Virus record (IMG/VR): IMGVR_UViG_3300046008_000242
Span: 185,363 to 249,362 of that record
Direction: 5' to 3' (one strand)
From: a virus
Lineage: Duplodnaviria; Heunggongvirae; Uroviricota; Caudoviricetes
DNA: 64,000 nt
Positions within the stretch are counted from its first letter, which is position 1. Every line of letters starts with the position of its first letter. This document shows positions 1-64,000 of the stretch, one piece after another. The notes under the pieces were generated by a model. That model saw nothing but the letters and a program-made list of their open reading frames with translations, did not search any database and was not told the DNA's origin. The translations under genes and the position numbers were made by a program.

Positions 1-1214
1 TAATGTCATTGTATCGATTCTTCAACTGTTTAACCATAATCTGATTCATACCCTCTAATTCTTCAGATGACATTAATGCCAAGAACAAATCCAATGTATG
101 GGTTAGACCAGTACTCTCACTGACATTGGTAATATCCATGTCTGTCGAGGTCATACCTTCACGATTCGTTTGCGTGCTTGTAATTATTGGGACTTGATAC
201 TCTACAGCCAATCCTCGCATTTCCTCCGCAATTGATTTAATATACGCGTATGAATTAACACTGTTGCCAAATTTTAATTTCTGAGAAGCACAGATGTTAA
301 GATAATCGATGATAATCATATCTGGTTTGAAATTCTTTTTGATTTTCAATTCTTCAAGTAATGCTCTAAAATGACCAACATGCGCGGAACTGGTTGGGTA
401 TTGTTTGACAATCAATTTGCCCGTAGTCTTATCCATTAGACGTTTCATTCTGGTTTCAAATAATGATTTATCGATTGTCTCAATTTCCGAGATACTAATG
501 TTCAACAAGTTAGCGTCAATACGTTCCGCAATCTTTTCTTCAGCCATCTCCATTGTAATGTATAATACATTCTTATTCTGCATTAGAGTAGAAGCGGCAA
601 TATGGCATTTAACAAGAGATTTACCAACACCGGTAGAAGCAATGAATGCCGATAACGTACCCTTGCCAAGACCATCTTTTGTAATTTTATTGAAGATGGA
701 TAAATCAAATGGTATCTTATCTTCAGTGTGATGGTAATAATTGAATCTCGATTCCCAATCATCAATGTATGAATGACCAATATTGGTATCAAAGGATACA
801 GCCAATGCGTCTGATAAAATGCTTGGTAATGCGTCTTTAGTTACATTCTGTACTTTGCCATCAATGACTTTAATAGAATGCATAATGGCATTGTATAATG
901 CTTTGTCTTGACAGTATTTCTCAGTTTCTTGCGTCAACCATTGGATGTTGATATTTTTATCTGAATATGACGCAACTAGATTTTCAATATCTTTTAATTC
1001 AGAATCAGATACATCTGTTCTATTTGATGATTCAATTTGTAGTATTTGTTTGGTGGGTAATGTATTATATTTGGCAAAATAATCATTAATTTGTTGTAAT
1101 ATAATCTGTTCTGGTCGTTCCTGAAAATAATCTAATTTCAGGAACGGTAACACCTTCCGACAATACTCATCAGAATGTAATAAATTTTCAATAATTACAT
1201 TTTCAATTCTATCC
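1..1214 (-). CDS. 41: DnaB-like replicative primase-helicase gp41, partial (about 404 aa; C-terminus runs off the window start)
   Basis: My own minus-strand translation from the ATG at 1212-1214 gives MMDRIENVIIENLLHSDEYCRKVLPFLKLDYFQERPEQ. It contains a Walker A (GKGTLSAFIASTGVGKSL) and NVLYITMEMAEEKIAERIDANLL, LIVKQYPT, VEYQVPIITSTQTNREG. These blocks are collinear with T4 gp41. This ORF is missing from the track because it is open-ended. Confidence 0.85.
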
Positions 1215-1215
1215 A

Positions 1216-1575
1216 TCATTTAATCTCCAATTGATTCACTGTGTCTTCTACTTCCTTAATTCCTTCTTTTATATCCATCAATGGCATATTGAATTTATGA
1301 TGTTCAGAAAAATCAATTCTTGATACACTAATCCAACCTTTATGGTCGGCTCCATATTCAATATTCCTTAATCGATGGGTATCATATCCTTGGACCAATT
1401 CTAATCCTAAACACTTATCGACTTTAATGAAACGATATAGTTCAGATTTACCGATTTCGACTAAACTGAACCACTTTCCTGCTTTACTCTTGAAATGATT
1501 GAACCTTACATCTTCTACGACCATTTTACTGTTAGGTGTGGGTAAGTCGCTCCCATTAAAATCATTTAAAATCAT
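1216..1575 (-). CDS. hypothetical protein, 119 aa, translationally coupled to gene 41
   Basis: ORF track; its stop overlaps the gene 41 start (ATGA). Confidence 0.5.
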   Translation of the reverse strand: MILNDFNGSDLPTPNSKMVVEDVRFNHFKSKAGKWFSLVEIGKSELYRFIKVDKCLGLELVQGYDTHRLRNIEYGADHKGWISVSRIDFSEHHKFNMPLMDIKEGIKEVEDTVNQLEIK

Positions 1576-1785
1576 TTAAACTCCGATCGATGTTAAATTG
1601 CTGATAAAAAGTTCAGCGTCTGAAAATCTCGTTAAATTGCATTCCAATGAATCTATTATAATGTATTTTTTTGTCGAACTCGGCGATTCATTATTCCATC
1701 TTCTTAACATGGAATTAAACTAAATAAAAATGACAACCGCGAAGTCCACACTTCCGTTGTCTCTAATCACATCTAAAGGAATTTT

Positions 1786-2766
1786 ATGACCAGCAATAAT
1801 ATCTATATCGATAAAATAATCGAATTATCTAACGACAGCCCACAAACAGCAGAGTACATTCTAATCGTATCTAATGCCAGAATCAGAGCATCCACTAAAA
1901 ACGACGCAATTTCAATTTTAGGTTATACGGAAGAACATCATATATTACCCAAATCATTTAAGATGGGCGGAGCGACGGATAAATTGAATTATGCCTATCT
2001 ATCGGCAAGAGAACATTATCGAGCCCATCAATTGTTATTAGAGATGGGATTAAAACGTAATTTACACGAGAAGATGATACACGCATTTTGGTTGTTATGC
2101 ATCGATGGTAAACACAAGTTCATATCCGAAGAAGAATACCGAGAATTGAAGATTTTAAGAAGCGATAATCATAATATGAAAGATCCAGAATGTATCCAAA
2201 AACGTCGAGATAATAATTTGGAGAACACTGGATTCACCCATCCTATGAAAAATCCAGAATGTAAAGAAAAAAGTAGAAATACTAATTTGGAGAAAACTGG
2301 ATACGACAATCCTATGCAAAATCCAGAATGTAAAGAAAAGAAGAAACGCACCTTGGAAATAAAATATAGTAGACCATTGGTTATACAAATTGAACAAGAT
2401 ATAGAAAAATATAATATTATTAATCCAAGAAAAATTATGGGAATTAAATGCACCGATTGGAGACAAGTCGATTATGAAAAACTAGAAGAATGTTCTGTCA
2501 ATTTCTATAAATTTTTAGATGAACGTAAAATCAAGATAAAAGAATACGAATGTAGGATAAACGAGATTAGTTCCGCGTTTAAATCAATAGATGATAAACA
2601 ATCCTTAATGGATTATATCATAGAAATCAAGGATTTTTATAACATACCAAATCACACTGGTGTAATGGAAGTATGTCACAACTGGAAGAGATTAAATGTA
2701 ATAAAATTACAAATTGCATTAGGAAAATTGTTGAAACATACTATTGATAAATTTTATATGAATTAG
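1786..2766 (+). CDS. Mob-like HNH homing endonuclease, free-standing, opposite strand to its neighbours
   Basis: EEHHILPKS and AREHYRAH motifs typical of T4 Mob/HNH_3 enzymes. Three tandem NPECKEK(S/K)RNTNLEKTG peptide repeats. ATG at 1786. Confidence 0.75.
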   Translation: MTSNNIYIDKIIELSNDSPQTAEYILIVSNARIRASTKNDAISILGYTEEHHILPKSFKMGGATDKLNYAYLSAREHYRAHQLLLEMGLKRNLHEKMIHAFWLLCIDGKHKFISEEEYRELKILRSDNHNMKDPECIQKRRDNNLENTGFTHPMKNPECKEKSRNTNLEKTGYDNPMQNPECKEKKKRTLEIKYSRPLVIQIEQDIEKYNIINPRKIMGIKCTDWRQVDYEKLEECSVNFYKFLDERKIKIKEYECRINEISSAFKSIDDKQSLMDYIIEIKDFYNIPNHTGVMEVCHNWKRLNVIKLQIALGKLLKHTIDKFYMN

Positions 2767-2833
2767 ACAGACTGATATTAAAGGACAATCGGGTCTTGAC
2801 AGACAGCAGAGAAACCCAAGATAGAACCTTCAT

Positions 2834-2867
2834 TAAAAATCCCACTCAGAAATCAATCTGGCGGGAT
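2834..2867 (-). terminator. intrinsic terminator (minus strand)
   Basis: Minus-strand hairpin AUCCCGCCAGA...UCUGAGUGGGAU followed by a UUUUUAAUG run. Same family as the terminators at 24.4, 24.8, 25.3 and 28.9 kb. Confidence 0.5.
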
Positions 2868-3043
2868 CTAAATGGAGTCGAGTATTTTTACATGTATATT
2901 GTTGCACTGACTACGCTAAATCCGTCGAACATCGAGCCATGATCTAATCCTAGACCATTTCTTGAGTAAATAAAGAAGAGGGTTCGACTAATAATTGTGG
3001 ATATCGTATTCAAAATTTTCAAATTTGTTAATTTGTAGATGTT

Positions 3044-3577
3044 TCATAGATATAATGCATGGAAGTCTAATTTTGGTTCAAAATTATTCAATCTCAAAGA
3101 TGTCACAATAACGACAATAAGATTTTCATGGGACACGGAACGACCAACAAATCTATCGTCGATGAAAATATCATAACAATCAAATCTTTTTGTATAAACC
3201 AGCAATTTCTTATGTTTACCAAATCCAAAGAATGAGTTCTTACTTGGTAAAGAGAACTCAAAAGAAAACCCATCTTTCTTATTGTATGAAAAATGGGTTG
3301 ATTTGGCTGATAATGTGTTTCTTAGATAAGGAATTACATATTCCTTTTTAGATTCAATTTCTTTGGTAATTCTTTGTATAAACAATTGTTCTAATTCATG
3401 TACATCCTTTACATTGAGTATTGATTTACCGTCTTTAAATGGTAAATCATATCCTTTAGATTCCAAAGGAATTACAGACCATTTGCTGAAATGATTGGAT
3501 AAAAGAAATACTTCTCCATCAAATGTAATGTCGAAGTATTCTAGTAATGTTTTATTGTTTAAAATATCTGTTGTCAT
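3044..3577 (-). CDS. hypothetical protein, 177 aa
   Basis: ORF track; minus-strand gene string. Confidence 0.5.
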   Translation of the reverse strand: MTTDILNNKTLLEYFDITFDGEVFLLSNHFSKWSVIPLESKGYDLPFKDGKSILNVKDVHELEQLFIQRITKEIESKKEYVIPYLRNTLSAKSTHFSYNKKDGFSFEFSLPSKNSFFGFGKHKKLLVYTKRFDCYDIFIDDRFVGRSVSHENLIVVIVTSLRLNNFEPKLDFHALYL

Positions 3578-3991
3578 TTATTCCCCATAAGATAAACTAT
3601 TCCACTCAATAATCACTTCATTGAGTTTTTGTCTGATTGTCAAGATATTATCAACGTCTACTTCAATTGTTGAAAATTCCATACAAAAATCAATAAATCC
3701 TTCTTTTACATCAACTTTTTCTAATGACGTTGAACCATTAAAATAGACAGTTGAATCATTATTAAATCCAATACAAACCCCATCAACATAGATTTTAATC
3801 ATACCAGAAGGAGTTACATGGATCCAAGGAGTTCCTTTATAAGAAAGAGTTTTACCGACATTCATTGATTGTGACATATTGAAAGATGACACTTTCAATG
3901 TTCCGTATCCGCCAAAGAAGAACTTTTTGAGAATACCTTTACGGAACATTGAAGTTTCTGAATCGATTAAAGATTGAATTGAGTTTGTCAT
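3578..3991 (-). CDS. hypothetical protein, 137 aa
   Basis: ORF track; abuts the upstream gene. Confidence 0.5.
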   Translation of the reverse strand: MTNSIQSLIDSETSMFRKGILKKFFFGGYGTLKVSSFNMSQSMNVGKTLSYKGTPWIHVTPSGMIKIYVDGVCIGFNNDSTVYFNGSTSLEKVDVKEGFIDFCMEFSTIEVDVDNILTIRQKLNEVIIEWNSLSYGE

Positions 3992-4063
3992 TTGTAGATC
4001 CTCGAAATAAGATAATAAAGTAATTAGATTCTATTATAGTGATTTTCGAGGAGTTCGAAAGAT

Positions 4064-4255
4064 TTATTTTAGTAATGATTCTAATGCAATAATAACTAAA
4101 GCACCTAATCCAGCGAACAATCCTAAAGTTGCTAAGATAATCCATGGAACCATCAATGGTAAGAAGACCCACCACCAAGATAATGTAATCAATTCCAAAA
4201 GTTTAAGAACCAATAATACCAAAAATGTTACCGCATATAAATTATTCATGTTCAA
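4064..4255 (-). CDS. small membrane protein, 63 aa
   Basis: Hydrophobic ORF with WWW and a GLFAGLGALVIIAL helix. An overlapping alternative ORF 3939..4178 also exists. Confidence 0.4.
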   Translation of the reverse strand: MNMNNLYAVTFLVLLVLKLLELITLSWWWVFLPLMVPWIILATLGLFAGLGALVIIALESLLK

Positions 4256-4539
4256 CTCAAGATTGCCAATACGTCATCTTCTCGCATAATCAATAACGTT
4301 TCACCGTCAATTTTTGCTTCGATACCAGAATTTCTACCAAACAAAACTTTATCACCAACTGAGATAGACATTGAACGTAAATCTCCATTTTCCAACGATT
4401 TACCAGATCCAACTTCTAATACAACACCTTGACAAGGTTTCTCTGTTCCAGCTGTAGTCAGGATAAGACCACCAGCAGATGTAGTTTCAACATCAACTCG
4501 TTTTACAACAATTTTATCATATAATGGTTTAATGCTCAT
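4252..4539 (-). CDS. groES: GroES/Cpn10 co-chaperonin
   Basis: 95 aa. MSIKPLYDKIVVKR...AGGLIL...GVVLEVGSG...GDLRSMSISVGDKVLFGR is near-collinear with bacterial GroES (mobile loop, roof hairpin) and much closer to cellular GroES than to T4 gp31. Confidence 0.8.
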   Translation of the reverse strand: MSIKPLYDKIVVKRVDVETTSAGGLILTTAGTEKPCQGVVLEVGSGKSLENGDLRSMSISVGDKVLFGRNSGIEAKIDGETLLIMREDDVLAILS

Positions 4540-4548
4540 TTTTAATTC

Positions 4549-5250
4549 CTATTTTGCGATTACTGTAAATTCATTTTCAGAAATTCGATAATGTGTAATA
4601 TATTCTTTATTTAAGCGTTGTTCAACAATTTCTTGGATTGACATACGACTTGGATAACTTCTGGTTATTAAATCGCCAGTTATATTATATACACCAAAAT
4701 CTTTTTTAAATGTATATTGACGTACATATTTTGGTTTGGATAAAAATTCAATGATTTCTGGGACAGTGTTACAATCTTGTTGTCTTGATAATCCATCAGA
4801 ACATTTATCTTTATGATTTGTAACAAAATACAATCCTTTAACACTTTCATTCACTCTGATATGAGCTGAGATTGAATTGTCATTCCATAATTCAATCCAT
4901 GTATCCAATAATTTACCAGAACGAATAACGTCATTTTTAATCTTAACTTGAAAATTTGATTGAATCTCTCTATTGTTATATACATCCAACAATAATTGGT
5001 TCTTATCGACAATCTTCTCAAGACCAGCATGAGTTGCAATCATTGTAACAAATTCATTCAAATCGTTTTTATTGACTTCGATATAATTGATATCATCTGT
5101 TCCGAAGATCTTAACTTGTTCTGACGGATTGTCATAATGGTCTGCAATCATATATACACATTCATAATCGTAATCTAAATGAGTTTGTGTAATTCCATCT
5201 TCTGTAGATTGTTTTAATTTCAACGCCATTTTATTCTCCAAATTGTTCAA
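4549..5250 (-). CDS. hypothetical protein, 233 aa
   Basis: ORF track. Confidence 0.5.
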   Translation of the reverse strand: MNNLENKMALKLKQSTEDGITQTHLDYDYECVYMIADHYDNPSEQVKIFGTDDINYIEVNKNDLNEFVTMIATHAGLEKIVDKNQLLLDVYNNREIQSNFQVKIKNDVIRSGKLLDTWIELWNDNSISAHIRVNESVKGLYFVTNHKDKCSDGLSRQQDCNTVPEIIEFLSKPKYVRQYTFKKDFGVYNITGDLITRSYPSRMSIQEIVEQRLNKEYITHYRISENEFTVIAK

Positions 5251-5283
5251 TTTCTAAATGTAACCATTTATATTCAAATGATT

Positions 5284-5931
5284 TTAACTCTTCAAGTAAA
5301 TCATGTTCGCCAATTTTTCTGTAAAATAATCATCATACGTCCCTTCTGAATAATAGTAAGAATCATTGACGTAATCTGCATCCAATTCTCCAAATAATTG
5401 TTTTACCACAAATTCAGAACATTCTTGTTCTGTAATCTCAGAATCACTAATCCAATATCTCAATGAAATCTTAGATGTATAACAAGCGTTCGAAATACGT
5501 TCCACCAATGGAGTAAATTCATCCGAACTTAATACAAGAACATTATCTCGTTCCTTGAATTCTTTAAGTTTGATGTAACCAGAAAATTCAATTGTATTAC
5601 TCATATCATTTATCTCTGATTGTATTGTTGTAGAAATTGTATAATGTACAGCAGAAATCTCAATCAACAATTCTGGGGCATTAGAGTAGAAATAAGATGA
5701 ATTGGTTGAACAGACTAACAATCTCATGTCGTCTAATGTGATACAAATTCTGTCTTCATGGTATCCAGGAAACCAGATAACAATCTCACCATTATCTGTT
5801 GTAAAGTTCACTTTGGCAGAAACTTCTTCACCAAGTTGTTCCATGATAGATTTGGCGATATGACCAGTTAATACATTTCTTCCGATTCTGTAAGCAGATA
5901 CCAATCCAACCAATTTATTTTCATTTGACAT
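5284..5931 (-). CDS. hypothetical protein, 215 aa
   Basis: ORF track. Confidence 0.5.
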   Translation of the reverse strand: MSNENKLVGLVSAYRIGRNVLTGHIAKSIMEQLGEEVSAKVNFTTDNGEIVIWFPGYHEDRICITLDDMRLLVCSTNSSYFYSNAPELLIEISAVHYTISTTIQSEINDMSNTIEFSGYIKLKEFKERDNVLVLSSDEFTPLVERISNACYTSKISLRYWISDSEITEQECSEFVVKQLFGELDADYVNDSYYYSEGTYDDYFTEKLANMIYLKS

Positions 5932-6014
5932 TTTTAAATCCTTCTTTTAATTTGATGTAAATTTAAACCTCAAGAGTATTATAATCGATTTCAGATAAGA
6001 TTAAAAGATTATTT

Positions 6015-6386
6015 TTACATTCCTTTGATTGAACCATTAACAGTCGAAACTTCACCTTGGACACTTCCACCAATCTTAACGGATCCATTGGTAGTTTTTA
6101 CATTACCCAAAACGATTCCATCTACTTGTACGTTACCATTGGTTGTCTCAACATTATCCACATTTCCTTGTACAATAATCTTATCGCAAATATCTACATT
6201 TAATGATTCGATATCACCATTGATTTGTATATTGATATTCTTATCATCAGACGATTCTTGAATTTTATCATCAATATACACTTTACCGTTGGCAACTCTA
6301 ACATTGGTTCCAGAACCATAATTCTTACCATTTACAATGATAGAACCACCAACATTATCTGAATTAGATTTATTCCAGAACGCCAT
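6015..6386 (-). CDS. bactofilin-like (polymer-forming, beta-helical repeat) protein
   Basis: Short V/N/G repeats (NGKVYIDD, IQINGDIES, VQGNVDNVETTNGNVQVDGIVLGNVKTTNGSVKIGGSVQGEVSTVNGSIKG) resemble the bactofilin DUF583 repeat. The track start at 6422 is a TTG; the first ATG is at 6386 (MAFWNK). Confidence 0.4.
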   Translation of the reverse strand: MAFWNKSNSDNVGGSIIVNGKNYGSGTNVRVANGKVYIDDKIQESSDDKNINIQINGDIESLNVDICDKIIVQGNVDNVETTNGNVQVDGIVLGNVKTTNGSVKIGGSVQGEVSTVNGSIKGM

Positions 6387-6387
6387 C

Positions 6388-7077
6388 TTATCTCTCCATC
6401 TTCTTAAAAATGTTATTAACAATCAAAGGAACTTGCTCTCCTGCCTTACCTTGGAAGAACTCAAATTCATTATATACATGTTCTGGTTTATTAGGGTCTA
6501 CCAGTAAAATCTTACAATCTTTAGACACAGCATCAACCAGACTGGCGGCAGGATAAACTGACAATGATGTTCCAACCACAACAAGATAATCAAATTGTTC
6601 TTGTTTAATCATATCATAAACAGAATGGAATTCAGTTACATCTTCATGGAAGAATACAATATGTGGTCTTAACTGATTACCTTGTTCGGATAATGTTCCG
6701 ACAAACATATCATCATTCCAATCATATACAAATCCTGTTACCATATCTCTTGCTTTCAGTAATTCGCCATGTAGATGGATTACTCTAGTTGAACCTGCTC
6801 TCTCATGTAAATTATCAACATTAGAAGTAATCACTGTTACATCATGATATTGTTCCAATTCCTTGATAGCATAATGAGCTGGATTTGGTTCAACAGTCTG
6901 AACTTCCTTACGTCGTTTGTTATAGAATTCATGAACCAATTCAGGAGTTTCTCTAAGAGCCTTTGGTGTACATACATCTTCAATCTTGTAGTTGTTCCAT
7001 AATCCATCTGAATCTCTAAAGGTACTCAATCCTGATTCGGCTGATACACCCGCTCCAGTTAAAAATAAAATATTCAT
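6388..7077 (-). CDS. Sir2-family (sirtuin-like) NAD-dependent enzyme lacking the Zn ribbon
   Basis: GAGVSAESGLSTFR (NAD-binding), TSNVDNLHERAG, IHLHGEL (catalytic His). The segment where CobB and Sir2 carry CxxC...CxxC has no cysteine. Confidence 0.75.
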   Translation of the reverse strand: MNILFLTGAGVSAESGLSTFRDSDGLWNNYKIEDVCTPKALRETPELVHEFYNKRRKEVQTVEPNPAHYAIKELEQYHDVTVITSNVDNLHERAGSTRVIHLHGELLKARDMVTGFVYDWNDDMFVGTLSEQGNQLRPHIVFFHEDVTEFHSVYDMIKQEQFDYLVVVGTSLSVYPAASLVDAVSKDCKILLVDPNKPEHVYNEFEFFQGKAGEQVPLIVNNIFKKMER

Positions 7078-7721
7078 ACAATTTCTCTAAATAATTGATA
7101 ATCTTTGATTCTTCTAAGAGCCAAAATGTTATATTGTTCCGCTTGTAATTCAATATCGATTACATTTCTAAATAAATCCAATGAACTTTGGTTTAAATTC
7201 TCAACAACCAATACATCAGTGTCAGCAAGATAAACTTTAGATCTATGGTCGGTTTCAATAATGTAAATCAAACTTTTAAGAATCTCGTTACCTTTCGCTA
7301 CGATAAACCTTTGGTAACATTCTGGTAATTTACCAAATAACATATTACTCCAATGTTTGTAATATCTCCATAATTCAGTAGAGAAATGTTCAGATTTCTT
7401 ATATCCGGATACAATATCTAACATTTCTTTGATTTCAGGATTAAAATCTGTATATTTCAACATAATTGTTATATATAAACCATTAAATGTAATCTCAGAA
7501 AAATTACCTTCATATACACCAGGTTGAACATATGTTTTAACCAACGGAAGATCTTTATATACAGGAACTCCAGCATCATGCGTCGGCAATTTAGTTTTAA
7601 GAACAATTTCTAATACATCATAAAAGAATCTGTTTGATTCCTGCAGTCCGTCTTCTAAATCATATTTGTTTTTAATTACCAAATCTAAAAATCTTGATTG
7701 AATTGTGTTCATGTTATACAT
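7074..7721 (-). CDS. hypothetical protein, 215 aa, translationally coupled upstream of Sir2
   Basis: ORF track; ATGA overlap with the Sir2 gene start. Confidence 0.5.
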   Translation of the reverse strand: MYNMNTIQSRFLDLVIKNKYDLEDGLQESNRFFYDVLEIVLKTKLPTHDAGVPVYKDLPLVKTYVQPGVYEGNFSEITFNGLYITIMLKYTDFNPEIKEMLDIVSGYKKSEHFSTELWRYYKHWSNMLFGKLPECYQRFIVAKGNEILKSLIYIIETDHRSKVYLADTDVLVVENLNQSSLDLFRNVIDIELQAEQYNILALRRIKDYQLFREIV

Positions 7722-7782
7722 TTCCTTTAAGTTAAAATCTAATTGAATTATATTGTTATTTTAATGTTTCGAAAGAAGAATA

Positions 7783-8151
7783 TCACCAACAAAATGATAA
7801 TAACATGGCATTGTTGACGTATTTGTGATTAAAATCTTCCCAAGACACACTAGAGTAACCATATTCATGCACCAATTTTTGTTGGATTGCGTACATAAAG
7901 ATAGAACGATTATTTGGTAAGAACACTTCTGGGTCGTTAATAATGTAATCTTCATACAATTCTTTATGGAATGTCTGTTGTTGGTACGAAGATAAAATAC
8001 CATCTGGTACAAATTCATCATAAACCAATACAGTGAATCTTTTACCACCATTGGATGCCTTCTTCTTAACCTTATTATCTAATTTCCTGAAGAACTTATC
8101 CAATTTATAATCTAATGTGGTATATTGTTGTAATTCTCTACTTGTAATCAT
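7783..8151 (-). CDS. hypothetical protein, 122 aa
   Basis: ORF track. Confidence 0.45.
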   Translation of the reverse strand: MITSRELQQYTTLDYKLDKFFRKLDNKVKKKASNGGKRFTVLVYDEFVPDGILSSYQQQTFHKELYEDYIINDPEVFLPNNRSIFMYAIQQKLVHEYGYSSVSWEDFNHKYVNNAMLLSFCW

Positions 8152-8461
8152 TTGTATCCTTATGAAATAATCTAATTAAATTTGCGAATATCAAACCCTG
8201 ATAGAAAGGATGTAATGTATTATAATCTATGTTATCAGTCCCTCCAAATACATCAAAGAAATCAACAGTTTTTATAATTCCATCTTCTATTTCAACTTCT
8301 GCGTATTTCCAACCGCCAAAACAATAATCAATTTGATGTTCTCCAGAAGGAATATCTATTAACATTTCACCATTATTATGTTCAGAATGATGGATGTCTG
8401 GAATGTCTTCATCAGAATCTTCATTTTCATACCAATACAACATTCTACTGTATCTCATCAA
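8138..8461 (-). CDS. hypothetical protein, 107 aa
   Basis: ORF track. Confidence 0.45.
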   Translation of the reverse strand: MMRYSRMLYWYENEDSDEDIPDIHHSEHNNGEMLIDIPSGEHQIDYCFGGWKYAEVEIEDGIIKTVDFFDVFGGTDNIDYNTLHPFYQGLIFANLIRLFHKDTNDYK

Positions 8462-8835
8462 TCAAATCTCTTATAGTTAAAAATAAAATCAGTCTGACTA
8501 TCATTCATTAATTGTACAATACGTTCTCCATCCACATGGAACGCATCGGATACATATATTTCTTTGGTATGGTCTGTAATCTGTTCCCAATAACCATGCC
8601 AATAATACAAGGCAATCATCAATGATTCAGGAACGGATGATTCAACATCTTCCTCATTAATCATATGACCAGTTTCTGGATCCCATAATCCAGAAGAACT
8701 ATAATCAGGAAATACATTAATACGTTTTGGTTTCTTCATTTTGTCCATAATTTCCATCATCTTGTAATAGGATTCTCTCTTGTCCTTCTGGAGGTTGATA
8801 ATCTCATCCGCAGTCAACATTCTTCTCTCAGTCAT
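8458..8835 (-). CDS. hypothetical protein, 125 aa
   Basis: ORF track. Confidence 0.45.
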   Translation of the reverse strand: MTERRMLTADEIINLQKDKRESYYKMMEIMDKMKKPKRINVFPDYSSSGLWDPETGHMINEEDVESSVPESLMIALYYWHGYWEQITDHTKEIYVSDAFHVDGERIVQLMNDSQTDFIFNYKRFD

Positions 8836-8887
8836 TATTTCTCCACAGGAATAAACAATTCATCTAATGATTTCAATGTAATATACA

Positions 8888-8952
8888 CCCTTGAAACTCC
8901 TCTAATTGATTAACATGGTTCTATTATAAATGTTTTACCAATCATCGAAAAG
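8888..8952 (-). promoter_or_regulatory. PeSL-like early promoter cassette (variant)
   Basis: Minus strand reads CTTTTCGATG-N-TATAAT AGAACC, about 50 bp upstream of the 8835 start. Same architecture as the main repeated cassette. Confidence 0.4.
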
Positions 8953-8964
8953 TTTTTCTTTATC

Positions 8965-9002
8965 CAATAAAAAACCTTGCTGATATTTCTACCAACAAGG
9001 TT
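8965..9002 (-). terminator. intrinsic terminator
   Basis: Minus-strand hairpin CCUUGUUGGUAGAAAUAUCAGCAAGG plus UUUUUUAUUGG, downstream of the gene ending at 9072. Confidence 0.5.
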
Positions 9003-9071
9003 CTCCATTACTTATTAAATGTATCCCAGATAGACGACAATATCACGTATCCAATCAACACCAATGTCATC

Positions 9072-9596
9072 TCAATCATACACATACTCTAATGTATCAG
9101 TCTTCAAACCGTTCTCGATAATATCACAAAGAACATCTCCAACATACATCTCAAACTCTTCATCGATTGTTCCTACTCCATCAGGAACATAATGTACATT
9201 ATACTTGAATCCCAACTCTCTATCGTCAGATTCAATAGGTGGTATATGTATATCCTCGTATGACACAATATATCCATTAAACTTACCCTTCAACTCAACT
9301 GCTGTAATCTTATCACCTAAGTCATTGATATAACTGATTACTTCATACTTGTTAGCCGTTGGCTGTAAATCTTTCATGATAATCGGAATTGCTGAGATTT
9401 CAATGGTGTTATCGTATTGGTCTTCGACGGTAATGTTATCGTATCCAATTTTGTTAAGATGATTGATTACTTGGTCGAATCGCTGGTCATCTGTTATATC
9501 GGGAAATGTTGACAACTCTCTGATATTTGACTCTTGGTCTTCGATTACAATTGAATCTTCTAAGTATCTTACAGTGAAATTAGTCATCCAAATCAT
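9072..9596 (-). CDS. hypothetical protein, 174 aa, directly downstream of uvsX (the gene 40 position in T4 order)
   Basis: ORF track; overlaps the uvsX stop. No recognisable motif. Confidence 0.5.
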   Translation of the reverse strand: MIWMTNFTVRYLEDSIVIEDQESNIRELSTFPDITDDQRFDQVINHLNKIGYDNITVEDQYDNTIEISAIPIIMKDLQPTANKYEVISYINDLGDKITAVELKGKFNGYIVSYEDIHIPPIESDDRELGFKYNVHYVPDGVGTIDEEFEMYVGDVLCDIIENGLKTDTLEYVYD

Positions 9597-11055
9597 CCAT
9601 GTCTAGGTTATCTAATTCGTCTGTAATTGAATCGTCCGTCAACATTGTTCCATTAGCAATTTTATATCTGTCTTCAACCCATTGTTTAAATTTGTCAGAT
9701 TGGAGAATAGGATTCCAAAATTCTTTTGTATTGGTTTCTTTCAAACGATAATTTTTATCTTCAATTTCTCCAGTTTTTGTGTCGATTCGTTGATACCAAC
9801 CATTTTTCGGTTTAATGCAAATTCCTGCTTCTAATGCCATATCCATCAAACCAGACCATTTGGAAATCCCATTATCATAATTTACACAAATTGGAATTTT
9901 AGATTTTTCTTTAACAAATCTTGATTTTTCGACATTGATGATGAAATTATATCCAATAACATCAGTTCCATCTTTTTCTTGTTGTCGACCAATAATAAAA
10001 ATTGTATTGGCAGAATAATAGATTCCAGTATTATGAGTAACTACCCCATTTTCTAAAATATAATGTTCAACATCTTTGACTGAAATGTCATACACTTTAC
10101 GAGTTCCAACAGAAATAATACTTTTAATTTTGGAATTGCGTTGATTGTCTATACAAACCAATGTTTTATCTGTCGATAAATTTGACGCTTCAACCCATCC
10201 AGAATCTGTCAAGAAAGGATGATTTTCTGAAACAACACATTTATATCCATCTTCAAATTCTATTTCAAAACATTCAGGTTCTCCAACTTCTAATGTATCT
10301 GGATTCCAAATATGAGTAACTGGTTTAGAACCATTTAATGTTTTAACTAATTCTCCAACTTCAATATCTTCAATTTTTTTAATTGAACCATCAAACATGA
10401 TAAGATTAGTCCCAGCTTCTAAACAACCTCCACTAACTACAGCTGAGGGGAACAGCGACATTGAATCGTAAGTGTGATTCACACAAATCATTGGAATATC
10501 ATATTTAGTTAGATATGGAGTAATCATACGGAAACATGATTTTAATTGTTTTGCTCTAGTTAGATCCGATACGGACTTCTCTGCCAGTGAATCTTCGCGC
10601 TCTTTCCGTGAAGACATGTTACCTATTGAATCTACAACGAAAATTACATTTGTCTTTCTATCTAATGCATTTAATTGAGCCATCACTTCAAATTTGAATT
10701 CTTCGATATCCATAATGGGTACATGTAATACTCTTTCAATATCTATTTCGAATGATTCGAAGTAGGACTTTGGTGATCCGTACTCCGTATCCATAAAAAT
10801 TAAAACAGCATCATCATGTTTATCTAAATATGCCTTTGCCATAACTAGACAAAGCGACGTTTTGAACGATTTCGATTTTCCGCAAGCTAAAATTAAACCG
10901 CTAGAAATACCACCATATAAAGAACCAGATAACGCAATGTTTAATGCAGGAACATCTGTAATACATACGTCGCCACCATTAACAATTTTAGATTCCGACA
11001 ACACCGCAGTTTCTTTAATTGTGCTTGTTTTTTTCAATCTTTCCATTAAACTCAT
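9580..11055 (-). CDS. uvsX: UvsX RecA-like recombinase interrupted in frame by a 132-aa mini-intein (extein about 359 aa)
   Basis: Extein is collinear with T4 UvsX (Walker A ACGKSKSF, VCVNHTYDS, SANTIFIIGRQQEKDG, NVEKSRFVKEKSK, KPKNGWY). The insertion CLEAGTNLIMFDG...GVVTHN sits between SGG and TGIYYS, exactly where T4 has GGG|TGPMYS. Confidence 0.9.
   Translation of the reverse strand: MSLMERLKKTSTIKETAVLSESKIVNGGDVCITDVPALNIALSGSLYGGISSGLILACGKSKSFKTSLCLVMAKAYLDKHDDAVLIFMDTEYGSPKSYFESFEIDIERVLHVPIMDIEEFKFEVMAQLNALDRKTNVIFVVDSIGNMSSRKEREDSLAEKSVSDLTRAKQLKSCFRMITPYLTKYDIPMICVNHTYDSMSLFPSAVVSGGCLEAGTNLIMFDGSIKKIEDIEVGELVKTLNGSKPVTHIWNPDTLEVGEPECFEIEFEDGYKCVVSENHPFLTDSGWVEASNLSTDKTLVCIDNQRNSKIKSIISVGTRKVYDISVKDVEHYILENGVVTHNTGIYYSANTIFIIGRQQEKDGTDVIGYNFIINVEKSRFVKEKSKIPICVNYDNGISKWSGLMDMALEAGICIKPKNGWYQRIDTKTGEIEDKNYRLKETNTKEFWNPILQSDKFKQWVEDRYKIANGTMLTDDSITDELDNLDMDDLDD
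10030..10425 (-). mobile_element. mini-intein (Hint domain only, no endonuclease domain) inside uvsX
   Basis: N-terminal Cys codon (TGT; plus strand aca at 10423-10425). C-terminal His-Asn (plus strand att/atg at 10030-10035) followed by a +1 Thr. 132 aa, too short for a LAGLIDADG or HNH insert. Confidence 0.8.
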
Positions 11056-11068
11056 ATGTGTTTCCTAT

Positions 11069-11425
11069 TCAATTCATAAAATTACATAATGACACTTGTT
11101 CATTATTTTCAGTCTTTTCAATATATTTGTTAAAAATATAATTGGTTAATTCTTGTACACTTTCTTTTAAATCTTCATCGCTCCAAACATATATAACTTC
11201 ATAACCATATGATTCTGCTAATTGAAGTTTCTCTAAATCTCTATTATATGATTCTTCATATAATTTACCATACGCAGATTTCCATTCAAAATCGAATTCT
11301 CTGGGATGAAATGCAATCCCATTATATTCAATAATTATTTTTAATTCATTGATTGTGAAATCATAAAATCTTATACCAGATTTTGGTTGATTAAATGTTA
11401 AAAACCATTCTCTAGAACCAGACAC
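11069..11425 (-). CDS. Vsr/DUF559-like PD-(D/E)xK nuclease domain protein, 118 aa
   Basis: IIEYNGIAFHPREFDF ... NRDLEKLQLAESYGYEVIYVWSDEDL matches the DUF559/Vsr-like endonuclease core pattern. Confidence 0.5.
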   Translation of the reverse strand: MSGSREWFLTFNQPKSGIRFYDFTINELKIIIEYNGIAFHPREFDFEWKSAYGKLYEESYNRDLEKLQLAESYGYEVIYVWSDEDLKESVQELTNYIFNKYIEKTENNEQVSLCNFMN

Positions 11426-11437
11426 ACCAAAGTAAAT

Positions 11438-12664
11438 TTATTTACGTTTCAATACACCCAATTTCCTTAGATTTTTATATAGTTTAAGAAAAAATATATT
11501 AGCTTCCTTACTAGAACGAGTAAACGATCGTTCATTTAATGCCATTTTTTCTAATCTTTGTCTGTAGATAATTGGACCTTCTAATTCTCCATATTTTCTT
11601 TTACAATTTTCAACAGTCCATCCTTTTTTAGAATTCATTTCAGAAATTTCTTCTTCTGATTTATTATATAATGATTTCATCCATAAATCAGTTCTGGCTT
11701 TCCAAACAGAATACCCTTCAGACTTTCCATATTTAGATACACAATAATCTAATGAAAAATTATTACGTTGTTTGAAATATTCGTCTAAAATTTTTAAAGA
11801 TTCTTCTTCTGAATGACCATTTTCCATCCAATATTCTTTACAACAAAAAATCTTATGTCGTCCTTTCTTTTCATTGTAAATTATTGTTCCTTCTTCAACA
11901 CCATGTCGTTCAATATAAAATTCTAAATTACCTTGTCCATTTCTTATCTCTAGAATTTTCTGATATTCTATCATTCCTATAATTACACCAAACTTAGAAA
12001 TATAATTATCAAGAGATAATGATTTAGATTTACCTAATGCAATTCGTTCTTCTTCTGGTTTATTAAAATGAGTTTCACTAATTTGTTTACCTCTTTTATA
12101 AACTATATGTTCTGCTTCCTCTTTGGAAACCCCATCCCGTTTCATAATTCCATTTATATTATTTGAACCATATTTCTCTTTGAAATCTATTTTCGCTAAT
12201 TCAATATCATCATAATCTTTCGAAAACTTTTCAAATGAACATGTTGCGCAATTTTTATTTAATTGTAATTTATCTTTATATTGTTTTGAATTTTCACCAT
12301 ATAAAAATAAAATCATTTCTGTCGTCGAAGCGGAACGTTTTGCTTTCTTAAATTTTTCTAACGATTCAATGTACAATTTATAACATTCATTTATGGAAAT
12401 GTTTTTAGATTCTTTTACATTAAAAATTATTTTCTTAATAACCGGATATGATAATGAATTGTATTTGGAAATTTTACCTTCAAATTCAAGCATTTCTGGT
12501 AAAGTTAATGAATTATCAACATTCATCATATTAAATCGTTTATTTTTATGAAATTCAACAATACCAGAACCAGTCGATTCTCTATTTTGTTTCACTTTAA
12601 GAATTGCTTCTTCTTTTGTATATCCAAGATCGATATACGTTTGTTCACTATACGTATTTGCCAT
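11438..12664 (-). CDS. repeat-containing protein, 408 aa, possibly the DNA-binding part of a split Vsr-like homing endonuclease
   Basis: At least six degenerate repeats of about 45 aa, of the type (Y/F)xxK(Y/F)G..EEG..(I/V)Y. It ends 12 nt before the Vsr-like ORF, which is in a different frame. Confidence 0.45.
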   Translation of the reverse strand: MANTYSEQTYIDLGYTKEEAILKVKQNRESTGSGIVEFHKNKRFNMMNVDNSLTLPEMLEFEGKISKYNSLSYPVIKKIIFNVKESKNISINECYKLYIESLEKFKKAKRSASTTEMILFLYGENSKQYKDKLQLNKNCATCSFEKFSKDYDDIELAKIDFKEKYGSNNINGIMKRDGVSKEEAEHIVYKRGKQISETHFNKPEEERIALGKSKSLSLDNYISKFGVIIGMIEYQKILEIRNGQGNLEFYIERHGVEEGTIIYNEKKGRHKIFCCKEYWMENGHSEEESLKILDEYFKQRNNFSLDYCVSKYGKSEGYSVWKARTDLWMKSLYNKSEEEISEMNSKKGWTVENCKRKYGELEGPIIYRQRLEKMALNERSFTRSSKEANIFFLKLYKNLRKLGVLKRK

Positions 12665-12747
12665 TTATTCTCCTTTTAAAATTGTTAAGAGTTTCTTCCT
12701 TAAATTATTATACTACTATTTTAATCGAAAGGCAAGAGATACCGCCA

Positions 12748-13086
12748 ATGCATATAACGCAGAAGTCAATAAACGAATTATACAATCATTACAAGGGTTC
12801 AGCTAAGTCAAGATCTATCCCATTCAGGTTGACAAAGGTAGATTTCCACGAATTGTCCTTTCCATTGACATGTCCTATTTTGGGAATACCATTAAGATTT
12901 AATACAGGAAAGAATATGACGGATGATTCATACTCATTGGATAGGATAGATTCATCAAAGGGATATACAAAGGAAAATGTGATTGTTGTGTCAAATAGAG
13001 CAAATATCCTGAAGAGAGATGCTACATTGGAGGAGTTACAAATGATGGCTAAATTTTATGCTGAATTGGATTCTAGTGGAGTGTAA
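12748..13086 (+). CDS. small HNH-family endonuclease, 112 aa
   Basis: SLDRIDSSKGYTKENVIVVSNRANILK matches the HNH_3 core. The real ATG is at 12748 after an AAGGCAAGAGA Shine-Dalgarno; the track ORF 12604.. is an upstream read-through. Plus strand. Confidence 0.65.
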   Translation: MHITQKSINELYNHYKGSAKSRSIPFRLTKVDFHELSFPLTCPILGIPLRFNTGKNMTDDSYSLDRIDSSKGYTKENVIVVSNRANILKRDATLEELQMMAKFYAELDSSGV

Positions 13087-13092
13087 TCTAAT

Positions 13093-13138
13093 ATGACATA
13101 GAGTTGATTGGGTGATATACCGAACGTTCCACTAGAGG
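13093..13138. repeat. 45-bp motif ATGACATAGAGTTGATTGGGTGATATAC-GAACGTTCC-ACTAGAG (contains the 10-bp palindrome GGAACGTTCC)
   Basis: About 90% identical to the copies at 24283, 24738, 25176 and 25634, and to the inverted copy at 28776. Lies immediately 3' of the small HNH gene. Confidence 0.7.
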
Positions 13139-13151
13139 ACAATTAGATGGA

Positions 13152-13391
13152 TTATTCATTATCAATAATTCGTTCTCTAAAGTTCATCTTCATATTATAA
13201 CGTCTATCTCTACATACAGAATATCTAACAGTTCCGATGTAAATTTTATGATACATGTTAGAAGTGTGTTCCCTAAACGAATACCATCTTGAATGGATGA
13301 ATTTGTCGGAGAAGTTATCGAACCATTTAACACTTCTTCGTCTATCTAATTGTTTATATTTCTGTTTCCATAGGATGTCAAAGTTTTCCAT
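13152..13391 (-). CDS. hypothetical basic protein, 79 aa
   Basis: ORF track. Confidence 0.4.
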   Translation of the reverse strand: MENFDILWKQKYKQLDRRRSVKWFDNFSDKFIHSRWYSFREHTSNMYHKIYIGTVRYSVCRDRRYNMKMNFRERIIDNE

Positions 13392-13393
13392 GA

Positions 13394-13747
13394 TTATTCC
13401 TCAAATAGTGAATTGGGATTATAAACATACAATTTCTTTTTAAGTTTCTGAGTGTATTTTACTGCATCTTTTGTTCCTGGAGAGATACCATCCCAGACGG
13501 CAATAACAATATCTGATGCTTCGATTATCAGTTTGTTTCTTATCATGCCAGCAGCTTGACCATATTTGTCCCATTCTGCATCAATTATAAGTTTTGGTAT
13601 GTTATTGTAATCAGCATATCTTTCAGCTAATGTATCGACACCATCGGCTCCACCAGAAACAATCATGGTTATATTATGTTGAGAAAGTATTGATTCAACA
13701 TATTGGTAATCGGTAAAGGATCTTGAACCTATGACTGCATATTTCAT
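13394..13747 (-). CDS. SLOG-superfamily protein (DUF2493/YspA-like)
   Basis: AVIGSRSF..., IVSGGADGVDTLAERYA, AEWDKYGQAAGMIRNKLII, AVWDGISPGTKDAV match the DUF2493 pattern. Confidence 0.6.
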   Translation of the reverse strand: MKYAVIGSRSFTDYQYVESILSQHNITMIVSGGADGVDTLAERYADYNNIPKLIIDAEWDKYGQAAGMIRNKLIIEASDIVIAVWDGISPGTKDAVKYTQKLKKKLYVYNPNSLFEE

Positions 13748-13974
13748 TTGGATGAGGTTCTTGTGAAAGGAATAGACGATTCTGGTTTGCGTCTTAATTC
13801 ATTCAGTGTATGAGTTCTATATTCATCTTGGTCGAATTCAACCATTTTGATTGGTTCGAACCATATAGATTTAATATGTTTGACAATTTCAACTGGATTA
13901 TCTGTGTTGATAATTTGTGGTAAGATGTTCTTGGCAATTTTAAATGAAATTGTTTCATTTTGTATATTATCCAA
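13744..13974 (-). CDS. hypothetical protein, 76 aa
   Basis: ORF track. Confidence 0.4.
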   Translation of the reverse strand: MDNIQNETISFKIAKNILPQIINTDNPVEIVKHIKSIWFEPIKMVEFDQDEYRTHTLNELRRKPESSIPFTRTSSK

Positions 13975-14284
13975 TAGATCGATAATCTTCTATGTTCATT
14001 GTGTGAATCCTATTGATGTAATCTTTAGCGAACAATAGATCTCCTTCAAATTCTTGTCGCGTTCGTCTAGAGAATTGTTCTCTAGCTTGTATAATCGAAG
14101 GATCTAATTCCATATCACTTGAGCAACACATTCTCTTTCCTTCTTATTCTTATCAAGATAAATTGCTGTTCTAACTATTCCAGAATGACCAACTCCATCA
14201 TCAAATGGTTCTTCTTTGTATCTAATCAATTGATGTGGAGGTTTGGTGTATATAGGATAAAATGGTTTGATGTTCATTTACTCT

Positions 14285-14322
14285 CCAATAAAAATCTGCC
14301 ATGTTATTCATGACAGATATAT
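14285..14322 (-). terminator. intrinsic terminator
   Basis: Minus-strand hairpin UCUGUCAUGAAUAACAUGGCAGA plus UUUUUAUUGG. Confidence 0.55.
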
Positions 14323-14337
14323 CTTACTACAATTCAA

Positions 14338-15015
14338 TCAATAACGAAATTCTTTTGTATTATTAGATTCAACTAACATTGATTCTAATTCAGTAATCAC
14401 TCCATCAAATTTTAAGATGGGATACATAGACAATTCATCAGATTCGAACATGGAATTACATTTGGTTCTTAATTGTATCTCTTTGGTTTGTAATTCATCT
14501 TTAGATATATTTGAATAACAACCAATATCCTCTAATACTGGTAGCTTACCTTCCAATAGACATTCGGCTACGTATAAACATCTTGAGATATGAAATGATT
14601 TGTTATTCTTCTTGTCTTTGCTTGTTCCAAGGAGTTTCAAATCAAACTTGGCTCTGCCGATGAATCCTTTGATGATTTTATAAGATCTACAAGATAGAAG
14701 TTTATCTGGGAATTCTTTAACATCCGAAAACAATACAATCTCTCCAAAAATGTTTGATTCGCCAGATAATAAGTTTTTATTGAACGTATTCTTAGTTGCA
14801 ATCATCCATTGCTTATTATTTTCAATGTCATCGAATTGGAAACAATGGATGTTTGGGTAATAATTAGACGATTCAAAAATATCGTCAATGATTAACAGAA
14901 TATCCGTATCCGAGTTTGATGTATCTGTCTTATACATTTTAGAACCAAAAATGTATTCTGAGGTGGTATATTGTCTCAATCTTTGAAATTGTTCTTTGGT
15001 AATTTTTAAATTCAT
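14338..15015 (-). CDS. minimal nucleotidyltransferase-fold protein (Pol-beta superfamily)
   Basis: YIFGSKMYKTDTSNSDTDILLII fits the GS-x9-13-D-x-D nucleotidyltransferase signature. The track start at 15027 is a TTG; the first ATG is at 15015. Confidence 0.5.
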   Translation of the reverse strand: MNLKITKEQFQRLRQYTTSEYIFGSKMYKTDTSNSDTDILLIIDDIFESSNYYPNIHCFQFDDIENNKQWMIATKNTFNKNLLSGESNIFGEIVLFSDVKEFPDKLLSCRSYKIIKGFIGRAKFDLKLLGTSKDKKNNKSFHISRCLYVAECLLEGKLPVLEDIGCYSNISKDELQTKEIQLRTKCNSMFESDELSMYPILKFDGVITELESMLVESNNTKEFRY

Positions 15016-15023
15016 TTTTATCT

Positions 15024-15060
15024 CCAAATAAAAAGTCTGCCATGAATTAACATGACAGAC
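15024..15060 (-). terminator. intrinsic terminator
   Basis: Perfect minus-strand hairpin GUCUGUCAUGUUAAUUCAUGGCAGAC plus UUUUUAUUUGG. It is a paralogue of the 14285 terminator. Confidence 0.6.
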
Positions 15061-15065
15061 TTATT

Positions 15066-15626
15066 CTAATACAGGTTATACCATTTCTCGAATTGTTCTT
15101 TAGAAATCAAACCAAATTTAATCAGATTGTAAATTTTATCTTCAAAACATTCTCTTAGATTGACATTGAATTCCACTTGATTGTATTTGTACATGATGTC
15201 AATATCTTTAGCTTGGAATGTTTCAACCAATGCCTCAATAAGTTTCAATTCAGCGTCTGGATCGTTCGAATAACAAAAATCTAATTTGGAGTCTTTATAT
15301 ACAAACCATTGGTCGTTATGATTTTGTCTAATAAACATCTGACATTCTACTTCAAATTCATCCTTCAATATATGAATCTCTGTGTCATCCTTAATTGTAA
15401 ATTTCATACCATCATCAGTTACGACTGCATAATATCTATCATCCAGGGTTGTGTAGAACCAAAGATAATCCGTCGAACAATCATCTAATCTAAATACATA
15501 ACCAGATTGCGGATATAATGTACCTTCATCAGGACATTCTCTATATAATTCTTTATTTTGAAGTAGTTCTTTTATTTTCATTGTCGAATTTATAATAAAG
15601 GATTGAAGTGAAACCAATAACAGCAA
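15066..15626 (-). CDS. hypothetical protein, 186 aa
   Basis: ORF track. Confidence 0.5.
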   Translation of the reverse strand: MLLLVSLQSFIINSTMKIKELLQNKELYRECPDEGTLYPQSGYVFRLDDCSTDYLWFYTTLDDRYYAVVTDDGMKFTIKDDTEIHILKDEFEVECQMFIRQNHNDQWFVYKDSKLDFCYSNDPDAELKLIEALVETFQAKDIDIMYKYNQVEFNVNLRECFEDKIYNLIKFGLISKEQFEKWYNLY

Positions 15627-15779
15627 TTAAAATTAAGAACAAAGGTTTGTACAATAGGCTCAATACTAGTAATGTTAAGATAACACCAATTGAAAATGTT
15701 AACATATCATTCCTTATCTTTTGTGGTAAGATATCCAAGGAGTAATATAAGACCAACTGTTAATGTAAAATAAATCATG

Positions 15780-16181
15780 TTATAAGAAAGAATCAACATT
15801 ATAGTTTAATCCTAGATCCGAAACAAATTGTTTGAATGTCTGGTTTGATAAGAATACAATCGGTAATGACGAGATTGACGAATTCTTACGATTGTTTCTA
15901 TTGGTATAGAATTTGTATTGTTTATTGTTATCAAAATCGATAGATAACACTAAAGTGTTTTTACAATTAGTCGACGGGTAAATGTTGATGATTGGCATCT
16001 TAGATAAATCAAATGAGAAGAATTGTCCAAATTCTGAACAAACATCAACTCGTTCAATTTTACAACAATTTAATACACCTTCATAAGGTTGACAATTTGA
16101 TTCATCATCATTGTTTGAATTTCCGTTGTTACCAAGACCATTGTTATCTCTGGAAACCAATAATTGAGTTTGTTCTGTCAT
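15780..16181 (-). CDS. hypothetical protein, 133 aa, with an Asn/Gly-rich N-terminus
   Basis: ORF track. Confidence 0.45.
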   Translation of the reverse strand: MTEQTQLLVSRDNNGLGNNGNSNNDDESNCQPYEGVLNCCKIERVDVCSEFGQFFSFDLSKMPIINIYPSTNCKNTLVLSIDFDNNKQYKFYTNRNNRKNSSISSLPIVFLSNQTFKQFVSDLGLNYNVDSFL

Positions 16182-16572
16182 GTTATTCTCCGATAGATGA
16201 GAAGGAATTTCTCATATGTTATTTATGAAATTCAGAAAGAATTTATTTTACGTCTTTATATTTCTTCTTGTATTCTTCTGTACAATTTCTGATGAATAAT
16301 TGTTTTGTTGCTTGATTGAAATTATCGAATCTACTACCATACTCATCGATATGCATCTTGATATATTCTTCTAATGTCATTTTCACTCACTGTCAAAATA
16401 ATTAAAAATTCCAGATAATAAAACAAAAATGACACCTGTTAAGATAATCCCTAATGTTTTAATACTCCATAATAAAATTCCAATAATAATTAAGATAAAA
16501 CCCATTACACTTAATAATTCCATGTCGCTCTCCAATCAATGCGTTTCAACATAATAACCTTGTTCGATTACC

Positions 16573-17151
16573 TTATCCATTAGATTTAACTCCTTTGAAT
16601 TGAGAAACTCTTACGCAATTATCATATTCACTTTCATCCGAATCCACTTGATTTACATCCCCTTCATAATCGGTTGTAATAAACAAATTGCCTTTCATTC
16701 GTTTGTATTTTCTAATTTTGAAATCGTCTAGATCGTCACCTTCATAGTTGTCCCAACATACAACCCATTCCCCGAATTCCAATGGTCTTTCATAAGATAC
16801 ATTATTATATCCCTCTTGTAGGATATCCAATACATTTAAAACATTATTAGAAATACCAAATAATGTATCTAATTTATCAATTAGAATCTTATCGACTTTA
16901 TCGTATTCTGTATACAATAAATTCATGTACGTTTCAGTTATTTTAATGGCATATTCTCTTTTGCGTCTAACAAATTGTTCTTGTGTTTCTTTTAATTCAA
17001 CCTTCTCTACAAGGTCACTGAATGCTTTCGCTTCTTGTCTGGTTTCGAATTCTTTACATTCACCCAGTTTATATGCCAACCATTTAACGCCACCAAATTC
17101 TGGAGCTGATCCTACAATTTGTTGGACCTTAGTAAATACACTATTGTACAT
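16573..17151 (-). CDS. hypothetical protein, 192 aa
   Basis: ORF track. Confidence 0.5.
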   Translation of the reverse strand: MYNSVFTKVQQIVGSAPEFGGVKWLAYKLGECKEFETRQEAKAFSDLVEKVELKETQEQFVRRKREYAIKITETYMNLLYTEYDKVDKILIDKLDTLFGISNNVLNVLDILQEGYNNVSYERPLEFGEWVVCWDNYEGDDLDDFKIRKYKRMKGNLFITTDYEGDVNQVDSDESEYDNCVRVSQFKGVKSNG

Positions 17152-18085
17152 TATATGTTCCTTCTTTGAAGTTTCTAATGAGATTTAATTGTAACGCATT
17201 TTTGAATTTAACGATATAATCTCCATTGTATGATTCTTTGATTAGATGATAATTATCGTAACACCATTCTCTGAACCAACCAGATGTTATACTTGTACAG
17301 ACTTTCATTAGAGCAATATCAAATGTATTCTTTGGATCTGTTTTAAAATCATTTGGAATCAATCCGCGTTCTAACGATAAGACGTAACATTCCTCTAATG
17401 CACAATTCAATTTCTGTTGGTCAGATAGATTCATCCATTTTGTTAATGAACACTTAACTTCCTGATTATCCGAGAGAATATCTTTGTAAGCAGGATATTC
17501 TCCAATTTTAACAGCTGAGTGAATGTCGTCGTGTTCGTATACGTAAAACGATTCATCCTTAAAGAACTCATCCTTCTTGACATTTAATGCAGGATGACCA
17601 TAATTATACGTTTCTTTCTCTCTTATGTCATAAAAATCCCAATCTTCAATTTCGGCTCCAGCTTCTTTCATTAACTGGATATCCTTCATTGTCTTATGGA
17701 AATGAGGAGAATTCTTGAGGAAACGATGACTCATCTTTAGTTCATATAGATTGTTAAGAGTTGCCACAGTATAAATGAATTGGTCACCAAAATGTAAATC
17801 TTCATATGTAGTGTATCTATCAAGAATCATTTCCGCCGTTGAATCTTTCCAAGCAATTTCAATCTCAACAATCTGAATCTTATCGCCAGCTTTATACTTG
17901 ACAATTTGTTTCTTACCCTTTGAACTTGGATAACAAGCTAGAACAGTATGATTTTGTTTAATCATCTTAATCCAGTTTGAATATGTTGACCAATTCATGA
18001 CGAAATCTAAATCTTTTGGTTCTTTACCAATATCCATATGGTGAGATAATCCATAACTTCCTATCATAACAATTCGTTGAGTCAT
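17141..18085 (-). CDS. putative nucleotidyltransferase-fold protein, 314 aa
   Basis: N-terminal IGSYGLSHHMDIGKEPKDLDFVM resembles GS...D.D. The remainder has no recognisable motif. Confidence 0.4.
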   Translation of the reverse strand: MTQRIVMIGSYGLSHHMDIGKEPKDLDFVMNWSTYSNWIKMIKQNHTVLACYPSSKGKKQIVKYKAGDKIQIVEIEIAWKDSTAEMILDRYTTYEDLHFGDQFIYTVATLNNLYELKMSHRFLKNSPHFHKTMKDIQLMKEAGAEIEDWDFYDIREKETYNYGHPALNVKKDEFFKDESFYVYEHDDIHSAVKIGEYPAYKDILSDNQEVKCSLTKWMNLSDQQKLNCALEECYVLSLERGLIPNDFKTDPKNTFDIALMKVCTSITSGWFREWCYDNYHLIKESYNGDYIVKFKNALQLNLIRNFKEGTYNVQ

Positions 18086-18257
18086 CGTCTAATCCTCAGT
18101 TAATTAACAACCTTGTGAACTTGGCATCCAACCTTCATTAGATTCATCCCAGCCATCTGATGAACTCCAACCAGTACCGTAAAAAGTCCCCATAATTCTA
18201 TATAAACCACCCATACATTTTATAAATAAAATTTTAATCATTCAAAATGAGATACAT

Positions 18258-18824
18258 ATGACTACGTTTTATACAGTGTACCAAATAACAAACATAATCA
18301 ATAATAAAATATATATTGGAGTCCATAAAACTAAAAATTTAAATGATAATTATATGGGATCTGGAGGTCCACATTTACAAAATGCATATAAAAAATACGG
18401 TAAATCTAATTTTAAAAAAGAATATTTGTTCATTTTTGAAACCAAAAAAGAAATGTATGATAAAGAAATTGAAATTGTAAATCAAGAGTTTATAGATAGA
18501 GCCGATACATATAATCAAAAATTGGGTGGAGTTGGCGGTTGGGATGGAGTAAAAAGAAAAGGATATTCCACAATGGATTTTAAAAAATTATCAAAACAAG
18601 GTAATGATGCTCAGAAATTATTAAGAGAATCTTCCGAAGAAGCGTATAATAAATTTATTGCACATCAAACCAAGCGATCAAAAAGATCCGCTGAAGTTAG
18701 AAAAAATACAAAGGTTATGTATAATTGGGAGTTACAATTATCTAAATATGTTCATATAGATTTAATTCAAGAGTATATATCTAATGGTTGGAATTTTGGA
18801 TATCTTCGCGGTAAAACCAAATAA
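18258..18824 (+). CDS. GIY-YIG homing endonuclease (Seg-like), free-standing
   Basis: YTVYQITNIINNKIYIGVH ... YMGSG ... KYGKSNF ... E is a GIY-YIG core. Plus strand among minus-strand genes. Confidence 0.75.
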   Translation: MTTFYTVYQITNIINNKIYIGVHKTKNLNDNYMGSGGPHLQNAYKKYGKSNFKKEYLFIFETKKEMYDKEIEIVNQEFIDRADTYNQKLGGVGGWDGVKRKGYSTMDFKKLSKQGNDAQKLLRESSEEAYNKFIAHQTKRSKRSAEVRKNTKVMYNWELQLSKYVHIDLIQEYISNGWNFGYLRGKTK

Positions 18825-19031
18825 TTACGTTTCATCAGACGAATCCCAATCTGACGACGAAATCCAATCGTCGTCAGATTCTTGAGTTTTCTCTTTAATC
18901 CAGAAACTAAATTCCAAGCCGTATTTGTTGGCAATTTCTTCTGCAGAATTAATAGCAGAATACGCTTGTTGAACTAATTTTTCAATTTCTTCATTCGCTT
19001 CTTTAATTTGTTCTTCTGTAAATTCACTCAT
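18825..19031 (-). CDS. small acidic protein, 68 aa
   Basis: ORF track; D/E/S-rich C-terminus. Confidence 0.4.
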   Translation of the reverse strand: MSEFTEEQIKEANEEIEKLVQQAYSAINSAEEIANKYGLEFSFWIKEKTQESDDDWISSSDWDSSDET

Positions 19032-19074
19032 CTTTGTTTCCTTTTAATTACACAAATGTTAATATTGTATCCGA

Positions 19075-19287
19075 TTAAAGATACATTTCATTGATTACTT
19101 CCAATTCAGTTCTGGTCATCATATAGATTACATAATGTCTGTCGTGTAACCAATCAGATAATGTTTTTAATCTATTCTTCTCTAATGTGCCACCATAGTA
19201 GATGGTATCAGTTGTTCCGCTTTCTTCATCAATCAGTTTAGTGGAGCCAACAAACAATTCTAATTTAAACTTTTTAATTTTCACCAA
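19075..19287 (-). CDS. hypothetical protein, 70 aa
   Basis: ORF track. Confidence 0.4.
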   Translation of the reverse strand: MVKIKKFKLELFVGSTKLIDEESGTTDTIYYGGTLEKNRLKTLSDWLHDRHYVIYMMTRTELEVINEMYL

Positions 19288-19549
19288 ATGTATCCTGTAA
19301 AAGTTTTATCAAGTTATATTCCACGATTAGGAATCTTTCATCTTTTTCAATAGATTCATTATCTGTTATACAAATTACACATTGTCCATATTCAAAAATT
19401 CTATCGCAGATAAGATATACATCTTTACTTTCCTTGACAATATCTTCTTTAGATAGACCAGTGTGTTTTATAAGATAATTTCTGAATCTAGTGAAGTTAT
19501 CATAAAAAGGTATAACCTTCTTATCTTCAATCTTTATATTTAATCTCAC
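19274..19549 (-). CDS. hypothetical protein, 91 aa
   Basis: ORF track. Confidence 0.45.
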   Translation of the reverse strand: MRLNIKIEDKKVIPFYDNFTRFRNYLIKHTGLSKEDIVKESKDVYLICDRIFEYGQCVICITDNESIEKDERFLIVEYNLIKLLQDTFGEN

Positions 19550-19995
19550 TTCATCTGTCCTGTATTCCTAAAATGTTGAGTTAATTCTAATGCCAATTCG
19601 TGTTGTTTAGAAAGACTTTTATATGGAACAACGAATCTCCAATACGGTCTTGATTTGTTTTTATTTTCAATCAAGATAATCTTGGCATAATCTGTTAATA
19701 CCAAATTATTTTGTTCAGCGTACCCTAAGATTTGTTCATGCGATGGTTTAAAATTTAATTTACCACATAAAAATGATTCAGTAAGAATAACATTTTGTTC
19801 TTTAATCTGACGTTCCTTGTTGACATCATCTAACACGTCTTGGATGTAATCGATTCGATTTTGTAGGAATTCATCAAATTCAGATGTTGTTTCCATATCA
19901 TTCTCGATTTTATATTGGATAACATGTTTGATTGTCGATAATGTACCAACAAGTAATTGTTCATTGGTTTGTGTAATTAGTTGTCTTATGGTCAT
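19546..19995 (-). CDS. hypothetical protein, 149 aa
   Basis: ORF track. Confidence 0.5.
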   Translation of the reverse strand: MTIRQLITQTNEQLLVGTLSTIKHVIQYKIENDMETTSEFDEFLQNRIDYIQDVLDDVNKERQIKEQNVILTESFLCGKLNFKPSHEQILGYAEQNNLVLTDYAKIILIENKNKSRPYWRFVVPYKSLSKQHELALELTQHFRNTGQMK

Positions 19996-20004
19996 CTGGT
20001 TCTC

Positions 20005-20301
20005 TTATTGTTCTACGAATACGAAAGTGCAGTTACTTTGGTTAATCATACAAGTTTTCAATTTATTCTTTAACTCCAGTGGATTCATCTGGTCTATGTA
20101 TTTGAATGTCATTTCAATCTCATGAGTCTGTTCCATTTTGTACTGATGATATGTCTCAAAAAATCCAACAGAACACATAATGAATAGACAACCAGATACA
20201 TTGATAAACAATTTATCTTTTTTATGTTTGTATAATTGGACAGTTCCATATAAAAGAACTAACATCAAGATTGAATTTGCTAGAGCAATATAAGACCACA
20301 C
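20005..20301 (-). CDS. membrane protein, 98 aa
   Basis: Two hydrophobic helices. Confidence 0.45.
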   Translation of the reverse strand: MWSYIALANSILMLVLLYGTVQLYKHKKDKLFINVSGCLFIMCSVGFFETYHQYKMEQTHEIEMTFKYIDQMNPLELKNKLKTCMINQSNCTFVFVEQ

Positions 20302-20523
20302 GGTGATAACCTCTTTAAAATGATTGAATTAAAATTTACTCTTGTATCTTAAACAATAGATTAGAAATGTTCACTTGAACCACTTCATTTGTGTCGAATC
20401 TATGTATTAGGATATCTGGAGTTGCATGATTGGTGAAATACGGGTCAGAAATAATCTGACATTTAATGGAACATGATTTTAAAAACATTATGTTACCAAT
20501 TAAATTACTTTTAATTGTGGAAA

Positions 20524-20796
20524 TCATTGTTTTGCCCAATAATCATAACTCATATCAGAGAGGATAGAATTAATCAAATCTATCGATTCATTAGATAAAT
20601 CTTTCCAATGAAAATTAGCAACAATCTCGCCATCTTCATCGCTCCAATATAAACGTTTAAATCCGTTTTTCATTACAATGTTTACGATTTCTCCATTAAA
20701 TTTAATATCTTCATAAATACCATCTGGTAATGGCGGAACATATGTGTCTTCGTCATGCCCTCTAAAGAACCAATCGTCATAATCACTCGATGTCAT
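20524..20796 (-). CDS. hypothetical protein, 90 aa
   Basis: ORF track. The neighbouring ORF 20336..20539 (67 aa) is weaker. Confidence 0.45.
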   Translation of the reverse strand: MTSSDYDDWFFRGHDEDTYVPPLPDGIYEDIKFNGEIVNIVMKNGFKRLYWSDEDGEIVANFHWKDLSNESIDLINSILSDMSYDYWAKQ

Positions 20797-20805
20797 TTTA
20801 TTACC

Positions 20806-21081
20806 TCACATTTTAACAATTATTTCTAACGAACCAAGCGTTAGAACAGGTTTACATACATTATACAATCCAACAAATTCTTGGATGAAGATAGTTTCAA
20901 ATCTTCCGATTGTTTGTGTTTTAGAATCAAATTTAAACTTGACGCCAACGCAACCATTTTCGTTTGTTGTAATGATAAAACGTTTTGGTAACAATTCACC
21001 ATTTAACGAGATTGAATAAACGGTTTTTGTTTGACCAGATTTAGTTATTTTTCTAATTATTGTGGCATTATATATTGTCAT
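20806..21081 (-). CDS. hypothetical protein, 91 aa
   Basis: ORF track; first gene downstream of a PeSL promoter. Confidence 0.5.
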   Translation of the reverse strand: MTIYNATIIRKITKSGQTKTVYSISLNGELLPKRFIITTNENGCVGVKFKFDSKTQTIGRFETIFIQEFVGLYNVCKPVLTLGSLEIIVKM

Positions 21082-21111
21082 GGCGATAACCTATTAGATA
21101 ATTGTTTTAAT

Positions 21112-21172
21112 TTCATTGGATTCCTCCAACTTGAAATCTATTATAAAGGTTATCTTTAACATCGAAAGAATT
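21112..21172 (-). promoter_or_regulatory. PeSL-like early promoter cassette
   Basis: Minus strand reads ATTCTTTCGATGTTAAAGATAACCTT-TATAAT-AGATTTCAAGTTGGAGGAATCCAATGAA. It combines a TTTCGA -35-like element, a 16-17 nt spacer, TATAAT, and a leader hairpin UUGGA-GGAA-UCCAA. It overlaps the 3' end of the lipase ORF. Confidence 0.6.
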
Positions 21173-21802
21173 TTCTAAACATTTTATATAATAATTAATG
21201 TTATGTGAATCTGGGATAAACTTCCCAGTCAATCTATCCTTGATTCTATCAAATGTGTTGTATCCTTTTGTTATTTGACCTTTGGAATTGATATAGATTA
21301 ACTGACCATGATGGAAATAAGGATATAACGGAGTCATGGGTGCGTAATCATAAGCAGCAGAAAATCTATAATGTTCAACCTTTGTATTATTGACAAATCT
21401 GTTTGACCCTATTCTGGGTGAACCGAATGTGTATATAATAACATCTTCTCTTTGTATTAGATGAGAAAATACAACAGCGATTGCTCCACCTAAAGAATGA
21501 CCGGTCAACCACAATTTCTTGTTATCATCTAATCTATGTTTGATTAGACCAAATAAGATTTCCGAATACGCCAAGAATCCAGATTGGACACCATCCCTAA
21601 ATTTGAACGATACGTCCACAATCCAATCTTCAGGTTCATCTGTACCCCTGAAAATAATTATTTGTTCCGTTTTAGATTCCAGTAAGAATGCTTGTGCACC
21701 ATTATCTGAAAATAATTCAACAGAATATCCTTCTACATGTAATCTATCATTATATGATTGTTTGGATAAATTAGCAAAGAATAATGCATCATATAAATTC
21801 AT
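21113..21802 (-). CDS. class-3 lipase-like alpha/beta hydrolase
   Basis: GHSLGGAIA nucleophile elbow, plus upstream FRGTDEPEDW and the following YTFGSPRIG characteristic of the lipase_3 family. The track start at 21826 is a TTG; the first ATG is at 21802. Confidence 0.65.
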   Translation of the reverse strand: MNLYDALFFANLSKQSYNDRLHVEGYSVELFSDNGAQAFLLESKTEQIIIFRGTDEPEDWIVDVSFKFRDGVQSGFLAYSEILFGLIKHRLDDNKKLWLTGHSLGGAIAVVFSHLIQREDVIIYTFGSPRIGSNRFVNNTKVEHYRFSAAYDYAPMTPLYPYFHHGQLIYINSKGQITKGYNTFDRIKDRLTGKFIPDSHNINYYIKCLENSFDVKDNLYNRFQVGGIQ

Positions 21803-22053
21803 TTTTTCTTGCTCCAAATAATACAATCCGCACGCTCCATTAAAAAATAGATTACATTAAGTGGAGCGACAACCGGAGAAAATATAACAAAGACAACAGC
21901 ATAACATAGGTCACCCAATGTCATTTCTTCGTTTTCAATAATTTCTTTCCAAGAGTCATATACCACCACAATTAAACAACAAGTTAAATATACAATAATC
22001 ATTTCACCACCAATACCAATAATAAACTTTGTTTCCTTGATTGATATGGTCAA
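21799..22053 (-). CDS. membrane protein, 84 aa
   Basis: ORF track; hydrophobic. Confidence 0.4.
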   Translation of the reverse strand: MTISIKETKFIIGIGGEMIIVYLTCCLIVVVYDSWKEIIENEEMTLGDLCYAVVFVIFSPVVAPLNVIYFLMERADCIIWSKKK

Positions 22054-22258
22054 TCAATTTATCCGCTAAACTTGAAATCATTCCTTCTCCTAGAGTATCT
22101 AATTCAAATTGTTCGATATCCTCTATTGTTAATTCAGACCAAGTCTGTTCATCAAATTTATCCTTGAAATAATGGTATGTTTTCTTACAAGAACCACCGT
22201 ATCCAGCAATCTTTTCACCGTCTTTATTTTTAATCTCAATATCTGTATCTAAACTCAT
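22004..22258 (-). CDS. hypothetical protein, 84 aa
   Basis: ORF track. Confidence 0.4.
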   Translation of the reverse strand: MSLDTDIEIKNKDGEKIAGYGGSCKKTYHYFKDKFDEQTWSELTIEDIEQFELDTLGEGMISSLADKLIDHINQGNKVYYWYWW

Positions 22259-22452
22259 AAATCATTCCAACCTTTCTTATTAAAATAATCCCAAACATAT
22301 AACCAGATTAGACAGAACAATGGAAATGCGTATCTAATATCATATATTTGTATAACATCTTGTATTTTAAGGTGTTGAAAATATATGAATGGAAATGCAC
22401 CCAATGTAATAGGACTAAACAATACAATCAAATACCAACATGTCTTTTTCAT
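22255..22452 (-). CDS. small membrane protein, 65 aa
   Basis: ORF track; hydrophobic. Confidence 0.4.
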   Translation of the reverse strand: MKKTCWYLIVLFSPITLGAFPFIYFQHLKIQDVIQIYDIRYAFPLFCLIWLYVWDYFNKKGWNDL

Positions 22453-22878
22453 TTAATATCTCGATGATGAATAAATCTCACCGCGTTTGTTTGAAATTGT
22501 ATATACAGATCCTTGACCATCATATCTTCTGAAATCATAACCTCGGTAACTATACCAATATGATTCAAACTTATTCCAATCTAGTTCAGATTCATGAGAT
22601 TGTCCATATAATTCAGATGTTTCAAATATTATTTCTAACCAACCATTTCTACCAATGTTGAATTTGTTTATAATTTTATTGATAAACTCATCAAATCTTA
22701 CGTCATCCATATCATTAATGATAACAGATAATCTTTCAATACGATCTTCTTTATGTTTCAACATCTTACAATGTCTTTCTAATTTAGCATCAAATTCGTC
22801 TGTTTTCAGGTAATCAAGGAACCGCTGAATATGCGGTGGGAATTTAACCAATTTGTTATCAATCATAATTAGCACCAA
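22453..22878 (-). CDS. hypothetical protein, 141 aa
   Basis: ORF track. Confidence 0.5.
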   Translation of the reverse strand: MVLIMIDNKLVKFPPHIQRFLDYLKTDEFDAKLERHCKMLKHKEDRIERLSVIINDMDDVRFDEFINKIINKFNIGRNGWLEIIFETSELYGQSHESELDWNKFESYWYSYRGYDFRRYDGQGSVYTISNKRGEIYSSSRY

Positions 22879-23123
22879 CGGTTTTTCAAAATATCAGCAG
22901 TTTTTTGATTCATATATAAACCATCTGATGTTTGGTAAATTTCACCATCAGGGATACAGTTCACCCAATTAAATCCAAAGACGGTTTCTAACCAATCATC
23001 TATTTTATTTCGAAATGTATCAGACACCATAACATTCTGCGATAATGATTCCTTTCTTACCTTTACATTAGGTGCTACCACAATTTTAGTTCCATTTAAC
23101 CAACCAATATTATTAAGATTCAT
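22869..23123 (-). CDS. hypothetical protein, 84 aa
   Basis: ORF track. Confidence 0.45.
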   Translation of the reverse strand: MNLNNIGWLNGTKIVVAPNVKVRKESLSQNVMVSDTFRNKIDDWLETVFGFNWVNCIPDGEIYQTSDGLYMNQKTADILKNRWC

Positions 23124-23437
23124 GATTGTTCACCCAGTGTCTTAATATTAATTAAACCAATTATACAAATTGGATACGAATCTTTTCCTCTGTAGAATTG
23201 GAGATTCATAATAGATTGGTTAGGAAATGTTCCAGATTGTATAACATAATCGAATGGTACAATCATATTTTCATGATATAATGTACATTCATTAACGTAC
23301 CAGATAATTTCATACTTCTTTCCATCGATGACAAATTTCCTAGATCTATCGAAGGTGTCGTCACCCATTTCAGAACAAAGTAAAGATATACTTGGGTGAT
23401 TTAATACAGTGTCTAATTGTTCAATACTGATGTTCAT
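23120..23437 (-). CDS. hypothetical protein, 105 aa
   Basis: ORF track. Confidence 0.45.
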   Translation of the reverse strand: MNISIEQLDTVLNHPSISLLCSEMGDDTFDRSRKFVIDGKKYEIIWYVNECTLYHENMIVPFDYVIQSGTFPNQSIMNLQFYRGKDSYPICIIGLINIKTLGEQS

Positions 23438-23697
23438 AAATGTCCGTCGATAAATGATAAGATTTCTTCAGCAGAAGACAATTTAACAGAATCTTGAATG
23501 TCGATATATAATCCGTTCTTCTGGATGTTGGAGATGTAACAACTTTCTGTTACATCATTGACATACACATCAACACTCAATGATTTGTTGGATAAGTTGA
23601 TTCCTCTTGTTGTACTCAATTTAAACGGAGAAACCAAGAATCTTTCTCTTAACAACTCATCGAATTGTAATTTATTGTGGAATGTTTCTTTTGACAT
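23434..23697 (-). CDS. hypothetical protein, 87 aa
   Basis: ORF track. Confidence 0.45.
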   Translation of the reverse strand: MSKETFHNKLQFDELLRERFLVSPFKLSTTRGINLSNKSLSVDVYVNDVTESCYISNIQKNGLYIDIQDSVKLSSAEEILSFIDGHL

Positions 23698-23701
23698 GAC
23701 T

Positions 23702-23893
23702 TTACCCTTTACAAACCATTGAATAACCTAAGATGGAACCTTCATTCATCTTACGCAATAAGATTTCATATTCTTGTTTTGTTCTGAGACATTCAGAATA
23801 TGTTGGAAAATCAAATTTGATTTCTTTTGTGATTGTTTGATTTGGGAATGCGGAGATACCCAAGGACAAGATGGAAATGATTAAAGTAGTCAT
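23702..23893 (-). CDS. small secreted protein, 63 aa
   Basis: N-terminal signal-peptide-like MTTLIISILSLGISAF. Confidence 0.45.
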   Translation of the reverse strand: MTTLIISILSLGISAFPNQTITKEIKFDFPTYSECLRTKQEYEILLRKMNEGSILGYSMVCKG

Positions 23894-23921
23894 ATGTTAA
23901 CCTCTAATGTGAATTGAAAGA

Positions 23922-23980
23922 ATCATTGGTGAACCAACTTGAAATCTATTATAACGGTTTTAATTGGAGTCGAAAGAATT
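23922..23980 (-). promoter_or_regulatory. PeSL-like early promoter cassette (variant)
   Basis: Plus strand reads cattggtgaaccaacttgaaatctattataacgg...gtcgaaagaatt. The stem here is TTGGT/ACCAA. Confidence 0.5.
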
Positions 23981-24098
23981 ATTATGGGATATGATTAAAA
24001 TATATGGATGTATCTATGTTGAAATAAAGTCGAGGAATACACTAGAACATAATATAGTAATATTAAATGACCTAACGAACATAACTCAAAGGATCGAC

Positions 24099-24134
24099 AT
24101 AGTCTATCATACTACTCTTTCTACCATTTCGAAA
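24099..24134 (-). promoter_or_regulatory. sigma70-like promoter of repeat unit 1
   Basis: Minus strand TTTCGA-N17-TATGAT. There is no terminator before PeSL 23922, so it probably reads into gene 23702..23893. Confidence 0.4.
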
Positions 24135-24394
24135 GGAGTATCGGATGTTGATGTTTACACATTCTATGTCTAAGATTACTCTTTCGATGATTAATGTATC
24201 GAAATAATCTTCATATATTCTTTCGATATGTTGAATTAACAGCAGACGTCCATATTTGGATTATATGGAACGTAAATTACACATGACATAGAGTTGATTG
24301 GGTGATATACAGAACGTTCCACTAGAGTGGATTAACGTCCAAATAATGGATGATTTGATGTATATTATTGGTAGAGAAAATGTAAATTATACGC

Positions 24395-24574
24395 AATAAA
24401 AATCCCGAAGGAACTTTTGGTTCTCAACGGGATCTAAATGTGGCTCGAAGATTTTATATGGGAATATTGTTGTAAATGAATGTCTATAATATGAATAATA
24501 AACGTCTAAGTTATGATATAGTGATATTAAAACCATATAAACATAATTAATATACCTAACTCAAAGTGTCGACA
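24395..24574 (-). ncRNA. candidate ORF-less small RNA, about 180 nt (repeat unit 2)
   Basis: Minus-strand promoter TTGACT-N17-TATAGT (plus-strand coordinates 24581-24609). About 175 nt downstream lies an intrinsic terminator (hairpin AUCCCG...CGGGAU plus UUUUUAUUGCG, 24395-24433). The longest ORF is under 20 aa. Confidence 0.45.
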
Positions 24575-24825
24575 TAGTCTACTATAACGAGGTTTCATCG
24601 AAAAGTCAAGAGAAATCTTTAATTGATTATATCAAGCTCGATGCGTATTTGTATCCTTTCGATGATTAAGACTCTTTCGATATGTCATTATTACAAGAAA
24701 CGTCTATATTTGTTGTATATTGTTCGTTTATTTTATATGACGTAGAGTTGATTGGATGATATACAGAACGTTCCACTAGAGTCCATTAACGAGCAAATAA
24801 TGGATGTTATAAGAAACCTTTACGC

Positions 24826-25000
24826 AATAAAAATCCTGTTTAGATATTATTCTAAACAGGATGAAATGGGGTTCGAATGATTTTATATGTCGATAATGAA
24901 TATAATAAACATCTAAATGCATATAATAAAGTCGAGGAAGACACTTGATAATATTAAACCATCTAAATGTAAACAACGGATATAACTCAAAACGTCGACA
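24826..25000 (-). ncRNA. candidate ORF-less small RNA, about 175 nt (repeat unit 3)
   Basis: Promoter TTTCGA-N17-TATACT (25007-25035). Terminator hairpin AUCCUGUUUAGA...UCUAAACAGGAU plus UUUUUAUUGCG (24826-24862). Confidence 0.45.
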
Positions 25001-25263
25001 TAGTCTAGTATAATGGAGTTTTATCGATTTCGAAAGGAGTTTAAGACTCTGGTAGATATTGAATCGATGTTTATTTGCATCCTTCGATGATTAAGATTAC
25101 CATTAAAGACTCTTTCGATATGTTGATTATACATTGTCGTTCCATATTTGTCTATTATTGCTCGTTTATTTTACATGTCATAGAGTTGATTGGGTTGTAT
25201 ATGAAACAATGCATTAAGATGGATTATTGGACAAATAATGGATGTTATAAGAAACCTTTACGC

Positions 25264-25451
25264 AATAAAAATCCCACTCAGAAACTAATCTGGTGGGATG
25301 ATTAAATGGATTCGAAGGTTTTTATATGGGAATAATGTTGTAAATGATAGTCTTAATATGATTAGTTAATGTATAATAAACGTCTAAGTTACATTAAAAC
25401 ATAATATAGTAATATTAAATGACCTAAAGAACATAACTCAAAGGATCGACA
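25264..25451 (-). ncRNA. candidate ORF-less small RNA, about 188 nt (repeat unit 4)
   Basis: Promoter TTTCGA-N17-TATGAT (25458-25486). Terminator hairpin AUCCCACC...GGUGGGAU plus UUUUUAUUGCG (25264-25299). Confidence 0.45.
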
Positions 25452-25840
25452 TAGTCTATCATAATGGAGTATTAGAGATTTCGAAAGGAGTATCTTTCCG
25501 TGTATATTACATACTCGATGTCTAAGATAACTCTTTCGATGATTAAGATATCTCTAACATCGAAACATTCTTTCGATATGTCATTATTACACAGGAACAC
25601 TTATATTTGTTGATTAAACAATGTTAATTATACATGATGTAGAGTTGATTGCTCCGTATATTAAAGATTCCATTAGAGTGGATTATTGGACAAATAACAG
25701 ATGGTTTGGTGTTTATTCTATATAAAATAACAATACACAATAAAAATCCAGGTTTGAGTTTCTGACTCTTTCGATGTCGAGATTATCAGTTTGGATATAT
25801 CGTACAAATAAATATCTTTATACAACAAAAAGGAACCTAC

Positions 25841-28684
25841 ATGAAAACATTCTCTGAATTACGCAAACAAATAAACGAAAACAGTCTATATACATCTCAA
25901 CAGGAGAAAGATGACTTCCTGAAAGATAAGAAGAACATCGTCAATGCATTCCTTTATTCGTTTATCGGTAATCTATCATTATACAACAAAGACCCAGCAA
26001 AAGCTAAACATTATTTTGTTGGCGATAAGAAATTACAGATCCAAAACATCACTGATGATAACAATGATGCATCGTTAATCCTAAAGATTATGCATGATGA
26101 AGGTGGTTTCAAGAATTCAAACACAGCCAACAATCTAACCAAACTGTTGGCAAAATTGAAAGTTTCTGATGTAACATTAGATGATACTCTAATGAGAAGT
26201 TGGTTGGCAGATATCTCTCCTTCTTTCCATTCGGTTATTCCAACAGAATTGAAAAAGACTGTTGATGATTACACTCATGGTATCACCAGTTTCGATAGAT
26301 TAAGTTACAAATTGTACAAACATAAAACTGCGTATGGCGATGGAGAGTACCTAGCATTGGCTAAGAAGGTTGGTCGAATTGATAGACATACACATAAACC
26401 AAAAGTTGTTAGTCAAACTCAACCTGCTCCTACTGTAACTCCAGTTACACCAACAATCTCTAATCCTCAGATTGTGGTTCCGGTGGTTAATACAACAACT
26501 GTAACGTCTATTACTCCACCAGATGTTGTAGATGAACCTGTGGTGTTAGAACCACAACCAGAAGTTAAACAATTCAATCAAGAATTGTATGATAGAGTTT
26601 TAAAAAAAACCAAATATCTTTCGACATCTTATCTTGTTCAATTAGATGAATCTGATGTTAAAGAATTGGTGGAAGATTCTGAAGTGTTGATGAAATTAAT
26701 GGAAGATTATCCTAGATTCTTTGGCGATTCTTTAAATCCCTATCAATTTGAAATGGCTAGAGATTATATAATGAAAAATTATACAGAAGAATCAATTATT
26801 AAATTGGGTAAAAATAAAGAAAACTCAATTTGGATTAAATATGATATAAAACAATCTATCAAAATTCTGAATAAAAGAAACATAGACGCCACTAAAGTTT
26901 ATGATGCAATGATTATTGCTCCATATATTTGCGACAAAGATATTGGTATATCTGGGCAACAGATTCTTGATTTTTATGAAAAAAATAAAATTCTAATTTC
27001 ACCAGATAACGGTAATAAGATTGCGCGAGATTTCCCTGAGATATTAGTTGATGCTGTTAAGTTGACAATCAAGGACATGGGTGTCGGATATGTATCTACA
27101 ATGGCTGTTAAATTGAATGAACAACAGATTGATGATGCATTTCCTATTGATAACAAATTATTGGCTCCATTAAATGTTATCTTAACGGGTAGATTGTATA
27201 AAGATTCTTCTGAATTACTAAAGAAATACAATAACAATGAAGTATTGATTATTCAAGCATTAACGGACACTAGCACCCCACATTTTACACCTTACATAAA
27301 TTCATTGAATAAATTGTTCTTCGAGGATATGGATAAATGGTATCCATGGGAACGAAAATATAATTACATGAAACAATTATTAACTAAACCAAATGCCATT
27401 GATTATTTCAACGATAAATTCAAATATGCATTTACTGATGATGGAGTTTTTGATTATTTCTCAGATAAAGAAAGATTAGATGGTATCTCATCATCTTTAT
27501 TCGATTTAATGGTGACCAATTATAAAACAAAATCTGATATTGTTGATTCTTTATTCAATGACCTTGGCGACAAGATTAAATCTAAAGTGAAAAAGAACTT
27601 CGATTCAACATTTAAAGTTATGCACGATTTGAAAAATAGTGCGTTACCAATTAAAGAAGATCTAGACGCAAAGGGTATTAAGAAGATTTTAGAATTCAAC
27701 GGGATTGACCTTAGTGTTATTTCTGGTAATAAAATGAAATTCTCCAAGAATAAATCGTTGAGTCAATCTATTAATGAATATATGAAAGATGGCACCAACA
27801 TCATCGAACCATTAAAAATTGTTGAATTAAAAACAACAGAAGCAGAAAATAAGAAGGTGACTGAGAAGATTGTAAATGAAACTCATTCTGGTGGCAGACA
27901 CGGAGATATCTATCCGTTAATCTTACGTCAATTTGAAGTTCATCTACCTGACGTTCAATTCCAAGAGTTTAAAGAATTGATGATTAAGAATAACACACAT
28001 TCTGAAATTATACCCGCATTCCATGGAACTGGTTCTATAGCAGCCAATATGATTCTTAGATATGGATTTAAAGTTATTCCTGAAAATGATAATTCAGGAA
28101 TTGGTGTTGCTGGTAGAATGTTAGGTGATGGTATCTACTTTGGAACCAATATTGATAAAGTGTTACAATATGTAGGTAATGCTGGAATGACTAGACGATT
28201 GGGAACGACTGGATATGTATTTGAAATGGAAAATGAATTGGGTGTGCAGGGTGAAGATTACACTTCTGCTGGTTTAGGTGGAGATAGAATTGTTTCTCCT
28301 GAATGGTGCGTCTATAATGCCAATAAACAATTAAAAATTATTAAGGCTTACGAAGTGAAATTAGTTGATAGAGCAGAACTAGATAAGACGTTGAATGAAG
28401 CAACCAATAATAGAATGATGTCATTTAAAGAATTCAATAATGCCAAGAAGAACAATTATACATCATACAATTTCTATGACAGAAATGTTATAACACCAGA
28501 TGGTAAAATCATCAAATCATCAGATGTAAATGATAAGACGTTTAAGAAAGGAATTAGAGTTGAGATTCGCGGGAAGATTACATCGATTATCATACCAACT
28601 CGACAATTAGAATTCAATGATATATTATCTTGTTATGATTTACAAGATAATGCATTAAACAAGTATCTTAAATTGGTGAATTAA
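25841..28684 (+). CDS. 947-aa multidomain protein with a C-terminal PARP-like (H-Y-E) ADP-ribosyltransferase domain
   Basis: Plus-strand ORF with ATG at 25841 and an AAAGGAA Shine-Dalgarno. The C-terminus reads AFHGTGSIAANMILRYGF...GRMLGDGIYFGTNIDK...SPEWCVYNANKQLKIIKAYEVKL. This aligns with the PARP1 catalytic signature LWHGSR...GKGIYFAD...YNEYIVYD..LKYLLKL, with H, the Y of GIYF and E all conserved. A Pro/Thr-rich linker PAPTVTPVTPTISNPQIVVPVV sits near residue 200. Confidence 0.75.
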   Translation: MKTFSELRKQINENSLYTSQQEKDDFLKDKKNIVNAFLYSFIGNLSLYNKDPAKAKHYFVGDKKLQIQNITDDNNDASLILKIMHDEGGFKNSNTANNLTKLLAKLKVSDVTLDDTLMRSWLADISPSFHSVIPTELKKTVDDYTHGITSFDRLSYKLYKHKTAYGDGEYLALAKKVGRIDRHTHKPKVVSQTQPAPTVTPVTPTISNPQIVVPVVNTTTVTSITPPDVVDEPVVLEPQPEVKQFNQELYDRVLKKTKYLSTSYLVQLDESDVKELVEDSEVLMKLMEDYPRFFGDSLNPYQFEMARDYIMKNYTEESIIKLGKNKENSIWIKYDIKQSIKILNKRNIDATKVYDAMIIAPYICDKDIGISGQQILDFYEKNKILISPDNGNKIARDFPEILVDAVKLTIKDMGVGYVSTMAVKLNEQQIDDAFPIDNKLLAPLNVILTGRLYKDSSELLKKYNNNEVLIIQALTDTSTPHFTPYINSLNKLFFEDMDKWYPWERKYNYMKQLLTKPNAIDYFNDKFKYAFTDDGVFDYFSDKERLDGISSSLFDLMVTNYKTKSDIVDSLFNDLGDKIKSKVKKNFDSTFKVMHDLKNSALPIKEDLDAKGIKKILEFNGIDLSVISGNKMKFSKNKSLSQSINEYMKDGTNIIEPLKIVELKTTEAENKKVTEKIVNETHSGGRHGDIYPLILRQFEVHLPDVQFQEFKELMIKNNTHSEIIPAFHGTGSIAANMILRYGFKVIPENDNSGIGVAGRMLGDGIYFGTNIDKVLQYVGNAGMTRRLGTTGYVFEMENELGVQGEDYTSAGLGGDRIVSPEWCVYNANKQLKIIKAYEVKLVDRAELDKTLNEATNNRMMSFKEFNNAKKNNYTSYNFYDRNVITPDGKIIKSSDVNDKTFKKGIRVEIRGKITSIIIPTRQLEFNDILSCYDLQDNALNKYLKLVN

Positions 28685-28775
28685 GATAGAATGATCCCAG
28701 AATGTAATGTTCTGGGATTTTTATTGGATAAGAGTTACATTAAACCATCCATTATTTGTCTAATAATCAATCTTA

Positions 28776-28832
28776 ATGGAACGTTCTGATATTAACCCAA
28801 TCAACTCTATGTCATACAAAAGAACGTTCCAT
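28776..28832. repeat. inverted copy of the 45-bp GGAACGTTCC motif, with an extra GGAACGTTC half
   Basis: Its reverse complement tgtatgacatagagttgattgggttaatatcagaacgttccattaag matches the direct copies at 24283 and 13093. Confidence 0.7.
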
Positions 28833-28847
28833 ATAACCAAATCTTAT

Positions 28848-28886
28848 CCAATAAAAATCCCGAAGGAACTTTACGTTCTCAACGGG
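28848..28886 (-). terminator. intrinsic terminator
   Basis: Minus-strand hairpin AUCCCGUUGAGAACGUAAAGUUCCUUCGGGAU plus UUUUUAUUGG. It is a near-copy of the 24395 terminator. Confidence 0.6.
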
Positions 28887-28894
28887 ATCTTATT

Positions 28895-29362
28895 TCATTC
28901 TTTAATTGGTTCTACTTTAAAATTAACAAATGTCAATTTAGTGCCTTGTAATTTACAAGATAACTCTTCGATCTTCTGTATCTCATCATCACTTGGCGTA
29001 TACATAATTGATACATGTGGTATGTATTCGGAATACGAATGTTTATATCCGATATTGACCAATGCATTAAACTGGGATACTAGATCTGGTGATTCTAATG
29101 TCAACGCAACAGCACCCCATTTAGAACCTTTCTCTCCAAGTAATTTACAGCCAGATACAACTCCAACAAATTTATCATGTAATGGTTCCACTTTAAATGC
29201 TGGATTAGATACATCATACATTAACGTTACATGTAAATCATCGATGACGCTTATTCCACTTTCATGAAAAAACTCTTTCAATTGTTTTGAATCATCATCC
29301 GATAATCTAACAGCCACGTATCCACCTTTGTGTTGTTTCCATTCTTCAAATGTTAGCATCAT
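28895..29362 (-). CDS. 2H phosphoesterase, Acb1-like (candidate anti-CBASS/anti-Pycsar cyclic-nucleotide phosphodiesterase)
   Basis: 155 aa with two H-x-T/S-x motifs: DLHVTLMY (His at residue 44) and IPHVSIMY (His at residue 116). Size and spacing match the 2H fold of T4 Acb1 (gene 57B). Confidence 0.6.
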   Translation of the reverse strand: MMLTFEEWKQHKGGYVAVRLSDDDSKQLKEFFHESGISVIDDLHVTLMYDVSNPAFKVEPLHDKFVGVVSGCKLLGEKGSKWGAVALTLESPDLVSQFNALVNIGYKHSYSEYIPHVSIMYTPSDDEIQKIEELSCKLQGTKLTFVNFKVEPIKE

Positions 29363-29425
29363 TAGATGACCTCAGTTGAATTTGCAATGTCACCTCATCC
29401 TTCTCTATTCATGTATTTCCCCTCT

Positions 29426-30805
29426 TCAAATATGTACAATAAGATTATGACTTGCGCGTGAACAAGCGACGTAAAAACTTCTCAATGCTTCCTCTTTGTT
29501 ATTATTTAAAAAGATATCCTTTCCATGTATAAACACATTTTCGTAGCTTGAACCTTGGGATTTGTGGGAAGTTACGCAATACACTGGTCTAATATCAGAA
29601 AAATGTTTGGATACAAGATAGAACAATTCCCAATTTATTCCAAACATATTAGTTCTGGCGCATCCTGACATGAAATCCGTCAACATTTTCAATTCTGCTT
29701 TATCATAAGGAATAACAAATGATTGTCTGGATTTATCTGGTGTCCTAATTTCAACAAGATATCTTCTGACTATGTATCTACCAAATAAATGGTCCTTATT
29801 GATTTGACTCTGCGTTGGTTCAAATATAAATGGTAGGATTTCCTTAATAGATAAGACTGTTGCTTCTGTTTCAGTTGGACAGATTACCTTATCCCATCCA
29901 TCATATTTGAATTGGTTCTTATCAAAATCAACAAATGTCCCAACAGCATGTAATGGTTTAGAAAACGCAATACATTCTCCAACAGCAAATGGTTCTTTTA
30001 GATCTGGATATCTAATCTTCTGGATAGTCGAGTTAAAGAAATCCACTGTAACATTACGCCAAGCAACTACTCGACATAAATCAGGATCTGAATCATATCG
30101 TTTATCTGTAAATGCATGGCTGATTACAGATAACATTTCATCCAATTCCATGGTATGAATTCCAATATCGCCTGTCTCATTAGTCTTATTGATAACTGGT
30201 GGAGCCTTGAAAACATTATTATCCAGGTTATGTCTAATTGATGTACATAAGTCTAAGATAGGATTACCATGTTTCTGTCTGATGACTTCCGTTAGATATA
30301 CATTATTATCTAATTTGAATGTTGGTGATTCAGTTTCATTAACAGGATTCAACTGATTGTTATCCCCCATGAAGATAACCTGAGCACTAGATGAGAACAA
30401 GACGGCCTTATTGATGTAATCAAATAATTCTGAATCAACCATTGACATTTCATCGCAGATAACCAGATCGTATTTGTCGAATGTTGAATTACCACTGAAA
30501 GATAGTTTCTCATTACCATTTTTATCAATTTTCATTGTTAAACCAAGTAATGAATGGATAGTCCTACATTCAACAGACAATCCATGTTTCAATGACATGT
30601 TCTTAAGAACTTTGGTCGCCTTGTTGGTAGGAGAAGTGAAACAGACATTTAATGTATCTGGTAGATAATCCAATAGATGATTGATAAGGGTTGTTTTACC
30701 GCAACCAGCCGGAGCAATCAGACAGATGTATTCTTGGTTCTTCTTGACCACAAAATCAATCAGTCTATGCAAAATTACATTTTGGTCTTTAGTTAATTTA
30801 ATCAT
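29426..30805 (-). CDS. dda: Dda-like SF1B DNA helicase
   Basis: APAGCGKTT (Walker A), FTSPTNKATKVL, VICDEMSMV, FMGDNNQLNPV, VTSHKSQGSSY. The track start at 30829 is a TTG; the first ATG is at 30805. Confidence 0.85.
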   Translation of the reverse strand: MIKLTKDQNVILHRLIDFVVKKNQEYICLIAPAGCGKTTLINHLLDYLPDTLNVCFTSPTNKATKVLKNMSLKHGLSVECRTIHSLLGLTMKIDKNGNEKLSFSGNSTFDKYDLVICDEMSMVDSELFDYINKAVLFSSSAQVIFMGDNNQLNPVNETESPTFKLDNNVYLTEVIRQKHGNPILDLCTSIRHNLDNNVFKAPPVINKTNETGDIGIHTMELDEMLSVISHAFTDKRYDSDPDLCRVVAWRNVTVDFFNSTIQKIRYPDLKEPFAVGECIAFSKPLHAVGTFVDFDKNQFKYDGWDKVICPTETEATVLSIKEILPFIFEPTQSQINKDHLFGRYIVRRYLVEIRTPDKSRQSFVIPYDKAELKMLTDFMSGCARTNMFGINWELFYLVSKHFSDIRPVYCVTSHKSQGSSYENVFIHGKDIFLNNNKEEALRSFYVACSRASHNLIVHI

Positions 30806-31019
30806 TTGCACTTTGTTCTTTCCAATCAAGCCTTAAATCATTTTGTTTAAGATATCCCACTATAGAATCATGGATTACATTTCTGAAACATTGATGTAAT
30901 TTGAATCCAGGAATCTTAATTCCAATGTTCTTTGAGATCCATACAGAAACTTCTTTTTCTGTATAATTGACCAATTCGCGTATCTGGTGGTCTTTTAATC
31001 CATTCATATCAACCAACAC
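30798..31019 (-). CDS. hypothetical protein, 73 aa
   Basis: ORF track. Confidence 0.4.
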   Translation of the reverse strand: MLVDMNGLKDHQIRELVNYTEKEVSVWISKNIGIKIPGFKLHQCFRNVIHDSIVGYLKQNDLRLDWKEQSAND

Positions 31020-31398
31020 CTTTATGTTCTAACCATCTATTCCTAAATTCCCATAACACAGTAGCCTGACAATTATTCCCTTCTTTCCCGAATATATCAG
31101 ATAACCCAGAATACTTTGTCAATTCATCTAACAACAGAGGATTTTCCTGTAGATATTCCAACCATAACTGTTTATACAATGTTGTACATTCTTTCATGTT
31201 GATAATCGAATGGAGTTTCTGATATTGTTTACATGATTTGGGATCTAACCCAGTAACTCCATCATCAAACACTTTAGATGATTGATAGATGTTCTCAATA
31301 GTATCGTTCCTTCTTTTAATGTAAGCAAAGAAAGTCGAAAATCGTTTATCTCCTTTCGATGAACATTCAAGGAAAGGTTCTTCCCCGCGTCTAACCAT
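31009..31398 (-). CDS. hypothetical protein, 129 aa
   Basis: ORF track. Confidence 0.5.
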   Translation of the reverse strand: MVRRGEEPFLECSSKGDKRFSTFFAYIKRRNDTIENIYQSSKVFDDGVTGLDPKSCKQYQKLHSIINMKECTTLYKQLWLEYLQENPLLLDELTKYSGLSDIFGKEGNNCQATVLWEFRNRWLEHKGVG

Positions 31399-31822
31399 CT
31401 AACTGTATCACCAATTCAATTGAACCTGGATATGAGATAACAGTAACTCCGTCGATCTCGTGTGTTTCTTTCTCATCTAATAGGTCTAAATTACAATCAT
31501 CCACAATATAACCAAACGATGTTAGTCGTTTGAAAAATGTATATGCTACATGATGTGGTGGATACATTTTGGTCAATTCATATGGTATCTCAAGCGTAAT
31601 GGCATCATTCATGGAAGCGTCTTCGATACAATCTTCGTATATACCATAAACATCTTCCACTCCAATATAGAAAATTGGGTTAAATTGTTTAATATCATGA
31701 TGAAGTATATGATTCTTTAAGATAACATCCATCTTAATATCCCAAGCAACCAATGTTCTTTCTAATGGATCCGTCTTTCTCATAAGACCAGATAATGTTT
31801 TTAATGCTTTAATGTTAATCAT
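31391..31822 (-). CDS. hypothetical protein, 143 aa
   Basis: ORF track. Confidence 0.5.
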   Translation of the reverse strand: MINIKALKTLSGLMRKTDPLERTLVAWDIKMDVILKNHILHHDIKQFNPIFYIGVEDVYGIYEDCIEDASMNDAITLEIPYELTKMYPPHHVAYTFFKRLTSFGYIVDDCNLDLLDEKETHEIDGVTVISYPGSIELVIQLDG

Positions 31823-31880
31823 AAAATATCCTATCTAAAAGAAAACCGATATGAACTTAATCATATCGGTTTGAAAAATG

Positions 31881-32453
31881 TTATACGTTGATACCAAATT
31901 GATTTGCCAATGTTTTTAATCCACCAGCATATCCTTGACCAACAGCTTTGAACTTCCATTCATTATTGTATCTATAAACCTCACCAAAAATCATTGCCGT
32001 CTCTGATGACATATCTTCAGTCAAATCAAATCGTAATACTTCAATTCCAGTGTCTTTATTGACTAATCGAATATACGCATTTTTAACTTGACCGAAATTC
32101 TGACGGCGTTGTTCCGCATCATGAATCGTCACAGTAATACTAATCTTATCGACAGACGAATCAACTAATGTTAATTTAATTGTAATCTGTTCATCATCAC
32201 CTTCACCAGACCCAGTCAAATTATCGCCAAGATGTTCAACCGAATTATCAACAGATTTCAATTGATTGTAGAAGATGAAATCAGAATCACTTCTAACTTT
32301 ATCATTTTTCAAAAGAAATGCCGAAGCATCTAAATCAAACGGACTACCATCAGTGGTTCTAGCATCCCAACCTAATCCAACAATAATGTTTGTTAAAGAT
32401 GGATCTGTTTTAGTTAATGAAAGATTGTTGCCTTTTTGTAATGTTAATGCCAT
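31881..32453 (-). CDS. TerD-domain stress-response protein
   Basis: [27 protein letters not shown] ... [15 protein letters not shown] ... [14 protein letters not shown] matches the TerD/TerE/TerZ pattern. Confidence 0.8.
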
Positions 32454-32464
32454 GATATGAATTC

Positions 32465-33148
32465 CTATAGATAAGTTTTTTGAATTGTTGAAATGATTCC
32501 GTCTAATGTTCTATCGTTAGTGGGTTCTCCGATGGCATTAAACTTCCATGAATCTTTGTGTCTATACAATTTACCAAGAACCATAGACACTTTATTGTTG
32601 AACGTTGAATCTTTTGCGATATTGTATCCAGCTAATACATCATCCACTCTAGTTGGAGTTCCTTCATAAATTCTAATTGAAGCAAATGGAATACTATCAA
32701 ATTGTTGACCTCTATATGAATTCAAAACAATAAAGATTTGGTCAACAGATGATTTCACTCTGGTTAGATCTAATGTGATGATTTCATTATCTAAACCATC
32801 ATCTCCGTTTGAATCTCCAACTAGGTCGTCGCCAGAATGTTTAATTCCAGTTCCATTTAATTTACCATAATAGATTGTCTCATCTTTAGAATTACCTTGG
32901 AATGTAATACAACTAACATCCAAATCAACAGCTGTTCTTCCAATCATACCCCAATTGACACCAACGCAGACGTTTGTTAATGATTTCCCATTCTTTTCTA
33001 ATGAAATACGTTGACCTTTAACCAGAGTGAGTTTAGGTTGTTTCTGTTGTTGAACTTGTTCGATTGAATTCTGTACAATTTGTCTAGTTGTATTAACAGA
33101 CCCTTCGATGTTATCGACCACTGTTCTGATTGCGTCAAAAATGCTCAT
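32465..33148 (-). CDS. TerD-domain protein (second, divergent paralogue)
   Basis: [24 protein letters not shown] ... [19 protein letters not shown] ... WKFNAIGE. Confidence 0.7.
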
Positions 33149-33223
33149 AATATATTTGTTTCCTTTGTTGACTTATTGTTAAACAAGTCAACATTATAAT
33201 GGATTTATTTAAAAAGTAAAGGA

Positions 33224-34693
33224 TTAAAGATTATCTGATACAATCTTACGAATTTCAGCTAATGATGTTTCCTTAACCAACTTGCCGTCTTTGAATACAA
33301 CTTCTAAACATCCATGTTTTTCATGCTTTGGTTCAACATTATCATTCAATGTATATTGACCATTTTCATGAGATACCATCAATAGACCTTTAGCTGATTT
33401 CTTAGTCCCATCATCCGTTTTTGGATCTTTGAAGATAACTCTTGATTTACCGTTAATTATTGCATAAGTGGATTTAAGTGCAAAACCATGAGTATCTCTT
33501 GTCACATATCCCAACGAATACGAACCAATTCCAAATACTATATTATTAGAAGCAAATCCTTTTTGTTCTAATCTGACGAAAATAGATTGTTGTCGATCTA
33601 ATGTGATAGAATCGCCATAGATAGTGCCAATTTTTGGATTTAATACTTTATAACCTTTAGAGTTAATTGTTCCACCAAAAGTATCCCATAAACATTCAAT
33701 TAAACCTTTGTCTTCTGGCAAACATCCACCTATGATAGGATATATTCCACAAATAATATCAACTGGGTCGCCTGAATCAGGTCTTATAACCAATTTACCT
33801 TCTCGGGATTCAATTCTATCCTTTAATGTAGGAAGATATTCAGTAACAACTTTCCAAAAATCATAACTATCCGCCACATATGAAACGATACCAGTTGGAT
33901 AAACTTCTGTTATAATTCGGGTCAACGTTTCTAATTCATCTTCGTGTCCTCCTGAACAAACTACACTATGTTCGCTTGCTGGTACAGAATATGCTATGTC
34001 CGTTGTTGCTCCATAATATTCTTTAGCAAGTAAGATAGCTGGTATCGTATCTGTTCCTTTTGAACCAGTTGCAATAAAAGCAAACCCAGAAATTGCAGCA
34101 GCTTCTTTACATTGCATACCTCTCATACTAAAATCATGTTGTTGGAAAGGAACAAATGAATTATCATCACATGTCTTTTCTGAAAACTCTAAACTTTTAT
34201 TATAAAATGCTCGTGATGTGGTTGCGGTTGAACAAGGTAACCAAAGTTCTGCGGATAATACAGTTTCAATCATATTAGTCACCCAGAAGAATTCAGGTAA
34301 CGTATTTTTAATTGTTAAAACAGGTACACCATATGGAACAAACGAACCTTCTGGTAACGCTTTAATTTCAATTGGAAGATACCCTAAGTCATATAACGAT
34401 TCAATATGACTGACATTAGTTTCTCCTAATGAATCATCAACAATTTCTTTATATGACTGGATAACGAAATCTTTGGGTTGTTTAAAGAATGTTTCGCCCC
34501 ATTCGCGGATTAAATGTTTAATAATAAAGTATTGTAATCCAATAAAGTAAATACCTTTAGATCCAGGAATGTTTGATAATCTACCCGAACGAGGTGTAAA
34601 GTTAGAATAAATTAATTCCGTCCCTTTTGGATATTGATTAACATGTGACACTTTATAAAAATCTTTTTGTAATGGTGCAAAATTTGTAGACAT
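33224..34693 (-). CDS. nicotinamide phosphoribosyltransferase family protein (NAMPT/NadV-like; alternatively a Namat-type NAD-reconstitution enzyme)
   Basis: 489 aa. N-terminal DFYKVSHVNQYPKGT (the NAMPT DSYK.THY.QYP motif), GTDTIPA, SVPASEHS, and the overall NAMPT length. The track start at 34705 is a TTG; the first ATG is at 34693. Confidence 0.8.
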   Translation of the reverse strand: MSTNFAPLQKDFYKVSHVNQYPKGTELIYSNFTPRSGRLSNIPGSKGIYFIGLQYFIIKHLIREWGETFFKQPKDFVIQSYKEIVDDSLGETNVSHIESLYDLGYLPIEIKALPEGSFVPYGVPVLTIKNTLPEFFWVTNMIETVLSAELWLPCSTATTSRAFYNKSLEFSEKTCDDNSFVPFQQHDFSMRGMQCKEAAAISGFAFIATGSKGTDTIPAILLAKEYYGATTDIAYSVPASEHSVVCSGGHEDELETLTRIITEVYPTGIVSYVADSYDFWKVVTEYLPTLKDRIESREGKLVIRPDSGDPVDIICGIYPIIGGCLPEDKGLIECLWDTFGGTINSKGYKVLNPKIGTIYGDSITLDRQQSIFVRLEQKGFASNNIVFGIGSYSLGYVTRDTHGFALKSTYAIINGKSRVIFKDPKTDDGTKKSAKGLLMVSHENGQYTLNDNVEPKHEKHGCLEVVFKDGKLVKETSLAEIRKIVSDNL

Positions 34694-34714
34694 AATATCT
34701 CTCAATAATTTATT

Positions 34715-35980
34715 TTAAAAATCATATAGTGGAAGTTTACCAACTAACCAATTAGTATCAACTGTTTCATTTTTGTTTAAAATTTTTTCTTCTTTTGTTG
34801 TTGGATTATACACCCAATGCTCTTTTCTTGTAATTACTATTTCATGAGGTTTGATTTCCGCAAAAATAATGTTATACACCCCAATCTCATGAATTGATCT
34901 TACTGTAGTTTTACCTTTATATTTTTTTGAATATAAACCAGTTTTAAATTCTTCAATTGTTATATAAACACGGTTTCCGTTCATATCAATTGCGGAAACC
35001 ATACCAATTGATGTTCCATTATAATTTCCAGAATCGAATTCTTCTTTAGAAATTTGTCTAGTTGTTCCATTTTCATCTTTTATTATAACTTTACCTTTAT
35101 TTACATGTTCATACTCATGTATATTTTCTTTATTTATTCGTAAATTATTTCCATTTTCGTCTTTTACAATTACAAAGCCTTTATTTACTCCATCATAGTT
35201 GCCAGAATCGAATTCTTCTTTAGAAATTTGTCTAGTTGTTCCATTTTCATCTTTTATTACAACTTTACCTTTACTAATACCAACAAAAATATTACTATAA
35301 AATTCGTCAGATTTGATCCTAATAATTTTACCATTTTCATCTAATGCTACGACAAATCCAGAACTAGGAGTAATATAATTTCCAGAATCGAATTCTTCTT
35401 TAGAAATTCTTTTTGTACATTCGGTATCATTTAAAATAACTACAAAGCCTTTATTTACTCCATCATAGTTGCCAGAATCGAATTCTTCTTTAGAAATTTG
35501 TCTAGTTGTTCCATTTTCATCTTTTATTACAACTTTACCTTTATTATTACCAACATAATTTCCAGAATAAAATTCTTTAGTTGTGATCCTAATAATTTTA
35601 CCATTTTCATCTAATGCAGAAACAAATCCTCTATTATAATAAAAATTTTCATATTTAGTTTTATATTTTTTATTATCGTCGCCGACCATCATTGTTAATG
35701 AAAATGACATCGAAAAATTTTTAGGGTATATTTTAGTTAATAAAATATGGGCAATAATATGTTGTTCGAATGTTAAAACAACGCCATTCCAAGGAAACTC
35801 TTTTATATTTTTATATTCTGGAAATAAATCTTTTGCTTTTGGACAAATATGATGAACTTCACAATAAATACTCTTTCCTATAAATTTATTTTTTATCCTA
35901 CATTTTTCTATGAAATTTTTATAATGATTGATATAAAATTCATTGCATGGTTTTGTTTTTAAAATTTCTAAATAATCCAT
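34715..35980 (-). CDS. Mob-like HNH homing endonuclease inserted between the NAMPT fragment and the full NAMPT gene
   Basis: EVHHICPKAKDLFPEY plus repeated GNY...KGxVVI modules. It is a paralogue of the HNH at 57006..58253. Confidence 0.75.
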   Translation of the reverse strand: MDYLEILKTKPCNEFYINHYKNFIEKCRIKNKFIGKSIYCEVHHICPKAKDLFPEYKNIKEFPWNGVVLTFEQHIIAHILLTKIYPKNFSMSFSLTMMVGDDNKKYKTKYENFYYNRGFVSALDENGKIIRITTKEFYSGNYVGNNKGKVVIKDENGTTRQISKEEFDSGNYDGVNKGFVVILNDTECTKRISKEEFDSGNYITPSSGFVVALDENGKIIRIKSDEFYSNIFVGISKGKVVIKDENGTTRQISKEEFDSGNYDGVNKGFVIVKDENGNNLRINKENIHEYEHVNKGKVIIKDENGTTRQISKEEFDSGNYNGTSIGMVSAIDMNGNRVYITIEEFKTGLYSKKYKGKTTVRSIHEIGVYNIIFAEIKPHEIVITRKEHWVYNPTTKEEKILNKNETVDTNWLVGKLPLYDF

Positions 35981-36500
35981 AACATAATAACCTTTTTAAA
36001 TTTAAGTTATAATTATTTATAAATTTTCTTGTCGCCGATGTGATAGGCAACCACATTTCACAACTCAATACAGTTTCAATGTAATTAGTCAACCAGAAGA
36101 ACTCTGGTTTGTTATTGATAACAGTTAATAATGACACTTTAAATGGAACAAATGAACCTTCTGGTAATGCTTTGATTGTGATAGGAAGATATCCCAAATC
36201 ATGTAATGCTTCGATATGAGATACATCCATATCTGTATTCAACATTTTATCCACAAATCGTTTGTATTTTTTAACGACTTGTTCTTTTGGTTTATTGAAG
36301 AAGGTTCTATTCCATTCATCGATAAGATATTCTTTGATGAAATATTGTAATCCTACAAAATAAACACCTTTACAATCTTTGATTCCAGAATGTTTACCAG
36401 AACGAGCAGTGAAGTTTGAATACACCACTTCCGTTCCTGTAGGATATTGAAAAATGTGTCCCAATTTATATGCGTCTGTTGATAATAATGCGTCGCTCAT
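35940..36500 (-). pseudogene. truncated NAMPT paralogue, N-terminal about 165 aa only
   Basis: MSDALLSTDAYKLGHIFQYPTGT...PEFFWLTNYIETVLSCEMWLPITSATRKF is collinear with residues 8-175 of the full NAMPT, at an estimated 60% identity. Reading then continues into unrelated sequence until a stop. Confidence 0.6.
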
Positions 36501-36726
36501 GTTGTTCTCCTAGTTAAAATAATTTGTTTTCTTTTACATTCATCTTGGTATGCTCGTATTATGCGTAATCAATAACATTTTTAGAATTTTTGTATTCTTA
36601 ATTGTATTAAGACCAAACATGGGAGTCAAATCAAGTTTATCACCGTTGCTTGTAACTTCCAAATCCTCAATCTTATTATTATCGATATTTCTGAAAAAGT
36701 CAAGAGCAGATTTAAAATCATTTAAT

Positions 36727-37134
36727 TCAACTTCCATTAGATTTAACCTTATGGATTAACATCTTACATAAATCATAAGTGAACGATAAACCAGCTCTGT
36801 CGTCTAATAATAAATTGAAGAACGGTTTCCTTGTTCTGTATAAAGGAGATTCATTAACATAATCAGGAACAATACCAACTGATTTACAATATGTAACAGC
36901 TTCTGTTAATTCGATTCCTTCTCTACATGTAAACAAGATTAGCTTACAATTAATGGATACCAATTCATGTAACAATTTAATCATCTCAGGATACGTATCT
37001 CCATTACCCTGATAATCAAAAATGGTATTGTCAAAATCAAATCCGATAAACAATGATTGATGTTTGTTGTATTCTTCTAATAATCGATTGAATGTATTTT
37101 GTTCATTTAAGAATCTATCTGATGTCGGTTCCAT
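36727..37134 (-). CDS. HAD-superfamily hydrolase-like protein, 135 aa
   Basis: FDFDNTIF (DxDxT motif I), then a Thr-containing TCREG block at motif II position. Confidence 0.5.
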   Translation of the reverse strand: MEPTSDRFLNEQNTFNRLLEEYNKHQSLFIGFDFDNTIFDYQGNGDTYPEMIKLLHELVSINCKLILFTCREGIELTEAVTYCKSVGIVPDYVNESPLYRTRKPFFNLLLDDRAGLSFTYDLCKMLIHKVKSNGS

Positions 37135-37135
37135 T

Positions 37136-37990
37136 TTATTCCCCTAATACGTCTAATACAATAACTCTTTCATCTGTTGATTCCTCGATGAATGAATTCG
37201 TAGTGTAAATTTTATCGATACAATCTTCAAACAATATGTCAACACCTTTGCTAAAAATGCCATGTGTAACATATAATGAAATCTTACCAACATTACGTTG
37301 TTTCAACACTTTGGCAATCTCTTGGAAGGTTCGTCCACCGTCACAGATGTCATCTACAATCAATACATCTTTGCCATTAAAATCGTCGCGATACACTTCT
37401 GTTCTAATGATATGACCATTAGAATCGCGTTCCTTATTTGATTGGACAACAGTTAATCCATATTCAGATGCCAATTTATAGATCTTCTTGCTTGCTCCAA
37501 AATCAGGAGATACCAATACGACATCTTTGAGTAAATCAATATCCATTGTTTCTTCAAACGATTTAATGATGGTATTTTGTTCAAAATTATTAAAATTGTC
37601 GAATAATGCTTTGGCTGTATCTGAATGTACATCTAATGTTGATACAGAATTGTATTCTTGTGAATTGATTAATTCGGCAAACACTTTCAACGATAATGAT
37701 TCTCCATCATCTGAGATCTTGTCTTGTCTTGAATATGGTAGATAAGGTAAGACCAAATCAATTGGTAACTTAGAACCATACGTTGATTTTAATGAATTGG
37801 TAACCATCAACAATTCCATAATATCATCTGATGATTTGATTCTGGTTTTGATTAATGCGGTGGAAATCGTATGTTTTGGTAAATCTTTTAACTGGACATG
37901 AACTTCACCACCAGAAAATTTAAAGAAGTTTGTATCAGTGATGATGATTGAATCTTCTTTGTTAAAAATTGTAACACTTACTATACTCAT
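37136..37990 (-). CDS. ribose-phosphate pyrophosphokinase family protein (PRPP synthetase, or Adps-like ADP-ribose pyrophosphokinase)
   Basis: FSGGEVHVQL, LPYLPYSRQDK, VLVSPDFGASKK, and the PRPP-binding loop DVLIVDDICDGGRTF. Confidence 0.8.
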   Translation of the reverse strand: MSIVSVTIFNKEDSIIITDTNFFKFSGGEVHVQLKDLPKHTISTALIKTRIKSSDDIMELLMVTNSLKSTYGSKLPIDLVLPYLPYSRQDKISDDGESLSLKVFAELINSQEYNSVSTLDVHSDTAKALFDNFNNFEQNTIIKSFEETMDIDLLKDVVLVSPDFGASKKIYKLASEYGLTVVQSNKERDSNGHIIRTEVYRDDFNGKDVLIVDDICDGGRTFQEIAKVLKQRNVGKISLYVTHGIFSKGVDILFEDCIDKIYTTNSFIEESTDERVIVLDVLGE

Positions 37991-38005
37991 TTGGGTTTCT
38001 CCAGT

Positions 38006-38308
38006 TTAAAATTTTGTTAATGCAGATTTCATATTGTACGTAAATTCACATTCTGTGTCATTTTCAATAGATATTGAAAGCATTCTTGTTTTTGGTAAAT
38101 AAAAAGGAACAACTTGTGCATTTTTAAAAACAATCAAAATGTTTGTCCAATTACAACATTCTTCCGAAGATTCAATTTTCAAGGTAAATGATTTATTGAT
38201 TGTAGCTGCTTTTTCGAGCAATTCTTTAATTGGATGTGCTTGATGATTGTTGTCTTGTTTGATAATCAATTCAAGAATTTTGTTTTTGTTTAATTTTGAT
38301 ACGCTCAT
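38006..38308 (-). CDS. hypothetical protein, 100 aa
   Basis: ORF track; an AAGGTGG Shine-Dalgarno follows the PeSL promoter. Confidence 0.5.
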   Translation of the reverse strand: MSVSKLNKNKILELIIKQDNNHQAHPIKELLEKAATINKSFTLKIESSEECCNWTNILIVFKNAQVVPFYLPKTRMLSISIENDTECEFTYNMKSALTKF

Positions 38309-38341
38309 TTTATACCACCTTTATAAATTGTTTGATTTAAG

Positions 38342-38400
38342 TTCATTGGATTCTTCCAACTTGAAATCTATTATAAAGGTTATCTCAGACATCGAAAGAT
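38342..38400 (-). promoter_or_regulatory. PeSL-like early promoter cassette
   Basis: Near-identical to the 21112 copy (ttcattggattcttccaacttgaaatctattataaaggttatc...catcgaaag). It lies 35-95 bp upstream of the start at 38308. Confidence 0.6.
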
Positions 38401-38629
38401 TTTTCTTATTAAATTTTAAACAAAAAGAAACCCCAATTCCTAAGAACTGAGGTTTCTTTAATTATTTTAATTTAAACTTGATGAGTGATTCCACAAATTT
38501 AACATATTCATCATCTGTTAATTCTCCAACTCCTTTGTCCAAAAGATAAGTTGAACAGAAATAGAATAAATTGTTATCTTCATCATAGAATTCTAATTCG
38601 TCTTTCATATTATTTATACAATTCTCTGT

Positions 38630-38845
38630 TCATCGACATCCTCTTGGTATAGAATCAATTTCCATCAACGATTGGTCTTCGGAAACTCTGTCGCAACGAA
38701 ATACCAATGTATCATTTGGGCTACGAATCATATTGAGACAAACTTGGAACAATTCAACTCTTTTACATTGGTTTGTATCCTTTGTTGTCTCAGAACATCC
38801 TAATGTATATAGACATAATAACAATACAAATAATTTCATTGGCAT
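38630..38845 (-). CDS. small lipoprotein, 71 aa
   Basis: Signal peptide and lipobox LGC, with four conserved Cys. Paralogue of the next gene. Confidence 0.5.
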   Translation of the reverse strand: MPMKLFVLLLCLYTLGCSETTKDTNQCKRVELFQVCLNMIRSPNDTLVFRCDRVSEDQSLMEIDSIPRGCR

Positions 38846-39099
38846 TCCTTCGGAATCTGTTCTAATGATGCCCTGGATTTAGAATAACTTACTTCCTTGC
38901 AAGAATCAACTATGTTATAATTAAATGATGACATATCCGATACGCACATTTTAAACAATTCTGATTGTTTACATCTATCGTGGTAAATATCTGGATTACA
39001 TCCCACCATAAGACCAACCAATAACAACAAGATAACTTTAATCATTTTCAAACTTCTCATGTACGTAATGTAATAACATATAAGACTGCGAACATACAT
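38836..39099 (-). CDS. small lipoprotein, paralogue
   Basis: Probably starts at the internal MIKVILLLLVGLMVGC (lipobox MVGC). Shares the C..ELF..C...IP.EC pattern with the gene at 38630. Confidence 0.45.
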   Translation of the reverse strand: MYVRSLICYYITYMRSLKMIKVILLLLVGLMVGCNPDIYHDRCKQSELFKMCVSDMSSFNYNIVDSCKEVSYSKSRASLEQIPKECQ

Positions 39100-39212
39100 C
39101 TGCTCCGTCCACCAGATAAATGGTTTTATCTTCTATTCCATACACTGCTATCTCAGTTCCTTCTAATTCAATTACAACTGTATCTGTCCTTCTAACAATG
39201 TCTAACGATACA

Positions 39213-39605
39213 TCAATTTTCATTTGTCCCTCCTGTTAAATTTGGAATGAAATAACATAAATGTTTCATATCGAAATGATATGGTTGTTTAACTTGATTA
39301 GGCAATATATCTCCAATCATACAAGGGTTAAATTCCATAAATGGAGATTCTTGTATCATATTAAGGAATGCTTCTCCAAATACCGTGTTCAAGGGTGCAA
39401 CATCAATGTATAATTCATAATTGATAACTTTTGCTCTTGTTACTCTACCAACAACCTTATCTAATGGTAGGGAACAAGAATGTTCCGAATCATCAAATAC
39501 AATATACAAGTCAGAATCAACGGAACGGATTTGTTGATACATCTGATGTATAATATCATATGGTAAAATATATACATTCGAACTAACTTTAAACATGATA
39601 ATCAA
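39213..39605 (-). CDS. hypothetical protein, 130 aa; paralogue of the gene at 39589..39972
   Basis: Both proteins contain M(I/M)GDIL..(Q/S)..(K/G)(Q/R)PY...K.....I.PNLTG. Confidence 0.5.
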   Translation of the reverse strand: MIIMFKVSSNVYILPYDIIHQMYQQIRSVDSDLYIVFDDSEHSCSLPLDKVVGRVTRAKVINYELYIDVAPLNTVFGEAFLNMIQESPFMEFNPCMIGDILPNQVKQPYHFDMKHLCYFIPNLTGGTNEN

Positions 39606-39972
39606 TTCCTGTTAGATTAGGACTGATACAAACAAAAACTTTATAATTGATTTGATATGGTCTACCAGATGATTGATTTAGGATATCTCCCATCATCACA
39701 ACATTGAAATCTAATATATATTTGTCCATTAATGATTCTAGATGTTTACCAGCATCATTGGTATTAAATGTGAAATCAAAATATAAACCATCTTCTTTGT
39801 TTTCAATTTGTGTGATTCTACCACAAGCTGTATTACCATAAATGAAAGCGTCATCAGAATCACCGAAGATAACCAATGCCGTTTCTGATTGGATATGTCG
39901 TTGGATGTCCTTTGTCATCCTGATTTTAATATCATCCGTTAAGATGAAATCTTTTGATGTAATTTTATACAT
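39589..39972 (-). CDS. hypothetical protein, 127 aa; paralogue of the gene at 39213..39605
   Basis: See the paralogue entry at 39213. Confidence 0.5.
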   Translation of the reverse strand: MYKITSKDFILTDDIKIRMTKDIQRHIQSETALVIFGDSDDAFIYGNTACGRITQIENKEDGLYFDFTFNTNDAGKHLESLMDKYILDFNVVMMGDILNQSSGRPYQINYKVFVCISPNLTGIDYHV

Positions 39973-40201
39973 GATTGTTTCCTTCTAGATGATTACAAAG
40001 TTCTTCTGGTGTCTGGAAAGTATCCCATTCTTCAGTTTCATTGTTATATACAGCCCAATACGATTCACCAACCCATGGAGAAACTGACATAATGTTATTT
40101 TCAAAATATGTAGTTCCAGAAGCAATATCATAATGTATAATATCATCTTCGTTAGGATTCTTTAAGATTTCAAGTAATGTTCTATTCATGGTCGTCTTCA
40201 A
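39965..40201 (-). CDS. hypothetical protein, 78 aa
   Basis: ORF track. Confidence 0.4.
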   Translation of the reverse strand: MKTTMNRTLLEILKNPNEDDIIHYDIASGTTYFENNIMSVSPWVGESYWAVYNNETEEWDTFQTPEELCNHLEGNNHV

Positions 40202-40721
40202 TTATTTTTAAAATTTCATCAACTGTCGAATTAGAAACAGTTATGGTGTGTACTATTTTAAGAACGTATAATTCCTTTAATACATTAGAACGTATATTTG
40301 AATCAATATACATAGCTTCTTGTACTGTCTGATTTCTACCATATTCTTGGAACTCATGATGTTCTAAATTGCGCTCCAAGAAGATTTCAATGTTATCAAA
40401 CAAATCATGCCCATCAACAATTAATTGTTTTAGAATTGGCAAATCATAATCATCCGAAATATAATTGAGTTGCATCAACAACGGAGAATCTGTAATTACG
40501 TAATCGACTTGACCTTTCAATCTTCGGAGTTTTGCTAATTGTTTGGCGAATACGTATTCCTGATTCTTAAGAATGGTATGACGTTTATCGTAAGTCAAGT
40601 CTTTTGCGTATTCTGTTACAAGTTCAACCTTATATCCTCTTGATTTCATCTGATAAAATAATCCAGCTGCAGTAGTTGATTTACCTGTACCAGGTCCACC
40701 GTATAAATTAATTACTTTCAT
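40182..40721 (-). CDS. P-loop NTPase or small kinase (AAA_28/NadR-kinase-like)
   Basis: N-terminal Walker A LYGGPGTGKSTTAAGL and a DSP Walker B-like motif. Compact size of 179 aa. Confidence 0.5.
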   Translation of the reverse strand: MKVINLYGGPGTGKSTTAAGLFYQMKSRGYKVELVTEYAKDLTYDKRHTILKNQEYVFAKQLAKLRRLKGQVDYVITDSPLLMQLNYISDDYDLPILKQLIVDGHDLFDNIEIFLERNLEHHEFQEYGRNQTVQEAMYIDSNIRSNVLKELYVLKIVHTITVSNSTVDEILKIIEDDHE

Positions 40722-41118
40722 GTATAATTCCCAGTTCTGATGATTTTGATGTATGGTATTCTATAATTTGGGTAATACACTTATCTGCGTTCCCAAGTGT
40801 AAGAATATGATTTAAATGATTAGTTGAATTTACAGATATTGGTTGATTATTCCATAATATGTATCCAACAACGTAATGTTTGTATTCTTCTGGATATTCG
40901 AATTTAGACCATAATAAATCAAATTCTTTATCTAGGCGTTCCAAATGACCTTGTGAAATGATTTCAATTATAAATGCAGAAATTCTATCTTTATTTTGTA
41001 TGTCATTAAAAATAGATTCCACATCAAATTCAAATCTAATGGTTGATAATTCTAAAATTATTGGTTCTCTTTTAGGAATTTGCATTTTTATCCTCTTTGG
41101 ATAACAAAAATAATTCAA
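40708..41118 (-). CDS. hypothetical protein, 136 aa
   Basis: ORF track. Confidence 0.45.
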   Translation of the reverse strand: MNYFCYPKRIKMQIPKREPIILELSTIRFEFDVESIFNDIQNKDRISAFIIEIISQGHLERLDKEFDLLWSKFEYPEEYKHYVVGYILWNNQPISVNSTNHLNHILTLGNADKCITQIIEYHTSKSSELGIIHESN

Positions 41119-41160
41119 ACAAATTTAATAGTAATTCAAATAATCCCGCGACAAATTCCA

Positions 41161-41565
41161 TTATCTTTTCCTAGTGTAAATTGATTTGGAAGGATTAGGG
41201 TGTTTGTACTCGATATGAGATTCTGCATTAAAAAAATCACATTCATCATCTTTTTTAATTAACCATTCTCCATGATGGTGATAATAAACATTTTCGGATT
41301 GGTATGAATTCCAATTCCCATTATCGTCCATTCTCAAATTGTCGTATTTAATCTTAGACCAATCTGGGATCCATTCTTCCTGATATACAGAAGAATCAAC
41401 AATAATATCAGTTATGTTCACCTCAGATAATTTACCATGTTTATCCATTACAATAACCACAAATTGTCCGAAACGATTCATGACGTCAGATATAATAATT
41501 ACATCATCACCTAAATGATTTGCTTTGCTACCTTTCAATTCCATATCAACCCCCATTATGTTCAA
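41161..41565 (-). CDS. hypothetical protein, 134 aa
   Basis: ORF track. Confidence 0.45.
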   Translation of the reverse strand: MNIMGVDMELKGSKANHLGDDVIIISDVMNRFGQFVVIVMDKHGKLSEVNITDIIVDSSVYQEEWIPDWSKIKYDNLRMDDNGNWNSYQSENVYYHHHGEWLIKKDDECDFFNAESHIEYKHPNPSKSIYTRKR

Positions 41566-41947
41566 TTTTGTTTTTAATATCGCTAATTTTCAAATCAGGG
41601 TGATACCAGATTGTCCTAAATGTAAAGTTGGTATCATCAAATCTAGATTGTCTAATTGGAGGAATTTCATCATAACTCAAGTCGCACTCTAATGTAATGG
41701 TCTTGTTATAGAATTCCAGTAAAGTGTTGAAATACGTCTGTTTAAACAAGATTCGTTTATTACCAACCATATCTTCAGCACACCAGACCACTCCACCAAA
41801 CGGAATACCATCTAACACATTTCTGATGATTTGTTTGTCTTGGATTAGATCCGTATTAACAGTAATCTTACCAGAATTCATTCTTTCGAATATTTCAGTT
41901 AATCTGAATGTATCATCACTTGTCTTAAAATTTTCTAACATTCCCAA
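41546..41947 (-). CDS. hypothetical protein, 133 aa
   Basis: ORF track. Confidence 0.45.
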   Translation of the reverse strand: MGMLENFKTSDDTFRLTEIFERMNSGKITVNTDLIQDKQIIRNVLDGIPFGGVVWCAEDMVGNKRILFKQTYFNTLLEFYNKTITLECDLSYDEIPPIRQSRFDDTNFTFRTIWYHPDLKISDIKNKIEHNGG

Positions 41948-42219
41948 TCCTCTGTATAAAAGAAATCATGTTTTTCTTGTTCTGGGTTAAAAGTATCAAT
42001 CTCATCTATATAGACACCAGACGACCAAATATCTTCGCCATATTCTTGTTCGAACGCTTCGATAATTAATCTGTCATTCCAACCAACAAGTCTAATGGAT
42101 ATCCCAGATTTAAGTGTTGCTGTGAATAATGAATTTGTGAATGACGGATTGCCGATTTCTTGGAATTGTGTTCCAAATTTGTTAAGTATTTTATTGATTG
42201 AACTAACAACTGTAGTCAT
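41935..42219 (-). CDS. hypothetical protein, 94 aa
   Basis: ORF track. Confidence 0.45.
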   Translation of the reverse strand: MTTVVSSINKILNKFGTQFQEIGNPSFTNSLFTATLKSGISIRLVGWNDRLIIEAFEQEYGEDIWSSGVYIDEIDTFNPEQEKHDFFYTEDWEC

Positions 42220-42247
42220 TGTAACCTCCTTAATTTTATGTTATATG

Positions 42248-42673
42248 TTAATCTTTAGAGATAACCATTTGGTCTGTTCTATCTTCCCATTTAATACATT
42301 GTTCATACGATATTGTTTCTGTTTCATTCCATGACGTACCGCCATATATGAACACTAATGGTTTGCCATCTTCGCGCATTCCTGCAAAATAACGTTTCTT
42401 CCATATAGAACGACGTTCCTCTTTGACCAAAACCTTATCATCAATCTTAAAATCTGCGTAAGATGTGACTTCGTTTAAATCATAAACTGATTCTTCTCGT
42501 TCATTATAGATACGTCCGAATATGCTCCAGCACTTAATTACAGATTGTCCTTCTACAATCCCAACGACTGGCAAAAGTAACCGACGTTCCATAGCAATAA
42601 TTTCAACCTTACGACCGTCGCGAGTTTTGTATTTTTTGTTAATATCAATGACCATTTTAGTTTCCTTTGGCAA
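42248..42673 (-). CDS. hypothetical protein, 141 aa
   Basis: ORF track. Confidence 0.45.
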   Translation of the reverse strand: MPKETKMVIDINKKYKTRDGRKVEIIAMERRLLLPVVGIVEGQSVIKCWSIFGRIYNEREESVYDLNEVTSYADFKIDDKVLVKEERRSIWKKRYFAGMREDGKPLVFIYGGTSWNETETISYEQCIKWEDRTDQMVISKD

Positions 42674-42899
42674 ATTGTTGTGATAAAATGTAGATCACTT
42701 CATCAATCGAGTATCCGTCAAATCCTGTGAATCTGATGACAAAATTTGGAGTGTCAATTAAACAATCTTCTGACATATCAGGATTGATTTCAAAATCAAT
42801 GTTAAATGCATGACATAGAGCCATAACTCTGGATATAGATGATGGTGAATTATCTTTACAACGAAATGATTGTTTTAATGAACCAGTTGTGTTATACAT
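42657..42899 (-). CDS. hypothetical protein, 80 aa
   Basis: ORF track. Confidence 0.4.
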   Translation of the reverse strand: MYNTTGSLKQSFRCKDNSPSSISRVMALCHAFNIDFEINPDMSEDCLIDTPNFVIRFTGFDGYSIDEVIYILSQQFAKGN

Positions 42900-42911
42900 A
42901 CGAACCTCCGA

Positions 42912-43211
42912 TTAAACTAATTCGGTGTAAATTTCAATTACACACATTTCCAAATTGAAACTAATTTGGACGAAAACTTCATCATTACAATGCTTAACGA
43001 CTTTCCAACAACTCAAAATCAAATCATCAGATTCTTCCTCTTCATCCATCTGGAATTTCAATTTTGAAGCGATTTTGCTAATTCGATTTAGCATATTGGT
43101 TTCAGGAAATACTACTTTTAATTCTTCGCCAAGATCCGATACAACAATGATACCAGATTTAACCAATTCTGGTAATAATTTTGATTTTACTTCAGTAACT
43201 ATTGATGCCAT
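42912..43211 (-). CDS. hypothetical acidic protein, 99 aa
   Basis: ORF track; first gene downstream of a PeSL promoter. Confidence 0.45.
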   Translation of the reverse strand: MASIVTEVKSKLLPELVKSGIIVVSDLGEELKVVFPETNMLNRISKIASKLKFQMDEEEESDDLILSCWKVVKHCNDEVFVQISFNLEMCVIEIYTELV

Positions 43212-43235
43212 GATAATAACCTCTTAAATGAATGA

Positions 43236-43290
43236 AAACTTCTAACTTGAAATCTATTATAAAGGCTATTTCTAACATCGAAAGAAAAAT
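43236..43290 (-). promoter_or_regulatory. PeSL-like early promoter cassette
   Basis: Plus strand reads cttctaacttgaaatctattataaaggctatttctaacatcgaaagaaaaatc. Confidence 0.55.
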
Positions 43291-43337
43291 CTAAAGAAAA
43301 ACCCAATAGAGAGTCTATTCTCTATTGGGTTCGGGTG

Positions 43338-43760
43338 TTACGGTTTCGTTCCTTCCATGAACAAACCAACGTTTTTCTTTTGTTTATTGATAAACGATGT
43401 TAATCCTAAAATTTTAGCTTCATAATCTAAACATGTATCATATAATGCAGAATTATACATCCCAACACAATAATCAACATATTCCATAAATTTTTCAGCT
43501 GGTAAATCCTTGTTTTTAATTAGATTGTAAAAATCTAATGGTCTGTTGTAATATTCTGTTACATCAACTGGGTCGATAGCAATAATTTGATAAAAATCAT
43601 ATTCTTCGTTTCTGGATAATGAAATCAATTCAAGATTCATATTTCCGAAATGTTCTTTCCAATCATCTAATGACGGTGAATCATTATTCAATTTAGAAAA
43701 TATATTGTTTTCCAATGTAATACTATATCCATCTGTTGTTTTATGGGCTTGATATTTCAC
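43338..43760 (-). CDS. hypothetical protein, 140 aa
   Basis: ORF track. Confidence 0.45.
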   Translation of the reverse strand: MKYQAHKTTDGYSITLENNIFSKLNNDSPSLDDWKEHFGNMNLELISLSRNEEYDFYQIIAIDPVDVTEYYNRPLDFYNLIKNKDLPAEKFMEYVDYCVGMYNSALYDTCLDYEAKILGLTSFINKQKKNVGLFMEGTKP

Positions 43761-44176
43761 ATCATTCTCTCAGCATATTGTTGAATTCTAGTATTATATG
43801 AATTTACCATTTCGGAACAGTATCCAAGATAATCTGATGTGATGATGCCAAATCCACCACGTTCATTAATCAAATCAACCACGGCTTTAAAACTTCTCAA
43901 CTGGAATTCATCAAATCCATCAGGAACAATGCATACAATTGTTTGTTTCTGAATATGAACCGAATCAACCATTTCGGCAATAGAGAACACTCCAGTCATT
44001 TCCTTTGTAATAACATAAAGATGGATGTTACATAATTCTTTCTGTTGTTTCTCAATTTCTTGACATTCTGGAGTCCAATCTTTTACCACAGGATTGAAAT
44101 AATCAATGGTCAATAAAGGAATAAGTTCTTCTCTCCATGTAGTGTTATTACATGTACCGCCTAAAAACACTTTCAT
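43757..44176 (-). CDS. nucleoside 2-deoxyribosyltransferase-like (NDT-fold) protein
   Basis: MKVFLGGTCNNTTWREELIPLL...NP fits the N-terminal (I/V)(Y/F)LAG..........NP signature of the NDT-like family. Confidence 0.45.
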   Translation of the reverse strand: MKVFLGGTCNNTTWREELIPLLTIDYFNPVVKDWTPECQEIEKQQKELCNIHLYVITKEMTGVFSIAEMVDSVHIQKQTIVCIVPDGFDEFQLRSFKAVVDLINERGGFGIITSDYLGYCSEMVNSYNTRIQQYAERMM

Positions 44177-44287
44177 GATTGTAATTCCTTAATTTGGTTT
44201 AACATCTTTGTTTCAATTTCTTCTTCCGTTAATGGATTACACATTAATCTATAAAGATCTTGTTTAATATATTCGACCAATAAATCT

Positions 44288-44746
44288 TTATTCATATTCA
44301 AACCCATCAGATACAATTTCAGCCAACATTGATTCAATACTATCATGAACCTTAACTTCTGGTCTAATTAAACTTAATTGAGTGATAACATCGTTACGGC
44401 GTTGATAATCAGGGTGACATGTAACAAAAATCTGTTTATTAGATGCAGCCTGAACTCCTAATTCATATAATGTAATAGGACAAAGTGTTTCTGGAGCAAA
44501 ATAGAACAAGACTGAATCTGCAATATGTAGATGTTCGTATTCCCATGTAATCTGTTCTTTTGTCATATTAGGATTAGACACATCAAAATTAGAACGTCTT
44601 GGATTCAATAGATCCACATCATAATCGTCTAATAATGAAATCATTTCAGATTGCCAATCAGAACAATTTGTAATTCCACCTGCAAGGAAGATTGATGGAG
44701 TTTGTTCTTGTTTAACATAAACTTCTGGACATTGTATTTCTTTCAT
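44288..44746 (-). CDS. NDT-fold protein, second paralogue
   Basis: SIFLAGGITNCSDWQSEMISLLDD...LNP ... YEL mirrors the adjacent gene. Confidence 0.45.
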   Translation of the reverse strand: MKEIQCPEVYVKQEQTPSIFLAGGITNCSDWQSEMISLLDDYDVDLLNPRRSNFDVSNPNMTKEQITWEYEHLHIADSVLFYFAPETLCPITLYELGVQAASNKQIFVTCHPDYQRRNDVITQLSLIRPEVKVHDSIESMLAEIVSDGFEYE

Positions 44747-44750
44747 TGTA

Positions 44751-45278
44751 TTACCATGTTATTGAAAAATAATTGCGCATTGATGTCATACTATTATAAC
44801 CAAATGTACTGACTGTATATGGAGGAGAATCGAATTTAGAATGCAACCATTTGAAAAGGTCTTCGCCATATCCTCCTGAATTATGTTCTATTAAAAGTTC
44901 ATTACCCGTGATAACATTGGAACTAACATAAAATGAACCATCAGTGAAAATAGATTTACCGTTATCCACATAATGTGATAACCACATACAATTTTGTCTT
45001 TTGGAAATGTTTAATTGTAATCTTTTGTTGACGTAATTGATGAGTTGTCTTTTATGTTCTTCCATCAATTCGTCCGATACAATCAATTTTGTTATTTGTA
45101 CTAATTCATCTGGATGTAAAATTCTATCGTTATTTTCTGATTTGGATTTGTTTGGAATTTTATTCAAATCATTTTTACTCAATGTAAATGAACATTGATT
45201 GGGTTCTGAATTACCAATAAAGAAATTAATAAAATTAGATTTTGTCATAATATACTCCACGTAAATCAAACATAACAA
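44751..45278 (-). CDS. hypothetical protein, 175 aa
   Basis: ORF track. Confidence 0.45.
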   Translation of the reverse strand: MLCLIYVEYIMTKSNFINFFIGNSEPNQCSFTLSKNDLNKIPNKSKSENNDRILHPDELVQITKLIVSDELMEEHKRQLINYVNKRLQLNISKRQNCMWLSHYVDNGKSIFTDGSFYVSSNVITGNELLIEHNSGGYGEDLFKWLHSKFDSPPYTVSTFGYNSMTSMRNYFSITW

Positions 45279-45769
45279 AATCCTAAAATTTTAGTCACCA
45301 TGACATTCTGATTATTTGTTAATCTTCTTTCATTCATTAAATGATTCATGATTTCAATTGTATCATTTTTACATTTATCTGTTGGTCTATCTGATACGTT
45401 GGATAATCTATCAGCCAATTTAATCGTCAATCCATAAGATGTCATACCGACCATCTTCTGTTTCAGATATTCCTTCTTACCCATCTTCTTGATTTGTATA
45501 TTACATGATGTTAATTCGCCAACTAATTGACAAACCATATCTCCAAATTGTATTCTGATTTCATCTAATGTGACATTACAATCTTCTACAACGTCATGTA
45601 GATACGCGGCACAGACCAATTCTTCAATATTTTTAGATGTTTTATATCTTCTTACTTTCTTTGCCACATCAATAGGATGAACAATATATGGTAAATTAGA
45701 GCCTTTTCTAAATTGACCAAAATGTTTTTCTTTGGCAAATCTCAATGCCTTAATTGTTTTACTACACAT
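45266..45769 (-). CDS. HD-domain small alarmone hydrolase (SpoT/Mesh1-like (p)ppGpp hydrolase domain)
   Basis: RFAKEKHFGQFRKGSNLPYIVHPIDVA ... AAYLHDVVEDCNVTLDEIRIQFGDMVCQLVGELT is collinear with the RelA/SpoT HD hydrolase motifs. The track start at 45784 is a TTG; the first ATG is at 45769. Confidence 0.65.
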   Translation of the reverse strand: MCSKTIKALRFAKEKHFGQFRKGSNLPYIVHPIDVAKKVRRYKTSKNIEELVCAAYLHDVVEDCNVTLDEIRIQFGDMVCQLVGELTSCNIQIKKMGKKEYLKQKMVGMTSYGLTIKLADRLSNVSDRPTDKCKNDTIEIMNHLMNERRLTNNQNVMVTKILGFCYV

Positions 45770-46047
45770 GTAAAATCCTTTCAAATAATGTTTAATTTAT
45801 CAACAAACAATTTGCGCAATTCAATTGAGTCGCGCCAACCAATGATGATGTAATATCGTCAATCTCAGATATCCTAGATTGAAATTCATTAGGATCGATA
45901 GATGCACACCAATTAACGTAACATGATAATCTTCTTCTAAATGAATTAAATTCGCATATCATGTTATCAATTTCTGATTCATGATTGGTCATACATTTCT
46001 CCTATAAAAAATAATTATATTACATTAATATATAAAGATAAAGGAAT

Positions 46048-46440
46048 TTAATCACAAGAACATCCACCAGAATCACATGATGGACTAGAACTGTCTGAAC
46101 ATGAATCGCAAGAACTGTAAGATGAATAATCGTTAGAACGATGAGAATCAATCGCTTGTATTCCAGCAAACAATAATGAATCGTCAGATGATTCAGATGT
46201 TCTTTTTAATTTATCAACAGACGATTTAATTGATGGTCTAACACTTTGATTAGGTTCCACAATTTTCGGTTCATCCTTCTTTGGATTCATTGAACGTTCA
46301 AGGGTGTTATATTGATTTTGTAGTAGTTGGTGTTTGTTATATAAACGATTATGTTTTTCTCTCAACTTCTTGTATTCTAATAATGCATCAATAATAAAAC
46401 ATACCACTGAAAATCCAACGCATAAAAATAAAATGTTCAT
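46048..46440 (-). CDS. membrane-anchored protein with a Cys/Ser/Asp-rich tail, 130 aa
   Basis: N-terminal transmembrane helix, a coiled-coil-like middle, and a C-terminal SYSSCDSCSDSSSPSCDSGGCSCD. Confidence 0.45.
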   Translation of the reverse strand: MNILFLCVGFSVVCFIIDALLEYKKLREKHNRLYNKHQLLQNQYNTLERSMNPKKDEPKIVEPNQSVRPSIKSSVDKLKRTSESSDDSLLFAGIQAIDSHRSNDYSSYSSCDSCSDSSSPSCDSGGCSCD

Positions 46441-46447
46441 ATAATTC

Positions 46448-46648
46448 CTAAATGTATTTTTCTAATTTTGATAACAATGAGATTACATCTTTTAAAATAT
46501 AATCACCATTGTAATTCTTTTTGTAGAGATTGATAATTTTAACATCAATCTCATCAGATGCCGCTTCTTTTAGATATCTGATGCAATTACTTACATTATT
46601 ATGAATTTCATCAGCTTCAATAAGTTCCGCAAATTTATCGTATTTCAT
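46448..46648 (-). CDS. hypothetical protein, 66 aa
   Basis: ORF track. Confidence 0.4.
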   Translation of the reverse strand: MKYDKFAELIEADEIHNNVSNCIRYLKEAASDEIDVKIINLYKKNYNGDYILKDVISLLSKLEKYI

Positions 46649-46844
46649 TTGTTATACTCTTTAATAATTCTTCTGCTTGTCTAGTCAATTCAGCATTTTC
46701 CTCTAATACTCGATTATAATCATCAAGGAATCTTATATAATCGAATACCTGATATGCAACCAATATCAACAATGTGATTGTAAAGAATGTATGTATCATA
46801 ATTTTCTCATAAAGAAAAACCTTGATTGTATTTTCGACAATCAA
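46635..46844 (-). CDS. small membrane protein, 69 aa
   Basis: ORF track; transmembrane helix. Confidence 0.4.
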   Translation of the reverse strand: MIVENTIKVFLYEKIMIHTFFTITLLILVAYQVFDYIRFLDDYNRVLEENAELTRQAEELLKSITNEIR

Positions 46845-46855
46845 GGTTATTAAAA

Positions 46856-47086
46856 TTACGCCATTAATTTTGGTGTATTACGTTCTAATGCGGAATCAAT
46901 TGAATCCAATTTAGATTGTAATCGTTCTTTCTGTTTAATGATGTATTCATCGTCATATGAATCAACAGGCATATAAATTTCACAACCTGATTTGGTCACT
47001 CCTCTGACAAATACATGTTTCCGATTATTTGGGACTGTATCTAATACGTCATTGAAAGATTCGTCGTTAATCATCTTATTTCTCAC
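46856..47086 (-). CDS. hypothetical protein, 76 aa
   Basis: ORF track. Confidence 0.4.
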   Translation of the reverse strand: MRNKMINDESFNDVLDTVPNNRKHVFVRGVTKSGCEIYMPVDSYDDEYIIKQKERLQSKLDSIDSALERNTPKLMA

Positions 47087-47960
47087 TATTCAAAAATGGA
47101 ATTGGAGCTCCAGCATAGATGGCAGTTGGTAATTTACCATCCCATTGTTCTGCCTTCTTCATGTCAACTTCAATTTGTTTTAATTGTAATACGTCTTTAT
47201 TCTGACGTAATGCATCGTTCTGGATCTGTAAAGATTTAGCAAGAGCTTCCGCTTGTTTCAACGTAGCATATGCTTCACCATCGGCTTTTAATTTTAATGC
47301 ATCAGCTTCTGCTTGCGCAATAACAACTTTACCTTGTTGTTCTGCTTCTGTTGTTAATACAGAATTTTCTGCTGATAATTTTAATTGTACCTGTGTGTTC
47401 TTAGCCATTACTGCATCCATGTATTTGTCATCAAATTTGAAATCTCTCATATCAATTGAGATGACATTAGCTCCATATACATTTAACTTCTTACGAAGTG
47501 TTTCCATTACATCATTTGACACTTCAGAACGTTTTGTAATCAATTCTTGAGCAGTAAATTTAGCGGTTACTGATTTGAAACATTCATTTGTTGCCGTTTT
47601 AACATAATTTGAAAGATCTCCGTCTTTAGAATACTTTTCAAACACTTCAATTACTCTTTCTTGCGGGATAGAGTATCTGATGGTAAGATTTGTGCCAACA
47701 GGTTGTTGGTCTTGCGTAGAACCGACCGAACCATCAACATCTGCTTGTTCTGCTCTAATATTGAAAATGCTAAGTTTCTGCCAAGGAGCAACAAAAGTAA
47801 ATCCCTCAGATTCAATACCTTTAATTGAACCACCAACCGTGATAACCCCACGAGTTCCTGTTGGTACAGACTGGATAGGCCAGAACGATGCGGATACAAT
47901 AGTTCCAAGTAAGATACCAGCTAATAATTTTGAATGTTTTAAGATAAATGGTGTTTCCAT
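47076..47960 (-). CDS. SPFH/band-7 (prohibitin/HflK-like) membrane protein
   Basis: N-terminal transmembrane helix. Core: VPTGTRGVITVGGSIKG ... GFTFVAPWQKLSIFNIR. C-terminal coiled-coil: AEQQGKVVIAQAEADALKLKADGEA. Confidence 0.75.
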   Translation of the reverse strand: METPFILKHSKLLAGILLGTIVSASFWPIQSVPTGTRGVITVGGSIKGIESEGFTFVAPWQKLSIFNIRAEQADVDGSVGSTQDQQPVGTNLTIRYSIPQERVIEVFEKYSKDGDLSNYVKTATNECFKSVTAKFTAQELITKRSEVSNDVMETLRKKLNVYGANVISIDMRDFKFDDKYMDAVMAKNTQVQLKLSAENSVLTTEAEQQGKVVIAQAEADALKLKADGEAYATLKQAEALAKSLQIQNDALRQNKDVLQLKQIEVDMKKAEQWDGKLPTAIYAGAPIPFLNSEK

Positions 47961-47969
47961 GATATATTC

Positions 47970-48161
47970 CTATTGGATTGGCAAACAATATGTTTTAACG
48001 TTAACATCTGGGTTGATTGGTTTCTTCTTCATATCATCTACTATGATACTAGAATTAAGATTACAAACCGCTTGATTTGGCATCTCTTGTTTAAAATTAG
48101 TGATTTCATGTAATCCATTACCAAACACATAAACGATTACAACTAGAACATACGTCATCAT
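47970..48161 (-). CDS. small membrane protein, 63 aa
   Basis: ORF track. Confidence 0.35.
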   Translation of the reverse strand: MMTYVLVVIVYVFGNGLHEITNFKQEMPNQAVCNLNSSIIVDDMKKKPINPDVNVKTYCLPIQ

Positions 48162-48484
48162 TTTAACACTCCAATATAATAATCTAATACAAAAATTGAT
48201 AAACCAACAAACAAGTAACTATTCAAGAAGATCCATAAATCGTTTGGTCTTTGTTTAAAGATGACAATTAAATTATACAACCAAGTGGACACAAGATAAA
48301 ATACCACAAATACGTTCATCAAACTCATCTTATCCTCTTAAAGACAGTAACCAATTAACAGCTTCATTCCAATTTTCAACTGGATCTTCAGAGTAACCAT
48401 TCAACCAATTAAAATATGCTCGCTTTTCAACGTATTCTCTAATTCCAGGATAATCCAACAAATTGTAAGAAATTAAACCATTTT

Positions 48485-48682
48485 TCATGAATCTCTCCGT
48501 TTTAAATATTCTTTCAATTGTTCCATGTTCATGTTTCTGATACGGAAGTATTCATCAATCCCGTCAATGATAGAATGTTTATTATTAAATGATAATTTCA
48601 AATCATAATAAAACATAATGACATTCAATCTAATCTTTTCAATTACATACCATAACGCAAATTTTAAATCAATCATACCCAC
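48485..48682 (-). CDS. hypothetical protein, 65 aa
   Basis: ORF track; a partial PeSL-like motif lies upstream at 48700-48765. Confidence 0.35.
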   Translation of the reverse strand: MGMIDLKFALWYVIEKIRLNVIMFYYDLKLSFNNKHSIIDGIDEYFRIRNMNMEQLKEYLKRRDS

Positions 48683-48740
48683 CTCATATTTGTTAAGAGT
48701 AGATCCCTTAACTTCAGAATCTATTATACCACTTTATAAT

Positions 48741-49028
48741 CTAAAAGAAAGAGAAATCTAATACACCAGTTGGTTTATCTTCATCCTTTCTAATCTTACC
48801 TCTTGTTTTATCCCATCCTTCGATACACATAGATCTAACATCCGATTCATGTTTCTTATGATGTCTAGATTTAAGATAGAACAATCGAATATCTTCGTAT
48901 CGATTATGGAATTTACAAAATACTTGTTTGGCAATTCTCTTACCAGTGGTGATGTCAATGGTATACAATTCATCTTTTGGGATTACAGAACGATGGACTC
49001 TTGGCGTATGTTGATTTCTCTTATTCAT
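48741..49028 (-). CDS. hypothetical basic protein, 95 aa
   Basis: ORF track. Confidence 0.4.
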   Translation of the reverse strand: MNKRNQHTPRVHRSVIPKDELYTIDITTGKRIAKQVFCKFHNRYEDIRLFYLKSRHHKKHESDVRSMCIEGWDKTRGKIRKDEDKPTGVLDFSFF

Positions 49029-49183
49029 AAATCACCGTTGGAATTCTAATGATAATTCATCATATCGTTCTTTCCAACACCAATTTGCATTCCAATCGTG
49101 TAATCTATTTGCATATTGTTTTGGTAAGAACATCATCAATGGGTGTACAAATACATTATGTGTAAAAACTTTAAGATATTGTT

Positions 49184-49429
49184 TCATTTTATTCTTCTCA
49201 TGTAATAATTACGGACTGTGAATGAATTTCTAACCCAGTCATTACCATATCCTTTTTGTATGCATTTTACATCTTTATTTTTCATTTCAAAATACCAAGC
49301 TCCATTCTCAACGTATCCTGTTATCAATGTACCATCAGTTTCCTGTTTAATATCTACACCTGATAGATGTAGATCCCAATGGTCAGTTTCGATATCTTGG
49401 TAATTGTACCATAGATGATAACTTGTCAT
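49184..49429 (-). CDS. hypothetical protein, 81 aa
   Basis: ORF track. Confidence 0.4.
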   Translation of the reverse strand: MTSYHLWYNYQDIETDHWDLHLSGVDIKQETDGTLITGYVENGAWYFEMKNKDVKCIQKGYGNDWVRNSFTVRNYYMRRIK

Positions 49430-49591
49430 AGATGATGTAATGCAAAATCAAGAGTCCACCATAATGGAACCATACTAAACACCCTTTTTGTAAAAGAACT
49501 TTCTGATGTTAATGGTGAAACAACGCACATTAAAACGACTACTAGATAAACCCATCCATACGTTGTGTAATCTGTTATAATTTTTTCCATA

Positions 49592-49963
49592 TTAACCTCT
49601 AATGATGTTATTCAATGCCCAATATTCTGGATTAATCAATAATGTTAAAAACTCATCAACATTATCAAATCCAAGAATTAAACCGATAGATGAACCAAAC
49701 CATAATAAAATCAACTTGATGATGGTAATATTATTGCCATCATCAAAAGATCTTTTAAATTTATTAGATAAATGGATGGTTACCAAAATTAGTCCAATAA
49801 TTAAACCATATTGGATAACCATTGAGTATAATTCAACTTCAGATTGTTTAATTAAAACTTCATATAATTTATCCGACGCAACATTCAATTTTAACGCCAA
49901 TGTGTCGATTCTGTTTAAAATTTCATTTTCCATTTTTGTTCCTTTAAAATGGAGCCATATCAA
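49592..49963 (-). CDS. membrane protein, 123 aa
   Basis: Two or three hydrophobic helices. Confidence 0.4.
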   Translation of the reverse strand: MIWLHFKGTKMENEILNRIDTLALKLNVASDKLYEVLIKQSEVELYSMVIQYGLIIGLILVTIHLSNKFKRSFDDGNNITIIKLILLWFGSSIGLILGFDNVDEFLTLLINPEYWALNNIIRG

Positions 49964-49986
49964 AATGACTCCATGTACATTATTTG

Positions 49987-51279
49987 TTATTGTTCAGATT
50001 CAATATCGGAAGTCCCTGCATCCAACAATTTGGTTTCATATTCCATGAACGCAAATGATTTCAATTTGAGTGGAATACAATCATATAGTTTCTCCTGACG
50101 AATAACAACACCTTCAGCAGGTTTGCCTTTATTGTATTGACATTTTTTCTCTAAATTGTAATCAGTCATCAATCGTTTCAATACAGATTCATTCCAATCT
50201 CTGTCAACAGGAATGTCCGGATACAAATCTTTGGCGAATCCGTAATAGAATTCTTTAACATGGTTCAATCCAAATTTTGTACAGAAATCTTTAATCTGAC
50301 TCCATGTATATTCTGTGACCAAACCATCGACATTAGTATTGGTAATTCGATACACAACAAATTCGCATGTATTATTCTGACATCCATAGGTGTATCCAGG
50401 TTGAATTTCTTTACCAGATCCTGGAATGTATCCGACAATCTCACCATACAATGAAACACCTTTAGGAATCAAATCTTTAATTTCATTGTTTACATGACCC
50501 CATACATCAGTTCCATAGAATCCGCCATTCACTTGTACGTTAATGTATTGGTTCTTAACAACCTTGCGCGAACTATATACATTACCATATTCTGCCGATT
50601 CAACAGGGACTCCAAGTTTCAATAATAATTTTTCATACCATTTCAACACTTTGTTTGTAACAACATTAGAGAATACAGCAGAAGTTCCGTGCCATTTATC
50701 TGTAATGTAAATTAAATCGTTTGGTTTGATGTAATCGAAATACTTCTTGGCTTGGATAGAATCAACATGTAGATGGAATTGGTTCTCAATCAATCTAGTG
50801 AATTTTGGAGTTGAACCTTGACGACCTTGTTTGTTTGATTTGGATTCAACTTCTCTTACAATGTATTTACGACAGATACGTTCATTACCCATGTAATCAA
50901 ATTCTGTTCCAATATCAAGAGTTTTCAATTCGGAGTAATCAGAATGTAATTCTTCAAGTTGGATAAAGAATCCTTCCGATTTATTACCTCTTAATTTAAC
51001 AGCACGGATACGTCCATTTTGTTCAAAGAACCCAGCTTTGTCCTGATTCAAGTTCTTTGTCTTATCTCTATACAAACTATGTTTATGTAAGAATTGGTCA
51101 CCTAATTGACATTCTAATGGAAAGAATAATCCTTTGGTTCCAACCGTTAAATTCTTACCAACAATAACAGAGTTACCATAGATAATAGCTGCTTGGAGAT
51201 TATCCGCGTTTTCAATCGGAACCAATTTGTTAATTTCAACGATAGACGCACAATAGTTAGGATTCACTGGAGCTTTCAT
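49987..51279 (-). CDS. ATP-dependent RNA ligase (Rnl2/Rnl5-like nucleotidyltransferase) with an N-terminal extension of about 190 aa
   Basis: ITDKWHGTSAVFS corresponds to T4 Rnl2 motif I EKIHGTNFS (KxHGT). Later blocks YGEIVGYIPGSGKEIQPG, EGVVIRQEK and KLKSF match motifs III-V. The N-terminal region resembles no ligase C-domain. Confidence 0.55.
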   Translation of the reverse strand: MKAPVNPNYCASIVEINKLVPIENADNLQAAIIYGNSVIVGKNLTVGTKGLFFPLECQLGDQFLHKHSLYRDKTKNLNQDKAGFFEQNGRIRAVKLRGNKSEGFFIQLEELHSDYSELKTLDIGTEFDYMGNERICRKYIVREVESKSNKQGRQGSTPKFTRLIENQFHLHVDSIQAKKYFDYIKPNDLIYITDKWHGTSAVFSNVVTNKVLKWYEKLLLKLGVPVESAEYGNVYSSRKVVKNQYINVQVNGGFYGTDVWGHVNNEIKDLIPKGVSLYGEIVGYIPGSGKEIQPGYTYGCQNNTCEFVVYRITNTNVDGLVTEYTWSQIKDFCTKFGLNHVKEFYYGFAKDLYPDIPVDRDWNESVLKRLMTDYNLEKKCQYNKGKPAEGVVIRQEKLYDCIPLKLKSFAFMEYETKLLDAGTSDIESEQ

Positions 51280-51352
51280 AATATAGATTCCCTTTAATTA
51301 AACAATTTCATACATATGTGATTGGATAAAAATTTCATATTCTTCAATCATT

Positions 51353-51670
51353 TTATACTCCTAGATGTTTACCAATTACATAACCAACCCATTTAGGGCT
51401 TAATGTTTCTTCAGCGATATAATGACCAATCTTCTCGACAATGATGTTGAAAGTGGCATCTTTATGGATAACCAGACGAACAGGAGAATCATTCAATCTA
51501 TTCACGGCAATCTGCTTGCCTACTTTCTTACGATATACATCTTTGTCATTTGATAACGCATATCCAAATTTAATTACATTAAATCCTTCTTCTTTTTCAA
51601 CAATACTTGCCACGGTTACTACATTGGTGTACGCTTTAGACACATCACCATAATAATGAAATTTCAACAT
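51353..51670 (-). CDS. hypothetical protein, 105 aa
   Basis: ORF track. Confidence 0.45.
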   Translation of the reverse strand: MLKFHYYGDVSKAYTNVVTVASIVEKEEGFNVIKFGYALSNDKDVYRKKVGKQIAVNRLNDSPVRLVIHKDATFNIIVEKIGHYIAEETLSPKWVGYVIGKHLGV

Positions 51671-51682
51671 GATATATTTTCC

Positions 51683-51928
51683 TTATTTCTTACGATAAAT
51701 TTTTGGTTGTTTAACTTTCTCTGGGATAGATTCAAGCCGTTGGATGTCATCTTTTGCTTGTTTCAATTCTAATCGAAGTTTGCAATCTTGTGACTTCAAT
51801 GTGTCCAATTCTTCATTCAATCTAGAGATTTCCTCTAGATCTTTATTATGTAATTTGCTTCCAAGTTTGAATAAAACAAACATACTAATGGAAAACGATA
51901 TAAAAATATACAACGATAGATAATTCAT
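51683..51928 (-). CDS. membrane plus coiled-coil protein, 81 aa
   Basis: ORF track. Confidence 0.4.
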   Translation of the reverse strand: MNYLSLYIFISFSISMFVLFKLGSKLHNKDLEEISRLNEELDTLKSQDCKLRLELKQAKDDIQRLESIPEKVKQPKIYRKK

Positions 51929-52216
51929 TTATTTTTCCTCATGTTTAATGTATTTTGTTAAAAATGTGTAAAGAAAGATACTACCAATAGTACCTAACAC
52001 CCCACCAGATACAAACGCGATGTTTTCTATTGTATTAGAATCATGCACTTCTTTATACAAGTATATTTGGCAAATACCGACTAATGTGCTGGTAACAAGT
52101 GATGGTATCACTTGTTTTAATCGTACATACTGACTCTGGAGTCCTAACAATAATATTACCGTAAAAGATGAACAGAATAACATTATAGCGTTCTCATACT
52201 GATAAATCAATCCCAT
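51929..52216 (-). CDS. membrane protein, 95 aa
   Basis: ORF track. Confidence 0.4.
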   Translation of the reverse strand: MGLIYQYENAIMLFCSSFTVILLLGLQSQYVRLKQVIPSLVTSTLVGICQIYLYKEVHDSNTIENIAFVSGGVLGTIGSIFLYTFLTKYIKHEEK

Positions 52217-52394
52217 ATTTCCTCTTAAATGTTGAATATGTAACAGAAACTTCTCTAATCATGGAAAACGTTTCACCGCAACCATTACATTCGACACAAT
52301 CATCTTCATCAGGAAATTCCCATGAATCGCGATAAACATAACCACAATATGGACATGTTACGTCAGAGACGAATTCTGTATCTAATGATTCCAT
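52194..52394 (-). CDS. zinc-ribbon protein, 66 aa
   Basis: CPYCGY ... CVECNGCG (2x CxxC). Confidence 0.45.
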   Translation of the reverse strand: MESLDTEFVSDVTCPYCGYVYRDSWEFPDEDDCVECNGCGETFSMIREVSVTYSTFKRKYGIDLSV

Positions 52395-52395
52395 A

Positions 52396-52899
52396 TTATA
52401 ATCCTACCAAAGAAAATGTTGATTCCCATAATGATTTCTTATTATGATACACTTTAGGATATTTCTTACTTAGATATATCTTTGCCTTGACGTATAATCT
52501 AAGGAAAAATGTATTAGAGATATCCACTCCACCTTTTATTGTATTACATGTTTTACACATAATCTGGTAATTATCGATTGAATCTTTGCCACCAATATGT
52601 CTTGGTTTAATATGGTCGATAGTGAATTCTTTACCATTTTCAGCAAACGGTCTAGCAACAGTTCCATCAACCAAAACATGCTTGGCTTTGGTTTTACAAC
52701 ATACACATCTAAAAGGTACCTTCTTCGCGTCAACCAATTTCACCATTGCTGCAGTCGAAGGATTACGTCTTCCGGAAAGATAAACTCTATTTGTTTTCAC
52801 GTCAACATAATATGCCAGAACCTTATCGTCTTGAACAGTTGGGTTACGTTTAATATTAGAAACAAATTCTGAAATAGGAACTACGATTTTTGATGACAT
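52396..52899 (-). CDS. HNH nuclease (HNHc family)
   Basis: FRCVCCKTKA ... TIDHIKPRHIGGKDSIDNYQIMCKTCNTIKG: C..C plus DH..P...GG....N...C..CN. Confidence 0.65.
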   Translation of the reverse strand: MSSKIVVPISEFVSNIKRNPTVQDDKVLAYYVDVKTNRVYLSGRRNPSTAAMVKLVDAKKVPFRCVCCKTKAKHVLVDGTVARPFAENGKEFTIDHIKPRHIGGKDSIDNYQIMCKTCNTIKGGVDISNTFFLRLYVKAKIYLSKKYPKVYHNKKSLWESTFSLVGL

Positions 52900-52952
52900 A
52901 TTAGTTGACCTCTATAAAATAAAAATTCTATTATAATAGATTGTATTAGAAA

Positions 52953-53552
52953 TTAAAAGGAATATCTTAATGAATTTGGAACATCATACATTCCAGTGGT
53001 CTCATTATACTTCAAGGTATATTTGGTCTTATTTTCTTTAACGATTAGATCCGCGTATCCAGATTTATCCATCTTACCAATATCGATTGTTCGTTTAATT
53101 GTTGCATCTTCGCCAGATAATTCCACACCAATACCTTGAGCAATTAATCGAATATCTTGACCTTCAATAATATACAAATCACGATTGACGTAATTACCCA
53201 TGTTAACATTGATACCAAACGCTCTTCTGTTTTCATTCAATTTGTAATTCGCCGTATCGATACTGGTTTCAAATGTATCCTTAGAAAGATACTTTGGACT
53301 ATGTACCATACTTTCGATTGTTCCAGATTGATTTACCAATAGAATATCTACATCAATATCAGAATCTGGATTTAGATCTGACGGAATCAAGAACAATGTA
53401 AGATGATTGTAATTTGGTACAGATTTACATTGGATTAAATTTGTATGTCCAGTTGGTTGTAAGTAATTATCCAATAATGGACTTTTACAATCTGATAACA
53501 CAGAACCAGATAAAGTGAGTAACGAAACTGCGAGTAAAGTTCTTTTAAACAT
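52953..53552 (-). CDS. secreted protein or lipoprotein, 199 aa
   Basis: N-terminal MFKRTLLAVSLLTLSGSVLSDC (signal peptide with a possible lipobox Cys). Confidence 0.5.
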   Translation of the reverse strand: MFKRTLLAVSLLTLSGSVLSDCKSPLLDNYLQPTGHTNLIQCKSVPNYNHLTLFLIPSDLNPDSDIDVDILLVNQSGTIESMVHSPKYLSKDTFETSIDTANYKLNENRRAFGINVNMGNYVNRDLYIIEGQDIRLIAQGIGVELSGEDATIKRTIDIGKMDKSGYADLIVKENKTKYTLKYNETTGMYDVPNSLRYSF

Positions 53553-53599
53553 TTTAAATCTCCTATAAGATTGAGGATCTATTAGTTAGACCCTCATAT

Positions 53600-53705
53600 A
53601 AAATTAAGCCAACATTTCTTTTGTCAATGTAACAACAAAAATTACCATAGGTACAAATACCCAACAGCAGAACAACATCCAAGATAATCTTTCTAACTTT
53701 TTCAT
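53600..53705 (-). CDS. small hydrophobic peptide, about 33 aa; not in the ORF track
   Basis: My translation gives MKKLERLSWMLFCCWVFVPMVIFVVTLTKEML, with a GAAGG Shine-Dalgarno 6 nt upstream. It lies between the PeSL at 53730 and the gene at 53552. Confidence 0.3.
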
Positions 53706-53729
53706 ATAACCTTCTTTGTTTTAGTTAAG

Positions 53730-53790
53730 AGTGAATCCCTCAACTTCAGAATCTATTATAAAGGTTATTGTAATCATCGAAAGAATTATT
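53730..53790 (-). promoter_or_regulatory. PeSL-like early promoter cassette (variant stem)
   Basis: Plus strand reads gaatccctcaacttcagaatctattataaaggttattgtaatcatcgaaagaatt. Confidence 0.5.
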
Positions 53791-54414
53791 TTAGATTGAT
53801 TTAAGATAATTGATTCTTTCGAGATTATTTTTGATTGGTTCTTCATTAATCAGTTCCAACACTTCTTTCTCCTTCTTGTATTCATCAGTTCTTGATTTAA
53901 AGATGTTGTCGTATGATGTAATTGATTTCTTAAATTTAATCTTTGTCAATTCCAAATCATATTTTGCCATTGTACAACTATATGAATCCATTTTCATATT
54001 GATGTTATTCAATGTCTGTTGTTGTTTCAACATTGAATTGACGTAATCGAATTTCTGGATGACATTCTTCAACACTTCGATAATTTCAGTCACAGATTTG
54101 TATTCATAATTTTTCACTTCGTAATCAAAACAATGCGAATCAAAATTCTGTTGAGTAATCACACCTTGTTCTAATTCAGATAACCATATATCTAACATGG
54201 AAGAATCAATCTGATGTAATTTTTGAAGTTTGGATTGATATTCATTCAGGTCGTGTTTGGCTTGTACATATTTGTTTGCGTTTTCAAGAATCAATTTATC
54301 CAATTCTTCATTGTTTAATTGTTCTAACACTTCAGGATGTTTTTCCAGAAGATCTAACGTAACATTATTGATTTTACGTTTAGCAAATTTACCAAAAATT
54401 TTAAATATATCCAT
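53791..54414 (-). CDS. coiled-coil protein, 207 aa
   Basis: ORF track; heptad-rich. Confidence 0.45.
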   Translation of the reverse strand: MDIFKIFGKFAKRKINNVTLDLLEKHPEVLEQLNNEELDKLILENANKYVQAKHDLNEYQSKLQKLHQIDSSMLDIWLSELEQGVITQQNFDSHCFDYEVKNYEYKSVTEIIEVLKNVIQKFDYVNSMLKQQQTLNNINMKMDSYSCTMAKYDLELTKIKFKKSITSYDNIFKSRTDEYKKEKEVLELINEEPIKNNLERINYLKSI

Positions 54415-54925
54415 TGTTTAATTCTCTAAGTTTATCGTTAAAATGAACGTCAATCGCAGGAAATATCATAGTTACTCCAGCTAAAAATGTAATTGGCGCA
54501 AATAATAATACAACCCAAAATAAAACTACACTAAAATATGGGTCATCCGAACTGTATCCTGATACTCCGTATGATACAGACAATCCCAAAATAAAGAAAT
54601 ACCAGATTATCTTCCAAACCAATTTTCTAATTTTAAATCTAGTTTTTAGTTTCATTATTGGTTTGTCCAGTTTATCGAACAAATCCTCTCGCATCTTCTT
54701 GTATAACAAATCATTTGTTGCTTGATTTGTCCCATCATTTATCAGATGAAATTCTGTAACCAATTCTTTACGTTCATCATATGAATAATAAGAACATCGT
54801 TTATTATATTCTTCTATTGTTTTTGATGTTAATGGATGTTCTATTCCTCCTTCATAATGAATAGACCACCATTTACCATTTAATCTCGTTAAATTTATTA
54901 TATCTTCAAACATGTGATACTCCAA
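54401..54925 (-). CDS. membrane protein, 174 aa
   Basis: Two C-terminal transmembrane helices; a partial PeSL-like motif lies upstream at 54928-54968. Confidence 0.45.
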   Translation of the reverse strand: MEYHMFEDIINLTRLNGKWWSIHYEGGIEHPLTSKTIEEYNKRCSYYSYDERKELVTEFHLINDGTNQATNDLLYKKMREDLFDKLDKPIMKLKTRFKIRKLVWKIIWYFFILGLSVSYGVSGYSSDDPYFSVVLFWVVLLFAPITFLAGVTMIFPAIDVHFNDKLRELNNGYI

Positions 54926-55055
54926 AACATCTATTATACCGATTTATTATCTTAAAGAAAGACATTTAATTTGTTGAATATGGAATGGTTATAATGTATC
55001 CTGTAGAGTTACGCGTCAAAATCATTAAAACTCCACTACACAACAAATATCCATG

Positions 55056-55829
55056 TTAAACGATGGATTCAAGATTAACGTTAGACTGTATTCTTTCTAA
55101 TGATTTAACAAACATATCTGGATCCAACTCACATCCTAGATAATTTCTATTGGTATTCATACAAGCGATAGCAGTCGAACCAGACCCCATAAATCCATCA
55201 AATACGACATCGTCTTCATTAGTGTATGTTTTTACAAGATATTCTAATAAAGGAACGGGTTTCTGAGTGGGATGAAATTGTGTCTTGGGTGATTCATTGT
55301 TGAATTTCAATATATTGGTAGGATAGTTTGAACCATCTTGTTCATATTCAGTGCCAACCTCATGACCGCCAGAATATGCAGATGTAGTCTTAACATAATT
55401 GATACGTTTCTTACTGAATTCCTTTACTCCTTGTGGATTATATAACATTGGAATTTCTGAATTGCGTCGAATCCCACCCTTGGAGAAAACTGATATATTC
55501 TCGGTCTCGCGTAATGGCATACCTTTTGCGTGTACAAATCCATTCTTACGCGATTTGTGCCATAGGAAATTATATTTGAAATCAGTTAGATTAGAACAAA
55601 TCAATCTACTGGTAAATGGATCTGTTCCAAATAATACAATAGATCCATTTGGTTTTAAAACTCTAAACCATTCAGACCAGAGTTCATCTATCTTTGACAT
55701 TAGATCCCATTCCCATTTACATGCCGTTGTATTATATGGCGGATCTTGTAGTATCAGTTGTATGGAATCATCTGGTAATGATTTTAGATATTCTATACAG
55801 TCTACATTGTAAATTTTATTCAATTCCAT
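55056..55829 (-). CDS. beta-class DNA methyltransferase (N6-adenine or N4-cytosine)
   Basis: Motif IV ILQDPPYN precedes motif I VVFDGFMGSGSTAIA, which is the beta-class order. The track start at 55862 is a GTG; the first ATG is at 55829. Confidence 0.75.
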   Translation of the reverse strand: MELNKIYNVDCIEYLKSLPDDSIQLILQDPPYNTTACKWEWDLMSKIDELWSEWFRVLKPNGSIVLFGTDPFTSRLICSNLTDFKYNFLWHKSRKNGFVHAKGMPLRETENISVFSKGGIRRNSEIPMLYNPQGVKEFSKKRINYVKTTSAYSGGHEVGTEYEQDGSNYPTNILKFNNESPKTQFHPTQKPVPLLEYLVKTYTNEDDVVFDGFMGSGSTAIACMNTNRNYLGCELDPDMFVKSLERIQSNVNLESIV

Positions 55830-55888
55830 AGTATTCCTAAACGAAAAAAAGTCTGACGACACTAAATGCCATCAGACTGTATTATATA

Positions 55889-56989
55889 TTATCCGAAGAA
55901 CTCATCCAAATTTGATTTTGCTTCAGTGTTCCATCCCAAAGGTTCAACCATATTTTTCATCTTAGATAAGAACGCCTTCTCAAACTGTAATTCATAATCA
56001 ACATATTTGTCAAGCTCAAATTCTTTTGGTATCGTATCAACAAACGCGATTACATTTTCTTTCAACGGATTTGGTGTCTTAAGATATGTGAATTTAATCT
56101 TATCGCCATTCTTAATCAATTGATGCGTTTTTTCCAATCCATGTTTTTTAATCATCTGATTGTACATAATTGAACCTCTAACATGGATAGGGGTTCCTGA
56201 TGCGTATCCAGATGTGGTCACAAATTTATCGATATCGGATACGCCAGATGGATTAGCAATTTCTGATATAGTCATATTCATGAATTGTTTTTTAATTCCT
56301 TCGACATACGTATGAATATCTGATTCTTCCTTGTAGAACAATATAGGTAATGAATCCTTTAGTAATGTTCTAATCAATTTTGGAGTAGATGATTTAACAA
56401 GATCTAATCCCATGACCTTTAATTTCGGTTTCTCGTATCTAACACCTTCTGAATCCCATACGTCCATGGCATAACGTTTCTTCTGTACGACAATAGAAGC
56501 AGCCGCAATGTTTTCGCGATCCATGACCATACGATTTTCATAAGCATGCATATATTCGGTCAAATTCTCAAACGATTTTTTAATAACAGGACTGATTATC
56601 TTTTCAGAAAAATTATCTAAAAAATCAACAATTTCCAATTCAGTCTTATCGGCGTAACCAGATATTTCAACAATTCTGTTTAAATTCAAGTAGTTAGAGT
56701 CAGTATCTACCATTATTACAAAGTCTATATTTTCAGTTTTACAACATTTGTTCAAAAATGCATTTAAATCTCTAGCAACCCATTGGATAGCAAGCCTTCC
56801 ACCTGTTGTAATACTTTCGGCTAATCTAACATCGAAGTATCTAAAGTATGGAGCCCCAGCTGCTCCAAATAAACTATTACTAGCTATTTTTAGAGCCATT
56901 TGAGCAACATGTAACATAGAAATCTCTTTTTCTAATGTTTTTTTGTATACCAATAACTCAGAATCACTCATTTGTTTAAATTCGTTCAT
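55889..56989 (-). CDS. 43: DNA polymerase gp43, C-terminal segment (43B): motifs B and C plus the thumb
   Basis: KIASNSLFGAAG is motif B K...NS.YG. IMVDTDSNYL is motif C DTDS. It has its own ATG and, together with 43A, gives 883 aa, compared with about 898 aa for T4 gp43. Confidence 0.85.
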   Translation of the reverse strand: MNEFKQMSDSELLVYKKTLEKEISMLHVAQMALKIASNSLFGAAGAPYFRYFDVRLAESITTGGRLAIQWVARDLNAFLNKCCKTENIDFVIMVDTDSNYLNLNRIVEISGYADKTELEIVDFLDNFSEKIISPVIKKSFENLTEYMHAYENRMVMDRENIAAASIVVQKKRYAMDVWDSEGVRYEKPKLKVMGLDLVKSSTPKLIRTLLKDSLPILFYKEESDIHTYVEGIKKQFMNMTISEIANPSGVSDIDKFVTTSGYASGTPIHVRGSIMYNQMIKKHGLEKTHQLIKNGDKIKFTYLKTPNPLKENVIAFVDTIPKEFELDKYVDYELQFEKAFLSKMKNMVEPLGWNTEAKSNLDEFFG

Positions 56990-57005
56990 ATATTTTCCTA
57001 TTAAG

Positions 57006-58253
57006 TTATGATAACCAAACGTCTGATTCTGGATTGATTGTTAAAGATCCTTTTGTATAATCTTTACTACTATGAAATTTGAACGGAAATATAGAAATAC
57101 AAACATTTTCCCATTCTGCGCCAACATTATGTTTTTTTCTAGAAACCTTTGTAAAAATTCTATTACCATTCTTATATAGTTTCTTCAAATTTATTGCAGC
57201 TAGAATAACATTTTCTTCCACTTGTAACATATTACAAATATGTATATGATTCTGAGTGAAGTATTTGATTCCATTATATAAAATTTCATACACTGGAGTT
57301 GGAAATAATGCTTCCCAAGATGAACTAGGATATTGTTGAATATCCTTCATGTATTTCAATTTGGTAATTAAATTATAATGATGTTTGATAAATGTAAAAG
57401 GATTACCTCGTTGTCCGAAGTCTGCTCGTTTACATATCCACCCTTCACCATCTGGTTTAATTTTATGCTTAGTTGATTCTTTTGTTATTTCATTATACCA
57501 AAATCTAGCTTCTGTTTGAAATTCAGACATTTGATGTCGCAAATATTCAGGATAATCATTAGTGTATCCTTCTGGCGGTATTTCATCTGATTTTAGAAAT
57601 AACGGTTTCAGAGTTGGATGATACCAATGAACTCTATCCGATAATGCGACTGACGTCTTATTTCTAGATTCTTCATCTCGCAAAATTCCAAGAGGAATAT
57701 ATCTATCATAATCAACATCATCTGTTGACACTCTTACATTTATTTGATTTACTGTATCATAAACACCACATTTCCCAGAATGCATTTTAGAAGAACGATC
57801 TGACAATTTTTGCTTCACATCCGGAGTATATCTAGTTGGATCGTCAAAATATGCTCGTAATTTTACACTATTATTTTTAGAAGTTTGTTCAGAAAAATCA
57901 TTAGATAAATTTTCATACAATTTTGTTGATATTTTTCTTCCAGTTTGTTTATTGTGGAAATTTGTTAACATATTTGCCGAGTATATTACAGAAACTGACT
58001 GTCTAAACATTTTCCATATCATTAAATGAGCAATTTTATGTTCTTTTAATGTCAATACCGATTTATTCCAAGGATTCATTTTGAAATCAATATATTCAGG
58101 AAACAAATCCTCTGCTCTTGGGCATATATGATGTTCAGTTAGTTTTTCTCCTGGGGTTCTAATTATAGATTTTCTTGATTCTATAAATTTAACATATCGT
58201 TTTACAAAATGTAAATTGTGGGGTTTGGTTATTAAAATTTGATAAATGTCCAT
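57006..58253 (-). CDS. Mob-like HNH homing endonuclease inserted between 43A and 43B
   Basis: TEHHICPRAEDLFPEY is shared with the HNH genes at 34715 and 1786. Only 4 nt separate it from the 43A stop and 16 nt from the 43B start. Confidence 0.75.
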   Translation of the reverse strand: MDIYQILITKPHNLHFVKRYVKFIESRKSIIRTPGEKLTEHHICPRAEDLFPEYIDFKMNPWNKSVLTLKEHKIAHLMIWKMFRQSVSVIYSANMLTNFHNKQTGRKISTKLYENLSNDFSEQTSKNNSVKLRAYFDDPTRYTPDVKQKLSDRSSKMHSGKCGVYDTVNQINVRVSTDDVDYDRYIPLGILRDEESRNKTSVALSDRVHWYHPTLKPLFLKSDEIPPEGYTNDYPEYLRHQMSEFQTEARFWYNEITKESTKHKIKPDGEGWICKRADFGQRGNPFTFIKHHYNLITKLKYMKDIQQYPSSSWEALFPTPVYEILYNGIKYFTQNHIHICNMLQVEENVILAAINLKKLYKNGNRIFTKVSRKKHNVGAEWENVCISIFPFKFHSSKDYTKGSLTINPESDVWLS

Positions 58254-58257
58254 TTTA

Positions 58258-59811
58258 TTACAATAATCCGCGCATTTCTAATTCCTTTTTGACTAATTCG
58301 AGTTCTTGTTGTTTAGATAACATTTGTTTCTTCTTAGATGAACGTTCAGAATACATGTTCCGCATTAATGTTGAGAAGAAACAAACAATATCTTTACGAT
58401 AACACCAACCATTAGGAGTAATTGATAATCCATTATCGGGTAATGGTTTTTTATCTAAGCAGTATTCAACATCAATATCAAGATGAGTGGATGTTAATGT
58501 TTCTGGACCAATGTTATAATGTTGAATTAAATGCGGATACAATGAATTTAAATCGAACGATACAACCCATTTATGTTTGCCAATCTGCGGCGATTTAACA
58601 AATGCTCCATCAAACTGTTCGGATTTTGCTGTATATGTTTGAAACGGAGTAACCGTATTTAATTCTTCTTTCAAGTAATTATGAATGATTGCATCCCATA
58701 AATGAATAGGAGAAAACACATCTTCATAATTGATTCTGGCATAGTAAGCAAGCGACACTTGTAAAGAAATCATATTGAGTTTCTCTTCAAGTTGGATAAT
58801 CAGTTCCGCGTCGATGATGTTATAATCTGTAAATTTGTTCCAACATTTTTGTTTCAGTTCCGCATTTAGATCTATCCATTCTTGAGAGATATCTGGATGG
58901 AGATTACGTTCATAAGCAAGTTGTTGTAATTCATTACCATCCTTATCTGGTTTGGGTTCACCGTGTACAAAATTATAGAATGTTGTAAATTCATCATGAT
59001 TTAATTTGGCATGACCAAGAACCTTCTCTGCTATGGCATCAAGTTTATATGATTCTTCAGAACCATATGAATACTTCTTGTATAATGCTAGATAATCTAA
59101 TTGGGATACACCAAAGATATTGACAGTGCATCTATCGGGTTGTTTGTTATCGACTTTAACTTTTACAACATTCCAAGGGGATAATTGATTGGCTGTCTTC
59201 TCACCTAGGACAGCAACCATTCTATGATAGAGGTATGGAATATCGAAGAAGTCTGTGTTCCAACCCGTAATAATGTCAGGAATGGATTCTTTCCAGAAGT
59301 TAAGGAATTCCTTGAATAGATGTTCTTCATTATCGCATTGATGATAGATGACATCTTGGTCTGATGTATATGTTTTACAACCCCAAGTATGTTTCTGTTT
59401 GGATTGCATATCAACAATTGTAATCAGTACAATTTCCTCTACAGGATTGAACCAGTTGGGAAATCCCGCAGATACATCTGTTTCTATGTCAATCGCATAG
59501 ATTTTAACTTTTTCAAAATCATAATCCGTTACAATAGATTGAGGATACTTCTCAGAAAGGAATTGGTCACACCATGATGTATATCCATATAATTTTACAC
59601 CAGATATTCCTTTATATTGTTCAATAAAGTCTTTACAATCTTTGATTGTTCCAGGATTGATTTCATGCACTGGAACATCATCTAATGTCTTCCACTTGGT
59701 CGGTTGATTTTTACCAGTCATGAATAATGTTGGTTGAAATTCAATGATTTCTTTACCTTCCGGTGTTCTTAAATAGATATTATTGCCGTACGCATAAGCA
59801 TTTGTGTACAT
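58258..59811 (-). CDS. 43: DNA polymerase gp43, N-terminal segment (43A): 3'-5' exonuclease domain plus motif A
   Basis: YAIDIETD is Exo I. VVSFDLNSLYPHLIQ is motif A D..SLYPS. It ends before motif B. Confidence 0.85.
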   Translation of the reverse strand: MYTNAYAYGNNIYLRTPEGKEIIEFQPTLFMTGKNQPTKWKTLDDVPVHEINPGTIKDCKDFIEQYKGISGVKLYGYTSWCDQFLSEKYPQSIVTDYDFEKVKIYAIDIETDVSAGFPNWFNPVEEIVLITIVDMQSKQKHTWGCKTYTSDQDVIYHQCDNEEHLFKEFLNFWKESIPDIITGWNTDFFDIPYLYHRMVAVLGEKTANQLSPWNVVKVKVDNKQPDRCTVNIFGVSQLDYLALYKKYSYGSEESYKLDAIAEKVLGHAKLNHDEFTTFYNFVHGEPKPDKDGNELQQLAYERNLHPDISQEWIDLNAELKQKCWNKFTDYNIIDAELIIQLEEKLNMISLQVSLAYYARINYEDVFSPIHLWDAIIHNYLKEELNTVTPFQTYTAKSEQFDGAFVKSPQIGKHKWVVSFDLNSLYPHLIQHYNIGPETLTSTHLDIDVEYCLDKKPLPDNGLSITPNGWCYRKDIVCFFSTLMRNMYSERSSKKKQMLSKQQELELVKKELEMRGLL

Positions 59812-59912
59812 ATTATTCCTTTCAAAAATAAGAATTGAATCCAGAGACCATCCGTAATGTCATCTTTTCCTTGTTATGGCAATTCTTTGACCATATACAT
59901 TTATTGTGTGCA

Positions 59913-59945
59913 TAAAAAAGCGAGACGTCTTTACAAACGTCTCGC
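59913..59945 (-). terminator. strong intrinsic terminator upstream of gene 43
   Basis: Minus-strand hairpin GCGAGACGUUUGUAAAGACGUCUCGC plus UUUUUUAUG. Confidence 0.65.
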
Positions 59946-59963
59946 TTATTATTTGTTGATGTA

Positions 59964-60221
59964 TTATTTCTTGTTGAATGTCATCCAAGATTTACCCATC
60001 TTCCAATCGTAATCTTCTTCTAAATTATATTGTCCCATAAATTTTGAATCCATGACTTTAATCATTTCATCTCTATAATTGTTTAATACAACATTAAATA
60101 CAGTTCCTTTTACTTCAAAATCTATTAAACTTTTTTCAGCCATCTTTTTAAATTTATCAGCATCAGATTCAACTGGTTTGGTTGTTGTAGATTTCGATTT
60201 GTAATTTCTATACGTATTCAT
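59964..60221 (-). CDS. hypothetical protein, 85 aa
   Basis: ORF track; downstream of a PeSL. Confidence 0.45.
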   Translation of the reverse strand: MNTYRNYKSKSTTTKPVESDADKFKKMAEKSLIDFEVKGTVFNVVLNNYRDEMIKVMDSKFMGQYNLEEDYDWKMGKSWMTFNKK

Positions 60222-60244
60222 ATAATAACCCCTATAAAATTTAT

Positions 60245-60296
60245 TGAATTTTCCAACTGAAATCTATTATAAAGGATTATAGGAATATCGAAAGAG
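60245..60296 (-). promoter_or_regulatory. PeSL-like early promoter cassette
   Basis: Plus strand reads ttttccaactgaaatctattataaaggattataggaatatcgaaagag. Confidence 0.5.
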
Positions 60297-60301
60297 AAAA
60301 T

Positions 60302-60772
60302 CTATTCCCAGAGGAAAGCTCGATAATTAATCAATTGACATAACATTTCCGTGTCCGTATCAAATATATGTTTTTCCAATAAATCAATACGTTTTGAGAA
60401 TTCATCATTGTAATTTACATATTGACAATATAAATCAGAAATTTCATTTTCAATGTTTGGTCTGTCTATATTCCACCAGACATAACATTCTTTGATGAAT
60501 TTTATTACAGTTCTATGTTCTTCGGAGTAATCCCAATCAGTTGAACCATGGAATATCACTTCCTCATAGAAATCGCTTGCCAATTGGAAACATGAATGTA
60601 ATAATAACGTATCAGTGTCATGATATTGTATATTCAGAGTAGATGGTTTAACAGACCAATATTTGAAGTAAATTGGATGTAATCTATATAACAACCAATA
60701 TTTCAATTCTCTGAGTTCATATTTGATATTATAAGATACATCACCAATCCATTGGATAATCGACTCTATCAT
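60302..60772 (-). CDS. hypothetical protein, 156 aa
   Basis: ORF track. Confidence 0.45.
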   Translation of the reverse strand: MIESIIQWIGDVSYNIKYELRELKYWLLYRLHPIYFKYWSVKPSTLNIQYHDTDTLLLHSCFQLASDFYEEVIFHGSTDWDYSEEHRTVIKFIKECYVWWNIDRPNIENEISDLYCQYVNYNDEFSKRIDLLEKHIFDTDTEMLCQLINYRAFLWE

Positions 60773-60901
60773 ACAAATACAAAAGGAATTGGTGCCAACA
60801 CCAATAGATGTTTCACCCTAAGATGTAATTCCCATTTCAATTTATCTTTGAAATCGTATATGTTTAAATTGAATAATGATTTATTCATAATTTCTTTCAT
60901 G

Positions 60902-61477
60902 TTACACTCCTGCCAATATCTGCACCATATCGTAACAAACGTCGTGGACGGGACAGTGTTTAATCACTTTGTTAATATCAAAATCAGGACATTTTGATTT
61001 ATCAATTGAACAATATCCACGTTCAGTCTTATAGAAACAATCCAATAATGTTCGAACGTCTCTGTAATTATAATATGGTACAAGTTTTTCAACGCCAATA
61101 GATTTACATAGACTATCAATACACATTTGGTCTAGTGAACCTCTTGTGAAAATAGTCATTGTCTTATAATTTGGGATTTTAGATAACCATTGTTTAATCA
61201 ATAAGATACCGTTCTTGGCTGATACATCTTCAGGAGAAGGAATCAACGAACGTTTTCTGGCGAAATCGCATTGCGAATCCCACCAATTTAATGTATCCTT
61301 ATCGGTAATCCTATTATATTGTTGGATTTGTTCTCTTACGTCAAACTTAACAAAGATACTATTGTCTAACAATTGTTGATATGTTAATGGTTGATTTGAA
61401 TTGTAGAAAGTCAATGCAGCCGATAGGATAACAGAATTGGATTCTGTTCCCAATGTTTCGATATCTAATACCAACAT
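60902..61477 (-). CDS. dexA: DnaQ-like 3'-5' exonuclease (DexA-like)
   Basis: N-terminal LVLDIETLG (Exo I DxE); the remainder is compatible with the DEDD fold. Confidence 0.55.
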   Translation of the reverse strand: MLVLDIETLGTESNSVILSAALTFYNSNQPLTYQQLLDNSIFVKFDVREQIQQYNRITDKDTLNWWDSQCDFARKRSLIPSPEDVSAKNGILLIKQWLSKIPNYKTMTIFTRGSLDQMCIDSLCKSIGVEKLVPYYNYRDVRTLLDCFYKTERGYCSIDKSKCPDFDINKVIKHCPVHDVCYDMVQILAGV

Positions 61478-61753
61478 TTAGATTGAATCCTCTGTCTTGA
61501 TGTAAAATGAGAACACTAGGTCTAATGCAGTCAATAGATTATAATTGGTTCTGTTGGTATCATATTTCAATGATACGTCACCTACTCCAATCTTATGGAA
61601 TTGTAATGGAGAGTTTTGAATTTGAATCGTAAATGGTAGATTATCTGATAATCGTTTACCAATAACTAAGATACCATCATTAACTAAATCTTCTTGTGAT
61701 TCATAAGAGTAACGAACTTTCAATTCTTCTAATTTTAACATTTCTTCATTCAT
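61478..61753 (-). CDS. hypothetical protein, 91 aa
   Basis: ORF track. Confidence 0.4.
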   Translation of the reverse strand: MNEEMLKLEELKVRYSYESQEDLVNDGILVIGKRLSDNLPFTIQIQNSPLQFHKIGVGDVSLKYDTNRTNYNLLTALDLVFSFYIKTEDSI

Positions 61754-61754
61754 T

Positions 61755-62219
61755 TTATTTCTTTCCTAAAGTTTTACCAGCATTTAAAAGTTCTAGACAT
61801 AATGTTTCATGAGTGATGTCATACTCATTGACTTGTAATTTACTTGGAGTAATTAAAATATCATATGATTTACTAGACCATTTTAAATTGGCTCTGATTG
61901 CCATTCCTGATTCAAATTTATCAGAGTATTCTTTTGTCTGGAAATGATAATATGACGTCAATTCTTCATTATTGATAATACCATCAACCATATTTTCAAC
62001 ATCATTATTTGCTTTGATTGTTTCAGGATTAACGGAAACTGCATACCAACGCATATCCACTTTGACTACAACGTCTCCAATCAATGCATCTACAATTTTA
62101 CCATATCCATCGATGAATCTAATCTTATCTTCAAATTTGACTTGATTCATACCAGATAACACTGTTCTTGCTTTATCAATGTTCCATTTTGAAATTCTAA
62201 TTGTATCAATACTACTCAT
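61755..62219 (-). CDS. hypothetical protein, 154 aa
   Basis: ORF track. Confidence 0.45.
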   Translation of the reverse strand: MSSIDTIRISKWNIDKARTVLSGMNQVKFEDKIRFIDGYGKIVDALIGDVVVKVDMRWYAVSVNPETIKANNDVENMVDGIINNEELTSYYHFQTKEYSDKFESGMAIRANLKWSSKSYDILITPSKLQVNEYDITHETLCLELLNAGKTLGKK

Positions 62220-62469
62220 AATTGTTCCTTGTTATTTGTTTGCCGCATTGGCATCTTAAATGTTCTTTACCATAAATGAAACCAATACTGGAATATTTAT
62301 GTACATGTGTTTCTACGTCAGCATTGTTCGCCTTAAAACAATCATCATGCCAACAAAATTGATTACCATTACAATTTGTCACAATACTTAATCTAACTCT
62401 ATGATTCAATCCAGAAGGACACATTGGATTATGGATGTAATCGTATATCTTCTTTAGATAATTTACCAT
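62212..62469 (-). CDS. Cys-rich putative zinc-binding protein, 85 aa
   Basis: CPSG...C.GNQFCWHDDC...CQC. Confidence 0.4.
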   Translation of the reverse strand: MVNYLKKIYDYIHNPMCPSGLNHRVRLSIVTNCNGNQFCWHDDCFKANNADVETHVHKYSSIGFIYGKEHLRCQCGKQITRNNYE

Positions 62470-62482
62470 AATTATTAGAACC

Positions 62483-62836
62483 TCAATTAAATTGTATTGA
62501 TAAAGAGGATTCAGATTGAACCCGACAATGTTCTCGTATAATGCGACGAATGCTATATTTTCTCATGCATTTAGAAGATACCAAGAATTCCCACCTATGG
62601 ATTACTTGTTGAAATTCATAACCTACTTTATTCGTATCATACAATATCACTATGAAAGTATAATCTCTCTCTGGTTTAAAATATACCACTATAGACAAAC
62701 GATTACAACTTTCAGAACTAGAAACGGGCATTTCACAATATACATGATTTCCTTTACTGTGGACCCGTTTATTGGATCTTTGACTTAGATGAAACACTTT
62801 ACTAGCTATACGTCTTTCATTATTGAAATTCACCAT
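62483..62836 (-). CDS. hypothetical basic protein, 117 aa; coding status uncertain
   Basis: Both strands are open across this stretch, and the sequence looks locally GC-richer than its surroundings. Confidence 0.25.
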   Translation of the reverse strand: MVNFNNERRIASKVFHLSQRSNKRVHSKGNHVYCEMPVSSSESCNRLSIVVYFKPERDYTFIVILYDTNKVGYEFQQVIHRWEFLVSSKCMRKYSIRRIIREHCRVQSESSLSIQFN

Positions 62837-63261
62837 TTGAATTTACTCATAATGTCTTGGAACAATGTTTTATGTTGTATCTCATTAACAATTTCGTCGT
62901 TTGATTCTTCTGTCGTCTCAATAGGTTCTTCTTGTAATATATCATGAATGATATAATTCAATTCATTCACTACATCTTCTTTTGTATACAGTTCCAATAA
63001 TTTGGTTTCCTCTTCATCCTCGAAGACTTTTATCTCAAATGAAGGATAATATCCTTCTTTATCAAATACATATCCAAACGAAATCAGTATTGATGACGAT
63101 TCAATAATATATTGAAGATGTTGTATTAAATTACCAGCATGTAATATGTGGTCATTTATAATAATCCAATTTGATGTGTTATACTCTTTGCAAATTACAT
63201 TGTCTATTATATAGTTAAATTGGTCTTCAATAGAAGGTAATTCGGATTTTTGTTTTGTCAT
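62830..63261 (-). CDS. hypothetical acidic protein, 143 aa
   Basis: ORF track. Confidence 0.45.
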   Translation of the reverse strand: MTKQKSELPSIEDQFNYIIDNVICKEYNTSNWIIINDHILHAGNLIQHLQYIIESSSILISFGYVFDKEGYYPSFEIKVFEDEEETKLLELYTKEDVVNELNYIIHDILQEEPIETTEESNDEIVNEIQHKTLFQDIMSKFKW

Positions 63262-63502
63262 ATATTCCCTTATGCTTAATTTACATTTCTATTATACTGT
63301 ATATTAATATCTTAGAAATAATTATTTTATTTTTGTTAAATCAACCACATATAAAAATTATCAATTTTTAAGAATTTCTTCCACATATACCCTTGGAAAT
63401 TTTTAAAAGTCTATATGTTATTGATTTAATGAGAATTAAAATTTTAGAGTAAATAATTTTTATTCAATAAAATCAATAACATATAAAAATATGGTATTGA
63501 AT

Positions 63503-63542
63503 AAAGAAAAACCTCTCAAACTTTTTAAAGTAAGAGAGGTTT
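63503..63542 (-). terminator. intrinsic terminator
   Basis: Minus-strand hairpin AAACCUCUC...GAGAGGUUU plus UUUCUUUAUU. Confidence 0.55.
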
Positions 63543-63645
63543 GTGTGGTCGGGATACAGCCATGGTCGTTTCGGACTAACCAATTCAGATACTTTTGGAT
63601 AATGTTCCGAACCATACCAAAAGAGCTCCGACGTAATTAAATTTG

Positions 63646-63969
63646 TTATACAATAATTTTTTGAGGTTGAATCAATTCAATTAAAGGTTCATCAAATGTT
63701 CTATTGTATTCATCTTCAAGTTGTTTAACAGGATTACCTCTAAACGATAATGAAGATTTCATGATTTCAATAGTGCCTTCTTCAACATAAGGTAAAGCAG
63801 GAGATAATGACACACCTTGCTGTTCCCCAGTATTTGTTACCATAATAAACACAGGATTGGAAACAAAATAACTTTGGTCTGTTTCATTGTCGACCTTGGC
63901 TAAAAATTCATCACCATTAACCGTTTTGAACGCTTTTACTGTTTTTACTGTCATAATATATATTCTCAA
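63646..63969 (-). CDS. hypothetical protein, 107 aa
   Basis: ORF track; it follows a 340-bp AT-rich intergenic region. Confidence 0.45.
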   Translation of the reverse strand: MRIYIMTVKTVKAFKTVNGDEFLAKVDNETDQSYFVSNPVFIMVTNTGEQQGVSLSPALPYVEEGTIEIMKSSLSFRGNPVKQLEDEYNRTFDEPLIELIQPQKIIV

Positions 63970-64000
63970 TTATTATTCTGATAGGAATTGTTTGGGTTCT

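Follow-up and report, generated by a model that had tools for sequence, protein, structure and literature searches.

A probable NARP1-like NAD+ reconstitution operon with a candidate HAD accessory phosphatase and a putative homing cassette within namat in a large T4-like phage

A minus-strand gene block of a large, T4-like phage (genome ~249 kb) is best explained, with a probability of roughly 0.78, as a NARP1-type NAD+ reconstitution operon that includes a HAD accessory phosphatase and carries a homing cassette in its namat gene. The two-enzyme pathway rebuilding NAD+ is already known; the HAD phosphatase as a recurrent third gene is apparently undescribed. The block lies at 33224-37990 of the window, by which we mean the whole 64-kb stretch of DNA analyzed, about one quarter of the genome. 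A preliminary description had placed a Prs-like gene, a NAMPT-like gene and a HAD gene together in this block, and this holds: Pfam and PHROG matches bore out the Prs-like and NAMPT-like genes, and the ORF boundaries agree exactly with its coordinates. It had, however, overlooked a putative HNH endonuclease gene, a namat remnant (ORF 35940-36500) and a 65-aa ORF lying between them (Table 1). It had assigned the HAD gene no specific role.

Table 1 Features of the NARP1-like block (window coordinates).
Feature	Coordinates	Strand	Evidence
Adps-like gene, Prs-family ADP-ribose pyrophosphokinase candidate, 284 aa	37136-37990	-	Pfam, PHROG, HMM profile
Capless (C0) HAD-superfamily phosphatase, candidate accessory phosphatase of the pathway, 135 aa	36727-37134	-	
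65-aa ORF, possibly no gene; overlaps the HAD stop codon	36540-36737	-	
5' remnant (codons 1-157) of the resident namat allele	36030-36500	-	Identity to L005 namat
Putative HNH-type homing endonuclease, 421 aa	34715-35980	-	phrog_655, phrog_12434
Inserted cassette (leader, endonuclease gene, spacer, foreign namat 5' part)	34211-36029	-	blastn, sliding-window identity, junctions
Chimeric full-length Namat, nicotinamide ADPR-transferase candidate, 493-aa ORF	33224-34705	-	Pfam, PHROG, PDB match

The NAMPT-like ORF matched Pfam NAPRTase and NAMPT_N as well as phrog_448 (634 bits), and translation probably begins at the ATG at 34693, which yields 489 aa, as in the JGI gene call. By sequence, the protein is far closer to the crystallized SpβL1 Namat (PDB 9W5W/9W5X, PMC12774641; 494 bits, 50% identity) than to mammalian NAMPT (248-253 bits) or Xanthomonas Nampt (223 bits), and it shares 35% identity with the Nampt encoded by D491s, a Vibrio phage of 253 kb; we took this Nampt as a KVP40-like, NARP2-type proxy. 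Consistently, tblastn scores were bimodal: matches in NARP1 phages reached 330-483 bits (55% identity for PhAER-3, 53% for ICP1), whereas the Nampts of T4-like and large Vibrio phages scored 160-200 bits at 30-32% identity. In the alignment with 9W5W, the SpβL1 catalytic core residues F189, D215 and R306 corresponded to F192, D219 and R308, and the adenine clamp residues R40, F392 and Y396 to R42, Y396 and Y400. The motif described as exclusive to Namat, GS-X-Φ-X-Φ-X-Φ-TRD (SCH), reads GSYSLGYVTRD here; its positions 3 and 7 are Y396 and Y400, R42 lies in the SCL, and position 5 is a leucine, where an aromatic residue is usual. D491s Nampt, by contrast, has G and Q at the two clamp positions and GGGLLQQSDRD in the motif region. 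Since Namat and Nampt each accept both substrates in vitro, clade and clamp residues predict preference, not certainty.

The Prs-like protein matched Pfam Pribosyltran_N, Pribosyltran and Pribosyl_synth and phrog_619 (265 bits), and by its scores it appears to group with the Prs-like proteins encoded next to Namat in phages: on an HMM profile built from 83 such Namat-adjacent proteins it scored 290 bits, against 140 for E. coli Prs. It fell far below every cut-off of the strict NCBIfam Prs models (for instance 130 versus 297), and its PDB match to E. coli Prs was only 83 bits (25% identity). Identity among Adps family members ranges from 22 to 42%, and the best phage matches (~42%) were in NARP1-bearing Vequintavirinae; the placement is based on profile scores and gene neighborhood rather than on a rooted tree. 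The loop DDICDGGRT (213-221) replaces the DDMIDTGGT of Prs and follows the family pattern DD[IL]CDGG.T, and the putative catalytic lysine K186, within KERD, aligns with the catalytic flexible-loop lysine of E. coli Prs (K194) and with the K-x-R-D/N motif of the family; the catalytic lysine of SpβL1 Adps is K162. Moreover, Adps flanked Namat in 78 of 80 IMG/VR Namat loci, in agreement with the published figure of 97% of Adps-clade genes adjoining a Namat homologue (Osterman et al., bioRxiv 10.1101/2024.02.11.579819).

The active-site and clade comparisons of both enzymes therefore came out on the NARP1 side, as had been predicted, and they favor Adps plus Namat over classical Prs plus NAMPT salvage, enzymatic activity being read from sequence. 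The earlier statement that the window holds no NMNAT likewise stood up to motif and Pfam searches: an NMNAT-like (H/T)xGH motif was absent at an NMNAT-like position from all window ORFs of at least 60 aa, and no CTP_transf_like/NMNAT Pfam match was found in any non-overlapping window ORF of at least 140 aa, the window being about a quarter of the 249-kb genome. We also considered two related pathways and set both aside, namely NARP2 (KVP40-clade Nampt plus Nmnat), given the Namat-type clamp, the 30-35% identity to NARP2-type Nampts and the lack of any NMNAT or (H/T)xGH protein in the window, and NARP3 (a PnuC-like transporter plus a bifunctional NadR-like enzyme), for which no PnuC or NMNAT domain was found in the window. 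The sole item encountered on the NARP3 check was an isolated AAA_28 P-loop protein at 40182-40721.

In the proposed pathway, host defences (SIR2, TIR, DSR and similar) would cleave NAD+ into ADP-ribose (ADPR) and nicotinamide, Adps would use ATP to pyrophosphorylate ADPR to ADPR-PP, and Namat would join nicotinamide to ADPR-PP, yielding NAD+ directly and without an NMNAT step; the operon would thereby have an anti-defence role. The phage had also been credited with two NAD consumers of its own, of which the Sir2 is clear (6388-7077, 139 bits) and the PARP-like domain in 25841-28684 weak (22 bits, under the cut-off of 26.7).

The HAD start codon lies 1 nt past the adps stop codon, a spacing that suggests co-translation. 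HAD motifs I (DxDxT), II (S/T), III (K) and IV (DD) are all conserved; across 61 HAD homologues D33, D35, T37, K103, D111 and D112 were invariant and T69 was at least 90% conserved. A high-confidence structure model matches HAD phosphatases and predicts a capless fold with an open active site. Linkage to the pathway is recurrent, the HAD gene adjoining a Namat homologue on the same strand in 133 of the 141 phage records that carry it, in an order that varies from adps-HAD-namat (the window, PhAER-3) to namat-HAD-adps (crAss-like phages) and adps-namat-HAD (Bacillus Bastillevirinae). Moreover, of 80 loci from bacteria and MAGs that encode a HAD homologue, 50 also had Adps and Namat within 6 kb. 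Judged from this genomic context, the HAD gene belongs to the operon as a true third member and does not lie there by chance. The 65-aa ORF that follows it had no match in Pfam, PHROG or NCBIfam and does not resemble the 80-aa ORF that takes its place in the closest relative.

The HAD gene also alternates with a Macro-domain gene, the Macro-domain ADPR-1''P phosphatase (PF01661, PF14519 or PF20016) being what defines Adpp of NARP1-AP. Within the 80 IMG/VR Namat loci, HAD was present in 12, Macro in 21 and both in none (hypergeometric P = 0.019, loci treated without regard to relatedness). In crAss-like loci whose adjacent namat genes are 90-93% identical in nucleotide sequence, the same slot holds HAD (L043, L047, L062) or Macro (L053, L058), and Vibrio phage Chazly21 (Thalassavirus) carries a Macro gene in the exact slot of the window's HAD; in the window itself, no Macro domain was matched in any ORF of the block or in ORFs of at least 140 aa. 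The adps allele beside HAD is only ~70% identical to that beside Macro, so the swapped unit may be the phosphatase together with adps, and the two phosphatases need not share a substrate. HAD is probably a non-homologous accessory phosphatase that feeds ADPR into NARP1, a substrate assignment drawn purely from the linkage and from the swap with Macro. It would convert phosphorylated ADPR, unusable by NARP1, to ADPR, the likeliest substrate being ADPR-1''-phosphate, which is the product of aRES and probably also forms when ADPR-PP breaks down. If true, HAD would be a non-homologous analogue of the Macro-domain phosphatase Adpp.

As read from the sequence, the full-length namat is a chimera, in which the 5' 165 codons are foreign, brought with the endonuclease, and the 3' part is resident. 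Upstream, remnant codons 1-157 are 85% identical in nucleotides and 83-87% in amino acids to the intact namat of the closest relative (L005), with dS 0.58 and omega 0.16; this homology ends at 36030, and the ORF continues to 35940 through 30 unrelated codons (186 aa in total). Breakpoints were set by blastn and sliding-window identity, and the junction sequences were read directly. The cassette comprises a ~45-nt leader with a ribosome-binding site (RBS), the endonuclease gene, a 22-nt spacer and foreign namat codons 1 to ~165; incongruent nearest neighbors of the namat segments support the mosaic, and for the foreign segment the search turned up no donor allele above 71% identity. The endonuclease matched phrog_655 'homing endonuclease' (E 3e-19) and phrog_12434 'HNH endonuclease' and displays an HH...N...H pattern, read directly, but has no Pfam HNH match. 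Its N-terminal nuclease domain of ~105 aa is followed by eight tandem 30-aa repeats (a 90-nt array at 35015-35577 by TRF); the N-terminus shares 40% identity with the endonuclease at 57006-58253, by which the PolB gene of this phage is split, and 48% with an endonuclease from the NARP1 operon of L005; no close relative of the endonuclease was found in IMG/VR.

Over 35588-38371, the junction between remnant and endonuclease included, an independent Logan assembly (SRR35488481) agrees with the window at 100% identity, so this arrangement is no assembly artefact; consistently with mobility of the endonuclease, namat is intact and without insertion at this site in the closest relative. The putative HNH homing endonuclease would have entered the resident namat at about codon 157-165 with a cassette that carried its own diverged copy of the first ~165 namat codons; the 5' remnant upstream would be dead and the chimeric namat downstream of it intact.

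Several other explanations were weighed against this scheme. Classical salvage or auxiliary metabolism, in which the Prs-like enzyme would make PRPP and the NAMPT-like enzyme NMN, the last step to NAD+ being left to the host or to a phage NMNAT gene beyond the window (NARP2-like), is highly unlikely, although Prs and NAMPT/NAPRT are the names that Pfam, PHROG and NCBIfam assign, Namat enzymes can still form NMN in vitro and the NMNAT search covered the window, about 75% of the genome lying outside it. Against it stand the clamp residues and SCH motif, which are Namat-type and absent from KVP40-like Nampt, a score against Namat about twice the roughly 250 bits against NAMPT, the low identity to NARP2-type phage Nampts, and a Prs-like protein that scores below the strict Prs cut-offs and goes with the family encoded beside Namat; moreover, alongside the tight Adps-Namat linkage, no phage was found to carry both pathways (Osterman et al., bioRxiv 10.1101/2024.02.11.579819). 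These observations leave the NARP1-like module as the supported reading of the two enzymes, for which clade, clamp and loops agree.

For the third gene, it is possible but rather unlikely that HAD serves NARP1 with a substrate other than that of Adpp. Cleavage of NADP+ by NADases yields 2'-phospho-ADPR, which could be such a substrate, as could a phospho-ADPR from an undescribed defence or NADP+ itself, in which case the enzyme would tap the NADP pool; HAD and Macro, however, share a slot in near-identical operons and never occurred together in our sample, which fits redundancy better than complementarity. That HAD is an unrelated hitch-hiker beside NAD genes, for example a dNTP-pool nucleotidase or an RNA-repair polynucleotide 3'-phosphatase, is most improbable: the labels given in databases are unspecific or mistaken ('phosphoheptose isomerase', 'hydrolase', 'polynucleotide kinase') and 25 of the 80 bacterial loci, those of the more distant homologues, have no Adps or Namat nearby, but adjacency to Namat across unrelated phage groups and in three gene orders would hardly be expected unless the genes were functionally coupled, and the 1-nt spacing speaks for co-translation with adps. 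Finally, it is barely conceivable that the remnant is alive as exon 1 of an intron-interrupted or split namat, with the endonuclease inside a self-splicing intron. Phage HNH endonucleases are often located in group I introns, and namat is interrupted at recurrent positions in several crAss-like contigs; here, however, the downstream ORF is complete alone, with its own RBS and start codon, the would-be intron contains 165 well-conserved namat codons (omega about 0.25), and an Rfam search of 33100-38400 returned nothing intron-like, even at E = 1.

Compared with NARP1 (Adps plus Namat) as known from Bas63, SpβL1, Fado and ICP1 (Osterman et al., bioRxiv 10.1101/2024.02.11.579819; Lan et al., PMC12774641), the block similarly combines Prs-family and NAMPT-family genes in one phage-borne operon with no NMNAT nearby, and it conserves the Namat catalytic core and adenine clamp and the Adps-type loops. 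Unlike in those systems, adps and namat are 2.4 kb apart, with HAD, the small ORF, the namat remnant and the homing endonuclease between them, namat is a recombinant of two alleles, and identity to characterized members is only 30-55%. The Bas63 operon has been shown to work in a pncC nadR deletion host, in which the routes from NMN to NAD are missing. NARP1-AP of Vibrio phage Gary (Adps, Macro-domain Adpp and Namat; Osterman et al. 2026, bioRxiv 10.64898/2026.01.28.702374) shares the three-gene plan, in which a phosphatase gene lies between adps and namat or next to them, but the phosphatase here is a HAD protein with a predicted Rossmann-like fold and Asp nucleophile, unrelated to Macro in sequence, fold and chemistry. 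The block resembles NARP2 (Nampt plus Nmnat, Vibrio phage KVP40) in that a large T4-like phage encodes a NAMPT-family enzyme, presumably to restore NAD+, and it differs in its Prs-like partner, its Namat-type clamp, the absence of Nmnat from the window and an identity of only 32-35% to a KVP40-like Nampt. The HAD protein is also distinct from the BT_0820 capless HAD phosphatases (PDB 2OBB; NCBIfam NF046079): it is no member of that family, scoring 35.7 bits against a curated cut-off of 165. For BT_0820 itself we found no substrate assigned in the literature.

The endonuclease resembles the free-standing HNH homing endonucleases that occur in T4-like phages, such as the Mob family, in being inserted in or beside a conserved phage gene; mobE reportedly splits nrdA in Aeromonas phage Aeh1. 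In the window, PolB is split cleanly into two ORFs by the paralogous endonuclease. At namat, in contrast, the insertion neither spared its target nor split it in two, the cassette having carried a replacement 5' part and left a dead, duplicated 5' remnant beside a chimeric, presumably functional copy.

The preliminary description had placed a Prs-like, a HAD and a NAMPT-like gene in a minus-strand block at 33224-37990, and both the coordinates and the three assignments were correct, with Pfam and PHROG in agreement. Two further members were absent from that description, an endonuclease and a truncated second NAMPT-like gene (the 186-aa remnant). The arrangement is real, since an independent Logan assembly of SRR35488481 was 100% identical to window 35588-38371, the junction between remnant and endonuclease included. 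The source of the window is a 249,362-bp JGI contig, which its context (UvsX with a mini-intein, a family-B DNA polymerase, DnaB, Cpn10 and several homing endonucleases) shows to be a T4-like phage. An annotated close relative is absent, since a megablast search of 50,697 phage records with the block as query returned a 46-nt match and nothing longer; the closest relatives were two contigs in IMG/VR, 149 and 235 kb long, with 65% identity in the Prs-like protein and 72% in the HAD protein. Promoter and terminator scans gave matches not above shuffled expectation and were left unused.

Positions of the block genes and of other features in the window
Feature	Length (aa)	Position	Strand	Source or remark
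Prs-like protein	284	37136-37990	minus	Pfam, PHROG
HAD-like protein	135	36727-37134	minus	begins 1 nt past the Prs-like stop
ORF without homologues	65	36540-36737	minus	
ORF matching the NAMPT N-terminal domain only	186	35940-36500	minus	Pfam, PHROG
HNH-type homing endonuclease	421	34715-35980	minus	PHROG
Full-length NAMPT-like protein	493	33224-34705	minus	Pfam, PHROG
Sir2		6388-7077		139 bits
UvsX/RecA-like recombinase		9580-11055		mini-intein
SLOG/YAcAr-domain protein		13394-13747		
ORF with PARP-like catalytic domain	947	25841-28684		22 bits (Pfam cut-off 26.7)
NADAR-domain protein		31009-31398		40 bits
TerD-domain gene pair		31881-33148		
AAA_28 P-loop protein	179	40182-40721		
Nucleoside 2-deoxyribosyltransferase-like protein		43757-44176		
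Nucleoside 2-deoxyribosyltransferase-like protein		44288-44746		
PolB gene, split		55889-59811		
PolB N-terminal ORF	517	58258-59811		
Endonuclease between the PolB halves	415	57006-58253		
PolB C-terminal ORF	366	55889-56989		

Phage operons labelled 'Prs + NAMPT' encode instead Adps, which converts ADPR into ADPR-PP, and Namat, which makes NAD+ from ADPR-PP and nicotinamide (together NARP1), while NARP2 pairs a separate Nampt clade with Nmnat (Osterman et al., bioRxiv 10.1101/2024.02.11.579819). Lan et al. (PMC12774641) defined the features separating the two transferases on SpβL1 Namat structures (PDB 9W5W and 9W5X): the catalytic core is common to both, and Namat has an adenine 'selectivity clamp' in addition. 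The window NAMPT-like protein scored 494 bits against 9W5W, compared with 248-253 bits for the mammalian NAMPTs and 223 for the Nampt of Xanthomonas, and alignment placed the six functionally tested Namat positions at R42, F192, D219, R308, Y396 and Y400. Its SCH motif, which carries Y396 and Y400, reads GSYSLGYVTRD; the Nampt of Vibrio phage D491s (253 kb), taken as a stand-in for the KVP40-like, NARP2-type Nampt, reads GGGLLQQSDRD there, the two clamp positions being occupied by Gly and Gln. Searching the 50,697 phage records with the window protein separated two score groups, an upper one of 330-483 bits made up of NARP1-bearing phages (Aeromonas PhAER-3 at 55% identity, ICP1 at 53%, Bacillus, Staphylococcus and Felixounavirus phages) and a lower one of 160-200 bits at 30-32% identity, the Nampts of T4-like and large Vibrio phages.

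The Prs-like protein shared 25% identity with E. coli Prs (83 bits; PDB 4S2U) and was at most 42% identical to the Prs-like proteins of NARP1-bearing coliphages; among NCBIfam models it passed only the broad TIGR01251 subfamily model, far under every strict Prs cut-off. A profile of 83 Prs-like proteins adjoining a Namat homologue, from which the window protein and its close relative were excluded, gave it 290 bits and E. coli Prs 140. Comparison of the active sites showed the ATP-site and catalytic elements kept (FSGGE, RQDK, DVHS and K186 in KERD), with the family-type loop DDICDGGRT instead of the DDMIDTGGT of Prs, and the ~40-residue C-terminal extension of Prs missing. The earlier statement that no NMNAT was recognisable held for the window, which is about one quarter of the 249,362-bp contig: the NMNAT-type (H/T)xGH motif occurred in no window ORF, and Pfam scans of its ~45 non-overlapping ORFs of at least 140 aa yielded no NMNAT-type nucleotidyltransferase, PnuC or Macro domain. 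From the Namat clamp and scores, the Adps profile and the NMNAT-free window we infer a NARP1 module, with predicted Adps and Namat activities, rather than a classical salvage pathway, in keeping with the preliminary description.

An AAA_28 P-loop protein encoded 2 kb upstream of adps, without an attached NMNAT domain, raised NARP3 (a PnuC-like transporter plus a NadR-like enzyme), which was ruled out because NMNAT and PnuC domains are absent from the window. AAA_28 is the kind of domain found in the ribosylnicotinamide-kinase module of NadR, and the protein may be either an enzyme of the NR-kinase type or an ATPase unrelated to it.

The HAD protein carries all four HAD motifs, with D33, D35, T37, K103, D111 and D112 invariant across 61 homologues, and its AlphaFold model (pLDDT 93.6) is a capless HAD core. 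Neither motifs nor fold support the names under which it is filed, 'phosphoheptose isomerase' (RefSeq, PHROG) and 'polynucleotide kinase' (some GenBank records). Membership of the BT0820 family was rejected (35.7 bits, cut-off 165), and the literature searched gave no substrate for BT_0820. The family was present in 141 phage records by tblastn, and a fused HAD + Namat query found the two joined at one place on one strand in 133 records; coverage of at least 80% was taken as both, and therefore as an adjacent HAD, since Namat alone reaches at most 78.5%. Gene order varied by lineage, being adps-HAD-namat in the window, its relatives and Aeromonas PhAER-3, namat-HAD-adps in crAss-like phages and adps-namat-HAD in Bacillus Bastillevirinae; the linkage has thus been kept through rearrangements. 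HAD occurred in ~6-8% of the phage records that have a Namat or Adps homologue, among them Bacillus Bastillevirinae, Klebsiella phages, Lak megaphages and crAss-like phages, and also in Bacteroidota, Paenibacillus and Cohnella genomes. In species-representative bacterial genomes, 50 of the 80 HAD-homologue loci had Adps and Namat within 6 kb (including Flavobacteriaceae, Saprospiraceae, Paenibacillus and Cohnella). The NARP1-linked HAD gene is part of the NARP1 system. In Paenibacillus and Cohnella NARP1 clusters (loci L128, L130, L132, L134, L136, L139, L141 and others), HAD lay directly upstream of adps; the experimentally validated bacterial NARP1 is that of Paenibacillus foliorum, and the published functional test used only adps and namat.

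An in-operon phosphatase of another fold is already described: in NARP1-AP, carried by ~15% of NARP1 operons, the Macro-domain enzyme Adpp yields ADPR from ADPR-1''-phosphate, which the aRES defence produces (Osterman et al. 2026, bioRxiv 10.64898/2026.01.28.702374). A HAD enzyme tied to NARP1 was absent from that paper, its supplementary files and the other literature searched. Among 80 IMG/VR Namat loci, Adps was present in 78, HAD in 12 and Macro in 21, and HAD and Macro together in none (hypergeometric P = 0.019, kinship among loci ignored). In crAss-like contigs whose namat genes were 90-93% identical in DNA, homology ended exactly at the end of namat; the gene that followed was HAD in three loci (L043, L047, L062) and Macro in two (L053, L058), and an adps of ~70% identity came next in each. 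Vibrio phage Chazly21 likewise has a Macro gene in the slot held by HAD in the window and in PhAER-3. The simplest reading of these comparisons is a non-orthologous displacement between the two genes.

HAD would be an alternative accessory phosphatase returning phosphorylated ADPR to the substrate pool of NARP1, and this HAD-bearing operon may be a third, undescribed form of extended NARP1 ('NARP1-HAD'), in which HAD convergently replaced Adpp, either as an ADPR-1''-phosphate phosphatase against aRES-type defence or by acting on a different phospho-ADPR released by a non-canonical NAD-cleaving defence; we put the probability of this reading at roughly 0.45. ADPR-1''-phosphate as the specific substrate, to which the exchange with Macro points, is a slightly more tentative proposal. 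Another phospho-nucleotide as substrate, 2'-phospho-ADPR or NADP+ for example, seems unlikely beside that exchange. A linkage without functional meaning is very improbable given its persistence through three gene orders in unrelated phage groups.

The namat gene of the window has a composite history. In the locus of the closest relative (L005), namat is an uninterrupted 492-aa gene downstream of HAD and a small ORF, and between its adps and HAD genes runs a different HNH endonuclease gene in the opposite direction. The remnant matched codons 1-157 of L005 namat at 85% nt and 83-87% aa identity, homology stopping at window 36030, whereas codons 1-157 of the full-length copy reached only 55-60% aa identity to L005, no nearer than to PhAER-3 or SpβL1 Namat. 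Codons 166-228 of the full copy were 66% (aa) and 81-82% (nt) identical to L005, and its last 73 residues 82% (aa), against 42-57% for other Namats. Values of dS against L005 were 0.58 for the remnant, 0.70 for codons 166-228 of the full copy and 1.40 (dN 0.37) for its codons 1-160. In a collection of 5.8 billion proteins, the two nearest to the remnant (P0246, 86%; P0245, 83%) were likewise the two nearest to the last third of the full-length protein (75%), while its N-terminal third was nearest to P0244 (71%) and P0243 (69%), P0246 falling to 58% there. Identity, dS and nearest neighbours thus establish a mosaic, laid out in this order: resident codons 1-157, an AT-rich leader of ~45 nt with an RBS, the endonuclease, a 22-nt spacer with an RBS, foreign codons 1 to ~165, and resident codons ~166 to the end. 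Since sliding-window nt identity past codon 228 alternates between 52% and 89% and the baseline dS between the two phages is 0.6-1.7, only the 1-165/166-228 breakpoint is claimed. An omega as low as 0.16 in the remnant points to a truncation that is recent relative to the divergence of the two phages.

This structure would have arisen by an intron-less homing or recombination event, from a donor phage whose own namat was directly preceded by the endonuclease gene; the right-hand exchange would have been homologous, in the conserved stretch near PEFFW.TN.IETVLS.E.WLP, and the left-hand join illegitimate. No donor was found with the full protein as query (best match to the foreign N-terminus 71%), nor with the 171-aa N-terminal segment, whose matches were all of about its own length, many being truncated ORFs. 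An intron was rejected as the cause of the insertion: Rfam gave no intron-like RNA at gathering thresholds in the window and seven other loci (five crAss-like split-namat loci included), and none at E ≤1 inside the block. The endonuclease begins with a nuclease domain, after which come eight tandem repeats of 30 aa; the nuclease domain is 40% identical to the N-terminus of the endonuclease that cleanly splits PolB in the same window, at Pfam DNA_pol_B position 144/145, and a pattern search of IMG/VR found no relatives of the namat-site enzyme.

Related HNH endonuclease genes, oriented against the operon, separate adps from the gene after it in L005 (7856-8797) and in three further loci, L018-L020 (~4600-5800, ~1400-2400 and ~4600-5600), and NARP1 operons look like recurrent landing sites of homing endonucleases. 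Elsewhere namat is split into two or three ORFs (L031, L032, L044, L045, L048, L052, L054, L060, L083, L103, L123), with breaks mostly near profile positions 255 and 405, near 185 in L083 and L123, and gaps of 65-1200 nt; Rfam gave no group I intron in the six of these loci that it covered. Such breakage accounts for many 270-290-aa 'NAMPT_N' database proteins, and unrecognised introns, endonuclease insertions, frameshifts and recoding are candidate causes.

As for the NAD consumers named in the preliminary description, the Sir2 stood, and the PARP-like ART was a weak match below the Pfam cut-off. A NADAR-domain protein (DarT1-associated ADP-ribose hydrolase family) is encoded a few genes downstream of namat both in the window and in L005 (11661-12059) and may be a further NAD- or ADP-ribose-related counter-defence gene. 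The TerD pair lies downstream of namat in the window and upstream of adps in L005 (5579-6901), so gene order around NARP1 has changed between close relatives. The window also encodes, side by side, two nucleoside 2-deoxyribosyltransferase-like proteins, and elsewhere a SLOG/YAcAr-domain protein, families often tied to nucleotide or ADPR-derived ligands, and its UvsX has an in-frame mini-intein (Intein_splicing and Hint matches at about residues 211-342).

Few anti-phage strategies of bacteria are as common as NAD+ depletion, and the main response known in phages is NARP1, the weak point of which is its requirement for plain ADPR; the only published fix is the Macro-domain phosphatase countering aRES (bioRxiv 10.64898/2026.01.28.702374). 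A second, unrelated phosphatase, equally tied to NARP1 and swapping with Macro, suggests that phosphorylated ADPR may be a more general obstacle to phages than one defence system implies, makes HAD a ready candidate for biochemistry, and corrects a 'phosphoheptose isomerase' misannotation widespread in >100 phage genomes. The chimeric namat indicates that a homing endonuclease can invade an essential-when-needed gene without destroying it, by means of a cassette-borne spare 5' end, and that anti-defence genes are themselves targeted by selfish elements. Set against known systems, nothing in the block is categorically new, its functions being predicted ones: the Adps-Namat core is a diverged new member of a known system, the gene-patching endonuclease cassette an unusual, secondary curiosity, and the HAD-bearing architecture, of which the literature searched held no description, a new and widespread variant of NARP1.

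Follow-up and report, generated by a model that had tools for sequence, protein, structure and literature searches.

Organization of the NAMPT locus

The 64-kb stretch of DNA analysed here (the window) belongs to a single metagenomic contig of 249,362 bp, and the locus under study is read from its minus strand. It contains an ORF of 186 codons (35940..36500), a free-standing homing endonuclease gene (HEG) of 421 codons (34715..35980) and, 21 nt downstream of the HEG stop, an intact gene of the nicotinamide phosphoribosyltransferase (NAMPT) family (33224..34693). A Prs-family (PRPP-synthetase-like) gene (37136..37990, minus strand; Pfam Pribosyltran_N, Pribosyltran and Pribosyl_synth) is located two to three genes upstream. 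The 186-aa, HNH and full-length NAMPT ORFs listed in the first-pass annotation were all recovered at their places on the minus strand. The protein clusters of the fragment, the HEG product and the intact NAMPT each contained a single member.

For the intact gene, which we call B-type, the ORF finder gave 493 aa (34705..33224) from a TTG at 34705, and the ATG at 34693 is the probable start, yielding 489 aa. The product matched the family over its full length, with both Pfam NAMPT_N and NAPRTase (PF18127 and PF04095) and with NCBIfam PRK09198, where it scored 541 bits and the cutoff is 405, and it aligned from residue 1 with its own start. Its nearest database protein was 68 % identical. The intact gene would supply the enzyme.

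The 186-aa ORF matched only the N-terminal part of the family, namely Pfam NAMPT_N (PF18127 without PF04095) and positions 14–169 of 500 in PHROG 448, and its PRK09198 score of 150.7 bits fell below the cutoff of 405. Its first 157 codons (36030..36500), preceded by their own AGGAG ribosome-binding site and starting with ATG, constitute a NAMPT 5′ remnant. An identity of about 60 % to the N-terminal part of the full NAMPT had been claimed, and BLASTP reproduced it far beyond chance (97/161 identities, 60 %, E = 8e-67; residues 4–162 against 10–169), while an independent repeat finder placed the two copies 1810–1813 nt apart at 71–75 % nucleotide identity. Residues 1–157 are wholly redundant with residues 1–164 of the downstream gene. 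In both nucleotide and protein alignments the homology was lost after ...ITSAT, and the run-on into unrelated sequence that had been noted there could be identified: past codon 157 (nt 36030), the last 29 codons read through the region upstream of the HEG and the first 41 nt of the HEG itself, out of frame. No further piece of NAMPT, including a second C-terminal segment, was detected by tblastn in the 64-kb window.

The fragment lacks the catalytic domain, and in this respect the earlier label of pseudogene holds, but it showed no decay. Neither a stop codon nor a frameshift was present, the family-consensus residue was kept at 15 of the 22 sites that differ from the NAMPT of a related phage (L001, see below), and dN/dS against that gene was 0.16 (dS 0.58). 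The event is therefore recent or the fragment is tolerated. The stub is probably still translatable into an inert 186-aa product, and an annotation of this ORF as "nicotinamide phosphoribosyltransferase" designates a remnant and no enzyme.

The fragment derives from a second NAMPT allele

The related uncultured phage represented by L001 and L002 has the same gene order and carries a single uninterrupted NAMPT of 492 aa at the syntenic position, so that the uninterrupted second allele proposed for related phages does exist. Its first 157 codons were 86 % (amino acids) and 85 % (nucleotides) identical to the fragment, which we accordingly call A-type. By blastn, 36503..36030 matched L001 7998–8471 at 85.05 % over 475 nt; this was the best long block of the neighbourhood, the others showing 71–82 % nucleotide identity. 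The matching block has a sharp edge at the NAMPT start codon; the small ORFs further upstream are unrelated. Flanking orthologues had dS values of 0.82–1.65 against L001.

The intact gene gave the lowest block of the neighbourhood in the same comparison (69 % nt; 63–66 % aa). Over the 5′ 471 nt of the L001 gene, it shared only ∼64 % of nucleotides and ∼57 % of amino acids, and its N-terminal 165 residues were less similar to L001 (identity 0.57) than to ten other NAMPTs (0.61–0.70). The A and B alleles were ∼66 % identical in nucleotides. Since the fragment is 85 % identical to the allele of another phage and only ∼64–66 % identical to its neighbour, it is the remnant of a second allele and not of a local duplication; a simple tandem duplication followed by divergence was rejected on this ground, as the first-pass annotation had anticipated. 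In the break region itself, the two alleles differ by an indel of two codons, as would be expected if the B-type were a cleavage-resistant donor.

The surrounding genes were compared with L001 as well. The Prs-like gene is syntenic with L001 5115–5969 (66 % aa, 71 % nt), and in two relatives (L004 and L006) it directly adjoins NAMPT; by analogy, it may be the functional partner of the NAMPT-family gene. On the other side, the sequence that directly follows the NAMPT stop in L001 (9484–9540) was found at 31816..31873 on the minus strand with 86 % identity (blastn). This former 3′ flank has been displaced by 1.35 kb in the window by a TerD gene pair (33148..31881), of which 33148..31890 matched L001 3756–5006, where it lies upstream of the Prs-like gene. 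Since the TerD pair now stands between NAMPT and its former flank, the locus has been rearranged on more than one occasion. By analogy with known systems, the locus can be regarded as a putative NAD-salvage or anti-defence operon of an uncultured T4-like phage of ∼249 kb.

The endonuclease gene and its leader

Pfam HNH models gave no match to the 421-aa product; its identification as an HNH homing endonuclease rests on PHROG homing and HNH endonuclease families, together with a motif in its sequence and a weak match of fold. The nuclease domain, of Mob type, covers approximately residues 1–100. Its predicted catalytic His-Asn-His motif, of the ββα-metal kind, comprises H43-H44, N65, H74 and H78 (ExHHIxPK ... 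WN ... QHxIAH), which belong to the consensus of a 38-sequence family alignment, and in an AF2 model of the N-domain (pLDDT 92) the motif residues fall on strands 40–44 and 66–70 and on helix 71–84. The remainder contains six tandem repeats of ∼30 aa (35577..35015, minus strand), presumed to be DNA-binding modules. Identity to annotated Mob and other homing endonucleases was 25–31 %, and the distant matches included proteins annotated as I-LimIII and "group I intron endonuclease". With this product as the query, nothing was found in IMG/VR, and a search of 5.8 billion proteins returned the source contig only, followed by proteins of at most 39 % identity.

The HEG is preceded by a compact leader (35961..36029, minus strand) with a T4-type late-promoter motif TATAAATA at 36021..36014, an AAGG ribosome-binding site at 35994..35991 and a hairpin at 36027..35961, in which the promoter occupies the 5′ arm and the HEG AUG the 3′ arm. 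This motif is strongly depleted in the window, where 13.9 ± 4.2 copies would be expected and three are present, all of them directly before the start of an ORF, and the leader RNA folds at −22 kcal/mol (z = −2.74). The same layout of a late promoter and an AUG-masking hairpin is found in T4 I-TevI, segB and mobE (PMC2988022). The HEG therefore looks like an active, regulated cassette as far as its sequence can tell, and by analogy with T4 it is probably expressed late.

This HEG family is evidently mobile in phages of this group. The gene is absent at the NAMPT of the syntenic relatives L001 and L002, which carry a paralogue at another site, and three paralogues occupy unrelated sites of the window. 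One of them, 21 kb away, splits a DNA polymerase gene into complementary pieces (profile positions 9–499 and 498–852); the third copy lies at 1786..2766. NAMPT itself is apparently a recurrent HEG target: in another phage (L087) it is split by a GIY-YIG HEG with related repeats. NAMPT remnants that break near residue ∼160 were also seen in L085, P0194 and P0228. A break hot spot at that residue was considered and dropped, as the histogram excess was weak (16 against ∼10 per bin) in a length-limited protein set. None of 83 other IMG/VR NAMPT loci repeated the stub–HEG–NAMPT arrangement. A donor carrying the HEG and a B-type NAMPT without the stub was not found among the sequences searched, where HEG relatives reached at most 39 % and B-type relatives at most 68 % identity.

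Junctions of the putatively acquired segment

When the end of the homology was mapped relative to the HEG, it coincided with the beginning of the leader at 36030, which leaves 50 nt to the HEG start codon; this position is the base of the promoter/hairpin cassette. The left junction is abrupt (36030–36024), with a shared sequence of no more than 6–8 nt (AGAAAA / CAAGAAAA), an ambiguous microhomology. We also considered a repeated promoter/stem-loop cassette as the recombination site, and rejected it, as the hairpin downstream of NAMPT (33192..33167) has no second copy in the window.

On the right side, only a weakly supported L001-like patch was observed, at codons ∼438–481 of the intact gene (33251..33382, minus strand), which could be a gene-conversion or crossover tract. 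It was assessed with sliding windows, max-chi2, dN/dS and synonymous-codon identity. The last ∼60–70 residues were 84–88 % identical to L001, against 47–69 % for other NAMPTs, and included an exact run of 35 nt shared with L001. The max-chi2 breakpoint was placed at codon ∼419 (0 of 500 permutations), and the patch was significant at the amino-acid level (p = 7e-5). At synonymous codons, however, identity in the patch (0.66–0.73) was not significantly higher than in the gene body (0.66 vs 0.54, p = 0.11), and the best synonymous breakpoint had p = 0.027 before correction. The patch also has limits on either side, and neither the last 8 codons nor the 75 nt of 3′ flank are L001-like. Since it is internal and its signal is not significant at synonymous sites, we downgraded a clean co-conversion or crossover tract to suggestive: the co-conversion tracts of the first-pass annotation find a significant echo in the protein sequence but not at silent sites, and the patch could be the trace of a conversion. 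Another possible patch of L001-like sequence, of low statistical power, was noted at codons 172–216.

A spliced group I intron with the HEG inside a single NAMPT gene, the alternative named in the first-pass annotation, was also considered, and some phages bear HEGs of this broad family in introns, as the I-LimIII and intron-endonuclease annotations among the distant matches illustrate. Nevertheless, when 32500..37500 was scanned with cmscan against Rfam 15 at E ≤ 10, neither a group I nor a group II intron was reported; the only three matches, all sub-threshold, did not belong to any intron family. No in-frame exon 2 is present, since the HEG is followed by a complete gene that runs from residue 1 with its own start, and the sole possible "exon 2" requires a 1.8-kb "intron" holding 164 conserved NAMPT codons. 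The intron explanation is effectively refuted. The reading as a split gene was likewise rejected, because the upstream fragment is redundant with the downstream gene and the two pieces are not complementary.

Proposed origin of the arrangement

We consider it most likely, with modest confidence, that the arrangement originated from the repair of an endonuclease-triggered break with one illegitimate junction, which imported the HEG together with a foreign NAMPT. During a mixed infection, the endonuclease would have cut a resident L001-type NAMPT near the conserved FFWxTNxxET...LWxPxTSAT, and the repair template would have been a donor in which the HEG directly preceded a cleavage-resistant NAMPT of its own. 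Since usable homology would have existed downstream only, the upstream end would have been joined illegitimately, which corresponds to "one-sided" homing. The 5′ 471 nt of the resident gene would have stayed as a dead stub while the remainder was replaced by the HEG and the donor NAMPT, and the L001-like 3′ patch could be a conversion tract left by the repair. In T4, one-sided homing with illegitimate double-strand-break repair at microhomologies has been described (Parker, Belisle and Belfort 1999, Genetics 153:1513, in the account given by PMC2988022). The first-pass annotation had read the locus as the scar of homing or of allelic recombination between diverged NAMPTs, and the L001 allele, the precise junction and the lack of an intron all support it.

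The direction of transfer, i.e., which allele was resident, is inferred. Relative to L001, the Prs-like gene has diverged to the same degree as the intact NAMPT, so the latter could instead have been inherited vertically. In this case the B-type NAMPT would be the resident, and the A-type stub would have come along with the HEG as flanking DNA of a donor whose L001-type NAMPT this HEG had split at codon 157, by ectopic insertion shortly before the resident start. We regard such a reversed transfer as unlikely but not far-fetched: the intact gene's 69 % nucleotide identity to L001 is near the 71 % of the adjacent Prs-like gene, the fragment is closer to L001 (85 %, dS 0.58) than the flanking orthologues are, which fits a more recent A-type transfer, the high-identity block starts abruptly next to unrelated ORFs, and gene splitting by the HEG family is known, for example in the DNA polymerase gene. 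However, it requires that the HEG 3′ end be joined illegitimately at a point precisely 21 nt ahead of the resident start codon and that the left crossover fall exactly on the NAMPT ATG, it accounts neither for the 3′ patch nor for the L001-like former flank (31873..31816), and ordinary homing with a split donor would leave the resident gene split rather than with a duplicated 5′ end. A history in two steps, in which the HEG split a resident A-type gene and the orphaned 3′ piece later gave way to a complete foreign NAMPT, or recombined with one, so that function was restored, is less probable still. The polymerase left in pieces 21 kb away by the same family, the NAMPT split in L087, the survival of the L001-like patch near the 3′ end and the TerD relocation as a sign of more than one rearrangement all agree with it, but the HEG 3′ end would require an extra illegitimate event, intermediates were not found (the 83 other IMG/VR NAMPT loci included), and the undecayed fragment argues against a long broken-gene period.

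Two further explanations, both very improbable, concern the fragment and the assembly themselves. If the 186-aa product were a selected stand-alone N-terminal-domain protein, such as one that partners or regulates the dimeric enzyme, its open frame, good ribosome-binding site, low dN/dS of 0.16 and conserved residues would be accounted for, and many short NAMPT_N-only ORFs do occur in metagenomes and in some bacterial genomes. Yet a low dN/dS measured across two lineages for the most part records what preceded the truncation, the 29 C-terminal residues are a read-through of the promoter and the out-of-frame HEG start, the protein cluster has one member, and the other short NAMPT ORFs examined were frameshifts, internal deletions, contig ends or HEG splits. 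An assembly chimera of two co-occurring strains with different NAMPT alleles, which we rate slightly lower again, could be suspected from the single metagenomic contig and the single-member clusters of all three genes. However, the junction shares no repeat of more than 16 nt by which an assembler could be misled, the two alleles are only ∼66 % identical in nucleotides, and the junction coincides with a coherent cassette of promoter, hairpin, ribosome-binding site and ORF.

Beyond the preferred break-repair origin, it is conceivable, though rather doubtful, that the HEG and the complete NAMPT-family gene behind it form one mobile unit, in which the endonuclease cuts rival anti-defence alleles and replaces them with the linked one, with WxPxTSAT as a recurrent break point. 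If so, homing endonucleases would drive allele turnover at phage counter-defence loci, and the recurrent WxPxTSAT break would also account for the internally deleted NAMPT remnants in unrelated phages.

Relation to known systems

Genes in pieces through HEG insertion include gene 43 of Aeromonas phage 25 and T4 genes 60/39. Another is Aeh1 nrdA, which is split by mobE (PMC3045599). As in these cases, the coding sequence of a conserved enzyme gene is interrupted by the HEG, and an ORF for the N-terminal part precedes it; unlike them, the downstream NAMPT is complete and of another lineage rather than a complementary C-terminal piece, so the upstream piece is redundant and no subunit. The locus also resembles the free-standing HNH Mob HEGs of T4 type (mobE, mobA and SegF/SegG; PMC2988022, and PMC2790892 for mobE) and their intronless homing. 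These HEGs sit between or inside conserved genes, occupy a site in one genome that is empty in a relative, and have an AT-rich ORF, a late promoter and a translation-masking hairpin upstream and a flank of foreign ancestry. The putative HEG of the NAMPT locus differs from annotated Mob HEGs in its low identity to them (25–31 %), in being missed by Pfam HNH models and in its C-terminal domain of six ∼30-aa tandem repeats.

The one-sided homing of Parker et al. (1999), as presented in PMC2988022, likewise has homology on one side only, with a non-homologous junction at or near the break on the other. That account concerns engineered td-intron substrates, whereas here the event would be a natural one, with a free-standing HEG and a whole heterologous gene as the cargo, and the mechanism is deduced from its product. 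The locus is thus a real scar of a known kind of phage gene shuffling and involves no new mechanism. As a natural example of phage-gene remodelling by a HEG, it keeps the broken allele, the regulated cassette and the foreign replacement side by side, with the uninterrupted reference in a relative.

HEG-driven rearrangement of phage anti-defence loci has been described for SegB-mediated segmental amplification (PMC13096335), and a Prs-like and NAMPT-like pair is the signature of the phage NAD+ reconstitution operons NARP1 and NARP2, of which NARP1 consists of Adps and Namat and makes NAD+ from ADPR-PP (bioRxiv 10.1101/2024.02.11.579819). In a similar manner, our HEG adjoins a Prs-family and NAMPT-family locus of the type that counters NAD+ depletion and is structurally implicated in its remodelling, although this took the form of partial duplication and allele replacement, without the amplification of the SegB case. 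By gene content the two genes match the published NARP signature, and they could be NARP1 (Adps/Namat) or a Prs/Nampt salvage pair. The locus links endonuclease mobility to a gene type that counters NAD+-depleting bacterial immunity, and the predicted target of the endonuclease is the L001-type NAMPT near codons 150–165.

Organization of the NAMPT locus

The locus is read entirely from the minus strand. It begins with a PRPP-synthetase-like (Prs-like) gene (37990..37136, 284 aa), followed by a HAD-like ORF (37134..36727, 135 aa), a small ORF (36737..36540, 65 aa), a short NAMPT ORF (36500..35940, 186 aa), a middle ORF (35980..34715, 421 aa), an intact NAMPT-family ORF (34705..33224, 493 aa, or 489 aa from the probable ATG at 34693) and two TerD genes (33148..31881, 227 aa and 190 aa). 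The 186-aa ORF is 60% identical to residues 10-169 of the intact NAMPT (E = 8e-67) and matches NAMPT models over their N-terminal part only, and both Pfam and NCBIfam recognize the intact gene as full length. This confirms the first-pass annotation, which had described a truncated NAMPT fragment upstream of a homing endonuclease gene (HEG) and an intact NAMPT. No further NAMPT pieces were found in the 64-kb window. Between the NAMPT stop and the first TerD gene lie 75 nt, which contain an inverted repeat with perfect 8-bp arms, GTTGACTT ... AAGTCAAC, together with a TTGACT hexamer (33167..33192, minus); the inverted repeat is present as a single copy in the window.

The window also encodes UvsX, a Dda-like helicase, an RNA ligase and a T4-type DNA polymerase, the last being 41-42% identical to marine T4-like phage polymerases. 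The proteins of the fragment, the HEG and the intact NAMPT each have a single entry in the protein database, from a 249,362-bp JGI contig. In the UvsX-like recombinase (9580..11055, minus, 491 aa), the UvsX profile matches residues 1-211 and 309-484, and the roughly 100 unmatched residues in the middle are possibly an insertion or a mobile-element remnant.

The middle ORF encodes a putative Mob-type HNH homing endonuclease

The HEG product matches PHROG 655 'homing endonuclease' (3e-19) and PHROG 12434 'HNH endonuclease' (3e-11), and its distant relatives (25-31%) are phage ORFs annotated as MobE, I-LimIII or homing endonuclease. The family consensus includes H43-H44, N65, H74 and H78, which the AlphaFold model of residues 1-115 (pLDDT 92) places on a strand-strand-helix unit. 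Pfam HNH models, a PDB sequence search and whole-chain fold searches returned no match. We accept the ORF as a putative Mob-type HNH homing endonuclease, the fold evidence being weak. The gene has a GC content of 0.22-0.28 vs ~0.32 in its surroundings.

The C-terminal two thirds of the protein consist of six tandem repeats of ~30 aa, and related repeats also stand behind GIY-YIG nuclease domains in other phages. At the DNA level, the ~90-nt repeats (35015..35629) hold a higher-order duplication, in which 35126-35359 and 35396-35629 are 84% identical and have several exact 23-nt strings in common. This suggests recent growth of a presumed DNA-binding array.

The junction coincides with the HEG leader and holds no intron

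Two related uncultured phage contigs from IMG/VR, L001 and L002, align collinearly with 17 kb or more of the window, and the aligned blocks are 71-82% identical in nucleotides. Using L001 as the reference, we mapped the end of homology against the HEG boundaries. The fragment is perfectly identical to L001 over 57 nt ending ...GAAATGTGG; the likeness is recognizable to ...GCGACA at 36030, 50 nt before the HEG ATG (35980), and is then lost. These 50 nt are AT-rich and hold TATAAATA (36021..36014) and AAGG (35994..35991). The 186-aa ORF continues across the leader and ends 41 nt into the HEG, in another frame. At the other end, 21 nt separate the HEG stop (34715) from the ATG of the intact NAMPT.

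The motif TATAAATA is the T4 late-promoter consensus. It is strongly under-represented, with three copies in the window where 13.9 +/- 4.2 were expected, and all three (18221-18228, plus; 36014-36021 and 38611-38618, minus) lie just upstream of ORF starts, a placement that fits the use of T4-type late promoters by this phage. At the HEG, the promoter motif is in the 5' arm and the AUG in the 3' arm of an RNA hairpin (36027..35961); the 121-nt stretch containing it folds at -22 kcal/mol (z = -2.74). A transcript begun a few bases 3' of TATAAATA would be without the 5' arm. The leader resembles the promoter-in-hairpin arrangement described in T4 for I-TevI, I-TevII, I-TevIII, segB and mobE (PMC2988022).

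We also looked for an intron core with an exon continuing in frame, the finding that would speak for a spliced gene. Rfam detected no group I or other intron family in 32500..37500 (E <= 10), and the NAMPT downstream of the HEG is complete from residue 1 and has an initiation codon of its own. An intron-interrupted, spliced NAMPT is effectively ruled out.

The fragment and the intact gene belong to different NAMPT lineages

An uninterrupted form of the second allele was found in L001 and L002, each of which has a single 492-aa NAMPT placed after the HAD-like gene. The first 471 nt of the L001 gene match window 36503..36030 at 85% nucleotide and 86% amino acid identity (dS 0.58, dN/dS 0.16), the most similar long block to L001 in the region, whereas the L001 gene and the intact window NAMPT are 69% identical in nucleotides. 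Over the N-terminal 165 residues, the intact NAMPT has an identity of 0.57 to L001, vs 0.61-0.70 to ten other NAMPTs. The fragment (A-type, codons 1-157, 36500..36030) and the intact gene (B-type) are therefore of different lineages, which rules out a local duplication and bears out the earlier view that this was not a simple duplication.

The fragment has no stop or frameshift in its 157 codons. The fragment and L001 differ at 22 sites; the family-consensus residue is present in the fragment at 15 of these and in L001 at 6, and P123S is the fragment's one departure at a conserved site. Since no decay is detectable, the truncation appears to be recent relative to the split from L001.

The first-pass annotation had also proposed co-conversion tracts, and here the evidence divided. 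The last ~60-70 residues of the intact NAMPT are 84-88% identical to L001 in amino acids, where other NAMPTs reach 47-69%; max-chi2 scanning puts a breakpoint at codon ~419 (0/500 permutations), and the intact gene and L001 have an exact 35-nt run in common. At synonymous codons, however, the tail (identity 0.66, n = 59) lay between the gene body (0.54, p = 0.11) and the fragment (0.76, p = 0.16) without differing significantly from either, and no L001 likeness was found in the final 8 codons or the 75-nt 3' flank. The patch at 33382..33251 is only suggestive of a co-conversion tract.

Proposed origin of the locus

The locus contains a truncated L001-type allele, a complete HEG cassette starting from the truncation point and a complete heterologous allele behind it, and a relative carries the uninterrupted allele. 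In the event that we propose, an endonuclease would have broken a resident L001-type NAMPT, and the break would have been repaired from a donor with the HEG and a B-type NAMPT; homology would have been usable downstream only, and the upstream join would have been illegitimate. The scheme matches one-sided homing as known from T4, in which a double-strand break is repaired illegitimately (PMC2988022 section 5). Where the break would lie, the B allele differs by a 2-codon indel, as would be expected of a cleavage-resistant allele.

The opposite direction, in which the stub and the HEG arrived upstream of a resident B gene, is possible, and what speaks in its favour is the Prs-like neighbour, which has diverged from L001 to the same degree as the B gene. 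A two-step history is likewise possible. An assembly error is unlikely to have produced the arrangement because there is no repeat at the junctions. The 3' side also admits two readings. L001 has its TerD pair (3756-5006) on the upstream side of the Prs-like gene, the window has it downstream of NAMPT (33148..31881), and the 58 nt 3' of the L001 NAMPT stop (9484-9540) recur after the TerD pair at 31873..31816 (86%). Either the TerD module moved, or a segment from the HEG to TerD took the place of the 3'-terminal two thirds of the former NAMPT in one step.

T4-like phages are already known for HEG insertion, gene splitting, flanking-marker replacement and illegitimate homing. The NAMPT locus is a further, well-preserved case and not a new kind of element; what is unusual is its product, in which a stub stands beside a complete foreign allele. 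Pairs of Prs-family and NAMPT-family genes mark the NAD+ reconstitution pathways with which phages overcome NAD+-depleting defence (bioRxiv 10.1101/2024.02.11.579819). HEG-driven remodelling of anti-defence loci was recently shown for SegB (PMC13096335); here the link between HEG and anti-defence is positional only.

Related endonucleases and other split genes

Within the window, a HEG paralogue (58253..57006, minus, 415 aa), whose N-domain is 40% identical to that of the NAMPT-locus HEG, splits the DNA polymerase gene (55889..59811, minus) into a 517-aa part (59811..58258, minus; profile positions 9-499) and a 366-aa part (56989..55889, minus; profile positions 498-852). Its ATG lies 1 nt past a double stop codon, and no promoter motif of its own was found. 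A third paralogue occupies 1786..2766 (plus, 326 aa; phrog_655, 9e-22). L001 has a further one (5970-6911, 313 aa) between the Prs-like and HAD-like genes, on the strand opposite to the locus, with a different, Cys/His-rich, repeated C-terminal domain; L001 has no paralogue at NAMPT, and the window has no gene at the position of this one. By these comparisons, the HEG family moves and splits genes.

In an unrelated metagenomic phage contig (L087, 4001-6948), NAMPT is interrupted at about residue 260 by the gene of a 380-aa GIY-YIG endonuclease, which leaves ORFs of 271 aa and 320 aa. The C-terminal repeats of this endonuclease are related to those of the window's HNH enzyme, at 32% identity over 128 aa. 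This split NAMPT adjoins a Tad3 anti-defence gene, with a Prs-like gene nearby.

Internally deleted or truncated NAMPT remnants also occur in unrelated phages (contig L085, 5001-5575; proteins P0194, P0199 and P0228). In these remnants the break on the left side is no more than a few codons from the conserved WxPxTSAT motif, the point at which the window fragment is cut off, with a weak excess over background. In the L085 remnant, about residue 160 is joined to about residue 451, and in P0194 about residue 159 is joined in frame to about residue 390. Finally, phage contig L086 (5001-6544) carries NAMPT as overlapping 201-aa and 313-aa ORFs, an apparent frameshift with no gene inserted, and its N-terminal piece belongs to a protein cluster of 43 member sequences.
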